From assembly GCA_964016885.1 (NCBI GenBank), contig OZ024742.1:8308001-8372000 (forward strand): a DNA stretch of 64,000 nt, in the 5' to 3' direction. Source of the DNA: Eledone cirrhosa. Taxonomy: Eukaryota. The position numbers and the translations under genes were made by a program. Positions within the stretch are counted from its first letter, which is position 1; each line of letters opens with the position of its first letter. Below, in pieces: positions 1-64,000 of the stretch. The notes below the pieces were generated by a model. It saw only the letters and a program-made list of their open reading frames with translations, was not told where the DNA came from and did not search any database.

Positions 1-1549
1 AATGAAAAATTGAACAGGGACAGAACAGAGAGGCAGTACGATAAATGTTTATTAAATTCACGCTCAGGAGAGTGGGGGGTAGGTGGGGGACGACGTTTCG
101 GGCATAAGCCCTTCTTCAGGTGAGAAGTGTGTGGGAACAGAGTTCAAAAGGTGTGTAGGGGAGTGGTGGAGAGACATATAGCGAAAGGAAACGGTGCGAA
201 TGAAAAATTAACAAATAAAGACAAAAAATATAATAAATAATAAATAAAAATAAAGCATGATCAAAATACAAGGAATGAGAAAATTTAAAAATAAAGGCAT
301 GATCAAAATAAACTGAAATTAAAAGGGGGGTAAACAGGTGGTGGAAGGGTGTGGGGTGAGTAGGGGTGGTGGCGGGTGGAGTGAGGAGAGGGAGACGGGG
401 TGTCCGAGCGGGGAGGGCTGAAGGTGGTGTGTGTGGTTAGGTGTGCGTGTGTGTGTGTGTGTGTGTATGTGAAAGTGAGGGTTGGGGGAAGAACGGGGTT
501 GCATGTTCAGGAAGGTGTGTGTGGGGGGTGTTTTTGTGGGTCGGAGTGTCTGTGCGTGTGTGGATAGGGGGGTGGGGGGAGAGGAATCAGGAGTCTGAGG
601 GTGTAAATATGTGGTGGGAAGCACGTGTGTGTGGTTTACGCGTGTTGTGGGTGTGGGTGGCGTGTGGATAAAAAAACATTTTTGGGGGTGTGTGTGTGGG
701 TGAGTTATATAGGTGATGGTGTAAGAGGATGGTTGAAAAGTTGGTAAGTTACACGGATGTTTGGAGATTTTGGTTAGATGTCAATATCGCGTGTGGGTAA
801 TCCAAGAAGCGGTGGTCGGAAGAGGAGAGATGTGGGGTGCGCGCGCAACAGGAAGTGGTCAGCAGTGGGAGTGCTGTGGTCAGTTGGTGCTGAGACAGTG
901 GTCGGAAGGGCATAGCAGCAGTCGGCGGAATGGTAGGGAGGCGAGGATGGGTAGGTGTGAGAGTTGGAGTGAGGAGGGTGTGTGTGTGTGTGTGTGTGTG
1001 TGTATTAGTAGGGGTGTTAGTGGGATGAGTGAGTGTGGAGCGGGGAGAGAAGGGTGTGTGTGGTTCTATGGAGGGAGTGTGGTGTGCTGGTGTGTGTGTA
1101 GTTTGGTGAAGAGGTGTTAGTGGGTGTTAGTATACGGGAGGTGGGGAGGGATGGAATGCAGGTGTGAGTGGGGGTTAGTGGGGGTAGGGTGTGTAGAGTT
1201 GGTGGTGTACGAGGGTGTGTGGGTACGTGTGCGTGGGGTTGGAGGGTGTTAGTGATGTTAGTTGCGTGTGGGGTCGGTGGTGTAAGTGGGTGCGTGTGTG
1301 CGTGTGATAAGAAGGGGAAGGAGGAGAAGAGGGGAGGGAAGGGATGTTAGTATGTTAGTTGGGGAAGGGTGGTCAGATGAGGGGTGGAGTGGAGGTGTTA
1401 GTATTGTTAGTGTGGGGTGGGCGGTGAAAAGGAGGGGTGTGTTAGTGGTGTTAGTGGGGGATAAGTGTGGGGGAGGGGGCGGTCGAACGCTAAAGGAATA
1501 AGGGTGGGGAGTTCAGGCCGGGGGGAGTGTGGGTCTGTAAGATGAAGAT
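1..1549 (-). mobile_element. 3' fragment of a Penelope-like element (end of GIY-YIG ORF, long low-complexity 3' region, terminal HHR)
   Basis: Minus strand from 1549 reads IFILQTHTPPGLNSPPLFL*, matching the IFxLxTxxPxGLN C-terminus typical of PLE GIY-YIG ORFs. An HHR motif lies at 90-121, followed by AATAAA. Truncated against (TA)n at 1550. A short copy of the same terminus recurs at ~24431-24495. Confidence 0.6.
90..121 (-). ncRNA. Minimal type I hammerhead ribozyme motif (PLE type)
   Basis: Minus strand: CTGAAGA-A-GGGC-TTAT-GCCC-GAAAC-GTC. Stem II is intact and stem III is the ACGT palindrome. Stem I is only ~2 bp, so it may be degenerate. Confidence 0.6.
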
Positions 1550-1563
1550 TATATATATATAAC

Positions 1564-1745
1564 TTTCTACTTTTGGCACAAAGCCAGCAATTACCCAGTA
1601 CATTACTGGTACTTTATTTTATCGACCCCGTAAGGATGAAAGGCAAAGTTAACCTCGGCAGGATTTGAATTTAGACCGTAAAGGGACGTAACTATACTGG
1701 AAAGCATGGTGTCCGACTCTCTACCAATACTGCCAATCCACCGCT
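1564..1745 (-). mobile_element. tRNA-derived SINE (family A)
   Basis: Minus-strand head with A-box-like TGGCAGTATTGG and a degenerate B box. Central GCCTTTCATCCTTACGGGGTCGATAAAATAAAGTACCAG resembles the Meta/MESC-type SINE core (recall). At least four more copies occur in the window. Confidence 0.8.
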
Positions 1746-1746
1746 C

Positions 1747-1747
<1 letters not shown>

Positions 1748-1810
<63 letters not shown>
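1748..1810. repeat. (TAA)n microsatellite
   Basis: About 21 perfect TAA units. Confidence 0.95.
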
Positions 1811-2881
1811 GGGAAGAAGACGCACGAGGTGACGGAGGTCATGAAATCGCTCCCGTAAGTTTTGAATTTTTAACATATTTAAATCATTTGTGAAATAACA
1901 ACTCTTAGTACAAATGCTACGTAAAGCACCCGGCTTGAGCCCCAAAAAATTCGGACCCAAAATATATTGTTATAAGGCTCAAATATTCAAATATTCAACT
2001 TTGTATTGTACACTGTATATCCAAAAAAAAAAATGGCTATAAATGGAAGAAGAAGAACCCCCCCCCCCCCTCCTCTCCTCTGGCTACACTATATAGGACA
2101 GCTAAACTCACCAACACCAGAAACTAGATACACCACCCACCCCATCATCTGTGTACACTAAACACAACAGCATTTTCACCTTCACCGCCACCGCTCACTA
2201 CGGCCATCATTACCACCACTATCCCATCACCGCCGCCACCACCCCTTGACTCCTTCACTGCTGCTGCCACCGCTACAGCACCATCACTACAGTAATACGG
2301 TCGCATCACCGCCACCACTGCCTCGGTATCGACATCACCACCACCACTGTCTCAGTATCGCCAACGCCGCCAGTCTCCGCTGGCTGCCACTTCCACATTA
2401 TAGAATTCCTACTACTAACAAAGAGGAAGGCATCAAAATATATAGATAGACTCAAAAGAAAAAAGAAAAAACAAACAACAAAACCACAGCAGCACAGCAA
2501 CAACAGCAAAAAACGAGAAAAACAAACAGAGAAAAACAAAAACAAAAAAAGAAACCCCCAAAACGTAAAGAAAATAAGAATGAAGAGAGAAGCAGGCGGA
2601 CGGACAGAGAAGAAGAGGGGGGAAAAAGTAAAACTTAAAAAACAAAAACTAAGTCAGACATTCGAATACTACATTACAATGAAACTTATGCTTATTCATT
2701 TTTGGGGCCCTTTCTGCCCGTGTGTTTGTTTGTTTATGTGTGTCCGTATACAGCGTGGTGATAATGCCACACAAGGGCCAAGTGGGATGGCGGATCCACA
2801 GATGGCTATGTAAACATACATTCGCCAATCCTCGATAAGAGTGTTTAAATATCGAACATAAACAGTTCGAATAACGGTGAA

Positions 2882-5800
2882 ATGGAGACTAGAACGTCAT
2901 GTGACAGACTCTCACCCAACAGGTGCCCCCTGGCTCAGCAGCAGGAACCTGACTGTCAACCAAATACTGCTGATGTTGGAGGAAGAAGAAGAAGGAAAGG
3001 GGCCAGAACCAACTGGACGAAAGAATTGAATAGAACTGTTATGCAATGCTACCTGAAAAGTAACCCCAAGGAGAGGGGCTACAGGAGACGGATGCATAAC
3101 ATCTGGAACGAGATTGGTTTATTTAAATTAGATGAACAAAAATTGGCCGGGCAGGCTCGGGTAATAAGAACTAATGGGTGGATAAGCGAGCTGGAACTGG
3201 AGGAACTGAGCAGAGAGAATGGCTTGGAGATGGCGGGTGTAGTATGCCAGACAAGCGAGCCGGCGGGAAATGAAGGTGAGGAGGTCCTGAGAACGGAGGA
3301 ACCACCCGAAGCAGACAATGATCTGAATACTGAGATAAATAATACCTGGAACAGAGATACGGCCACTGAGGAGATGAATGCTGACGGGCTAGGACAAGAT
3401 TCGGTTGACATCCTAAATTTAGTGGTAGATGAGTTGAACAATGATAGTGGGAGACCTATGAACCTAAGATTTGTAGACAGGAAAAAGTTAAAAGAAACAA
3501 CAGCTAAGGTAAACAAAGTCATCCCATACCTTGAGGCGAGGAGTCTTCACCAGTGCAACAATATCCTCAAAGCAACAGCAAATACGGTGAGGAAACTACT
3601 TGGTATAAAAGCGAGAGGAAACAACAGACAAGAAAGAGCAGAGCCGTGGTGGAAGAAGCGACTGAGTGGGCAAATCGGGGAAATGAGAAATGACATAGGA
3701 AAGCTTGAGTCACTACTGAATGGGACACTAAAAAACATAGGCACTAAAAATAGACTGGAAATAAAATACAAAACTAGGAGTAAAAAGCTAAATATTATCA
3801 TAGAGGAATTGAAGCAACGCATTGTAGCAAAGAGTGCCAAAATCAGGCGATACGAGAACAGAGTCAGTCAGTATAAACAGAACCGCATGTTCGACAACAA
3901 CCAGAAGATGCTGTTTGGACAGCTTGAGGGGAAAGAAAGAGGCAACGACTTGATCCCTGGGGCGGAACAAGCTAAAACATTCTGGAGAGGAATATGGGAG
4001 CAGGATGTTAGACACAATGCCCAGGCAGGGTGGATTGAGACAGTACAGAGGGAGATCGGTGAGCAGGCACAACAACAGACTGATTTGAGTATCACAGTTG
4101 AAACTCTTAAGGGGCAAGCCAAAAAACTAACCAACTGGAAATCACCAGGCCCAGATGGTGTGCAGGGGTATTGGATTAAACATTTAACATCCCTCCACCC
4201 GAAGCTGACGGCCATGTTCAATGACTGCTTGGTGTCGGGTGAGGTGCCAGAGTGGTTGACAAAAGGTACCACAGTTCTGATAATGAAAGACCGAATCAAG
4301 GGTAATGATGTTACCAACTATAGACCTATCACATGTCTGCCCGTAATGTGGAAACTGTTGACGAGCATTGTGTCTGAGGAAATCTACCATCACCTCCACA
4401 CAAACAACTTGTTGCCGGACGAACAGAAAGGATGCCGAAAGAAGTCACGTGGTACAAAGGACCAGTTGCTTATTGATAAGATGGTAATGGGGAATTGCAG
4501 GAGGAGACACACTGATCTTGCCATGGGATGGATAGACTACAGAAAGGCATTTGACATGGTGCCTCATTCCTGGATCACCAAAAGCCTGGAGATCTTCAGG
4601 GTGGCAGATAACATCAGACAGTTGCTGGGCAGGAGTATGGGGTCCTGGGAGACAGAGTTGACATCAACTGGAGTATCCTTGGGAAGCGTGAAGATCAAGA
4701 GAGGTATCTTCCAGGGAGATAGCCTGTCCCCTCTGTTGTTTGTCCTTGCCCTGATGCCCTTGACCATTATGCTGCGAAAAGTGAGAGCAGGATACAAGTT
4801 GGGAAGGGGAGAGCTTACCATCAATCACCTCCTCTTCATGGACGATCTTAAGCTCTTCGGGAAAAGTGAGAAGGAGTTGGATGTGCTTGTTGACACTGTC
4901 CGTATTTTCAGCAGTGATATATGTATGCAGTTTGGTATTGGTAAATGTGGAGTCATTGTGATGAGGAGGGGTAGGTTGAGCAGAAGTAACGGGATCCAGA
5001 TACCAACAGGTGAGATGATAAAGGAAATTGACTCTGAGGAAGGATACAAGTATTTGGGCGTTCTGGAGGCTGATGGCATAAAGAACAAAAAAATGAAGGA
5101 ATTGTTAAGAACTGAATACATTCGGAGAGTAAGGAGCGTATTGAAGTCACATCTGAACAGCAGAAATGCCATAAGCGCAGTAAATTCCCGAGCTGTGTCT
5201 ATTATTAGGTACAGTGCGGGAATTCTGAGATGGAATGTTGCTGAACAAAAAGAAATGGATAGGAAGACTAGGAAGCTATTGACTATCTACAACATGTTCC
5301 ACAAGAAGAGTGATGTCGATAGACTCTACCTAAGGAGATCTGAAGGTGGAAGAGGTCTTATCAGCATAGAGGACTGTGTTCAGATGGAGAAAAACAGCCT
5401 ATACAAATACGTGACCTATAGTAAGGAGCCAATGCTCAGAGCTGTACTGAAGGAGGGGACAGTAGGCCAGGGGATATCCAAGGAGGAAATAACATCAAGG
5501 AGGAAGAGCAGCCTTAAGGGAAAATCCCTTCATAGTACCTTCTTTGAGAAAACTGAATTTAGAGATCCACAGACATGGAACTGGTTGAGAAGAGGAGACC
5601 TCAAAAAGGCTACAGAAGGAATGCTAATGGCTGCGCAGGAGCAGGCCCTCAAAACGAAGTGGTTGAAGCACCATATCTACAAGGAGGAGGCTAGCCCACT
5701 GTGCAGGATCTGTGGAGAGAGAGAGGAGACTGTGGCTCACATTGTGTCCGAGTGTAAACACCTAGCCCAGACCCACTATAAGGGCTGGAGACACGATGTG

Positions 5801-6274
5801 ATGGGCAGGGTGATCCACTGGCACCTGTGCAAAGTAAACAATCTACCACATTCTGAGAAATGGTATGAGCATAGGCCAGAGGCGGTGATGGAGAACAGTC
5901 AGGTGAAGGTGCTGTGGGATTTTAGGATACAGACGGACAAAAAACTGGAACACAATAGACCTGACCTGGTGGTTGTGGACAAAGAAAAAAGATCGTGCCT
6001 GATTGTGGATGTGGCCTGCCCGTTCGACACGAGAGTGCAAGAGAAGGAGAGGGAGAAAATTAACCGATACCAGGACCTAAAGTGGGAGGTGAAAAGGATT
6101 TGGAACTGCCATGAAGTCAAAGTGATCCCGATTGTCATAGGCGCACTGGGGACTATCTCCAAAGGTTTCCAGGGATGGTTAAAGAAAATCGGCCCCTTCA
6201 CGCTTTTTGGAACGCTTCAAAAGGCATGCTTGCTTGGAACGGCAAGAACCCTCCGATACGTCCTGAATATCTGA
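2882..6274 (+). CDS. R4/Dong-like non-LTR retrotransposon ORF: reverse transcriptase, CCHC knuckle and restriction-like endonuclease (1130 aa, uninterrupted)
   Basis: RT motifs KSPGPDG, NYRPITCL, WIDYRKAFDMVPH, GIFQGDSLSPLLF, HLLFMDD. CRICGEREETVAHIVSEC zinc knuckle, RHD, and RPDLVV...VDVACPFD...EKINRY (PD-D/ExK). N-terminal WTKELN..VMQCY...GYRRRMH.IW is typical of the R4/Dong clade. Short 3'UTR then (TAA)n at ~6350-6387. Confidence 0.93.
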   Translation: METRTSCDRLSPNRCPLAQQQEPDCQPNTADVGGRRRRKGARTNWTKELNRTVMQCYLKSNPKERGYRRRMHNIWNEIGLFKLDEQKLAGQARVIRTNGWISELELEELSRENGLEMAGVVCQTSEPAGNEGEEVLRTEEPPEADNDLNTEINNTWNRDTATEEMNADGLGQDSVDILNLVVDELNNDSGRPMNLRFVDRKKLKETTAKVNKVIPYLEARSLHQCNNILKATANTVRKLLGIKARGNNRQERAEPWWKKRLSGQIGEMRNDIGKLESLLNGTLKNIGTKNRLEIKYKTRSKKLNIIIEELKQRIVAKSAKIRRYENRVSQYKQNRMFDNNQKMLFGQLEGKERGNDLIPGAEQAKTFWRGIWEQDVRHNAQAGWIETVQREIGEQAQQQTDLSITVETLKGQAKKLTNWKSPGPDGVQGYWIKHLTSLHPKLTAMFNDCLVSGEVPEWLTKGTTVLIMKDRIKGNDVTNYRPITCLPVMWKLLTSIVSEEIYHHLHTNNLLPDEQKGCRKKSRGTKDQLLIDKMVMGNCRRRHTDLAMGWIDYRKAFDMVPHSWITKSLEIFRVADNIRQLLGRSMGSWETELTSTGVSLGSVKIKRGIFQGDSLSPLLFVLALMPLTIMLRKVRAGYKLGRGELTINHLLFMDDLKLFGKSEKELDVLVDTVRIFSSDICMQFGIGKCGVIVMRRGRLSRSNGIQIPTGEMIKEIDSEEGYKYLGVLEADGIKNKKMKELLRTEYIRRVRSVLKSHLNSRNAISAVNSRAVSIIRYSAGILRWNVAEQKEMDRKTRKLLTIYNMFHKKSDVDRLYLRRSEGGRGLISIEDCVQMEKNSLYKYVTYSKEPMLRAVLKEGTVGQGISKEEITSRRKSSLKGKSLHSTFFEKTEFRDPQTWNWLRRGDLKKATEGMLMAAQEQALKTKWLKHHIYKEEASPLCRICGEREETVAHIVSECKHLAQTHYKGWRHDVMGRVIHWHLCKVNNLPHSEKWYEHRPEAVMENSQVKVLWDFRIQTDKKLEHNRPDLVVVDKEKRSCLIVDVACPFDTRVQEKEREKINRYQDLKWEVKRIWNCHEVKVIPIVIGALGTISKGFQGWLKKIGPFTLFGTLQKACLLGTARTLRYVLNI

Positions 6275-6387
6275 AGCTGCAGGTAGTGGCTTGATATTCA
6301 ATCCAACGGACTTTCCAGTTAACCAACATCAATGACTGAGATTCAAGGAATAACAATAATAATAATAATGATAATAATAATAATAAT

Positions 6388-6669
6388 GAAATTATTGTGT
6401 ACAGTGCTCAGGTGCACTACAACTCGTCAAAGGTGCATGTATAATACATAGAATAATACACAAATGTCAGGGAAGTGAATAGTGTATGAGTCATGATATA
6501 CATGTGTGTATGTGTATGGAGGGGGAACATCAGGTGTAGTGTTGGCGAATCTCGGGAAGCATGGCGGCCTTAAAGGATGCAGTTTCTCCACAGCTAACAA
6601 CCGATGCAGGTAGTTTGTTCCATGCTTCAGCAACTCTGAGCGTGAAAAAATGTTTCCGAAAGTCATGGG

Positions 6670-6670
<1 letters not shown>
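6388..6670 (-). mobile_element. CR1-like LINE 3' fragment
   Basis: Minus strand encodes HDFRKHFFTLRVAEAWNKLPASVVSCGETASFK, the conserved CR1 ORF2 C-terminus (R..FF..RV...WN.LP..VV......FK). It ends in an (ATT)n tail shared with the Dong tail and is 5'-truncated at (TA)n. Confidence 0.8.
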
Positions 6671-6717
<47 letters not shown>

Positions 6718-6723
<6 letters not shown>

Positions 6724-7015
6724 GTCCTTGAGCAAGACACTTTATTTCACATTGCTCCAGTTTACTCAGCTGTAGAAATGAGATGATAGGTACTGGGGTC
6801 CCTATCATTCCACTGTAAAGTGGTCGTGAAGGTGCCACGGCAAAACAAAGCACCCAGCCCACACTGTAAAGTGTACGTGTAGGCGCGACGGAAACAAAGA
6901 ACCCAGCATTCACTGTAAATGAGGTTGGTGTTAGGAAGGCGTCCAGCTGTAGAAATCGAGCCCGAATCAGGTCCCGTCCCACCTTTGCAAGCAGGGAGAA
7001 GCGGTCGTAAAATGT

Positions 7016-7045
<30 letters not shown>
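6718..7045 (+). mobile_element. 5'-truncated SINE with RTE-type (GAT)n tail
   Basis: GTGTCCTTGAGCAAGACACTT SINE body motif, three internal CACTGTAAA repeats, and a 3' end GGTGTTAGGAAGG..CCAGCTGTAGAAA...GTAAAATG followed by (GAT)n. Confidence 0.6.
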
Positions 7046-7046
<1 letters not shown>

Positions 7047-7099
7047 ATATATATATTCATTAAAATAGACAACAAATATTGATAACATTAAATGATGAT

Positions 7100-7895
7100 T
7101 TACGATTGTTTCATCCCTTCCAAAATAACACTACTATAAAACTAATTTGTCTCTCTACTTCGGATTTAGGTAGATTAATTAAACAATAATTGACAGAGTA
7201 ATCCCACAAATTAAAAATAAAATACTGTTAAGTCTCTGGGGTAACAATACTGATGTTATCCTTTGGCTTAAATCAAATAATTGTAGCAAACTAAAGTTCT
7301 TACAATTTGATATAAATAACTTTTATGCCTCTATCTCTCCTTGATAAAGTTTTGTCATTTGTTGCTTATCTTTCTGACATTACTCAAATTGAAATAGATA
7401 CAATTATATTAGCCAGAAGAACTATTATAGAATTTAATGGGGATCTATGGACTAGGATGGTTCGTCCGAACAACGTTGATGTCACTATGGGTTCTAGAGA
7501 CTCGGCTCAAGTGACTGATTTAGTTGGATTATTTATACTACATAAACTTAAGGCCAAATTTCCGGCTATTTGGGGGAGGATTATAACGCGATGATGTTTT
7601 CTTTACGTTTGAAAATTGTTCTAAATCATCTTTAGAAAGAGTTAGGAAACATCTACACAAACCCTTTAAAGAATATAATTTGACAGTTACAATTAATAAT
7701 AATGATAGAGTTGTTAATTTCTTAGATGTCAGTTTAGGCCTCAATGATCATTCTTTCCAACTATACCATAAACCTGATAAGATTCTATTTTATGTAAATA
7801 AAATCTCCAACTACCCTAAAACTATAAAGAATGCAATAATTAATAATATTTGTAGTAGAATAGATTCTCTTTCGGCAAATATTGATGTTTTGTAA
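7100..7895 (+). pseudogene. Degenerate Penelope-like RT fragment
   Basis: IDRVIPQIK...SLW...KFLQFDI..FY, DVTMGSRDSAQVTDLVGLFIL, RDD, VNFLDVSL...YHKPD. Collinear with the PLE RT at 26400-27130 but frameshifted. Confidence 0.85.
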
Positions 7896-9439
7896 TCGGT
7901 GTAATAGGTGGTATCATAATCACTCACTATTAGTCAATATATCAATTTATCATCAAGATCAACCTTCTGAAACGACCGTAAAAAAATGAACTAATTAAGA
8001 ACCTATATTGGCTTATGAGAAACCTTTGTATTTTGAGAAAAGGATTGAGAAAAACTTTGAAAAATTAGGGAACATTTTAAAGAGAATTTTGACCAATGCT
8101 TTTCGAAAACATTTTTATAAGATTTCAAAGAAAAACCCGAGGAGACTTTTGAGAAATATTTTGAAGCTTCATGAAACTTTGGGGGAATGGTTTAGAAAAA
8201 TTTTGAAGAAAAAGTTTGCGAAACTGAAATTAGTAAAACTAGCTGTAATTGAGTAAAACGATAAGCCCGTCCTGAGAGTAGTGACCATAAATAAGACTGC
8301 TGTCAAGTCAAGCTTGTCCTGAGAGGAGTGACCACCAATAGGACTTAAGAGGAGTGACCACCAATAAGAGTAATAAGTTGATAACTCTAGACAAATATGT
8401 ATTAAATAACATAACCATAAATGAGGGCTGAGGTTGCAGCCATGTGAGTGACTTTTTTTTATCAAAGATACAGGTGTTTTAAGATGTCTCTGGGATGTTC
8501 CAGATTATATATTGAGAATGGGGAAGGAGGCACTCATGTAGGTAAGTGAGGAATAGGACAATTGAATGAGGAGAGTTACATGTTCAATCCTGAGTAAACA
8601 AGAAAATGTTTTGAATTCAACACATCACATACACGTTTTATGAATATTTCTGATGAAACCTTTGGGAAAAGTCCCGAAAGACTTTTAGGAAAATTTAAAA
8701 GAAAATATTGACGATTCTAGAAAGATTTAAACATACATTTTAAAGAAAGTTTTCATGAAGAGTTTTTCAAAATTTCTTGGGAATATTTTTGAGGAATCAA
8801 TTCAAATGTTTGAAAACTTTTTAAAGAAAATATTTCAAAAGCTTTTGAAGAAAATCTTTGGTAAAATATGGGAGAAATATTTCCAATTTCAGTTTATGGG
8901 AAAGTAAAATTTGTGAAAATTACACGTGAAATACGTGAAATTTTTTAAACAAAATATTCATCATAATTTTCTCAAATGTTTTTCTTGAACTTTCTCAAAA
9001 ATCTCCAAAATGTTTCAAGATTCATCATACCCGATGATTCCCGAAAATTTCATCAAAAGTTGTAAAATGTTTGTCGAAGGATTTTCTCCAATTATTTCAA
9101 AACATTCATCAAAACAGTCTTCAAAATATTTCTTGAATTATTTCAAAACTTTTGCAGATGTTTTCATAAGAAATCCCCCACCCCCGAATAAAACTCTCAA
9201 ATTTTTTTTCTCCAAATTTTAAGAAAATCTTCATCAAAATGTATCAAAACTTTCCATGAAACTTTTCTTCAAAAACATTTCTTCAAAATTTATCACAGAA
9301 TTTGTCACAACCCCTTCCAAAAAGCTTTGACAATATACAAACAACCATCCGGTTATCGAACCTACCAACCGGAAATTTATAATAAATCGAAGTGAAAACT
9401 GTGTAAAATTGCCTCCTGTGGTTTGTGTATTCATTTTCA

Positions 9440-9526
<87 letters not shown>

Positions 9527-9555
9527 GTTTCTTTATATGTTAAATAATTTCTAGT

Positions 9556-9585
<30 letters not shown>

Positions 9586-9591
<6 letters not shown>

Positions 9592-10357
9592 ACTAGAAAT
9601 TATTTAACATATAAATAAACATGATTAATCACAGGAGATAATTTTTACAAGTGTGTAACCACACATAGCTACGTAGGTAACTAAATAAAGTTGACCAGAA
9701 CTTCAAAAGTAGATACCTTATAATATGATTAATCTTCCCTGTATATATTCCATTAAAGAAATATATTTCACCAATTAATCGAATGGTAAACCACGGAAGC
9801 GGATACTTGGATTTTCAACAAGGAAGAAGTTCCAGCGATCAGTGTTTACACTTCAAGTTCAAATCAGCGACTGGCCAGCAACACGTGCTATATCTACTAG
9901 AAATACACACATCATACTAGCTTCGTCCCAGTGGCGTGAATAGGGTTATCGACAACTAGAAACAGCAGTTGAGTCCTTTCAACAGAGTTAGCTCTACAAT
10001 TAAGTAGCCGTCTTTATATATCTATATCCACGAAGCTAGTATGATATGTGTAATTCTAGTAGATATAGCACGTGTTGCTGGCCAGTCGCTGATTTGAACT
10101 TGAAGTGTAAACACTGATCGCTGGAACTTCTTCCTTGTTGAAAATCCAAGTATCCGCTTCCGTGGTTTACCATTCGATTAATTGGTGAAATATATTTCTT
10201 TAATGGAATATACACAGGGAAGATCAATCATATTATAAGGTATCTATTTTTGAAGTTCTAGTTAACTTTATTTAGTTACCTACCTAGCTATGTGTGGTTA
10301 CACACTTGTAAAAATTATTCATGTTTATTTATATGTTAATCTATTTCTAGTTATTAT
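9586..10357. repeat. Long inverted repeat (~340-bp arms 9586-9926 / 10030-10357, ~100-bp spacer)
   Basis: Arms are near-perfect reverse complements (e.g. ...CATCATACTAGCTTCGT / ACGAAGCTAGTATGAT...). A third copy of the arm terminus lies inverted across (TA)n at 9525-9560. Confidence 0.9.
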
Positions 10358-10565
10358 AAAATGGTCGGACCTACTCGTTAGAATCGTAGAGCTTATTTTG
10401 CGGGTGAGATAGGGCATGTCTTTCTGGCATCACACCCATAATTTTGATTTAGATTATCTTAATTTTGGATATAGATATATATATATATAATTGGTGTGGG
10501 ATGCTTAAAGAGTCCGTATTCGGTAGGCCGTTTGAGCACTCGATGCTCTTACAGAGAAGAGTATA

Positions 10566-10712
10566 ATATCAAATAAGAAACGGAGGATAAGTGGTGCGAC
10601 GAATTAAAATTTATTAGACATATTACAATCGTCGAGCTGTTCACCAGAGAAACGATTGTAATAGGTTTAATAAATTCGTCGCACCACTGATTCTCCGTTT
10701 CTTATGTGATAT
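10566..10712. repeat. Fold-back hairpin of a PLE-like terminus
   Basis: Imperfect ~60-bp inverted arms. The right arm carries GAAAC-GATT-GTA (HHR 3' half) and AATAAA. Followed by (TA)n. Confidence 0.75.
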
Positions 10713-10982
10713 ATATATATATAATATATATAAATATAAATTAGCGAGAATCGTATTTCGGCTATTGGAAATTAGCGAAAAACTACTTCCGAGATGTGTG
10801 GCAAGCGCTCCATAGAAGCTAGTGAACTAGAGCTACAACATAAGTTAAAAGGCCAAACACACTGAGACGATGGTTAAACCATTATCCGCACAGCCATAGA
10901 AACGACCAAGTAATTCGTGTCAAACAAATAAGATATGATTGAAAATTATACCCGGACTCCTGGAACATTGGTAAAATCCAGC

Positions 10983-11001
10983 ATTTGGGTTTCTGCAACT
11001 C

Positions 11002-11039
<38 letters not shown>

Positions 11040-11053
11040 GAGTTGCAGAAACC

Positions 11054-11058
<5 letters not shown>
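10983..11058. repeat. Inverted repeat centred on (TA)n
   Basis: ATTTGGGTTTCTGCAACTCCTATATTA-(TA)n-TAATATAGGAGTTGCAGAAACCCAAAT. Confidence 0.9.
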
Positions 11059-11145
<87 letters not shown>

Positions 11146-11148
<3 letters not shown>

Positions 11149-13928
11149 TTAAACCCCTCCATAAGCCTAATGAAATACTCTCTTATGTTAGTCCCAATTC
11201 TAACCACCCCAAATCTATGATAAGTTCTATAATTAATGGTGTATCTAATAGAATTTCCACACTCTCTAAGGACATAGGAATATTTAATGCACATGCAGAG
11301 TACTATAATAATGCCCTAGCTAACTCCGGTTCCTCTGGTAAAATACATTATAATAATAATAACCTTAGAAAGTCTCCGCTTACATATAATAATAATAAGA
11401 TAATATCCCATAATATGGCCATGAATGGGAGTAGATAGCATAAGAATCGTAGAAATCACATAAGTGTATCCGAACCCATCCATACGTTAAGCCACCGGAT
11501 TCGTAATAGGGAATCTAATAGTTCTAGGGATCAAGTTGGGCGCTCTGAGCGCTCACTCAGTGGTAATGCTTTTGCTAAATCTAATTCTAATAGTGTTGTT
11601 TCTACTGATCCTATTATTAGCCCTAATCCTATTGATATGATTCCAGATAGCAATAGATATACTAAAGGTAGAAACAGAAGGAGACTCAATGGGATTCGGC
11701 GGATTCTAATAATGTGGTTTTAGCTAGTCCTCGTAGTAACCCAGATCTTAATAACGGGATATTAGATAACGGTAGAGTTGGTAAGGATAGAAATAGAAGG
11801 AGACCAAATACTTATTTTAACCCGCCATATGATCATGAAGTATTAACTAACATCCCTAGGTCTTTCTTTTCTATCTTAGAGAAAAATTTCCCTCTTAATA
11901 ATAAATACCATGGTATTTTTAATAAACATGTAATTAAACTATCATTCTCTACCACCCCTAATATTAGTTCTCATTTAGCTAGCACTAACAATAGGAAAAT
12001 TAGGGACGGCTACGCCTCTCTGCGTACTACTAGTCTGGATAGATCCATAAATGCCTTACCATCTGAGCAGACCTTATCTCATAGTAACCCTACGAGTGAT
12101 GCATCACTACTTCAGCCGATCAATAGCACCCGGAAGTGTAACTAGAGTGAGTGTTAACTGCCCTTTAAACGGTAACTGCCTCTCTAGGAACATTGTTTAT
12201 GCTTGTGTAGTTAAAACTAATTCCTCTAATAGCACATATATAGGCTCAACATCTAACACTTTTAAGACTAGGTTTAATTCTCATATCTCTAATTTTAAAC
12301 ATATTAAGTTTAAGAATTCTACTTCTTTAGCACACCATATCTGGGATCTTAAGGGGGATAATATACCATATAGCCTTAATTGGCGAATAGTAGCACGCTC
12401 TAATAACCTATCAACGCACACTAAATTCTGTATTCTCTGTATCCTTGTGACCCACTCTATAATTTTCTCTAGGGAACTCTTACTTAATAGAAAGTCTGAA
12501 ATATTTTCTTCCTGCCCCACGCCATTTCTAATTCTTACTTTTATTATAAACCTAAAAGTTCTGGTTGTGTAAATTGTATCGATTAGCTGCTATATTCCCT
12601 TATCTTTTTTGTTTAGGTTCATTTTGTTTACCACCATCATTATCATTATTATTATTGGTTTTTAACAGCTTTTCGATCTAGCTTTCATAGTCTTTTGGCT
12701 ACCATACCATATCTATCTTCTTAAATATTATATTTTCACTATTAACACCTTATGAGTTTATATCTGATTATATATTTTATTTTATTTTATTTTATTTTAT
12801 TTGGATTCTCATTTAGATAATTAACCCCCTCTTACACACACTTGTCATTTGCCCCTTCAATTATACTATAATTATATTCAATTCCCTTTTATGCTCCTTT
12901 CTATTGTATTATACAGTATATTGATTATGATTTTATGCTCCTTCGTATCCTCCATACCTTTCTTTTTTCTGTCCCCATTGGCCTACCATAGTTCTATTTA
13001 AGGTCCGTTTATTAGATAACGTTATTCAACTGAAAGTAGAATATTTCATTCTATTCTGGATATTTTTATTGAGATATCTTAAACTTTAGAGATTTTGATT
13101 ACTTAAACCATAGCTAATTTTGTATTGACTTATTATGTATTTTAAATACTTTCAATATTAATTGATTTAATAAGGTTTTCTAGTCATTTATCCGGGTTTG
13201 ATTCCTAATTTTTTTTACTTAACTGCTTGGGACACCTAAGTAAATATATTTGTTTTTGTTTTTCGATTTCCGGTTGATTTTATTTATATTTTTTCACTAC
13301 CGTGCGTAGTTTCTGTCTGGTTCTTGTTCACTTATTCATATATGTCTGTCTACCAACCATGTAATTATGTATACTATACTATGTCTGTTATTTGATATTG
13401 AAGTTGTTATATCATATCACTTTATGTAATCGTACTATAGATCTTAAATATTTACCGATTATTCGATGTACCCTTATGTTAAATTTTGTAAATTCTGTAA
13501 TATGTTTATATTTTTATAATTTTCATAATGTTTAGATAATATTTATTTATACCAATTGTATAAAAAATCGACCTCCGTCTGTTTTCTTACAACGGTATAG
13601 ATATTTTTCCAGCACAATTTTTTCAATACAATTTAGTTCTGTATGATATTTTTTTCTCACCCTGTGTGTAACTTTATATGATTTGTTAAGTTATATGCCA
13701 ATATATTATAATATTGTTATTATAGTGTTATTGTAATATTTATATTGTTTGTGCAAATTGACCGGAGATTATAAATTATATTTATATAATTATATAGTAT
13801 ATTATATATTATATGTTTATTTTTATTCATTTCTTTATCATTTTATACTGTAAATAATATATGTATTATATTTATATTTAAACTCTTAATAAGTGTTAGT
13901 TTGTGTTTGTATTGATGGATATGTGTAT

Positions 13929-13998
<70 letters not shown>

Positions 13999-14378
13999 AC
14001 ATATGTATATATATATATATGTATATTGGGCCTTTTAATATTATTATTATTATCATTATCAATTATATTATATTATATTATATTATATATCGTACTGTAA
14101 TTCTCGCTTTATATCACCACTTGTGTTTAGTTTTAGTTTTTGCATTGTACTATATTTGTAATATGGTTCAAAATGTTTTTCACTTCCTTAGCAAGTTTTA
14201 CTTGATAATTTTCCTATGATTTAATGTATGTATACTCCATATTCTTCCGAGTTTTTGGCTTGTATTGGCCGATAGTGCTTATTATAGCTTTACTTGCCCT
14301 GATGAGTCCTCTATAGGACGAAACATTGTTGGCTAATAAAGACTTTTGATGTATTGAAGGCCTCTTTGGTTTATTTTC

Positions 14379-14381
<3 letters not shown>
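11146..14381 (+). mobile_element. 5'-truncated Penelope-like element (RT thumb, linker, GIY-YIG, long AT-rich 3' region, HHR)
   Basis: FKPLHKPNE..YV...SNHP...RISTLS, YFNPPY, IFNKHVIKLSFSTTPNI, CN..CPLNGNC..NIVY...YIGST..FKTRF..H, LAHHIWDLK, CILC. Contains stops and frameshifts. Bounded by (TA)n on both sides. Confidence 0.9.
14296..14333 (+). ncRNA. Minimal type I hammerhead ribozyme
   Basis: GCC-CTGATGA-GTCCT-CTAT-AGGAC-GAAAC-ATT-GTT-GGC: canonical core, 5-bp stem II, GCC/GGC stem I. AATAAA follows at 14335. Confidence 0.85.
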
Positions 14382-14430
<49 letters not shown>

Positions 14431-14629
14431 CATGAGTGTATGTATGTGTCTCACTCTCTCCTCACTCTCTCATTCTCACTCTGTGTGCGTATAATTAGGT
14501 ATCTGAGTAGCTGTCTCTACATCTCTTCCATACGGGGTGTATAAATACTTTTCATATTTTGATATTTTCATGTCTATCTCTCTTTATCTTCCTATATTTG
14601 CAGCCATCAAACACGAAGTAGTAGTGGAT

Positions 14630-15082
14630 ATATTTCTTTATTTGCCACAAGGGCGCGCAAGAAAAGGGGACAATACAAAGATATATGGCGGGGATTTTAC
14701 ATACAATCATGTAACAAATTTTAGCATGCAAATTCAACAATCGAAATCCCAATAGGGGGCGGCGTTACAAATAGGTTGTTTTATACACCGTAGATAGAAC
14801 AACCCTCAACTCCAGGAGCATGTTGTGCAAGTGTTCCTTTCTTTCTTTTGCACTCTTCTTCAACATACAGATATATATACAGAGAAGGCCCAATCACTCA
14901 GGCCATTTTTGCTACATTCACCCACCCTTCAGTAAATTTACTGGGTGCAGTGCCTCTCTCTCCACTCTGATTCTCCTTCTAAAGTAGTACCTAAAGAAGG
15001 GAATGAGTTGTTGTCCGGAGAGAAAGGCATCTGTCCTCAGTCCTCTCAACCTTGTCCACCATATAATCTCTTTCACCATAGC

Positions 15083-15085
<3 letters not shown>
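14630..15085 (-). mobile_element. Diverged Tx1-like L1 3' fragment
   Basis: VAMVKEIIWWTRLRGLRTDAFLSGQQLIPFFRYYFRRRIRVEREAL is homologous to the ORF2 C-terminus of the 30.8-48 kb elements. The 3' end CCCTTGTGGCAAATAAA matches their CCCTCGTGGCAAATAAA. Confidence 0.88.
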
Positions 15086-15145
<60 letters not shown>

Positions 15146-15542
15146 CGCCCGTGTGTGTGTGTGCGTGTGCGTGTATATTTGAGTGTGTGTGTATGTATAT
15201 ATGTATTTATGTATATATACATGATGATGTAGAGTGGGGAATTCCAATCCACTGACTGCTCCGTAGGTATGTAGGTATGTATTGATGTAGAAACGTTTCC
15301 ATATATTTCTGTGTGTAGGGAGTGTCTGAGTGTGTTGACATATACAATATAATGTATACATTCTGAATATGTCAAATATAGATATGATCGCTTATTTGTA
15401 TGTGTTTGTATGCATGATGATGTGTGTGTGTGTATAAGTGAGTGAGTGTGTATTTCTGTATGAGTGTGTGTGTGTGGCTGTGTGAGTGAGTGTGTGTGTG
15501 TGTGTGAGTTTGTGTGTGTGTGTGTGTGAGTGTGTGTGAGTT

Positions 15543-15595
<53 letters not shown>

Positions 15596-15859
15596 CCTTA
15601 AAATGTCACGACGCTCATCTTATCACATAGATTCATCTTCTCTGACGCACACGTATCCACACATGCATACGTGCGTGTGTGGATACGCATATACATATAT
15701 ATATATATATATACATGCACACACACAAACGCGCACACACACGCACGCACACACACAAACACACACACAAATACCCACGTCCAGCCAGTACACAACTTCA
15801 ACAAACAATAAGGAAACAACACAGTTATAGAAAATATACATAAATCTTCACGTAGCGGA

Positions 15860-16090
15860 ATGTGTCCCCACCTCCACCATTTCTCCAACACCGCCACCTC
15901 CGCCACTCTCCACCGCCCCCACCACCTCCTCCACCACCACCTCCACTCACTCCAACACCACCATCTCTCCACGCCCACCCCCACCATCTCTCCACCGCCA
16001 CCTCCTCCACCATATCTCCAACACCACCACCTCCACCACCTCCACCATTTCTTCACCACCACCCCCATCAGACCCCCCACCACCACCACT
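15860..16090. repeat. Degenerate (CCA/CCT)n low-complexity tract
   Basis: Visible triplet repeats. Confidence 0.8.
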
Positions 16091-16879
16091 GAGATATGTG
16101 AGACATATCACCAAACCCATCTAACTCATCCCACTCACTGGAGACCATTGGGTAAGTGGGTTTTAAGACAAGGTTATTGTGAAGTTGTTTGTTTTGAGCC
16201 GTTGGTCACCCTTCATCGAACACAGATAATCAAAGCCGTCTCAACTGTAACCTCTTGGCCTCTTATCTCACATGAAACACCACCTTAGCCAATGCCCTTA
16301 TTTCTGAGAAAGTGGTCGTAATTTGATAGACTGTGTTGCTATTTCTAGCATGTCTAGTAATCAAGTAAAACATCGATACTTTCTGTTGAGATTAATATGT
16401 TATTTTAAGGGTTCTGTATATTATAACATGTAGCAGACCCTTATTTCATTTGACAGCAGAGATAAAATAAACTAAACCCTATCTTGTAGTGAGTATTTTC
16501 TTACTAATTGCTATATGTTGAATGATGTACAGTTTAAACTATGACCGGGTTAATCCGGTTACGAGTCACTGTTCATATCGTTTGTTTCGATATCCTGCGA
16601 TTTCGGGTTCGGTCCGCTGCGTAGCATCATTCCATTAATTTTACCATAACCTTAATGAGACAAAGATGCCATGAGGGGCCTCTCAAGAAACTTCTTACTG
16701 GGCAACTGAGATAACTGTTTGTTTCTCTTTATAGATATAGGTGGGGAGTTACATTGAATATTTAACATTAAACTCCAAATGAATTTCCTACTTACTCTGT
16801 CTCATTGATTTGTTCTGGGTTAGATTGTGGCTTGAAATAGCAACCTAGTTATTTCTTTTACTAAATTATATATAACATG

Positions 16880-17301
16880 TTTATTTTCAATATAGAAATA
16901 ATAAAAAAGAAGAGGAAACAAAGGGAAAGAAAGAATAGGGAAATAGAAACAAAAAAAATATAGAAAAAAAAAAGAGGAGAGAAAGAAAGAAGAAAAAGAT
17001 CGGGAAGGGGCTGGGATAGCAAGAGCTCTGGTGTCGCAGAAGAGGGAGGAGGAGTAAAGGGGGAGGGTGATTGGGCCTAGGGCAAGAGGGCAGTAGTGCT
17101 GCGCCCAGCTGACAAGACGGCAAAAGCATTCACCCGGACGATGGCCAATGACACCCGCTGCAACCGCCACCCAACCTCGTGGGGTTCCCTCCTCAGACGG
17201 GCCACCGACATTCCGATCTTGCGGAGAAGCTCGACAGTACGGGGTCTAAGTATGTCTGAGGTCTCGACGGTGACCGGTGCAAAGAGGAAGCGGTCAGACA
17301 A
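16880..17301 (-). mobile_element. CRE-clade-like RLE non-LTR retrotransposon 3' fragment
   Basis: FAPVTVETSDILRPRTVELLRKIG..VARLRREPHEVGWRLQRVSLAIVRVNAFAVL matches the F.P..VET.G.....QR.S.AI.RGNA C-terminus of CRE-type RLE ORFs. A T-rich 3' region follows. A second degenerate piece lies at ~17505-17575. Confidence 0.7.
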
Positions 17302-17790
17302 ACCCCGGAATTAGGCAACAAAAAAACACTAATAAAGGGAAAAAAATAAAAAAAGTAAACTAAATCAAAAGTAGTAAAAGAAAGAAGAATCAAGCAACGA
17401 AGAAAGGGGAGAGGGGAATGGAGAGACACTACACCCCAGTCAGATAGGTGCCTCAGTCACGCCTTGTGGACAAAATGGCAAAAGTATTATCACAGAGAAT
17501 GATCAGAGACACCCGCTGCACCAGCTCACACCACCTCATGGGGCTCTCTTCTCAAGCGGACCACCGTCTTTACGACTTTCTAATTTAGGCTAATTATGAA
17601 TGAATGAAAAGAATCGACCCAACAAATGACTGGTACTTTGTTTTTAGCGACGAAAGATATTGTTGACTTTGGTAAGATTTGAAATAAGGCAGTAGAAGTG
17701 CCGCCAGTCATTCTATCCAACCCTCTAAATCGTCCCCCTCCCCCTGATTATGTTTGGCATAATAAATTGATCCAGGATTGCAGCTCGCAC

Positions 17791-18150
17791 AAAATAATTG
17801 TTTCTATTTTAGGCACAAGCCTACAATTATCCCAGTACATTACTGGTACTTTATTTTATCGACCCCGTAAGGATGAAAGGCAAAGTTAACCTGGGCGGGA
17901 TTTGAACTCAGAATGGCAAGGGCCGTAACTCTATGCGTCAAAGCATGGCGTCCGACCCTCTACCGTGCAAAATAATTGTTTCTACTTTAGGCACAAGGCC
18001 AGCAATTATCAGTGCATTACTGGTACTTTATTTTATCGACCCCGTAAGGATGAAAGGCAAAGTCAACCTCGGCGGGATTTGAACTCAGATGGTAAAGGGA
18101 CGTAACTATGCTGGAAAGCATGGCGTCCGACCCTCTACCGATACTGCCAA
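17791..18150 (-). mobile_element. Two tandem copies of SINE family A (17791-17965, 17969-18150)
   Basis: Same core as 1564-1745, with B box GAGTTCAAATCCC on the minus strand. About 178-bp period. Confidence 0.85.
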
Positions 18151-18404
18151 TCAAAATAATGAACTGTAGAAACACAGATCAATACCATCGGCGCCGCCAT
18201 CATCGCCATCTCCGTCGTCCTCGTCGTCCCCGTCACCCTTATCCCCGACGACGTCGTCGTCACCGTCTTCATAGTCGACGTCTAGGAGTCTGGGTGTGAT
18301 GTCACAACACCAATACGCGCATGCGTGTCATCAAATATAACACCTTGAAACATCTTTGGCCGTTGACAGCAGACGGACTTCCTGTCCAGCAGAATCTGTC
18401 TCTT

Positions 18405-19605
18405 CTGTCATCACCATCACCTTCATCATTACATCGTCAACACCACCACCACCACTACCACCACTACCATCATCACCCTCACCACCACCACCACCACCAC
18501 CACCACTACCATCATCACCCTCACCACCACCACCACCACCACCACCACTACCATCATCACCCTCACCACCACCACCACCACCACCACCACTACCATCATC
18601 ACCCTCACCACCACCACCACCACCACCACCACTACCATCATCACCCTCACCACCACCACCACCACTACCATCATCATCATCACCACCACCACCACCACCA
18701 CCACCACCACCCACCACCACTACCATCATCACCCTCACCACCACCACCACCACCACCACCACTACCATCATCACCCTCACCACCACCACCACCACCACCA
18801 CCACCACTACCATCATCACCCTCACCACCACCACTACAATCATCACCCTCACCACCACCACTACCATCATCACCCTCACCACCGCCACCACCACCACCAC
18901 TACCATCATCATCACCACCACCATCATCACCACCCTCACCACCACCAACATCAACCTCACCACCACCACCACCACAATCACCACCATTACCACCACCAAC
19001 CTCTACCTTCATCATCGTCATCACCATCATCACCAGCACTACCATCACCACCACCACCATCACTACCACCATCACTACCACCATCATCATCAGCATTATC
19101 CTTACCTTTCTACATTATGTGTGGCGGTGGTCGGTGGTGGTGGTGGTGGTGGTAGTGGTGGTGGTGGTGGTGGTAGTGGTGGTGATGGTAGCGGTGGTGG
19201 TGGTAGTGGTGGTGGTAGTGGTGCTGGTGGTGGTGGTAGTGGTGGTGGTGGTAGCGGTGGTGGTGGTAGTGGTGGTGGTGGTAGCGGTGGTGGTGGTGGT
19301 AGTGGTGGTGGTAGTGGTGATGTGAAGTGGAGGTGGTGGTGGTGGTGGTGGTAGTGGTGGTGGTGGTGGTGGTAGTGGTGGTGATGGTAGCGGTGGTGGT
19401 GGTAGTGGTGGTGGTAGTGGTGCTGGTGGTGGTGGTAGTGGTGGTGGTGGTAGCGGTGGTGGTGGTAGTGGTGGTGGTAGTGGTGATGTGAAGTGGAGGT
19501 GGTGGTGGTGGTGGTGGTAGTGGTGCTGGCGGTGGTGGTAGTGGTGGTGGTGGTGGTAGTGGTGGTGGTGGTGTTAGTGGTAGTAGTGGTGGTAGTGGTG
19601 GTGGA
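18405..19605. repeat. (CAC/CAT)n tract followed by its complement (GGT/GTA)n
   Basis: The C-rich triplet tract 18405-19095 has a ~39-bp higher-order unit. It switches to a G-rich triplet tract at ~19122. Confidence 0.9.
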
Positions 19606-19826
19606 AGTTGTTGTAGGAGAGAGAGCGAAGAAAGGACAGCGTCGCTGTATGTTGGGATCTTTCACTGTGTCAACGTTTCTTCATATATTTCTCTGTGTTT
19701 GTTCATGAACTTGTCCGCCTATCTTTCCCTTTGTCTCTCTATCTCCCCCTCTTCTCTCTCTCCCCTCTAACCCCCTTCTCTCTCTTTCTCTATATGTCAG
19801 TGTGTGTTTGTTAAGTCATTTCTTTA

Positions 19827-20196
19827 ACCGTGTGTGTGATTGTGTATGTGTCACTATAACCATGTGTGTGATTGTGTATGTGTCACTATAACCATGTGTG
19901 TGATTGTGTATGTGTCACTATAACCATGTGTGTGATTGTGTATGTGTCACTATAACCATGTGTGTGATTGTGTATGTGTCACTATAACCATGTGTGTGAT
20001 TGTGTATGTGTCACTATAACCATGTGTGTGATTGTGTATGTGTCACTATAACCATGTGTGTGATTGTGTATGTGTCACTATAACCATGTGTGTGATTGTG
20101 TATGTGTCACTATAACCATGTGTGTGATTGTGTATGTGTCACTATAACCATGTGTGTGATTGTGTATGTGTCACTATAACCATGTGTGTGATTGTG
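19827..20196. repeat. 32-bp minisatellite, ~11 near-perfect copies
   Basis: Unit AACCATGTGTGTGATTGTGTATGTGTCACTAT. Confidence 0.95.
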
Positions 20197-20250
20197 TCAT
20201 CATACTTATGTGAATTCTTTAATTCGTTTGTCTCTGTGAGTTCGTATGTT

Positions 20251-20308
<58 letters not shown>

Positions 20309-20469
20309 CGTGCGTGTGTGTGTGTGCGTTTGTGTGTGTCTGTGTGTGTGTGCGTTTGTGTGTGTCTGTGTGTGTGTGTATTTGTATGTATATATATGCA
20401 TATATACATATATTTCTGTGTATGTAAATGCCTTATTCTCAGTTGCTCTGTAAATATGCCTGAATAACT

Positions 20470-21460
20470 GTGTGTGTGAGAGTGTGTATGTGAGTGTGTG
20501 TATGGGAGCGTGTGTATGTGAGTGTGTGTATGGGAGCGTGTGTATGGGAGTGTGTGTATGGGAGTGTGTGTATGGGAGTGTATATGGGAATGTGCGTGAG
20601 AGTGTGTGTATGGGAGTGTGTATGGGAGTGCGTGTATGGGAGTGTGTGTATGTGAGAGTGTGTATGGGAGTGTATGTATGGGAGTGTGTGTATGGGAGTG
20701 TGTGTATGGGAGTGTGTGTATGATAGAATTTGTATGTGTATGAGAATGTCTGTATGGGAGTGTGTGTGTGTGTGCTTTTGTCCATGCACTTCTCTGACTG
20801 TCCATGGCCCCGGGAGCATGTGTATGTACATGTGCGTGTATGTGAGTGCACACATGTTTTGATGTGTATGAACACGTGTGTGTGTGTTTGTGTGAGATAG
20901 TAAGTTAGAAGGTGTACATGTGCGTCTGTGTGTATGTGTGTGTGAGCATGTGTGAGTCTCTGTGTGTGTGTTTGTGTGAGCATGTGTGAGTCTGTTTGTG
21001 TGTGTGAGCATGTTTGTGTCTGTGTGTGTGTGTTTGTGTGAGCATGTGTGAGTCTGCTTGTGTGTGTGTGAGCATGTTTGTGTCTGTATGTGTGTGTTTG
21101 TGTGAGCATGTGTGAGTCTGCTTGTGTGTGTGTGAGCATGTGTGAGTCTGCTTGTGTGTGTGTGAGCATGTTTGTGTCTGTGTGTGTGTGTTTGTGTGAG
21201 CATGTGTGAGTCTGCTTGTGTGTGTGTGAGCATGTTTGTGTCTGTGTGTGTGTGTTTGTGTGAGCATGTGTGAGTCTGCTTGTGTGTGTGTGAGCATGTT
21301 TGTGTCTGTGTGTGTGTGTTTGTGTGAGCATGTGTGAGTCTGCTTGTGTGTGTGTGAGCATGTTTGTGTCTGTGTGTGTGTGTTTGTGTGAGCATGTGTG
21401 AGTCTGCTTGTGTGTGTGTGAGCATGTGTGAGTCTGCTTGTGTGTGTGTGAGCATGTATG
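20470..21460. repeat. (TG)n-derived minisatellites (GTGTGTATGGGAGT-type, then GAGCATGTGTGAGTCTGCTT-type ~60 bp)
   Basis: Visible tandem units. Confidence 0.85.
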
Positions 21461-22050
21461 TGTGTTGTGTTGTTGCAGTGCAGACGTGTCAGATTTGGCT
21501 GCAGAAAGGACCGATAAAACCGAGGATTAATGTTTGTCTGAATGACATCTGATAAATCGATAGCGAGGCTTTTGTTTTTCGTGAACTTTAACTGTAAGGA
21601 AGCGGAAACATAAAGCCGCCATCTTTACTTAACTCGAAGTAAAGTCAGACAATAATCTTCTAATATTCAATGCACACACATCCACACATATATACAAACA
21701 CATATAGACACATACATATCTAATATTCATCACAATGCACACACATACATACATATATACAAACACATATAGACACATACATATCTAATATTCATCACAA
21801 TGCACACACATACATACAAACACATATAGCCACATACATACCAACAACAGCACAAGATCACACACGAATGTATGTACAATGAAATGGAGAAAAACACGCA
21901 GACATGTATATATATAAACAACACACAAACACCCGCACATATATATACACATATACTACATGTATATACATTTATATATACACACACACGCAAGATGAAT
22001 TATATTTCTAAATCTTTCTCTTCTAACTTCGTCTGTTTCGTTTGTTTGTT

Positions 22051-22121
<71 letters not shown>

Positions 22122-22416
22122 AATATATTACACAAAGAGAAGTGTGTTACACAGTGAGATGTGTGTAAAGAATTATTACAAGAGGTATACTATATATAAT
22201 ATATATATATATATATATATGTGTGTCTCTGTGTGTCTGTGTGAGTCTCTGTGTGTTTGTGTGTGTGTGTGTGTGTGTGTACACACCCATATATATATAT
22301 ATATATACGTGTGTGTGTGTGTGTGTGTGTATCTGTTTGTGTACTTGTATGTGTTTGCGCGTGGCGTGTGTATGTATAGATCGATATAGGTTTGTCCTAT
22401 ATATACATATATGTAT

Positions 22417-22494
<78 letters not shown>

Positions 22495-23009
22495 ATCTGT
22501 CTGTCTGTGTACTTGTATGTGTGTGTTTATGTATACATCTACATAGGTCTATCCTACTTTATATACACTCTATAACATATAACATATTTCTATATATCAG
22601 TATATTTTTCCTCTCGAGTCTACATGGTAATGTCAGCGTCTCTAATGACATACTTCCACTGACCTAAACTACACCCATCTTGTCTATGACATTCTATTCC
22701 ACAACCAGCCTCACCTTCACCCGGTTACCCTGTCCAACTATGATGTGTCTCACTTATTAATATATATATATACACATGTATATAATGTATTTGCATAAAA
22801 GTTTCTGACTGAGGCAGAAGGCCAACACATTTGTGGGGTAGTGGAAAGTCGATTAAACGACCCGAGTGCATTACTGGTACTTTATTTGTACAGTAATAAT
22901 GATAATGGTTTCTGATTCAGGCACATGGCCAACATTTTTCTGGAGGAGGGGATTGTCTATTAAATCGGTTCCAGTGTATCACTGGTATTTATTAAATCAT
23001 AATTATAAT

Positions 23010-23195
23010 CATACTATAGACACAAGGCTATCAGTTTGGGGAGAGGGAAAAGTTGATTAAATCGACCTCTGCGCATTACTGGTACTTTATTTTGCTGACC
23101 TCGTAAGGATGAAGAGCAAAACTAACCCCGACGGAATTTGAACTTAGAACATAAAAGAAGCGTAACTCTATGCTGTAATGCAGGGTGGCCGACGC
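23010..23195 (-). mobile_element. SINE family A, degenerate copy (further fragments at 22820-22990)
   Basis: CATTACTGGTACTTTATTTT...CGTAAGGATGAA...GGAATTTGAAC core. Confidence 0.7.
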
Positions 23196-23322
23196 AACAA
23201 CAAGGATTTTGCAAAAAGTCTTAACTTTGAAGGAAACATTGGAACTTCTCACCGTTTGTTATGGCCCCACCCCGCTTCCTAAGCTTAAATTTGGTCGAAG
23301 ATCTGCAGCCTCCAAGATCTAA

Positions 23323-23523
23323 TATGTGTATATGTGTGTATCTGGCTGTGTGTGTATATGTGTGTATCTGGCTGTGTGTGTGTGTGTGTGTATCTGGCTG
23401 TGTGTGTATGTGTGTGTATCTGGCTGTGTGTGTATATGTGTGTATCTGGCTGTGTGTGTATGTGTGTGTATCTGGCTGTGTGTGTATATGTGTGTATCTG
23501 GCTGTGTGTGTATGTGTGTGTGT
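23323..23523. repeat. ~26-bp minisatellite GTGTGTATCTGGCTGTGTGTGTAT
   Basis: About 7 copies. Confidence 0.9.
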
Positions 23524-23984
23524 TTGAATATATATTATTAGAAATAATTTTATAGAATCATAAATCTTAGCTTTAGACTCTTTAAGAAATATTTCTATGA
23601 GAAGTTACAGTTTCAAAGCTATGTCTCAATACTTCATCTATTTAACCTTGAAGCTCCCTTCTAGTTTACTCTGTCAAATCCCTATAACATATCTTTACAC
23701 AGTATTCTAGTATATCCCACCTGAAACAGCTCAACCCTAAAGTAATCCTATACACAACTTTATGCAACATATCTTGTGTTTTCAATACTGTAAGGTGTAT
23801 TACGTGAAACCCTCCCTGTGTACTTGAGCTCTTAAAAAGTAATTAATTACAAAATACATAAATTTACGGATCACGTGTTTATTTAAATAAATTCAAATAT
23901 TTTCCAGTAATAATTTCGTTATATTAATTTATCAAAACAAAAAATAGAATTTAATGTTCAAATTTAAGAACTCGTAAATTATAA

Positions 23985-24197
23985 TGATTTCTAGTATAGG
24001 CACATGGCCAGTAATTTTTGGGGAGGGGAAGTCGATTAAATCGACCTCAGTATGTTACTGGTGGTTTATTTTATCGACCCCGTAAAGATAAAAGGCAAAG
24101 TTAAGCCCAGCGGGATTTGAACTCAGATCATAAAGGACCGTAACTCTATACTGCAAAGCATGGTGTCCGACCCTCTACCGATACTGCCAGTCCACCG
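23985..24197 (-). mobile_element. SINE family A, full copy
   Basis: Minus strand A box TGGCAGTATCGG, B box GAGTTCAAATCCC, and the shared core. Confidence 0.85.
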
Positions 24198-24388
24198 TAA
24201 AGACATCAACATTCTTCAATTTTCCTGCGGAGTCGTATATATGTTACCCCTAAAGAGGACGAGAATCGGTCGGCAAAGATAGAACACTAAAGTAATCGGC
24301 TTCTGATACTTGTAACAGATCCAAATTAATTAATTAGAGTAACTGAAACTAAATAAGGCTATAATTCTCTCTCTCTCTCTCTCTCTCA

Positions 24389-24429
<41 letters not shown>

Positions 24430-24575
24430 ATGGAAAAATTTGAACAGGGACAAAACAGAGAGGCAGTACAACGAATGTTTATTAATTTCACGCTCTATAT
24501 ATATATAATCAAGGTTTAGCAAATAGGAAAAAGTTTTAAAATAATTTTAAAAAGTTTTCTTTACTAACTATCATT

Positions 24576-24669
24576 ACCCTTACCGCGCGGTTTCAAGTCT
24601 CAAAATAAATGGATAATCCATGCGGAAATAAATGGATATCTCATGAGAAGAATTCTTTCGTCAGAAGGT
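24576..24669 (-). ncRNA. Type I hammerhead ribozyme in a (TA)n-flanked PLE terminus (24510-24805)
   Basis: Minus strand ACCTT-CTGACGA-AAG..TCTCA...TGAGACTT-GAAAC-CGCGCG-GTA-AGGGT: 5-bp stem I, long bulged stem II, palindromic stem III (ACCGCGCGGT). Confidence 0.75.
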
Positions 24670-24843
24670 TCTTCTCACTCGGAGAATATAAAATTCCCGA
24701 GTTCAAATCACGAACTGGCGCCATACAGAACTGCTCCCGGATGAAAGTGTATGATAAGGAACAATCTTGTCTAGTGCCGTGTGTAAAGATAGAAGGCAAG
24801 GGATGTATATATTTATATATATATATATATAAGAACAAGTAAG

Positions 24844-24937
24844 ACCCCGACGGCTGAGCTCAAGCCGTTTCGACGGCTAATTCTGGACTGAATGAAAATT
24901 TATTCTGGTATTTAAATAGCCGAGCTTATCAAGGGGT
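24844..24937 (-). ncRNA. Hammerhead ribozyme with U3-A8 core, in the left inverted arm
   Basis: Reverse complement of 29113-29206, with one loop III difference. Confidence 0.78.
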
Positions 24938-25786
24938 AATTCCATATATGGTCAAAGAGATAATCACCAGGATTGGTCACATCACAAGTTAGTAGTAAAT
25001 CTGTGATGGCAAATTGGTGGGGGAAGGGGTAGCTGAACCTGCCGGTAGGAGAAAAAGGGAGAGGGGGTGGAGTAGACCCATTCATGCGTTGGTAGTGCCG
25101 GCTACAGCTGGGTGTGAGGTCAAAGAAGATACTGGGGAGGGGGAGGGGGAGGAAGTCGAAACGGTAAGTAGAACAAAGGGTAAAACTATAAAAGGTACTG
25201 AGAGAGAAAAAAAATAAGCAAAGTCTGGTTACTAAGACTTAAGTCTCTCGCTATTGCTAGGCTAAAGAAATACATAAATGAATAAATAAACAAATAAGTG
25301 AATAAAAGAATAGATAAATAAATTAAAACAAATATATATATATATATATAATGAAGAATAAAAAATAAATAAAAATAAACTAGGTGGGACGGAAATAAAG
25401 GGACCCTTATACGAGGTATAAGTGCGTGTATCGTACGGGACGAGTCAACAAAGGGGGTGGGGGGCAAAATACTAAAGAGACTACCACGAAATAATAAAGG
25501 TTTCTACCCAAATCACAGGGCCAGCAACCACCCAGAGCAAGAAAGTAAACTAGTACGAGAATATAATTCAGGGTCCCGCAAAAAAATACTCGTGCTAACT
25601 CTAAGGGTACCGCCACGAAACAAAAAGTCTTATACAAGCTACATGAAAGTTCGTACGAAGTAAAAGTAAAGTTCCTTACCACATTTCCTTCGTTATCTAG
25701 CTCCTATCCCCGTAGTAGAGCACTTTCCGACTTTACCACGCCGTATCCAGACTTTTCCGCTAAGCTCAATTTCTTTCACCCGCACC

Positions 25787-27944
25787 ATGCGAAAACACAA
25801 CATCGACTTCTCTACCAAGAACATCCCAATCCCACCGAAAAAACTTTACCTTCGGATGCTCACGCAAAAAATCGATCTATTTGCGAAAAGACTTAGATGG
25901 AGAACTTTTTTCTACGACAGATTTTGCGACAATCAGGACTTCGGTACCAAGGAGAGATTCGGATTTATTACCTACAAATCCCCCCCCCCCCCCGAACCCT
26001 TTGCTCTCACCCTTCGAGAATGACCTCTTCCAACTGGTCAAGAACCTTAAATTCAAACCCAGACACAACCGATTCCTACAAAAACTCCGTAGCAACTTAA
26101 CAGAGTATGATAACACCAATGACATCATGGTGCATTCGGATAAAACTGGGAACCTATACTTTGTCAACCCCGACAGATACCACTCACTGATCAGGAGCAG
26201 CCTAAACTCCACCTATAAAAAGGCTAACCACTCATGCATCGAGGACATTAATCGAGATGGACAACAAATTACCTCCAGCCTCGGGGTCGCTGACCGCACC
26301 GAACCCCTAGACCCACGGACACCTTACTTCACACTGAAGGACCACAAATCCGATTTCGACCGTAAACTATCTATCAGGCTTATAAATCCAACGAAGTCCG
26401 ACATAGGGAGAATCAGCAAAAAAATCCTAGACCGCGTGATACCAAAAGTCAAGCAACACGCCCGACTTAGCCTATGGATCAACACCCAGGAAGTTATCTC
26501 ATGGTTCAGCAATATGGAGGATAAACGAGACACTAAATTTATCCAGTTCGACATAGAGAGCTACTATGCTTCTATCACCTTACCGCTACTTACTGCCGCC
26601 TTGGACTTCGCCGAAGCACTCGTGCCTATCACCGACCAGGAAAGAAAAATCATCCTCCACGCCAGGAAGACAGTCTTACTCTTTGACAACTCCAAATGGA
26701 TACAAAGAGCTCCCGACTCACCCTTCGACGTCAGCATGGGCGCTACGGATTCGGCGGAGGTCACAGATATTATAGGATTATTCCTTATAGCCAAACTCAC
26801 CGATATGTTTCCTGCTTTCGGTGATGGATTGTACCGTGATGATGGGCTCCTTACCCTTAAAGGGTACAACCCCAGTAGTACAGATCGGGTCCGTAAACAA
26901 TTAATCAGCTTCTTCCGCGACTGGGGATTTAAAATAACCCTACAAACGTCCCTGACCCGAGTTAATTTCCTGGACGTTACCCTCGATCTCAATAATGACC
27001 TGTACTACCCATACAGGAAACCCAATGACAACCTACACTACATCCACCGCCGATCTAACCATCCTAGGAACATCACCAACAACCTGGTCAAAAACATCTC
27101 CCTCCGCATATCCCGTTTGTCAGCCAATGAGAAGATATTCGATGAACATGCGCCTTACTACAACCAGGCGCTCAAGCGGAGTGGCTTCCGGGAGGAAATA
27201 TCCTACTGTCCAGCTCCCATTAGCGGAACCAGCAGGCGACACCGCCGCTCACGCAATGTAACATGGTTCAATCCTCCCCACAACGCCGAGGTGACAACTC
27301 CCATCGGGAAAATTTTCTTTAGGCTCATTGAAAAACACTTCCCACCACAACACCGCTACCACAACATAATTAACAAAAATACCATCAAACTCTCTTACAT
27401 CACTACACCCAACTTCGCATAAAACATCGTCTCCTCCAACAACAAAAAACTCAACCCCGATGGAAGAAACAACCTAAATAGCAGTGGAGAGCCGACCAGG
27501 AGGTGCAACTGTCCTGATAGATCCAGTTGGCCCCTCGACAACAGATGCAGAGACCGTAATGTCATCTACCAGTGCAACGTGAGCACGGACACCTCCAACA
27601 AAGCTTATATAGGATTAACCGCATGTGACTTCAAGACCCGGCTATACCAACACAGACATACCTTCCGAAACCCGGCCCGGCGTCACGCCACTACACTTTC
27701 GGGCCACATATGGGACCTCAAGGACAACAGAATCAACTATGATCTCACTTGGAAATTACTGTCCAGAGCCAACCCTTACACGGGAGGACGCCGTCCGTGC
27801 AATTTATGCTCGGAGGAAACTTTACAAATGTTGTTTTCGACGGACCAACTCCTAAACAAGAAAGATGTACTGGTTACTGCATGTAAACACCGATTACGTA
27901 GGACTTACCTCGCCCTCAAACCCCATAATGACCCGGGGAGGTAG
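25787..27944 (+). pseudogene. PLE RT-GIY-YIG ORF (one frameshift in the poly-C at ~25980-25993, one in-frame TAA at 27420-27422)
   Basis: STKNIPIP, SDKTGN, TLKDHK, RLINPTKSDIG, QFDIESYYASI, FDVSMGATDSAE, GLYRDDGL, VNFLDV, SNHP, WFNPP, CNC-PL..C linker, NVIY...YIGLT, HIWDLK, CNLC. ORF 27579-27944 is in frame with 25881-27422. The Cys-rich linker suggests a Neptune/Nematis-like clade. Confidence 0.92.
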
Positions 27945-29112
27945 ACTAGGGCTATAACACCCCACTTGCCTATTTTGTAATGGGTAACCCCTGCTTGCCA
28001 ATGGAGACGTAAGATCTTCTTTTACATTCTTTTATCGCTTCCTCTATATTTCCTCCTTCCCCCATCCCTCCCTAGTCCTTCTACCCCAGTTCCCTTTCTT
28101 TGTCGTCGTCTTTTTCTCGCCCACCCGAGGTAGCCCCTCCGTCCCTTGTAGCTTCAGCACCCCCCTCCCCTATTCTATGATAGATTTGGCTGACTCCGCT
28201 TTTTATAGCAGAGGTGTTCGACTTCGTATACTTGCCCCCTACTCCGACCGCTGTCCCTTTTTTCCGTGCCTTCTAAATTTCTTAGTGGTATCTTTGCTTT
28301 AATTTCTCGTTTATCCAGTATTTCTTTCCTCTTTTCCCTTTTTTTTTTGGGGGGGGGGGGGGTCTGTATTAATTTTCCGTTCTTTACTTTTACTTCGTAC
28401 GATCTTTCATGTAGCTTGTATAAGACTTTTTGTCTCGTGGCGGTACCCTTAGAGTTAGCACGAGTATTTTTTTGCGGGACCCTGAATTATATTCTCGTAC
28501 TAGTTTACTTTCTTGCTCTGGGTGGTTGCTGGCCCTGTGATTGGGGTAGAAACCTTTATTATTTCGTGGTAGTCTCTTTAGTATTTTGGCCCCCCCTTTG
28601 TTGACCCGTCACCGTACGATACACGCACTTATACCTCGTATAAGGGTCCCTTTATTTCCGTCCCACCTAGTTTATTTTTATGTATTTTTTATTCTTCATT
28701 ATATATATATATATATTTTTTTTTTAATTTATTTATCTATTCTTTTATTCACTTATTTGTTTATTTATTCATTTATGTATTTCTTTAGCCTAGCAATAGC
28801 GAGAGACTTAAGTCTTAGTAACCAGACTTTGCTTATTTTTTTTCTCTCTCAGTACCTTTTATAGTTTTACCCTTTGTTCTACTTACCGTTTCGACTTCCT
28901 CCCCCTCCCCCTCCCCAGTATCTTCTTTGACCTCACACCCAGCTGTAGCCGGCACTACCAACGCATGAATGGGTCTACTCCACCCCCTCTCCCTTTTTCT
29001 CCTACCGGCAGGTTCAGCTACCCCTTCCCCCACCAATTTGCCATCACAGATTTACTACTAACTTGTGATGTGACCAATACTGGTGATTATATCTTTGACC
29101 ATATATGGAATT

Positions 29113-29206
29113 ACCCCTTGATAAGCTCGGCTATTTAAATACCAGAATAAATTTTCATTCAGTCCAGAATTAGCCGTCGAAACGGCTCGAGCTCAGCCGT
29201 CGGGGT
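29113..29206 (+). ncRNA. Hammerhead ribozyme with U3-A8 core at the element 3' end
   Basis: ACCCC-TTGATAA-G.CGGCTA...TAGCCG.C-GAAAC-GGCT..AGCC-GTC-GGGGT. Stems I, II and III are all present. Predicted cleavage after C29201. Confidence 0.8.
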
Positions 29207-29241
29207 CTTACTTGTTCCTATTACCCACTATAGAGTGGGTA

Positions 29242-29302
<61 letters not shown>

Positions 29303-29448
29303 CATATATTCATACATATTTGTTTTATACATACATACACACACATACACACACATATATATATATGTATATGTTTAACGAAGTGGTAGTTTGTATTTAA
29401 ATGCAAAAATACATGTGGTGTTAAATGTATTAACTCTCTCTCTCTCTC

Positions 29449-29501
<53 letters not shown>

Positions 29502-29655
29502 TTAAGGATACTATTTATGGTTATGTATATACTAAAACATTTTATAGTTATATATATTTTAAACCCTAAATAGTGAAAGATAGTAATTTATTACTACCTT
29601 ATTACCAGTAAGATAAATAGCTCAATGTAATAACATCAGTTGTTCTACAGAGCAG

Positions 29656-29712
<57 letters not shown>

Positions 29713-29753
29713 TTAAAAATATCGATAAATATAGACATTCATGTGATCAAATA

Positions 29754-29819
29754 TATTTTATTATATATATTTCAGAGGTACTGTGCTGTTTCCTCAGTAC
29801 GTCCTCATCAGATAAAATA
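29754..29819 (-). ncRNA. Type I hammerhead ribozyme in a (TA)n-flanked PLE terminus (~29710-30006)
   Basis: Minus strand TATTTTAT-CTGATGA-GGACGTACTG...CAGTACCTCT-GAAAT-ATAT-ATA-ATAAAATA: 8-bp stem I and palindromic ATATAT stem III. Confidence 0.75.
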
Positions 29820-30018
29820 AATTGATGTCTGACATAACTCAACTGTGCAGATGGTTCGATTCCAGTCTTGGTATATTTATTAATATTTATTAATATTTTG
29901 AATTAATATTAATAACTCCAGAAAACTTCCTTGCTGAGTGCTTCTAATCTATTGTAAAACTATATTCATTGATTAATCAATGAACCTTGTTTAACTTTTG
30001 GTTACTTATATATATATA

Positions 30019-30192
30019 TAGATAACGAAGGAAATGTGGTAAGGAACCAGGTGGACCATAACGCACCAAAGTACTCAATACTTAGGGTAGTAGAGTGGGT
30101 AATAGGAACCAGTAAGACCCCGACGGCTGAGCTCAAGCCGTTTCGACGGCTAATTCTGGACTAGAATTAGTCGGGGTCTTACTGGTTCCTAT
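30019..30192 (-). mobile_element. Mini-derivative of the 24833-29217 PLE (tail-to-head junction plus fold-back terminus)
   Basis: 30019-30047 is the reverse complement of 25671-25699. 30104-30160 matches the pLTR end at 24833-24889. 30102-30192 has inverted ends. (TA)n lies on both sides. Confidence 0.85.
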
Positions 30193-31045
30193 ATATATAT
30201 ATATATAAGTGTTCCTATATCTATATTCCTATCTATTCATATTCCTAATAGTTTATGTATATTCAAAAGGGCTCCCCTCACCCCTCTCCCTTCCTTACCA
30301 AATCCTATTCTTCACACATCATCTATCTCTAATTCTGCTTCTTTCGTTTTACCAAACTTTCAACTTTCCTTTGACATTACTCAATACACTTTAATTGTCT
30401 TCATACCAACATCCTAAACCTTATTATGCACTAATTATGATAACTATAATAATCCTTTATTATAGTTATAATAATATAGTTTTACTCTTCTTACATCCCT
30501 ACTTATTAATATTGATATTATTATCATTATTATAATATATTTTTTAGCAGTATCATTTTATTTAATTAGTCCAATTGTAGTATATGCTTCAATACACACC
30601 TCTCTATAGTTCACCTGCTTTATTCCTATTAACCTTAAATCAAAGGCCAGACATCCTAGACTAAGCCACTGCCAAACCTCCACAATTCACTGAAGCCTTA
30701 ACTACCACTCACCTCGCCTCCTCCTCCACATCCTTGCACTTCTTCTTCTTCTTCTTCTAATTCTTCTTCTTTGCTTTCTTTTTCCACTTTTTTCTACTTT
30801 ATTCCTGATTTCGACCCCCCTTCCTCTATCTATCTATCTATCTTGATAGAGTAAGACACGCTTCGCATCGGCTCCGCTATTCCATCGGGATTTACCCTTA
30901 CTATTGTAAGTATCGGATAAAATTTTTAGTGCAACACATTTGGAACACTAACCCCTGTTATTTAGGGAAACATTTTTGCATTTACCCCCTTTTTAGGGGG
31001 TAAAATAAATATCTATTTTTGCCGAAAAATTTCTTTCTTGGCAGC

Positions 31046-32881
31046 ATGGCGGAAAAGATGGCAGACATGTCTGCCATTAGCTCTGCCACGCCCCCCAAGT
31101 CTGAAGAACAAAAAATAATTACAACAAAATTAGACATTGAAACAAACAAACAAAATGAAAAAACAAATGTTAAGGAAAATGAGCAAACAGAAAACAAACA
31201 AACAGAAAATAATACAAATAACGACAGGGCAACTTTCGCCCAGAAAACAAAGCAATCCATTACATACACACCAATTGACCTAACTGCCGCCAGAGAAAAA
31301 CTGGCCGAAGCAAAGAAACATATTGTTTTGGGAGAGAACGGAATGTTTTCCATTAACTCCCCCCCAGAATTCAAGAAAGCCAGAGAAGAAAACACAGTTA
31401 TATACAGAACTATACTAAACCAGTCAAGAAAGCCAGCACAGCCCAGCCAAATGGAAATAGAGTTAGTCCTAAAAGACTATATGAAGAATATTCTCTTCAT
31501 ACGAAAGGACCGACTCTATGGCAGCATTTCGGTCCTAACAAGAGACAAAGAAACGGCGGTTCAGCTTTCCCTAAGCCCACTCTCGTCGACAACATATAGC
31601 TTCTATCCCTCCTACATGGGTAGAAGAACACAGAGGGTAAAAGTAAAAACAATGCTGCCCACAATGGACTTCTGGTGGGCTATTGCTGGCTTCATTGATA
31701 TGGGCGAAGACACTATGCTGTCAATGGGGAAGGCAACTGGAGATGCGTTCCTGGGAATGGGCCTCGACATACTAGTCCAAATGAGGCCCGAAAGAATAGC
31801 ACAAATCCCGGATCGCATCTGGCTGGATGACCTTACCCCAATAGACATAATTGTAGAGGGGAGAAGACCAGCATGCTATTTATGCATGGAAAGGGGACAC
31901 GTTAAGGCTAACTGCCCGAAACGTATCCCCCAAAAAGGACTATTGCCCACACCCACCACAAACAGTACACCAGCACCACCCACCTCCAAAAATACACTAA
32001 TACCACACACAGCAAACAAAATACAGACACCACCAACCACAAACACAACACAAACATCACCACCACCAGCACCAAACACAAGCACGACACAAAAATCACC
32101 ACCACCAACCACAACACAAACATCACCACCACCATTACCAACCACAAGCACGACACAAACATTACCACCACCACCACCACAAAACCCATTCCAAACAAAT
32201 AATAAAAAAAACAGTAACAAATCTACCCCTCCCGCAAAAAAAAAACAACCACACAACACGTCCCTCCCACCTAGCGCTGAAGAGTTTCCCCCAACTTCTG
32301 AAGAAGAAGGAGGAGAAGCCTTCAGACAAGTTAAAAGAAAAAAAAGAAAACACACACCCAGCACACCACAAATAACCCACACACAAACACCAACTCCAAT
32401 CAAAAACACCCCACCCTCAACAAACAAAAATAAATCTGCGCCTCCCCTCTCCGAAACATTGACAGCATCACAAAAAAAGACGTTGCAATACACATATATA
32501 AATAAAGAAAACAAAAAACTGGTTAAATTAATAAACAATAACCCTATGGTGCAGACCGAAGGGCCAAACTTTATCTCAACAGAGAACTTCACCCATTTAA
32601 AAATGATAAAGGTCCCTCTGGACCTTTATCGTTCCTTAAAAGAACAATTTAGACGGGACGTGAGCCCCCCCTGTTTAAAACCGTTGAATCGCGTCCTCTT
32701 GAAAGATTTCCCCATAACCGCCCCTCTCCCTGACACAACTCCAAATACCCCAACCCCACCACACACGTGTACCCCCACACCACCACAAAACATCCCTCCA
32801 CCCAACACACCTGATGCCATGGAAATTACGCAACCCGGAGAGGTAAGTGCTTTTCTTTCTTCACTTTCAACACCAAAATAG
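31046..32881 (+). CDS. Tx1-like ORF1 (gag-like, CCHC knuckle), copy 1, intact
   Basis: CYLCMERGHVKANC zinc knuckle, P/T-rich region, basic KRKKRK motif. First ATG at 31046. Confidence 0.85.
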   Translation: MAEKMADMSAISSATPPKSEEQKIITTKLDIETNKQNEKTNVKENEQTENKQTENNTNNDRATFAQKTKQSITYTPIDLTAAREKLAEAKKHIVLGENGMFSINSPPEFKKAREENTVIYRTILNQSRKPAQPSQMEIELVLKDYMKNILFIRKDRLYGSISVLTRDKETAVQLSLSPLSSTTYSFYPSYMGRRTQRVKVKTMLPTMDFWWAIAGFIDMGEDTMLSMGKATGDAFLGMGLDILVQMRPERIAQIPDRIWLDDLTPIDIIVEGRRPACYLCMERGHVKANCPKRIPQKGLLPTPTTNSTPAPPTSKNTLIPHTANKIQTPPTTNTTQTSPPPAPNTSTTQKSPPPTTTQTSPPPLPTTSTTQTLPPPPPQNPFQTNNKKNSNKSTPPAKKKQPHNTSLPPSAEEFPPTSEEEGGEAFRQVKRKKRKHTPSTPQITHTQTPTPIKNTPPSTNKNKSAPPLSETLTASQKKTLQYTYINKENKKLVKLINNNPMVQTEGPNFISTENFTHLKMIKVPLDLYRSLKEQFRRDVSPPCLKPLNRVLLKDFPITAPLPDTTPNTPTPPHTCTPTPPQNIPPPNTPDAMEITQPGEVSAFLSSLSTPK

Positions 32882-32886
32882 ATCAA

Positions 32887-35800
32887 TTGAGAGTTGGCTG
32901 TTTGAATGCGCGTGGCCTGAGCTCAGCTTGGAAGCAAGCAAAGCTTCTAAGTGACCTCAGGTCACAAAGTATAGATGTGATGGTTGTTTGCGAGAGTCGG
33001 ATCAGCAGCGTGAGACAGCTGGCGCCCGCCTTCGATGACTTTGAGATGCACGCATCTCTCTGTCAACCCGGAGGCGGGGGGGGAGTTGCCGTACTGCTGG
33101 ATAAACGTCTAACTCTCGACGTACAGATTGTTCACTCGGACCCGGGGGGTCGATTACTGGTGCTGGACGTCGGAGGTGGTGAAGGCGGGGCTTTCAGACT
33201 GGTCGGTCTTTATGCTCCCTTCGGGGCGGAGAGAGCCGACTTCTTCCAACGTCTGGAGACTTTTCTAGGAACGTCGCGTTCCCTGCTTTTAGTGGGGGAC
33301 TGGAATGGAATCCTAGATGCGCGTTGGGACTATGCAGGGGCATGTCCCGATAGAGGGGGGTGTAGCAGCCTCAAGGGGTTACTCGATCGATTCGACCTGG
33401 TCGATAGATTTCGACTAGATTGTCCAACTGCGCCAACCTGGACCTGGGCAAACCGCAGTGGACAATCTAGATCGTACCTAGATAGGTTTTTGGTTAGGAG
33501 TAAGGATAGGGACGTATTTAGTTGTCCAGAACTGATCATGGTTGGCTATTCAGATCACAAATTAGTGACCTGCGTGGTCAACCTTGATAGAACGCATAGA
33601 CAGGGTCCCGGTTACTGGAAGATGAACTTGTCCTTACCGACAAAGAAAGATTACAGAAACCGGATTAGTAGCTTAGTTAAGATGCGGTTGACGGGAGCGA
33701 TCGTCAACAGTAGGTGGTGGATATCTCTAAAGAGAGAGATTAGAGTAAGTTCGATAGGTTACAGTAAGGAACTAGCGGCGAATAGAAATAGGAGGGAAAG
33801 GGAGTTAACAGATAAACTAGAAGAGGCGATTAGGAGCGGAGACGTAGCCAGAGTGTTAGCGACGAGAACGGCATTGAGCCAGTTCTTTGACACGAAGCAC
33901 GAAGGCTGCGTTGTCCGAAGTAAAATACGTGCTTTAGGAAACGAGGGGACCAAAGCTGTTAGCTGGGCCCGCGTGACAGAAGCCAAGAGTGGGATTAAAT
34001 CCACCATTCGGTCTTTGCGAGACCAGGATGGACGGGTGATCCTTGAACCTGAGCGAATGTGCGAGACCTTTCAAAGGCACTTTGCTCGACTGTTCGGAGG
34101 TGGCGGGGGGCCGGACGGGGATGTGGACTTCGGTCCATACCTCGACGGTCTACCGCGTCTTTCGAGCGGCGAAGCGGATTCCTGCGAAGGGCCAATCACA
34201 GCCACTGAAATCGGGGAAGCGCTCAGCCAATGCAGCAGACGCAAATCCCCGGGTCTCGATGGTCTACCATACGAACTTTATTTAGCTATGCCGGTCTTGT
34301 TCTCCGAACTCCTCGAGGCTGTCTATTGCAACTGGCAACAGAACGGGAGAATTCCCTGTTCTGTGACCAAGGGCGTGGTCACGCTAGTGAGGAAGGACGA
34401 GAGCAAGGGGGACGACTTAAGTAACTTTAGGCCCATAACTCTGCTGAATGCAGAGTTACAGATTTTGGCCAAGGTGTTGGCGAAGAGGTTGGCGCTTGTG
34501 GTGGGTGGTTTGGTGGGAGACGCGCAGACATGCGCTATCCCGTCCAGGTCCATTCACGACAACCTCCACCTCATGCGATACATCATAGAGAGGGTTGGCT
34601 ACGAACCCGGCTTTGGTGGGGCCCTGATCAACTTGGATCAATCTAAGGCGTTCGATAGGGTCGACCATGGTTACCTGGATGCGGTGCTAGCGGCGGCGGG
34701 CTTCGGACCCGTTTTCAGGGGCTGGATTTCTGCCATGCACAGTGGCAACATCTACTCTAGGATTAAAGTAAACGGCTACCTCTCGGAGCCGTTTCAAATC
34801 ACCCGATCCATCAGACAGGGGTGCCCCCTCTCCTCCCTTCTGTACGTATTGACTCTCGAGCCACTGCTGCGGAAGTTGGAGTTGCTGCGGGGCATACCCC
34901 TGGAACCGGGATTGCACAAAGCGGTCTCGGCCTATGCCGACGACGTAACAGTAATGGTGGCGGACGCCTCGGAAATCGGGGCGATCGCCACCCTACTGGA
35001 GGAATACGAAAGGCTGACGGGGGCTAAGCTGAACCAGGACAAGTCAGTCGGTTTGCAACTCGGAACGTGGAGGGGCAAACCGATGCCGTTAGACGGTGTC
35101 GTCGGGCGGTGGACGGAGGGCCCGGTGAAGCTACTCGGGGTCTGGTTCGGACCGGACCTCCAGGTGGAGAAGAATTGGGGCGAGGTGACGAGCAGGGTGT
35201 TTGCGCTGACCCAGAAGTGGGCCAAGTGCAAACTATCACTGAAAGGTCGGGCGGAGGTGACGAACGCTTACATAGCGTCCGTCATCTACTACCGCCTGAC
35301 CGTCGTGCCTTGCCCCAAGGAAAAGCTCACCATCATGGAACGCATGCTCTTCCAGTTCCTCTGGAAGAAGCGGCCTCCCATGGTGAGGAGATCCATCTGC
35401 TGCCAGCACCCTTCGAAAGGAGGGCTGGGTATGCCGTGGCTGTTGATGCGTAGGCACGCATTGAGGCTACGGCATCTACAGGTATTCCTCAACGGTCAGC
35501 CGGTGTGGGCCCCGTTTGTGAGGCGAGCCTTCCCACAGCTCGTCTCGCTCACCGAACTGCAATCCTGGGTGAAGCAAAGACCGAGAAAACTGGGCAACTG
35601 GCACACCGAGTGTGCCCAGGCGCTCACGGCTATCTGGCAAGCGGACCCGACTATCAGTGGAGAATCCACCTCGACATTCTATAGAGGGTTGGTGGCTAGC
35701 AAGGGCGACGACACCCTTGGAGAGTCGCTAGGCATGGAGGAGGACGAACTGGCCAGCCTGTTCGGTAGAACTTTCGGCCCGGGACCCATGGACAACTTCC

Positions 35801-36315
35801 AGAGGTCCCTAGCCTGGCAGTGTTACCGAGGGGCTCTGCCCGTTCGAGAAAAGCTCTACAGACACGGGCGCCCGGGCAGGGATCCCGCGAAAAAGATCTG
35901 CCCCAGATGCGTGCGCGACGAGGAAACCGTTGCGCATGCACTGGTACACTGCCCGGGCGTTATCGATCTGTGGGGCTACGTCGAACGACTGCTGTCGCGT
36001 GTGGCGCCGATTCGATTAACCGCCGAGTCTGTGGTGAACATCAAGCCGCCTCCTCCCTTCAGAAATGAAGCAGAGGCGGTCTTTCTGTGCGTAATAGCCA
36101 TGATGAAAGAGGTTGTGTGGTGGACGCGCCTGAAAGGTCTGAGGTCGGGTGACTTTCTCTCCGGCCATCACCTGGTTTACTTCTTCTGATACCACTTCGG
36201 AAGAAGGATCAGGATGTAGAGAGAAGTGCTTGGCCCCAGACAGTTCTATGAAAGGTGGGTGAAAGAAGCGAGAATGGCCCGTGTAAATGGGCCTTCTCTC
36301 TACATTGTTCTGTAG
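32887..36315 (+). pseudogene. Tx1-like ORF2 (APE endonuclease, RT, Cys/His domain), copy 1; two stops near the C-terminus (36187, 36217)
   Basis: APE: LNARG, GGVAVL, LYAP, GDWN, LDRFL, SDH. RT: KSPGLDG, FRPITLLN, LDQSKAFDRVDH, IRQGCPLS, AYADD. C-terminal CPRC..ETVAHALVHC. The true end is defined by copies 2 and 3. Confidence 0.9.
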
Positions 36316-36546
36316 GTGAAGAAGTGAAGAAGAAAGGGGGAGCGCCTCCTCTCTGGGCTTCCCCCGCGAAAAGAGTTGCACACTTTTCGGGGGTATGTGC
36401 AATCCCCAACACGCCCCCTCCCTTTTGAGGACTTTTTATTGTTATATTATTATTGTTATTCCTTTTTTCTTTACTCGATTTATGTAAACTCCCCCACTGT
36501 GTAAATGTCCCCTTCTTTTGTGCCCTCGTGGCAAATAAATAGAAAT

Positions 36547-36579
<33 letters not shown>

Positions 36580-36581
<2 letters not shown>

Positions 36582-39500
36582 GATAGAGTAAGACACGCTT
36601 CGCATCGGCTCCGCTATTCCATCGGGATTTACCCTTACTATTGTAAGTACAGGATAAATTTTTTAGTGCAACACATTTGGAACACTAACCCCTGTTATTT
36701 AGGGAAACATTTTTGCATTTACCCCCTTTTTAGGGGGTAAAATAAATATCTATTTTTGCCGAAAAATTTCTTTCTTGGCAGCATGGCGGAAAAGATGGCA
36801 GACATGTCTGCCATTAGCTCTGCCACGCCCCCCAAGTCTGAAGAACAAAAAATAATTACAACAAAATTAGACATTGAAACAAACAAACAAAATGAAAAAA
36901 CAAATGTTAAGGAAAATGAGCAAACAGAAAACAAACAAACAGAAAATAATACAAATAACGACAGGGCAACTTTCGCCCAGAAAACAAAACAATCCATTAC
37001 ATACACACCAATTGACCTAACTGCCGCCAGAGAAAAACTGGCCGAAGCAAAGAAACACATTGTTTTGGGGGAGAACGGAATGTTCTCCATTAACTCCCCC
37101 CCCCCCCCCCAGAATTCAAGAAAGCCAGAGCAGAAAACACAGTTCTCTACAGAACTATACTGAACCAGACAAGAAAGCCAGCACAGCCCAGCCAAATGGA
37201 AATAGAGTTAGTCCTAAAAGACTATATGAAGAATATTCTCTTCATACGAAAGGACCGACTCTATGGCAGCATTTCGGTCCTAACAAGAGACAAAGAAACG
37301 GCGGAGAAGCTTTCCCTAAGCCCACTCTCGTCGACAACATATAGCTTCTATCCCTCCTACATTGGTAGAAGAACACAGAGAGTAAAAGTAAAAACAATGC
37401 TGCCCACAATGGACTTCTGGTGGGCTATTGCTGGCTTCATTGATATGGGCGAAGACACAATGCTGTCAATGGGGAAGGCAACTGGAGATGCGTTCCTGGG
37501 AATGGGCCTCGACATACTAGTCCAAATGAGGCCCGAAAGAATAGCACAAATCCCGGATCGCATCTGGCTGGATGACCTTACCCCAATAGACATAATTGTA
37601 GAGGGGAGAAGACCAGCATGCTATTTATGCATGGAAAGGGGACACGTTAAGGCTAACTGCCCGAAACGTATCCCCCAAAAAGGACGATTGCCCACACCCA
37701 TCACAAACAGTACACCAACACCACCCACCTCCAAAAATACACTAATACCACACACAGCAAACAAAATACAGACACCACCAACCACAAACACAACACAAAC
37801 ATCACCACCACCAGCACCAAACACAAGCACGACACAAAAATCACCACCACCAACCACAACACAAACACCACCATCACCAACCACAAGCACGACACAAACA
37901 TTACCACCACCACCACAAAACCCATTCCAAACAAATAATAAAAAAAACAGTAACAAATCTACCCCTCCCGCAAAAAAAAAACAACCACACAACACGTCCC
38001 TCCCACCTAGCGCTGAAGAGTTTCCCCCAACTTCTGAAGAAGAAGGAGGAGAAGCCTTCAGACAAGTTAAAAGAAAAAAAAGAAAACACACACCCAGCAC
38101 ACCACAAATAACCCACACACAAACACCAACTCCAATCAAAAACACCCCACCCTCAACAAACAAAAATAAATCTGCGCCTCCCCTCTCCGAAACATTGACA
38201 GCATCACAAAAAAAGACGTTGCAATACACATATATAAATAAAGAAAACAAAAAACTGGTTAAATTAATAAACAATAACCCTATGGTGCAGACCGAAGGGC
38301 CAAACTTTATCTCAACAGAGAACTTCACCCATTTAAAAATGATAAAGGTCCCTCTGGACCTTTATCGTTCCTTAAAAGAACAATTTAGACGGGACGTGAG
38401 CCCCCCCTGTTTAAAACCGTTGAATCGCGTCCTCTTGAAAGATTTCCCCATAACCGCCCCTCTCCCTGACACAACTCCAAATACCCCAACCCCACCACAC
38501 ACGTGTACCCCCACACCACCACAAAACATCCCTCCACCTAACACACCTGATGCCATGGAAATTACGCAACCCGGAGAGGTAAGTGCTTTTCTTTCTTCAC
38601 TTTCAACACCAAAATAGATCAATTGAGAGTTGGCTGTTTGAACGCGCGTGGCCTGGGCTCAGCTTGGAAGCAAGCAAAGCTTCTAAGTGACCTCAGGTCA
38701 CAAAGTATAGATGTGATGGTTGTTTGCGAGAGTCGGATCAGCAGCGTGAGACAGCTGGCGCCCGCCTTCGATGACTTTGAGATGCACGCATCTCTCTGTC
38801 AACCCGGAGGCGGGGGGGGGGGGGGGAGGGGGGGAGTTGCCGTACTGCTGGATAAACGTCTGACTCTCGACGTACAGATTGTTCACTCGGACCCGGGGGG
38901 TCGATTACTGGTGCTGGACGTCGGAGGCGGTGAAGGCGGGGCTTTCAGACTGGTCGGTCTTTATGCTCCCTTCGGGGCGGAAAGAGCCGACTTCTTCCAG
39001 CGTCTGGAGACTTTTCTAGGAACGTCGCGTTCCCTGCTTTTAGTGGGGGACTGGAAAGGAATCCTAGATGCGCGTTGGGACTATGCAGGGGCATGTCCCG
39101 ATAGAGGGGGGTGTAGCAGCCTCAAGGGGTTACTCGATCGATTCGACCTGGTCGATAGATTTCGACTAGATTGTCCAACTGCGCCAACCTGGACCTGGGC
39201 AAACCGCAGTGGACAATCTAGATCGTACCTAGATAGGTTTTTGGTTAGGAGTAAGGATAGGGACGTATTTAGTTGTCCAGAACTGATCATGGTTGGCTAT
39301 TCAGATCACAAATTAGTGACCTGCGTGGTCAACCTTGATAGAACGCATAGACAGGGTCCCGGTTACTGGAAGATGAACTTGTCCTTACCGACAAAGAAAG
39401 ATTACAGAAACCGGATTAGTAGCTTACTTAAGATGCGGTTGACGGGAGCGATCGTCAACAGTAGGTGGTGGATATCTCTAAAGAGAGAGATTAGAGTAAG

Positions 39501-42298
39501 TTCGATAGGTTACAGTAAGGAACTAGCGGCGAATAGAAATAGGAGGGAAAGGGAGTTAACAGATAAACTAGAAGAGGCGATTAGGAGCGGAGACGTAGCC
39601 AGAGTGTTAGCGACGAGAACGGCGTGGAGCCAGTTCTTTGACGCGAAGCACGAAGGCTGCGTTGTCCGAAGTAAAATACGTGCTTTAGGAAACGAGGGGA
39701 CCAAAGCTGTTAGCTGGGCCCGCGTGACAGAAGCCAAGAGTGGGATTAAATCCACCATTCGGTCTTTGCGAGACCAGGATGGACGGGTGATCCTTGAACC
39801 TGAGCGAATGTGCGAGACCTTTCAAAGGCACTTTGCTCGACTGTTCGGAGGTGGCGGGGGGCCGGACGGGGATGTGGACTTCGGTCCATACCTCGACGGT
39901 CTACCGCGTCTTTCGAGCGGCGAAGCGGAGTGCTGCGAAAGGCCAATCACAGCCACTGAAATCGGGGAAGCGCTCAGCCAATGCAGCAGACGCAAATCCC
40001 CGGGTCTCGATGGTCTACCATACGAACTTTATTTAGCTATGCCGGTCTTGTTCTCCGAACTCCTCGAGGCTGTCTATTGCAACTGGCAACAGAACGGGTG
40101 AATTCCCTGTTCTGTGACCAAGGGCGTGGTCACGCTAGTGAGGAAGGACGAGAGCAAGGGGGACGACTTAAGTAACTTTAGGCCCATAACTCTGCTGAAT
40201 GCAGAGTTACAGATTTTGGCCAAGGTGTTGGCGAAGAGGTTGGCGCTTGTGGTGGGTGGTTTGGTGGGAGACGCGCAGACATGCGCTATCCCGTCCAGGT
40301 CCATTCACGACAACCTCCACCTCATGCGATACATCATAGAGAGGGTTGGCTACGAACCCGGCTTTGGTGGGGCCCTGATCAACTTGGATCAATCTAAGGC
40401 GTTCGATAGGGTCGACCATGGTTACCTGGATGCGGTGCTAGCGGCGGCGGGCTTCGGACCCGTTTTCAGGGGCTGGATTTCTGCCATGCACAGTGGCAAC
40501 ATCTACTCTAGGATTAAAGTAAACGGCTACCTCTCGGAGCCGTTTCAAATCACCCGATCCATCAGACAGGGGTGCCCCCTCTCCTCCCTTCTGTACGTAT
40601 TGACTCTCGAGCCACTGCTGCGGAAGTTGGAGTTGCTGCGGGGCATACCCCTGGAACCGGGATTGCACAAAGCGGTCTCGGCCTATGCCGACGACGTAAC
40701 AGTAATGGTGGCGGACGCCTCGGAAATCGGGGCGATCGCCACCCTACTGGAGGAATACGAAAGGCTGACGGAGGCTAAGCTGAACCAGGACAAGTCAGTC
40801 GGTTTGCAACTCGGAACGTGGAGGGGCAAACCGATGCCGTTAGACGGTGTCGTCGGGCGGTGGACGGAGGGCCCGGTGAAGCTGCTCGGGGTCTGGTTCG
40901 GACCGGACCTCCAGGTGGAGAAGAATTGGGGCGAGGTGACGAGCAGGGTGTTTGCGCTGACCCAGAAGTGGGCCAAGTGCAAACTATCACTGAAAGGTCG
41001 GGCGGAGGTGACGAACGCTTACATAGCGTCCGTCATCTACTACCGCCTGACCGTCGTGCCTTGCCCCAAGGAAAAGCTCACCATCATGGAACGCATGCTC
41101 TTCCAGTTCCTCTGGAAGAAGCGGCCTCCCATGGTGATGAGATCCATCTGCTGCCAGCACCCTTCGAAAGGAGGGCTGGGTATGCCGTGGCTGTTGATGC
41201 GTAGGCACGCATTGAGGCTACGGCATCTACAGGTATTCCTCAACGGTCAGCCGGTGTGGGCCCCGTTTGTGAGGCGAGCCTTCCCACAGCTCGTCTCGCT
41301 CACCGAACTGCAATCCTGGGTGAAGCAAAGACCGAGAAAACTGGGCAACTGGCACACCGAGTGTGCCCAGGCGCTCACGGCTATCTGGCAAGCGGACCCG
41401 ACTGTCAGTGGAGAATCCACCTCGACATTCTATAGAGGGTTGGTGGCTAGCAGGGGCGACGACACCCTTGGAGAGTCGCTAGGCATGGAGGAGGACGAAC
41501 TGGCCAGCCTGTTCGGTAGAACTTTCGGCCCGGGACCCATGGACAACTTCCAGAGGTCTCTAGTCTGGCAGTGTTACCGGGGGGCTCTGCCCGTTCGAGA
41601 AAAGCTCTACAGACACGGGCGCCCGGGCAGGGATCCCGCGAAAAAGATCTGTCCCAGATGCGTGCGCGACGAGGAAACCGTTGCGCATGCACTGGTACAC
41701 TGCCCGGGCGTTGCCGATCTGTGGGGCTACGTCGAACGACTGCTGTCGCGTGTGGCGCCGATTCGATTAACCGCCGAGTCTGTGGTGAACATCAAGCCGC
41801 CTCCTCCCTTCAGAAATGAAGCAGAGGCGGTCTTTCTGTGCGTAATAGCCATGATGAAAGAGGTTGTGTGGTGGACGCGCCTGAAAGGTCTGAGGTCGGG
41901 TGACTTTCTCTCCGGCCATCACCTGGTTTACTTCTTCCGATACCACTTCGGAAGAAGGATCAGGATGGAGAGAGAAGTGCTTGGTCCCAGACAGTTTTAT
42001 GAAAGGTGGGTGAAAGAAGCGAGAATGGCCCGTGTAAATGGGCCTTCTCTCTACATTGTTCTGTAGGTGAAGAAGTGAAGAGGAAAGGGGGAGCGCCTCC
42101 TCTCTGGGCTTCCCCCGCGAAAAGAGTTGCACACTTTTCGGGGGTATGTGCAATCCCCAACACGCCCCCTCCCTTTTGAGGACTTTTTATTGTTATATTA
42201 TTATTGTTATTCCTTTTTTCTTTACTCGATTTATGTAAACTCCCCCACTGTGTAAATGTCCCCTTCTTTTGTGCCCTCGTGGCAAATAAATAGAAATT
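36580..42298 (+). mobile_element. Tx1-like element, copy 2, full length
   Basis: Near-identical to copy 1. ORF1 (36783-38617) is frameshifted in the poly-C at ~37095-37110. ORF2 (38623-42066) has a TGA at 40099 and GDWN>GDWK. Followed by (TATC)3. Confidence 0.93.
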
Positions 42299-42310
42299 TA
42301 TCTATCTATC

Positions 42311-45300
42311 TTGATAGAGTAAGACACGCTTCACATCGGCTCCGCTATTCCATCGGGATTTACCCTTACTATTGTAAGTACCGGATAAATTTTTCAGTGC
42401 AACACATTTGGAACACTAACCCCTGTTTTTTAGGGAAACATTTTTGCATTTACCCCCTTTTTAGGGGGTAAAATAAATATCTATTTTTGCCGAAAAATTT
42501 CTTTCTTGGCAGCATGGCGGAAAAGATGGCAGACATGTCTGCCATTAGCTCTGCCACGCCCCCCAAGTCTGAAGAACAAAAAATACTTACAACAAAATTA
42601 GACAATGAAACAAACAAAGAAAAGGAAAAAACAAATGTTAAGGAAAATGAGCAAACAGAAAACAAACAAACAGAAAATAATACAAATAACGACAGGGCAA
42701 CTTTCGCCCAGAAAACAAAACAATCCATTACATACACACCAATTGACCTAACAGCCGCCAGAGAAAAACTGGCCGAAGCAAAGAAACACATTGTTTTGGG
42801 GGAGAACGGAATGTTTTCCATTAACTCCCCCCCCCCCAGAATTCAAGAAAGCCAGAGCAGAAAACACAGTTCTCTACAGAACTATACTGAACCAGACAAG
42901 AAAGCCAGCACAGCCCAGCCAAATGGAAATAGAGTTAGTCCTAAAAGACTATATGAAGAATATTCTCTTCATACGAAAGGACCGACTCTATGGCAGCATT
43001 TCGGTCCTAACAAGAGACAGGGAAACGGCGGAGAAGCTTTCCCTAAGCCCACTCTCATCGACAACATATAGCTTCTATCCCTCCTACATGGGTAGAAGAA
43101 CACAGAGAGTAAAAGTAAAAACAATGCTGCCCACAATGGACTTCTGGTGGGCTATTGCTGGCTTCATTGATATGGGCGAAGACACAATGCTGTCAATGAG
43201 GAAGGCAACTGGAGATGCGTTCCTGGGAATGGGCCTCGACATACTAGTCCAAATGAGGGCCGAAAGAATAGCACAAATCCCGGATCGCATCTGGCTGGAT
43301 GACCTTACCCCAATAGACATAATTGTAGAGGGGAGAAGACCAGCATGCTATTTATGCATGGAAAGGGGACACGTTAATGCTAACTGCCCGAAACGTATCC
43401 CCCAAAAAGGACTATTGCCCACACCCACCACAAACAGTACACCAACACCACCCACCTCCAAAAATACACTAATACCACACACAGCAAACAAAATACAGAC
43501 ACCACCAACCACAAACACAACACAAACATTACCACCACCAGCACCAAACACAAGCACGACACAAAAATCACCACCACCAACCACAACACAAACATCACCA
43601 CCACCATCACCAACCACAAGCACGACACAAACATTACCACCACCACCACAAAACCCATTCCAAACAAATAATAAAAAAAACAGTAACAAATCTACCCCTC
43701 CCGCAAAAAAAAAAACAACCACACAACACGTCCCTCCCACCTAGCGCTGAAGAGTTTCCCCCAACTTCTGAAGAAGAAGGAGGAGAAGCCTTCAGACAAG
43801 TTAAAAGAAAAAAAAGAAAACACACACCCAGCACACCACAAATAACCCACACACAAACACCAACTCCAATCAAAAACACCCCACCCTCAACAAACAAAAA
43901 TAAATCTGCGCCTCCCCTCTCCGAAACATTGACAGCATCACAAAAAAAGACGTTGCAATACACATATATAAATAAAGAAAACAAAAAACTGGTTAAATTA
44001 ATAAACAATAACCCTATGGTGCAGACCGAAGGGCCAAACTTTATCTCAACAGAGAACTTCACCCATTTAAAAATGATAAAGGTCCCTCTGGACCTTTATC
44101 GTTCCTTAAAAGAACAATTTAGACGGGACGTGAGCCCCCCCCTGTTTAAAACCGTTGAATCGCGTCCTCTTGAAAGATTTCCCCATAACCGCCCCTCTCC
44201 CTGACACAACTCCAAATACCCCAACCCCACCACACACGTGTACCCCCACACCACCACAAAACATCCCTCCACCCAACACACCTGATACCATGGAAATTAC
44301 GCAACCCGGAGAGGTAAGTGCTTTTCTTTCTTCACTTTCAACACCAAAATAGATCAATTGAGAGTTGGCTGTTTGAACGCGCGTGGCCTGGGCTCAGCTT
44401 GGAAGCAAGCAAAGCTTCTAAGTGACCTCAGGTCACAAAGTATAGATGTGATGGTTGTTTGCGAGAGTCGGATCAGCAGCGTGAGACAGCTGGCGCCCGC
44501 CTTCGATGACTTTGAGATGCACGCATCTCTCTGTCAACCCGGAGGCGGGGGGGGGGAGTTGCCGTACTGCTGGATAAACGTCTGACTCTCGACGTACAGA
44601 TTGTTCACTCGGACCCGGGGGGTCGATTACTGGTGCTGGACGTCGGAGGCGGTGAAGGCGGGGCTTTCAGACTGGTCGGTCTTTATGCTCCCTTCGGGGC
44701 GGAAAGAGCCGACTTCTTCCAGCGTCTGGAGACTTTTCTAGGACCGTCGCGTTCCCTGCTTTTAGTGGGGGACTGGAATGGAATCCTAGATGCGCGTTGG
44801 GACTATGCAGGGGCATGTCCCGATAGAGGGGGGTGTAGCAGCCTCAAGGGGTTACTCGATCGATTCGACCTGGTCGATAGATTTCGACTAGATTGTCCAA
44901 CTGCGCCAACCTGGACCTGGGCAAACCGTAGTGGACAATCTAGATCGTACCTAGATAGGTTTTTGGTTAGGAGTAAGGATAGGGACGTATTTAGTTGTCC
45001 AGAACTGATCATGGTTGGCTATTCAGATCACAAATTAGTGACCTGCGTGGTAAACCTTGATAGAACGCATAGACAGGGTCCCGGTTACTGGAAGATGAAC
45101 TTGTCCTTACCGACAAAGAAAGATTACAGAAACCGGATTAGTAGCTTAGTTAAGATGCGGTTGACGGGAGCGATCGTCAACAGTAGGTGGTGGATATCTC
45201 TAAAGAGAGAGATTAGAGTAAGTTCGATAGGTTACAGTAAGGAACTAGCGGCGAATAGAAATAGGAAGGAAAGGGAGTTAACAGATAAACTAGAAGAGGC

Positions 45301-48020
45301 GATTAGGAGCGGAGACGTAGCCAGAGTGTTAGCGACGAGAACGGCGTTGAGCCAGTTCTTTGACGCGAAGCACGAAGGCTGCGTTGTCCGAAGTAAAATA
45401 CGTGCTTTAGGAAACGAGGGGACCAAAGCTGTTATCTGGGCCCGCGTGACAGAAGCCAAGAGTGGGATTAAATCCACCATTCGGTCTTTGCGAGACCAGG
45501 ATGGACGGGTGATCCTTGAACCTGAGCGAATGTGCGAGACCTTTCAAAGGCACTTTGCTCGACTGTTCGGAGGTGGCGGGGGGCCGGACGGGGATGTGGA
45601 CTTCGGTCCATACCTCGACGGTCTACCGCGTCTTTCGAGCGGCGAAGCGGAGTGCTGCGAAAGGCCAATCACAGCCACTGAAATCGGGGAAGCGCTCAGC
45701 CAATGCAGCAGACGCAAATCCCCGGGTCTCGATGGTCTACCATACGAACTTTATTTAGCTATGCCGGTCTTGTTCTCCGAACTCCTCGAGGCTGTCTATT
45801 GCAACTGGCAACAGAACGGGTGAATTCCCTGTTCTGTGACCAAGGGCGTGGTCACGCTAGTGAGGAAGGACGAGAGCAAGGGGGACGACTTAAGTAACTT
45901 TAGGCCCATAACTCTGCTGAATGCAGAGTTACAGATTTTGGCCAAGGTGTTGGCGAAGAGGTTGGCGCTTGTGGTGGGTGGTTTGGTGGGAGACGCGCAG
46001 ACATGCGCTATCCCGTCCAGGTCCATTCACGACAACCTCCACCTCATGCGATACATCATAGAGAGGGTTGGCTACGAACCCGGCTTTGGTGGGGCCCTGA
46101 TCAACTTGGATCAATCTAAGGCGTTCGATAGGGTCGACCATGGTTACCTGGATGCGGTGCTAGCGGCGGCGGGCATCGGACCCGTTTTCAGGGGCTGGAT
46201 TTCTGCCATGCACAGTGGCAACATCTACTCTAGGATTAAAGTAAACGGCTACCTCTCGGAGCCGTTTCAAATCACCCGATCCATCAGACAGGGGTGCCCC
46301 CTCTCCTCCCTTCTGTACGTATTGACTCTCGAGCCACTGCTGCGGAAGTTGGAGTTGCTGCGGGGCATACCCCTGGAACCGGGATTGCACAAAGCGGTCT
46401 CGGCCTATGCCGACGACGTAACAGTAATGGTGGCGGACGCCTCGGAAATCGGGGCGATCGCCACCCTGCTGGAGGAATACGAAAGGCTGACGGGGGCTAA
46501 GCTGAACCAGGACAAGTCAGTCGGTTTGCAACTCGGAACGTGGAGGTGCAAACCGATGCCGTTAAACGGTGTCGTCGGGCGGTGGACGGAGGGCCCGGTG
46601 AAGCTGCTCGGGGTCTGGTTCGGACCGGACCTCCAGGTGGAGAAGAATTGGGGCGAGGTGACGAGCAGGGTGTTTGCGCTGACCCAGAAGTGGGCCAAGT
46701 GCAAACTATCACTGAAAGGTCGGGCGGAGGTGACGAACGCTTACATAGCGTCCGTCATCTACTACCGCCTGACCGTCGTGCCTTGCCCCAAGGAAAAGCT
46801 CACCATCATGGAACGCATGCTCTTCCAGTTCCTCTGGAAGAAGCGGCCTCCCATGGTGATGAGATCCATCTGCTGCCAGCACCCTTCGAAAGGAGGGCTG
46901 GGTATGCCGTGGCTGTTGATGCGTAGGCACGCATTGAGGCTACGGCATCTACAGGTATTCCTCAACGGTCAGCCGGTGTGGGCCCCGTTTGTGAGGCGAG
47001 CCTTCCCACAGCTCGTCTCGCTCACCGAACTGCAATCCTGGGTGAAGCAAAGACCGAGAAAACTGGGCAACTGGCACACCGAGTGTGCCCAGGCGCTCAC
47101 GGCTATCTGGCAAGCGGACCCGACTGTCAGTGGAGAATCCACCTCGACATTCTATAGAGGGATGGTGGCTAGCAGGGGCGACGACACCCTTGGAGAGTCG
47201 CTAGGCATGGAGGAGGACGAACTGGCCAGCCTGTTCGGTAGAACTTTCGGCCCGGGACCCATGGACAACTTCCAGAGGTCCCTAGCCTGGCAGTGTTACC
47301 GGGGGGCTCTGCCCGTTTGAGAAAAGCTCTACAGACACGGGCGCCCGGGCAGGGATCCCGTGAAAAAGATCTGTCCCAGATGCGTGGGCGACGAGGAAAC
47401 CGTTGCGCATGCACTGGTACACTGCCCGGGCGTTGCCGATCTGTGGGGCTACGTCGAACGACTGCTGTCGCGTGTGGCGCCGGTTCGATTAACCGCCGAG
47501 TCTGTGGTGAACATCAAGCCGCCTCCTCCCTTCAGAAATGAAGCAGAGGCGGTCTTTCTGTGCGTAATAGCCATGATGAAAGAGGTTGTGTGGTGGACGC
47601 GCCTGAAAGGTCTGAGGTCGGGTGACTTTCTCTCCGGCCATCACCTGGTTTACTTCTTCCGATACCACTTCGGAAGAAGGATCAGGATGGAGAGAGAAGT
47701 GCTTGGTCCCAGACAGTTTTATGAAAGGTGGGTGAAAGAAGCGAGAATGGCCCGTGTAAATGGGCCTTCTCTCTACATTGTTCTGTAGGTGAAGAAGTGA
47801 AGAGGAAAGGGGGAGCGCCTCCTCTCTGGGCTTCCCCCGCGAAAAGAGTTGCACACTTTTCGGGGGTATGTGCAATCCCCAACACGCCCCCTCCCTTTTG
47901 AGGACTTTTTATTGTTATATTATTATTGTTATTCCTTTTTTCTTTACTCGATTTATGTAAACTCCCCCACTGTGTAAATGTCCCCTCCTTTTGTGCCCTC
48001 GTGGCAAATAAATAGAAATT
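42311..48020 (+). mobile_element. Tx1-like element, copy 3, full length
   Basis: ORF1 (42514-44352) and ORF2 (44358-47788) have homopolymer frameshifts and stops at 45821 and 47318. Followed by TATC-TGTC and (TC)n/(TATC)n. Confidence 0.93.
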
Positions 48021-48026
48021 TATCTG

Positions 48027-48083
<57 letters not shown>

Positions 48084-48239
48084 ATCTATCTGTCTGATTC
48101 TCTCTCTCTATCTATCTATGTATCTACCTCACTCTCTATGTACCTATCTCACCCACTCTCTCTCTCTACATCTCTCATGCTCTCTCTTCTATACTTTCCT
48201 TCATTTCTCTCCCATATATTAATTCTTCCCCCCCCCCCA

Positions 48240-48800
48240 CACACACATATATACACACACGCATACACTCACCCCGCACACATACACCCACCCCCACACA
48301 TACACACACATATATATATATACACACATACACACACATATATACACACACGCATACACTCACCCCGCACACATACACCGACCCCCACACATACATACAC
48401 ATATATATACACACACACATATATATACACACACGCATACACTCACCCCGCACACATACACCGACCCCCACACATACACCACACACATATATATACACAC
48501 ACACACACATATATATACACACACGCATACACTCACCCCGCACACATACACCCACCCCCACACATACACACACATATATATACACAGACACACACATATA
48601 TATATACACACACGCATACACTCACCCCGCACACATACACCCACCCCCACACATACACATACACATATATATATACACACACACACACACACATATATAC
48701 ACACACGCATACACTCACCCCGCACACATACACCCCCCACTTACATACACACATATATATACACACACGCATACACTCACCCCGCACATATACACCCCTC
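48240..48800. repeat. CA-rich minisatellite (~60-93 bp, 7 units with core CATACACTCACCCCGCAC)
   Basis: Core at ~48266, 48357, 48440, 48530, 48619, 48712 and 48774. Confidence 0.85.
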
Positions 48801-49311
48801 CCACAAACACACACATCCTCAATACTTGATTTATAGAGACCACATAGGTCAAGATAGATATATAACCATTATCCAATCAATATTGCATATATATATGTGT
48901 GAGTGTGTTTGTATCTATTTGTGTGTGTCTCTGTGTAGGCACGTGTATGTGTGTCGGTGTGTGTTTGTGTATGTGTTGATGTGTGTGTCTGTGTGTGTTT
49001 GTATGTGTGTGTGTATGGATGTGTGTGTGTGTGCGTGAGAGAGAGAGAGAGTGTGAGTGTGTCTGTGTGTGTGTGTGAGAGAAATTGTGAATGTGTGTGT
49101 GTATGTGTAAATAAGAATGGTTTTTACGAAGGTGATCTGGAAGAAATCACAGTTAAAAAAGGAACTCAATACATTGGTAGAGAAGATGAATCTTTGCACA
49201 TATATATGCTCGCATATCTGACGAGATGTCGAAAAAATTGTAATATGCAAATAAAGATTGTATATATGCTACAAGACTGACTTCGATTCTTTTAAATCTC
49301 CCTCTCTCCCC

Positions 49312-49344
<33 letters not shown>

Positions 49345-49409
49345 CACATATATATATATATATATATATAGCAAGTAAGTATGTTTTGAAACAGTGAGCG
49401 AGTTTGAAG

Positions 49410-49755
<346 letters not shown>

Positions 49756-49770
49756 ACATATATATATACT

Positions 49771-50982
49771 GTATCCCAGTACAACCTGTCCCATGGTCGG
49801 GTCGTTGGCGACTAAACTGGCAACCCAACCAACGTTTCTTGGTAAGGAGGGTGACTTTCGACATCCTGCAGGACAAAGAACAAAACCTGTCAAAGGGAAA
49901 AGGAGCTCTTAAGAGTCAATGGCCATCCAAAATCACCGGGAGAGATGACCCCTTAGCCTTTGTCAAGGTAGAATTATAGGAGAAGGAAATCTCTGATATA
50001 ACACCTGCAACACTGATGGTATCCAATGATGTTGACTTGTTCTTCTTGTTGGTAAATATCATCTTGGTTAAGAGAGTGGGATTGGCTTTGTGCAGTGCCT
50101 TTGCTCACTATAAAAGCTTCACGGCACAGGCATTGCTTTGAATCTGGAGATCTCTCTGCACTTGTCGTCACGTGGTACCATGGGCCCAGCACTATGTGTC
50201 AATAATTGTCGCAAGTCTACTCTTTGTACCAGAGTTTTCAAGTCGCTGGCTGGACTAAAATGTCACACTTGTTCAGTGCATCGGTAGGGGTTCTCCTACA
50301 TGGATATAAAGTAGTGGCCGTACTCGAAGACGAGTTAGCAGCCACCATATATACATACATACATACATATATATATATATAAATATACATACATACATAC
50401 ATACATGGTGGCTGCCAACTCGTTTTCGAGTACGGCCACTACTTTATATCCATGTAGGAGAACCCCTACCGATGCGCTGAACGAGTGTGACTTTTTATTC
50501 CAGCCAGCGACTTGAAAACTCTGGTACAAACACTACACTTGTGACAATTATTGACACATAGTGCTGGGCCCATGGTACCCTGTGACGACAAGTGCAGAGA
50601 GATCTACAGATATAAAGCAATGCCTGTGCCGTGAAGCTTTTATAGTGAGCAAAGGCACTGCACAAAGCCAGTCCCACTCTCTTAACCAAGATGATATTTA
50701 CCAAAAAGAAGGACAAGTCAACATCATTGGATACCATCAGGGTTGCAGGTGTTATATCAGAGTTTTCCTTCTCCTAGAATTCTGCCTTGACAAAGGCTAA
50801 GGGGTCATCTCTCCCGGTGATTTTGGATGGCCATTGACTCTTAAGAGCTCATTTGCCCTTTGAGAGGTTTTGTTTTTAGTCCTGCAGGATGTCCAAAGTC
50901 ACCCTCCTCACCAAGAAACCTTGGTGGGGTGGCCACTTTAGTCGCCAACGACCCGACCATGAGACAGGTTGTACTAGGATAC
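49771..50982. repeat. Inverted pair of ~580-bp interspersed-repeat copies (49771-50348 / 50405-50982) around a TACA/TA microsatellite
   Basis: The arms are reverse complements with scattered substitutions. The outer flanks are the symmetric (TATG)n and (CATA)n. Confidence 0.88.
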
Positions 50983-51039
50983 ATGTTACCAGTAGCACCA
51001 ACATACATACATACATACATACATACATACATACATACA

Positions 51040-51075
<36 letters not shown>

Positions 51076-51292
51076 TGTATATTTATATATATACACATAC
51101 TTCAATTCATATCTATCATATATTCTATTATGTCTGATTAGCAATTTTAAAAAAAAAGATAAGCCTTCCTTCCAATAGAGATAGACGCTATAGAGACTTT
51201 AGTGTGACGTGTACAGCAGCCATTTCCGGTGTACAGCTGCCATATTTACTTACTAATAACTAGTGTCAGACAGAGAGAAATCTGTTGTTGGT

Positions 51293-54200
51293 GGTGTATG
51301 GTGTAGTGTGGTGTAGTAGTATGGTGTAGTGTGGTGTAGTAGTGTGGTGTAGTGTGGTGTAGTATGGTGTAGTGTGGTGTAGTAGTGTGGTGTAGTGTGG
51401 TGTAGTGTGGTGTAGTAGTGTGGTGTAGTATAGTGTAGTGTGGTGTCGTACGGTGTAATGTGGTGTAGTAGTGTGGTGTAGTATGGTGTAGTGTGTTGTA
51501 GTAGTGTGGTGTAGTATAGTGTAGTGTGGTGTCGTACGGTGTAGTAGTGTGGTGTAGTATGATGTAGTGTGGTGTAGTACGGTGTAGTGTGGTGTAGTAT
51601 GGTGTAGTAGTGTGGTGTAGTGTGTTGTAGTAGTATGGTGTAGTATGGTGTAGTGTGGTGTAGTACGGTGTAGTGTGGTGCAGTAGTGTGGTGTAGTGTG
51701 GTGTAGTAGTGCGGTGTAGTATGGTGTAGTGTGGTGTAGTAGTATGGTGTAGTATGGTGTAGTGTGGTGTAGTACGGTGTAGTGTGGTGTAGTATAGTGT
51801 AGTGTGGTGTAGTAGTGTGGTGTAGTATGGTGTAGTGTGGTGTAGTGTGGTGTAGTAGTATGGTGTAGTATGGTGTAGAGTGGTGTAGTAGTGTGGTGTA
51901 GTATGGTGTAGTGTGGTGTAGTACGGTGTAGTGTGGTGTAGTAGTGTGGTGTAGTGTGGTGTAGTGTGGTGTAGTAGTGTGGTGTAGTATGGTGTAGTGA
52001 GGTGTAGTAGTGTGGTGTAGTATGGTGTAGTGTGGTGTAGTACTGTGGGGTAGTATGGTGTAGTGTGGTGTAGTAGTATGGTGTAGTGTGGTGTAGTAGT
52101 ATGGTGTAGTGTGGTGTAGTAGTGTGGTGTAGTATGGTGTAGTGTGGTGTAGTAGTGTGGTGTAGTATGGTGTAGTGTGGTGTAGTACTGTGGTGTAGTA
52201 TGGTGTAGTAGTGTGGTGTAGTGTGGTGTAGTGTGGTGTAGTAGTGTGGTGTAGTATGGTGTAGTGTGGTGTCGTAGTGTGGTGTAGTATGGTGTAGTGT
52301 GGTGTAGTACTGTGGTGTAGTATGGTGTAGTAGTGTGGTGTTGTGTGGTGTAGTGTGGTGTAGTAGTGTGGTGTAGTATGGTGTATGTGGTGTAGTAGTG
52401 TGGTAGAGTATGGTGTAGTGTGGTGTAGTACGGTGTAGTGTGGTGTAGTAGTGTGGTGTAGTATGGTGTAGTAGTGTGGTGTAGTATGGTGTAGTGTGGT
52501 GTAGTATGGTGTAGTGTGGTGTAGTATGGTGTAGTAGTGTGGTGTAGTATGGTGTAGTGTGGTGTAGTATGGTGTAGTGTGGTGTAGTAGTGTGGTGTAG
52601 TGTGGTGTAGTAGTGTGGTGTAGTACGGTGTAGTGTGGTGTAGTATGGTGTAGTAGTGTGGTATAGTATGGTGTAGTGTGGTGTAGTATGGTGTAGTAGT
52701 GTGGTATAGTATGGTGTAGTGTGGTGTAGTATGGTGTAGTAGTGGTAGTGTAGTATGGTGTAATGTGGTGTAATAGTATGGTGTAGTGTGGTGTAGTAGT
52801 GTGGTGTAGTGTGGTGTAGTAGTGTGGTGTAGTATAGTGTAGTGTGGTGTCGTACGGTGTAGTGTGGTGTAGTAGTGTGGTGTAGTATGATGTAGTGTGG
52901 TGTAGTACGGTGTAGTGTGGTGTAGTATGGTGTAGTAGTGTGGTGTAGTGTGTTGTAGTAGTATGGTGTAGTATGGTGTAGTGTGGTGTAGTACGGTGTA
53001 GTGTGGTGTAGTAGTGTGGTGTAGTGTGGTGTAGTAGTGCGGTGTAGTATGGTGTAGTGTGGTGTAGTAGTGTGGTGTAGTATGGTGTAGTGTGGTGTAG
53101 TACGGTGTAGTGTGGTGTAGTATAGTGTAGTGTGGTGTAGTAGTGTGGTGTAGTATGGTGTAGTGTGGTGTAGTGTGGTGTAGTAGTGTGGTGTAGTATG
53201 GTGTAGAGTGGTGTAGTAGTGTGGTGTAGTATGGTGTAGTGTGGTGTAGTACGGTGTAGTGTGGTGTAGTAGTGTGGTGTAGTGTGGTGTAGTGTGGTGT
53301 AGTAGTGTGGTGTAGTGTGGTGTAGTAGTGTGGTGTAGTATGGTGTAGTGTGGTGTAGTACTGTGGGGTAGTATGGTGTAGTGTGGTGTAGTAGTATGGT
53401 GTAGTGTGGTGTAGTAGTATGGTGTAGTGTGGTGTAGTAGTGTGGTGTAGTATGGTGTAGTGTGGTGTAGTAGTGTGGTGTAGGATGGTGTAGTGTGGTG
53501 TAGTACTGTGGTGTAGTATGGTGTAGTAGTGTGGTGTAGTGTGGTGTAGTGTGGTGTAGTAGTGTGGTGTAGTATGGTGTAGTGTGGTGTCGTAGTGTGG
53601 TGTAGTATGGTGTAGTGTGGTGTAGTACTGTGGTGTAGTATGGTGTAGTAGTGTGGTGTTGTGTGGTGTAGTGTGGTGTAGTAGTGTGGTGTAGTATGGT
53701 GTATGTGGTGTAGTAGTGTGGTAGAGTATGGTGTAGTGTGGTGTAGTACGGTGTAGTGTGGTGTAGTAGTGTGGTGTAGTATGGTGTAGTAGTGTGGTGT
53801 AGTATGGTGTAGTGTGGTGTAGTATGGTGTAGTGTGGTGTAGTATGGTGTAGTAGTGTGGTGTAGTATGGTGTAGTGTGGTGTAGTATGGTGTAGTGTGG
53901 TGTAGTAGTGTGGTGTAGTGTGGTGTAGTAGTGTGGTGTAGTACGGTGTAGTGTGGTGTAGTATGGTGTAGTAGTGTGGTATAGTATGGTGTAGTGTGGT
54001 GTAGTATGGTGTAGTAGTGTGGTATAGTATGGTGTAGTGTGGTGTAGTATGGTGTAGTAGTGGTAGTGTAGTATGGTGTAATGTGGTGTAATAGTATGGT
54101 GTAGTGTGGTGTAGTAGTGTGGTGTAGTGTGGTGTAGTAGTGTGGTGTAGTATGGTGTATGTGGTGTAGTAGTGTGGTAGAGTATGGTGTAGTGTGGTGT

Positions 54201-57200
54201 AGTACGGTGTAGTGTGGTGTAGTAGTGTGGTGTAGTATGGTGTAGTAGTGTGGTGTAGTATGGTGTAGTGTGGTGTAGTATGGTGTACTAGTGTGGTGTA
54301 GTATGGTGTAGTAGTGTGGTGTAGTATGGTGTAGTGTGGTGTAGTATGGTGTAGTGTGGTGTAGTAGTGTGGTGTAGTATGGTGTAGTGTGGTGTAGTAT
54401 GGTGTAGTGTAGTGTAGTAGTGTGGTGTAGTGTGGTGTAGTAGTGTGGTGTAGTATGGTGTAGTGTGGTGTAGTAGTGTAGTGTGGTGTAGTAGTGTAGT
54501 GTGGTGTAGTAGTGTGGTGTAGAATGGTGTAGTGTGGTGTAGTATGGTGTAGTGTGGTGTAGTGTGGTGTAGTAGTGTGGTGTAGTATGGTGTAGTGTGG
54601 TGTAGTATGGTGTAGTGTGGTGTAGTATGGTGTAGTGTGGTGTAGTAGTGTGGTGTAGTGTGGTGTAGTATGGTGTAGTGTGGTGTAGTAGTGTGGTGTA
54701 GAATGGTGTAGTGTGGTGTAGTATGGTGTAGTGTGGTGTAGTGTGGTGTAGTAGTGTGGAGTAGTATGGTGTAGTGTGGTGTAGTATGGTGTAGTGTGGT
54801 GTAGTAGTGTGGTGTAGTGTGGTGTAGTATGGTGTAGTGTGGTGTAGTAGTGTGGTGTAGAATGGTGTAGTGTGGTGTAGTATGGTGTAGTGTGGTGTAG
54901 TAGTGTGGTGGAGTAGTGTGGTGTAGTAGTGTGGTGTAGTAGTGTGGTGTAGTATGGTGTTGTGTGGTGTCGTAGTGTGGTGTAGAATGGTGTAGTGTGG
55001 TGTAGTATGGTGTAGTGTGGTGTAGTAGGGTGGTGTAGTATGGTGTAGTGTGGTGTAGTAGTGTGGTGTGGTATGGTGTAGTGTGGTGTAGTAGTGTGGT
55101 GTGGTATGGTGTAGTGTGGTGTAGTAGTGTGGTGTAGTATGGTGTAGTGTGGTGTAGTAGTGTGGTGTGGTATGGTGTAGTGTGGTGTAGTAGTGTGGTG
55201 TAGTATGGTGTAGAGTGGTGTAGTAGTGTGGTGTAGTATGGTGTAGTGTGGTGTAGTAGTGCGGTGTAGTATGGTGTAGTGTGGTGTAGTAAGGTGTAGT
55301 GTGGTGTAGTAGTGTGGTGTAGTATGGTGTAGTGTGGTGTAGTAGTGTGGTGTAGTATGCTGTAGTGTGGTGTAGTAGTGTGGTGTAGTATGGTGGAGTG
55401 TGGTGTAGTATGGTGTAGTGTGGTGTAGTAGTGCGGTGTAGTATGGTGTAGTGTGGTGTAGTATGGTGTAGTGTGGTGTAGTAGTGCGGTGTAGTATGGT
55501 GTAGTGTGGTGTAGTAGTGCGGTGTAGTATGGTGTAGTGTGGTGTAGTATGGTGTAGTGTGGTGTAGTAGTGTGGTGTAGTATGGTGTAGTGTGGTGTAG
55601 TAGTGTGGTGTAGTATGGTGTAGTGTGGTGTAGTAGTGCGGTGTAGTATGGTGTAGTGTGGTGTAGTATGGTGTAGTGCGCTGTAGTATGGTGTAGCGTG
55701 GTGTAGTATGGTGTAGTGTGGTGTAGTAGTATGGTGTAGTGTGGTGTAGTATGGTGTAGTGTGGTGTAGTAGTGTGGTGTAGTATGGTGTAGTGTGGTGT
55801 AGTAGTGTGGTGTAGTATGGTGTAGTGTGGTGTAGTAGTGTGGTGTAGTATGGTGTAGTAGTGCGGTGTAGTATGGTGTAGTGTGGTGTAGTATGGTGTA
55901 GTGTGGTGTAGTATAGTGTAGTGTGGTGTAGTAGTGTGGTGTAGTATGGTGTAGTGTGGTGTAGTATGGTGTAGTGTGGTCTAGTGTAGTGTGGTGTAGT
56001 ATGTTGTAGTGTGGTGTAGTGTGGTGTAGTAGTGTGGTGTGGTATGGTGTAGTGTGGTGTAGTAGTGTGGTGTAGTATGGTGTAGTAGTGTGGTGTAGTG
56101 GTGTAGTATGGTGTAGTAGTGTGGTGTAGTAGTGTGGTGTAGTATGGTGTAGTAGTGTGGTGTAGTAGTGGTGTAGTATGGTGTAATGTGGTGTAGTATG
56201 GTGTAGTGTGGTGTAGTGTGGTGTAGTAGTGTGGTGTAGTATGGTGTAGTGTGGTGTAGTGTGGTGTAGTAGTGTGGTGTAGTATGGTGTAGTGTGGTGT
56301 AGTATGGTGTAGTGTGGTGTAGTATGGTGTAGTGTGGTGTAGTAGTGTGGTGTAGTATGGTGTAGTAGTGCGGTGTAGTATGGTGTAGTGTGGTGTAGTA
56401 GTGTGGTACGGTATGGTGTAGTGTGGTTTAGTAGTGTGGTGTAGTATGGTGCAGTGTGGTGTAGTATGGTGTAGTGAGGTGTAGTAGTGTGGTATAGTAT
56501 GGTGTAGTGTGGTGTAGTAGTGTGGTGTAGTATGGTGTAGTGTGGTGTAGTAGTGTGGTGTAGTATGGTGTAGTGTGGTGTAGAATGGTGTAGTGTGGTG
56601 TAATATGGTGTAGTGTGGTGTAGTAGTGTGGTGTAGTATGGTGTAGTGTGGTGTAGTAGTGTGGTGTAGTAGTGGTGTGTAGTATGGTGTAGTACGGTGT
56701 AGTGTGGTGTAATAGTGTGGTGTAGTATAGTGTAGTAGTGTGGTGTAGTGTGGTGTAGTAGGGTGGTGTAGTAGTGTGGTGTAGTAGTGTGGTGTAGTGT
56801 GGTGTAGTAGTGTGGTGTAGTGTGGTGTAGTAGTGTGGTGTAGTAGTGTGGTGTAGTAGTGTGGTGTAGTGTGGTGTAGTAGTGTGGTGTAGTGTGGTGT
56901 AGTAGTGTGGTGTAGTAGTGTGGTGTAGTGTGGTGTAGTAGTGTGGTGTTGTATGGTGTAGTGTGGTGTAGTAGTATGGTGTAGTGTGGTGTAGTAGTGT
57001 GGTGTAGTAGTGTGGTGTTGTATGGTGTAGTGTGGTGTAGTAGTGTGGTGTAGTAGTGTGGTGTAGTGTGGTGTCGTAGTGTGGTGTAGTAGTGTGGTGT
57101 TGTATGGTGTAGTGTGGTGTAGTAGTGTGGTGTAGTAGTGTGGTGTAGTGTGGTGTAGTAGTGTGGTGTAGTAGTGTGGTGTAGTGGTGTGGTGTAGTAG

Positions 57201-60200
57201 TGTGGTGTAGTGTGGTGTAGTAGTGTGGTGTAGTAGTGTGGTGTAGTGTGGTGTAGTAGTGTGGTGTAGTAGTGTGGTGTAGTAGTGTGGTGTAGTGTGG
57301 TGTAGTAGTGTGGTGTAGTGTGGTGTAGTAGTGTGGTGTAGTAGTGTGGTGTAGTATTGTGGTGTAGTGTGGTGTAGTAGTGTGGTGTAGTAGTGTGGTG
57401 TAGTAGTGTGGTGTAGTGTGGTGTAGTAGTGTGGTGTAGTAGTGTGGTGTAGTGTGGTGTAGTAGTGTGGTGTAGTGTGGTGTAGTAGTGTGGTGTAGTA
57501 GTGTGGTGTAGTGTTGTGTAGTAGTGTGGTGTAGTGTGGTGTAGTAGTGTGGTGTAGTAGTGTGGTGTAGTAGTGTGGTGTAGTGTGGTGTAGTAGTGTG
57601 GTGTAGTGTGGTGTAGTAGTGTGGTGTAGTAGTGTGGTGTAGTAGTGTGGTGTAGTGTGGTGTAGTAGTGTGGTGTAGTAGTGTGGTGTTGTATGGTGTA
57701 GTGTGGTGTAGTAGTGTGGTGCAGTAGTGTGGTGTAGTGTGGTGTAGTAGTGTGGTGTAGTAGTGTGGTGTAGTGTGGTGTAGTATGGTGTAGTAGTGTG
57801 GTGTAGTAGTGTGGTGCAGTAGTGTGGTGTAGTGTGGTGTAGTAGTGTGGTGTACTGTGGTGTAGTATGGTGTAGTAGTGTGGTGTAGTATGGTGTAGTG
57901 TGGTGTAGTGTGGTGTAGTAGTGTGGTGTAGTAGTGTGGTGTAGTATGGTGTAGTGTGGTGTAGTGTGGTGTAGTAGTGTGGTGTAGTAGTGTGGTGTAG
58001 TAGTGTGGTGTAGTGTGGTGTAGTAGTGTGGTGTAGTATGGTGTAGTGTGGTGTAGTACGGTGTAGTGTGGTGTAGTAGTGTGGTGTAGTGTGGTGTAGT
58101 AGTGTGGTGTATTATGGCGTAGTGTGGTGTAGTAGTGTGGTGTGGTGTAGTAGTGGTGTGTAGTATGGTGTAGTGTGGTGTAGTAGTGTGGTGTAGTATG
58201 GTGTAGTGTGGTGTAGTAGTGTGGTGTAGCATGGTGTAGTGTGGTGTATTATGGTGTAGTGTGGTGTAGTAGTGGTGTGTAGTATGGTGTAGTGTGGTGT
58301 AGTAGTGTGGTGTAGTATGGTGTAGTGTGGTGTAGTAGTGTGGTGTGGTGTAGTAGTGGTGTGTAGTATGGTGTAGTGTGGTGTAGTAGTGTGGTGTAGT
58401 ATGGTGTAGTATGGTGTAGTAGTGTGGTGTAGCATGGTGTAGTGTGGTGTAGTATGGTGTAGTGTGGTGTAGTAGTGGTGTGTAGTATGGTGTAGTGTGG
58501 TGTAGTAGTGTGGTGTAGTATGGTGTAGTGTGGTGTAGTATGGTGTAGTGTGGTGTAGTATGGTGTAGTGTGGTGTAGTAGTGTGGTGTAGTATGGTGTA
58601 GTGTGGTGTAGTATGGTGTAGTGTGGTGTAGTAGTGTGGTGTAGTATGGTGTAGTAGTGTGGTGTAGTATGGTGTAGTGTGGTGTAGTATGGTGGAGTGT
58701 GGTGTAATATGGTGTAGTGTGGTGTAGTAGTGTGGTGTAGTATGGTGTAGTGTGGTGTAGTATGGTGTAGTGTGGTGTAGTATGGTGTAGTGCGGTGTAG
58801 TAGTGTGGTGTAGTAGTGTGGTGTAGTATGGTGTAGTGTGGTGTAGTATGGTGTAGTGTGGTGTAGTAGTGTGGTGTAGCATGGTGTAGTGTGGTGTAGT
58901 ATGGTGTAGTGTGGTGTAGTAGTGTGGTGTAGAATGGTGTAGTGTGGTGTAGTATGGTGTAGTGTGGTGTAGTAGTGTGGTGTAGTATGGTGTAGTGTGG
59001 TGTAGTAGTGTGGTGTAGTATGGTGTAGTGTGGTGTAGTAGTGTGGTGTAGTATGGTGTAGTGTGGTGTAGTAGTGTGGTGTAGTATGGTGTAGTGTGGT
59101 GTAGTAGTGTGGTGTAGTATGGTGTAGTGTGGTGTAGTAGTGTGGTGTAGTATGGTGGAGTGTGGTGTAGTATGGTGTAGTGTGGTGTAGTAGTGCGGTG
59201 TAGTATGGTGTAGTGTGGTGTAGTATGGTGTAGTGTGGTGTAGTAGTGCGGTGTAGTATGGTGTAGTGTGGTGTAGTATGGTGTAGTGTGGTGTAGTAGT
59301 GCGGTGTAGTATGGTGTAGTGTGGTGTAGTATGGTGTAGTGTGGTGTAGTAGTGCGGTGTAGTATGGTGTAGTGTGGTGTAGTATGGTGTAGTGTGGTGT
59401 AGTAGTGTGGTGTAGTATAGTGTAGTGTGGTGTCGTACGGTGTAATGTGGTGTAGTAGTGTGGTGTAGTATGGTGTAGTGTGTTGTAGTAGTGTGGTGTA
59501 GTATAGTGTAGTGTGGTGTCGTACGGTGTAGTGTGGTGTAGTAGTGTGGTGTAGTATGATGTAGTGTGGTGTAGTACGGTGTAGTGTGGTGTAGTATGGT
59601 GTAGTAGTGTGGTGTAGTGTGTTGTAGTAGTATGGTGTAGTATGGTGTAGTGTGGTGTAGTACGGTGTAGTGTGGTGTAGTAGTGTGGTGTAGTGTGGTG
59701 TAGTAGTGCGGTGTAGTATGGTGTAGTGTGGTGTAGTAGTGTGGTGTAGTATGGTGTAGTGTGGTGTAGTACGGTGTAGTGTGGTGTAGTATAGTGTAGT
59801 GTGGTGTAGTAGTGTGGTGTAGTATGGTGTAGTGTGGTGTAGTGTGGTGTAGTAGTGTGGTGTAGTATGGTGTAGAGTGGTGTAGTAGTGTGGTGTAGTA
59901 TGGTGTAGTGTGGTGTAGTACGGTGTAGTGTGGTGTAGTAGTGTGGTGTAGTGTGGTGTAGTGTGGTGTAGTAGTGTGGTGTAGTGTGGTGTAGTAGTGT
60001 GGTGTAGTATGGTGTAGTGTGGTGTAGTACTGTGGGGTAGTATGGTGTAGTGTGGTGTAGTAGTATGGTGTAGTGTGGTGTAGTAGTATGGTGTAGTGTG
60101 GTGTAGTAGTGTGGTGTAGTATGGTGTAGTGTGGTGTAGTAGTGTGGTGTAGGATGGTGTAGTGTGGTGTAGTACTGTGGTGTAGTATGGTGTAGTAGTG

Positions 60201-63200
60201 TGGTGTAGTGTGGTGTAGTGTGGTGTAGTAGTGTGGTGTAGTATGGTGTAGTGTGGTGTCGTAGTGTGGTGTAGTATGGTGTAGTGTGGTGTAGTACTGT
60301 GGTGTAGTATGGTGTAGTAGTGTGGTGTTGTGTGGTGTAGTGTGGTGTAGTAGTGTGGTGTAGTATGGTGTATGTGGTGTAGTAGTGTGGTAGAGTATGG
60401 TGTAGTGTGGTGTAGTACGGTGTAGTGTGGTGTAGTAGTGTGGTGTAGTATGGTGTAGTAGTGTGGTGTAGTATGGTGTAGTGTGGTGTAGTATGGTGTA
60501 GTGTGGTGTAGTATGGTGTAGTAGTGTGGTGTAGTATGGTGTAGTGTGGTGTAGTATGGTGTAGTGTGGTGTAGTAGTGTGGTGTAGTGTGGTGTAGTAG
60601 TGTGGTGTAGTACGGTGTAGTGTGGTGTAGTATGGTGTAGTAGTGTGGTATAGTATGGTGTAGTGTGGTGTAGTATGGTGTAGTAGTGTGGTATAGTATG
60701 GTGTAGTGTGGTGTAGTATGGTGTAGTAGTGGTAGTGTAGTATGGTGTAATGTGGTGTAATAGTATGGTGTAGTGTGGTGTAGTAGTGTGGTGTAGTGTG
60801 GTGTAGTAGTGTGGTAGAGTATGGTGTAGTGTGGTGTAGTACGGTGTAGTGTGGTGTAGTAGTGTGGTGTAGTATGGTGTAGTAGTGTGGTGTAGTATGG
60901 TGTAGTGTGGTGTAGTATGGTGTACTAGTGTGGTGTAGTATGGTGTAGTAGTGTGGTGTAGTATGGTGTAGTGTGGTGTAGTATGGTGTAGTGTGGTGTA
61001 GTAGTGTGGTGTAGTATGGTGTAGTGTGGTGTAGTATGGTGTAGTGTAGTGTAGTAGTGTGGTGTAGTGTGGTGTAGTAGTGTGGTGTAGTATGGTGTAG
61101 TGTGGTGTAGTAGTGTAGTGTGGTGTAGTAGTGTAGTGTGGTGTAGTAGTGTGGTGTAGAATGGTGTAGTGTGGTGTAGTATGGTGTAGTGTGGTGTAGT
61201 GTGGTGTAGTAGTGTGGTGTAGTATGGTGTAGTGTGGTGTAGTATGGTGTAGTGTGGTGTAGTATGGTGTAGTGTGGTGTAGTAGTGTGGTGTAGTGTGG
61301 TGTAGTATGGTGTAGTGTGGTGTAGTAGTGTGGTGTAGAATGGTGTAGTGTGGTGTAGTATGGTGTAGTGTGGTGTAGTGTGGTGTAGTAGTGTGGAGTA
61401 GTATGGTGTAGTGTGGTGTAGTATGGTGTAGTGTGGTGTAGTAGTGTGGTGTAGTGTGGTGTAGTATGGTGTATTGTGGTGTAGTAGTGTGGTGTAGAAT
61501 GGTGTAGTGTGGTGTAGTATGGTGTAGTGTGGTGTAGTAGTGTGGTGGAGTAGTGTGGTGTAGTAGTGTGGTGTAGTAGTGTGGTGTAGTATGGTGTTGT
61601 GTGGTGTAGTAGTGTGGTGTAGAATGGTGTAGTGTGGTGTAGTATGGTGTAGTGTGGTGTAGTAGGGTGGTGTAGTATGGTGTAGTGTGGTGTAGTAGTG
61701 TGGTGTGGTATGGTGTAGTGTGGTGTAGTAGTGTGGTGTGGTATGGTGTAGTGTGGTGTAGTAGTGTGGTGTAGTATGGTGTAGTGTGGTGTAGTAGTGT
61801 GGTGTGGTATGGTGTAGTGTGGTGTAGTAGTGTGGTGTAGTATGGTGTAGAGTGGTGTAGTAGTGTGGTGTAGTATGGTGTAGTGTGGTGTAGTAGTGCG
61901 GTGTAGTATGGTGTAGTGTGGTGTAGTAAGGTGTAGTGTGGTGTAGTAGTGTGGTGTAGTATGGTGTAGTGTGGTGTAGTAGTGTGGTGTAGTATGCTGT
62001 AGTGTGGTGTAGTAGTGTGGTGTAGTATGGTGGAGTGTGGTGTAGTATGGTGTAGTGTGGTGTAGTAGTGCGGTGTAGTATGGTGTAGTGTGGTGTAGTA
62101 TGGTGTAGTGTGGTGTAGTAGTGCGGTGTAGTATGGTGTAGTGTGGTGTAGTAGTGCGGTGTAGTATGGTGTAGTGTGGTGTAGTATGGTGTAGTGTGGT
62201 GTAGTAGTGTGGTGTAGTATGGTGTAGTGTGGTGTAGTAGTGTGGTGTAGTATGGTGTAGTGTGGTGTAGTAGTGTGGTGTAGTATGGTGTAGTGTGGTG
62301 TAGTAGTGCGGTGTAGTATGGTGTAGTGTGGTGTAGTATGGTGTAGTGCGCTGTAGTATGGTGTAGCGTGGTGTAGTATGGTGTAGTGTGGTGTAGTAGT
62401 ATGGTGTAGTGTGGTGTAGTATGGTGTAGTGTGGTGTAGTAGTGTGGTGTAGTATGGTGTAGTGTGGTGTAGTAGTGTGGTGTAGTATGGTGTAGTGTGG
62501 TGTAGTAGTGTGGTGTAGTATGGTGTAGTAGTGCGGTGTAGTATGGTGTAGTGTGGTGTAGTATGGTGTAGTGTGGTGTAGTATAGTGTAGTGTGGTGTA
62601 GTAGTGTGGTGTAGTATGGTGTAGTGTGGTGTAGTATGGTGTAGTGTGGTCTAGTGTAGTGTGGTGTAGTATGTTGTAGTGTGGTGTAGTGTGGTGTAGT
62701 AGTGTGGTGTGGTATGGTGTAGTGTGGTGTAGTAGTGTGGTGTAGTATGGTGTAGTAGTGTGGTGTAGTGGTGTAGTATGGTGTAGTAGTGTGGTGTAGT
62801 AGTGTGGTGTAGTATGGTGTAGTAGTGTGGTGTAGTAGTGTGGTGTAGTATGGTGTAGTGTGGTGTAGTAGTGTGGTGTAGTATGGTGTAGTGTGGTGTA
62901 GTGTGGTGTAGTGTGGTGTAGTAGTGTGGTGTGGTATGGTGTAGTGTGGTTTAGTAGTGTGGTGTAGTATGTTGTAGTGTGGTGTAGTACGGTGTAGTGT
63001 GGTGTAGTAGTGTGGTGTGGTATGGTGTAGTGTGGTGTAGTAGTGTGGTGTAGTATGGTGTAGTAGTGTGGTGTAGTAGTGTGGTGTAGTATGGTGTAGT
63101 AGTGTGGTGTAGTAGTGTGGTGTAGTATGGTGTAGTGTGGTGTAGTACGGTGTAGTGTGGTGTAGTAGTGTGGAGTAGTATGGTGTAGTAGTGTGGTGTA

Positions 63201-64000
63201 GTATGGTGTAGTGTGGTGTAGTAGTGTGGTGTAGTGTGGTGTAGTAGTGTGGTGTAGTGTGGTGTAGTAGTGTGGTGTTGTATGGTGTAGTAGTGTGGTG
63301 TAGTGTGGTGTAGTATGGTGCAGTGTGGTGTAGTAGTGTGGTGTAGTGTGGTGTAGTAGTGTGGTGTAGTGTGGTGTAGTAGTGTGGTGTAGTATGGTGT
63401 AGTAGTGTGGTGTATTATGGCGTAGTGTGGTGTAGTATGGTGTAGTGTGGTGTAGTATGGTGTAGTGTGGTGTAGTATGGTGTAGTGTGGTGTAGTATGG
63501 TGTAGTGTGGTGTAGTAGTGTGGTGTAGTATGGTGTAGTGTGGTGTAGTATGGTGTAGTGTGGTGTAGTAGTGTGGTGTAGTATGGTGTAGTAGTGTGGT
63601 GTAGTAGTGTGGTGTAGTATGGTGTAGTGTGGTGTAGTATGGTGTAGTGTGGTGTAGTATGGTGTAGTGTGGTGTAGTAGTGTGGTGTAGTAGTGTGGTG
63701 TAGTATGGTGTAGTATGGTGTAGTGTGGTGTAGTAGTGTGGTGTAGTATGGTGTAGTGTGGTGTAGTATGGTGTAGTGTGGTGTAGTATGGTGTAATGTG
63801 GTGTAGTATGGTGTAGTGTGGTGTAGTGTGGTGTAGTAGTGTGGTGTAGTATGGTGTAGTGTGGTGTAGTGTGGTGTAGTAGTGTGGTGTAGTATGGTGT
63901 AGTGTGGTGTAGTATGGTGTAGTGTGGTGTAGTAGTGTGGTGTAGTATGGTGTAGTAGTGCGGTGTAGTATGGTGTAGTGTGGTGTAGTAGTGTGGTACG
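51293..64000. repeat. GT-rich satellite array (>12.7 kb) built from GTAGT/GTGGT/ATGGT pentamers giving 10- and 13-bp units
   Basis: Units GGTGTAGTGT, GGTGTAGTAT and GGTGTAGTAGTGT run to the window end. Rare variants recur at 1318-bp and ~6670-bp offsets. Confidence 0.97.

Follow-up and report, generated by a model that had tools for sequence, protein, structure and literature searches.

The 64-kb window, the whole stretch of DNA analysed here, carries three LINE copies of ~5.7 kb, designated A, B, and C, which lie head to tail on the same strand and are joined only by (TATC)n (Table 1). All three begin with TTGATAGAGTAAG and terminate with AATAGAAATT, and no poly(A) is present at their 3' ends. 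Coordinates and sequence agree here with the initial annotation, which described three same-strand copies with identical ends, no poly(A), and joints of four, eight, three, and one TATC units. Beyond these copies, the window contains neither a 5' end nor a 3' end of the family. None of the three is fully intact: ORF2 of A stops early, and in B and C ORF1 is frameshifted and ORF2 has a stop common to both.

Table 1. Features of the array and its surroundings (positions in the window).
Feature	Position	Strand	Description
Target tract	30827..30842	+	(TATC)4, upstream of copy A
Copy A	30843..36547	+	5705 bp, full length
5' UTR of A	30843..31045	+	203 nt
ORF1 of A	31046..32881	+	611 aa; one CCHC knuckle; Pro/Thr-rich C-terminal half
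ORF2 of A	32878..36189	+	APE endonuclease, RT, C-terminal zinc motif; ends at private early stop
Spacer, A to B	36548..36579	+	(TATC)8
Copy B	36580..42298	+	5719 bp, full length, intermediate sub-lineage; ORF1 frameshift
Spacer, B to C	42299..42310	+	(TATC)3
Copy C	42311..48020	+	5710 bp, full length, older sub-lineage; ORF1 and ORF2 frameshifted, ORF2 also with stops
End of array	48021..48024	+	single TATC after copy C, then TC-rich simple sequence
Satellite	51299..64000	+	GT-rich, 10/23/33-bp periods; 3.3 kb downstream of array

Over ~5700 sites, A and B differ by 54 substitutions, A and C by 73, and B and C by 43. The 5' part of A is that of the youngest sub-lineage, its 3' part combines older-lineage with private states, and A is likely a mosaic, judging from these alleles. 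The ORF2 stop shared by B and C (40099-40101 in B) is absent from the 135 other aligned copies of the family; its three other matches in the genome all lie in relatives of ~82% identity, which rules out a defective source lineage.

In ORF1, the CCHC motif corresponds to Pfam zf-CCHC below the cut-off (E 0.018), Transposase_22 was not detected by the Pfam search, and the matches in the protein-cluster atlas are zf-CCHC clusters at 0.92; a homolog search with this ORF gave no match. In ORF2, Pfam recognizes Exo_endo_phos and RVT_1, with zf-RVT below the cut-off, and the best PDB match is human L1 ORF2p (8uw3, E 1e-49), R2 being found at E 1e-22. The stop that ends ORF2 of A is ~42 codons short of the normal end. 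No ATG is found in this ORF ahead of the first endonuclease motif. In 121 of the 123 copies matched, an ATA overlaps the ORF1 stop at the start of ORF2, where relatives have an ATG. Coupling of ORF2 translation to the ORF1 stop is described, in the available text of PMC5972666, as stop-start coupling for SART1 and as reinitiation for L1. The family resembles these elements as presented there, with ORF2 placed at the ORF1 stop, and differs from them in that the overlapping start is ATA rather than ATG.

ORF2 thus has the APE-type features of the L1 superclade (N-terminal APE, RT, C-terminal zinc motif). The element has two ORFs and no LTRs, and target-site duplications are readable at four independent full-length and two truncated sites. 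An ORF1 with a CCHC knuckle and without detected Transposase_22 is what is expected of Tx1, such ORF1s being consistent with, though not exclusive to, this clade (PMC5203782). The family is likely a Tx1-type microsatellite-targeting LINE that resembles Kibi and Koshi. The homolog searches and the cluster look-up returned no named Tx1 sequence among their matches, and the closest named RT match, at 68%, is from Argonauta hians, so that an octopod is the likely host. Kibi, Koshi, and the crocodilian (TTCC)n/(TTTC)n Tx1 families are, in the portions of the sources at hand, APE-type LINEs with two ORFs that, like the present family, are specific for pyrimidine-rich microsatellites (PMC4494074, PMC3812793). 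They differ from it, as described there, in being vertebrate elements and in their targets, which are (TC)n, (TTC)n, (TTCC)n, and (TTTC)n. The target lists in the accessible text of these two papers do not include (TATC)n. A LINE specific for (TATC)n or (GATA)n was likewise not found in the literature consulted, and the family may already be listed in Repbase or in supplementary data to PMC13282606 or PMC4494074.

Exact end-motif counts, which overlook older, diverged copies, give ~570 copies of the family in the genome. TATC precedes 557 of the 568 exact 5' ends located with a 5' 20-mer (upstream context TATCTT) and follows 557 of the 566 exact 3' ends located with a 3' 21-mer, again without poly(A). 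When full-length copies were fetched, the upstream flank ended in TATC in 125/125 cases and the downstream flank started with TATC in 123/125. Background density is low, with seven tracts of at least three units in 200 kb of evenly spaced DNA. In the available part of PMC4494074, an element is considered to target a microsatellite if >20% of its flanks fall in one such repeat; here the share is 98% at both ends. The initial annotation had suggested a (TATC)n-targeting family and, as a check, a tabulation of flanks over genomic copies. The suggestion holds genome-wide for 98% of the ~570 5' ends and 3' ends, and the tabulation leaves only ~2% of non-TATC flanks. Relatives with ORF2 ~84% identical share the TATC target. 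The family is young and has recently expanded: 44 of 139 copies lie at most five substitutions from their closest neighbour, and both ORFs are open in 13/92 copies.

Across contig C1 plus the initial 123 Mb of C2, 85 of 91 3' ends retain the 5' end, so that ~93% of the copies are full length (95% CI 0.86-0.98). An exact 5' end was paired in 78/91, and 7 of the remaining 13 proved full length on fetching. The value applies to the young family only, because exact-motif counts overlook older, diverged copies. The remark that precise 5' ends are unusually frequent, made from the three copies of the array, is therefore borne out. By comparison, in one relative no more than about half of the copies are full length (9 heads vs. 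17 tails of its type, in a small interval), and the full-length share of L1 among recent human and chimpanzee insertions is 16.2% in the available text of PMC2912911. Register is also constrained: 109 of 114 full-length heads join TATC in one phase, whereas 39 truncated junctions scatter over all four phases (4/10/8/17). Some of these truncated junctions come from duplicate loci, and others from low-identity matches whose boundaries are uncertain.

Target-site duplications can be read where broken repeat units occur on both sides of a copy. In 36 copies, the downstream flank goes out of TATC phase within 16 nt, and the broken unit is also found upstream in only six cases; removal of one end-definition artefact and one duplicate leaves four independent full-length sites, with duplications of 16 bp (L070) and 20 bp (L080, L189, and L100). 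In L100, three extra TATC units stand on the 5' side. The majority of informative sites show a shorter duplication or none. Two truncated copies have readable duplications, L124 (18 bp) and L127 (12 bp, with 4 bp of microhomology), and both end out of register.

Head-to-tail junctions within the family number at least 36, on 11 contigs, where 3-6 are expected; the arrays contain 2-4 or more copies and are mostly interstitial. A Tx1-type 3' end, from the same or a related family, lies at most 130 nt upstream of 39/92 copies (42%) vs. at most ~20% expected (p 5e-7). This expectation derives from at least 10,493 Tx1-type 3' ends and at least 53,610 TATC tract starts, a rough census made after insertion, and the excess may be exaggerated by selection or by regional bias. 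In all eight trimers examined, members share rare states that occur in no more than one copy outside the array. In four trimers (C3:309.88, C3:228.52, C7:72.97, and C2:33.30), the middle copy is a hybrid with a downstream-then-upstream pattern, and these four look, from their allele patterns, like products of unequal crossover. Whole units that include a truncated relative are also repeated in arrays. In the window, B and C have two private substitutions in common, and the trimer shows no clean crossover switch; its exclusive shared sites are two, a number also reached by 14/5460 non-array pairs.

How the array arose can be weighed against these data. Duplication during assembly is very unlikely, because A, B, and C are separated by 43-73 substitutions and have alleles of sub-lineages found elsewhere, many of them on other contigs; the nearest relative of each copy also lies outside the array. 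Some observations would fit such an artefact. Contigs aligned to the left flank stop at the repeat junction and show the site neither filled nor empty, homopolymer length variation could include read errors, and in certain other arrays the members are nearly identical (2-4 differences). The initial annotation saw the array as a product of re-insertion at each new junction. Stacking next to earlier copies is indeed observed, yet re-insertion alone does not account for trimers that appear to have recombined locally or for the private substitutions of B and C. That arrays grow solely by re-insertion, or by RT jumping between RNAs, without DNA recombination, would suit the three of five dimers that have no private state in common, the membership of the window copies in three sub-lineages, and the nine of 36 junctions with a single TATC. 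The rare states of the eight trimers, the four hybrid middle copies, and the repeated whole units argue against it, making this explanation improbable overall and largely refuting it for trimers. Arrays would rather form in two stages, each copy leaving a fresh landing site and neighbours then recombining, which is likely. A telomere-like or satellite-linked role, as for HeT-A/TART or TRAS/SART, was evoked by the uniform head-to-tail direction and by the satellite, correctly placed ~3 kb away. This role is highly improbable, and the proposed likeness to telomeric arrays does not hold: the array lies interstitially, 8.3 Mb into a contig of 379 Mb, the window lacks (TTAGGG)n, the satellite stops ~14 kb past the window and is a finite block of ~27 kb, arrays are spread over 11 contigs and are mostly interstitial, and no window copy is intact.

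Taken together, the data favor, with a probability of about 0.8, a two-ORF LINE, likely of the Tx1 clade, whose copies lie almost exclusively in (TATC)n and are nearly all full length, whose endonuclease likely nicks (GATA)n/(TATC)n, and whose arrays likely begin by landing beside existing copies and then grow or change by unequal crossover. At both ends, 98% abut TATC in fixed register without poly(A). By analogy with L1-type target-primed reverse transcription, APE would cut the GATA strand, and copying of the RNA would start at this nick from its 3' end. Duplications of 16-20 bp are seen at a few imperfect sites. Transcription may start in or at the tract, giving the RNA a short target-like leader (TATCT), and the finished cDNA would then pair in register with the upstream tract, yielding the invariant 5' junction; a fixed second nick is a possible alternative for this step. 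Any leader would usually be at most one unit, because many 5' junctions have only one TATC. Target DNA persists on both sides of each copy. Allele patterns show that trimers have been remodelled, presumably through unequal crossover or gene conversion; the window array drew its 5' parts from three sub-lineages, with a probable later B-C exchange in ORF2. Finally, ORF2 would be made without an AUG, via reinitiation at the ATA overlapping the ORF1 stop or via a -1 frameshift. The fuller scenario, in which RNA starting in its own microsatellite and cDNA pairing with the tract give >90% precise 5.7-kb copies, ORF2 is made without AUG, and the family seeds, with its sister families, a tenth to a fifth of the TATC tracts that serve as landing pads, is tentative and, as a whole, rather doubtful.

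The precise 5' end could also result from a precise internal promoter start combined with a sequence-specific second nick after TATCT, without any target-derived leader, a serious candidate that we nevertheless hold to be probably incorrect. Where full-length copies have visible duplications, these span a multiple of 4 bp. The heads of the four families seen all start with T after TATC, and three of the four contain WGATAR, the GATA-factor consensus, as a possible promoter element. Moreover, Hebe begins at an initiator motif and is not truncated, in the available text of PMC2861651. Against a fixed nick stand the occupation of all phases by truncated junctions and the out-of-register ends of L124 and L127. 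The 5' UTR of A folds better than shuffles (z -3.0); the Rfam search of the 5' region found no family at gathering score, and no HDV-like or hammerhead ribozyme core was recognized. With two or three upstream units included, upstream TCTATC is predicted to fold back on the GATAGA-like head word in three of four families; four related families do not suffice for covariation, and this word is accounted for equally well as a GATA-factor site. Alternatively, (TATC)n could be the head and tail of the element itself, carried by the RNA or added by RT, so that insertion at loosely TC/TA-rich sites would create the tracts. The extra units of L100 between duplication and element, the at least 10,493 tracts that adjoin 3' ends of this group of families, and the heads of one relative, which start with target-like ATCTCT even at poor tracts, point this way. 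In contrast, the broken units copied on both sides of L070, L080, and L189 indicate that the tract predates insertion, the downstream tract can be a single unit followed by unrelated DNA, and TATC tracts also lie upstream of truncated copies and truncated relatives; this origin of the tracts is quite improbable.

Tandem arrays are formed by several site-specific LINEs, R1 among them. The telomeric elements TRAS/SART and Tx1-1_ACar are arrayed in this way in the available text of PMC10088271, and in all of these, as here, regeneration of the target at each junction leads to head-to-tail stacks. The present target differs, as far as those descriptions go, in being a microsatellite dispersed over tens of thousands of tracts, and the arrays are short and interstitial. 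Hebe of Adineta vaga is likewise a non-LTR element whose copies lack 5' truncation; in the consulted text it is a jockey-clade, subtelomeric element with 15 copies, a poly(A) tail, and no sequence target (PMC2861651), whereas the family described here has ~570 site-specific copies without poly(A). Human LINE-1 has the same ORF2 layout and duplications similar in length, but it has a poly(A) tail, a weak TTTT/AA preference, and a Transposase_22-type ORF1, the last of which was not detected here. Extra upstream-initiated 5' bases are described for full-length L1 in the available text of PMC2912911.

The array itself is an expected outcome of site-specific insertion and not a new system. Through this family, the known set of microsatellite-specific LINEs gains a (TATC)n target, a natural non-AUG ORF2 is offered, and site-specific insertion with unequal crossover is seen to lead to retrotransposon arrays away from telomeres. 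Its hundreds of young, 93% full-length, in-register copies, set against more-truncating relatives with ORF2 ~84% identical, provide a natural comparison for two open questions, namely what causes the 5' truncation of most LINE insertions and by what route the 5' junction forms. If the leader reading is true, a site-specific LINE would have nearly solved 5' truncation.

The insertion of the array family in (TATC)n, proposed in the initial annotation, is borne out by a genome-wide tabulation of flanks. In the 3.0-Gb assembly, the exact 5' 20-mer occurs 568 times and is preceded by TATCTT in 557 cases, and the exact 3' 21-mer occurs 566 times with TATC coming next in 557. Fetched full-length copies have TATC at the upstream edge in 125/125 cases and at the downstream start in 123/125, and the background of tracts of at least three TATC units is low (7 in a 200-kb sample drawn from 20 evenly spaced places). 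The TATC tract is the target, and not just the tail of the element, because broken repeat units are copied on both flanks (16 bp at locus L070; 20 bp each at L080, L189, and L100). Such two-sided broken units are present at only 4 independent sites of the 36 whose 3' flank falls out of repeat phase within 16 nt; in many insertions, the duplication is thus short or has been replaced. At least three related families likewise start after TATC or TCTC and finish before TATC, and two of them have an ORF2 ~84% identical to that of the array family. A genome-wide motif count gives 10,493 3' ends of this group's type running into three TATC units.

Precise 5' ends, claimed as unusual from three copies, also hold in a larger sample made up of contig C1 plus the initial 123 Mb of C2. 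There, 78 of 91 3' ends match up with an exact 5' end. The remaining 13, once fetched, comprise seven full-length copies with a motif mismatch, three truncated copies, and three chimeras with relatives. Hence, 85/91 copies are full length (95% CI 0.86-0.98), a share valid for a young family detectable by exact motifs. In recent human and chimpanzee L1, 16.2% are full length (PMC2912911). The chimeras (L123, L126, L132) join a 5' part from a related family to a 3' part from the array family, which suggests template switching or inter-family recombination. One relative has 529 heads genome-wide; over the initial 43 Mb of C1, 9 heads vs. 17 tails of its type imply that it truncates more often than the array family, though the tail type counted may be common to another family. 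Hebe, of the jockey clade, is an earlier case of a LINE without truncation, with 15 copies (PMC2861651). A 2026 annotation of Octopus vulgaris reports 421 recent, length-filtered L1-Tx1 insertions, and the passages searched in its main text do not give insertion targets (PMC13282606).

At the 5' junction, 109/114 full-length heads have one common repeat phase. Truncated junctions of the array and related families (39, including duplicates and low-identity matches) are spread over all four phases, and two truncated copies with readable duplications have out-of-register ends. In one copy, three extra TATC units sit between the duplication and the element. The RNA may carry a short target-like leader that would pair with the upstream tract. 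As just one TATC is present in 9 of the 36 head-to-tail spacers, a precise promoter combined with a fixed second nick stays a serious rival. The 5' region gave no match to a known ribozyme.

Positions of elements and sites, in the window or in fetched loci
Feature	Sequence	Position	Strand	Description
Old LINE fragment	window	14841-15085	minus	short 3' fragment of a related LINE, ~74% DNA identity to array copies
4.4-kb element	window	24829-29221		lies within (TA)n; inverted terminal repeats of 844 bp at 98% identity; two frames, 552 and 173 aa
Run X5 match	window	30825-31090		contig of a sequencing run labelled as another organism: TATC tract and first 250 bases of the element, 4 differences
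Copy A	window	30843-36547		ORF1 of 611 aa; ORF2 ends ~42 codons early
C run	window	near 31359		in ORF1; length 6-15
ORF1/ORF2 junction	window	32843-32881		GT...AG stretch with pyrimidine tract
G run	window	near 33077		in ORF2; length 5-17
Copy B	window	36580-42298		frameshifts; ORF2 stop common with C
Copy C	window	42311-48020		frameshifts; ORF2 stop common with B
Related families	L103, L109, L112	1906, 1921, 2873		differing 5' UTRs, common GC-rich hairpin before ORF1; in two, a GATRGA word that could pair with upstream TCTATC
Tandem truncated relatives	L107, L128	4859-7649, 4251-6102		identical start points and spacers
Start of contig C3	L248	1-300		different short-period satellite, not TTAGGG

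As first described, the window holds three copies with identical ends and tracts of (TATC)4, 8, 3, and 1, and inspection of the sequence found no poly(A) on any of them. Every copy has an ORF1, with one CCHC knuckle in A, and an ORF2 with APE, RT, and zinc motifs; none of the three is intact. In a structure database, the best solved relative of ORF2 is human L1 ORF2p. Among named RT homologs, the nearest is from Argonauta hians (68%), followed by one from Acanthosepion pharaonis (53%), which makes an octopod the likely host. Many frameshifts across copies arise from length changes of the C and G runs, due either to slippage or to read error. As for the 4.4-kb element, its frames resemble a Penelope-like RT and a GIY-YIG nuclease in their motifs; a Pfam search with them gave no significant match.

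An exact-pattern search found 36 head-to-tail junctions, distributed over 11 contigs and spaced by pure (TATC)n in 34 cases, vs. 3-6 expected from the tract census; 36 is a lower bound, as the pattern misses longer spacers. Some arrays hold at least four copies. In an unbiased set, 39/92 copies have a 3' end of their own or a related family no more than 130 nt upstream (their own in 6 of the 39), vs. an expected share of at most ~20% from a rough census, and selection may contribute. Growth by re-insertion, as initially proposed, explains dimers well, since 3/5 have no private state in common, but not as the sole route: in 8/8 trimers, members have rare states in common. In four trimers (C3:309.88, C3:228.52, C7:72.97, and, more weakly, C2:33.30; contig and Mb), the middle copy is a hybrid whose 5' part agrees with the downstream copy and 3' part with the upstream copy, the pattern expected when a dimer undergoes unequal crossover.

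In the window array, A, B, and C have 5' parts of young, intermediate, and older sub-lineages, respectively, and older-lineage states occur near the 3' end of A. Two substitutions common to B and C are absent from 135-136 other aligned copies, and two exclusive shared states are seen in only 14/5460 non-array pairs. One of the two is the ORF2 stop, which has three other genomic matches, all in relatives of ~82% identity. Mixed sub-lineages and private sharing by B and C thus argue for several insertions, then local exchange. Substitutions between copies number 54 (A-B), 73 (A-C), and 43 (B-C), homopolymer indels also separate them, and the nearest relative of each lies outside the array; an assembly duplication appears an unlikely origin. 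Elsewhere, the tandem truncated relatives at L107 and L128 point to DNA-level duplication or assembly error. The suggested likeness to telomeric arrays does not hold: the window lies 8.3 Mb into a 379-Mb contig, the nearby satellite stops after ~27 kb, and arrays are mostly interstitial. With no (TTAGGG)n in the window, a telomere role is unsupported.

The first endonuclease motif of ORF2 aligns with the start of the L1 endonuclease, and the first in-frame ATG comes after it. Two relatives have an ATG directly ahead of this motif; at that position, the array family has ATA in 121/123 matched copies, overlapping the ORF1 stop. The array family expanded recently (44/139 copies differ from some other copy by no more than 5 substitutions), and so a -1 frameshift or reinitiation at a non-AUG codon is the likely route to its ORF2 protein. 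L1 tolerates loss of the AUG. Stop-start coupling in SART1 and reinitiation in L1 have been described (PMC5972666). Relatives keep a GGTA(A/G)GT word at the ORF1/ORF2 junction, a possible splice donor.

From its ORF layout and CCHC ORF1, the array family is likely a Tx1. In the way it works, it resembles Kibi, Koshi, and the Tx1 families of crocodilians with (TTCC)n/(TTTC)n targets (PMC4494074, PMC3812793). No (TATC)n-specific LINE was found in the literature searched, a body outside which Repbase and Kojima and Fujiwara (2004) lie. What is distinctive is the (TATC)n target, the 93% full-length share in the exact-motif sample, the constant repeat phase at the 5' junction, and the ATA in place of an ORF2 ATG.
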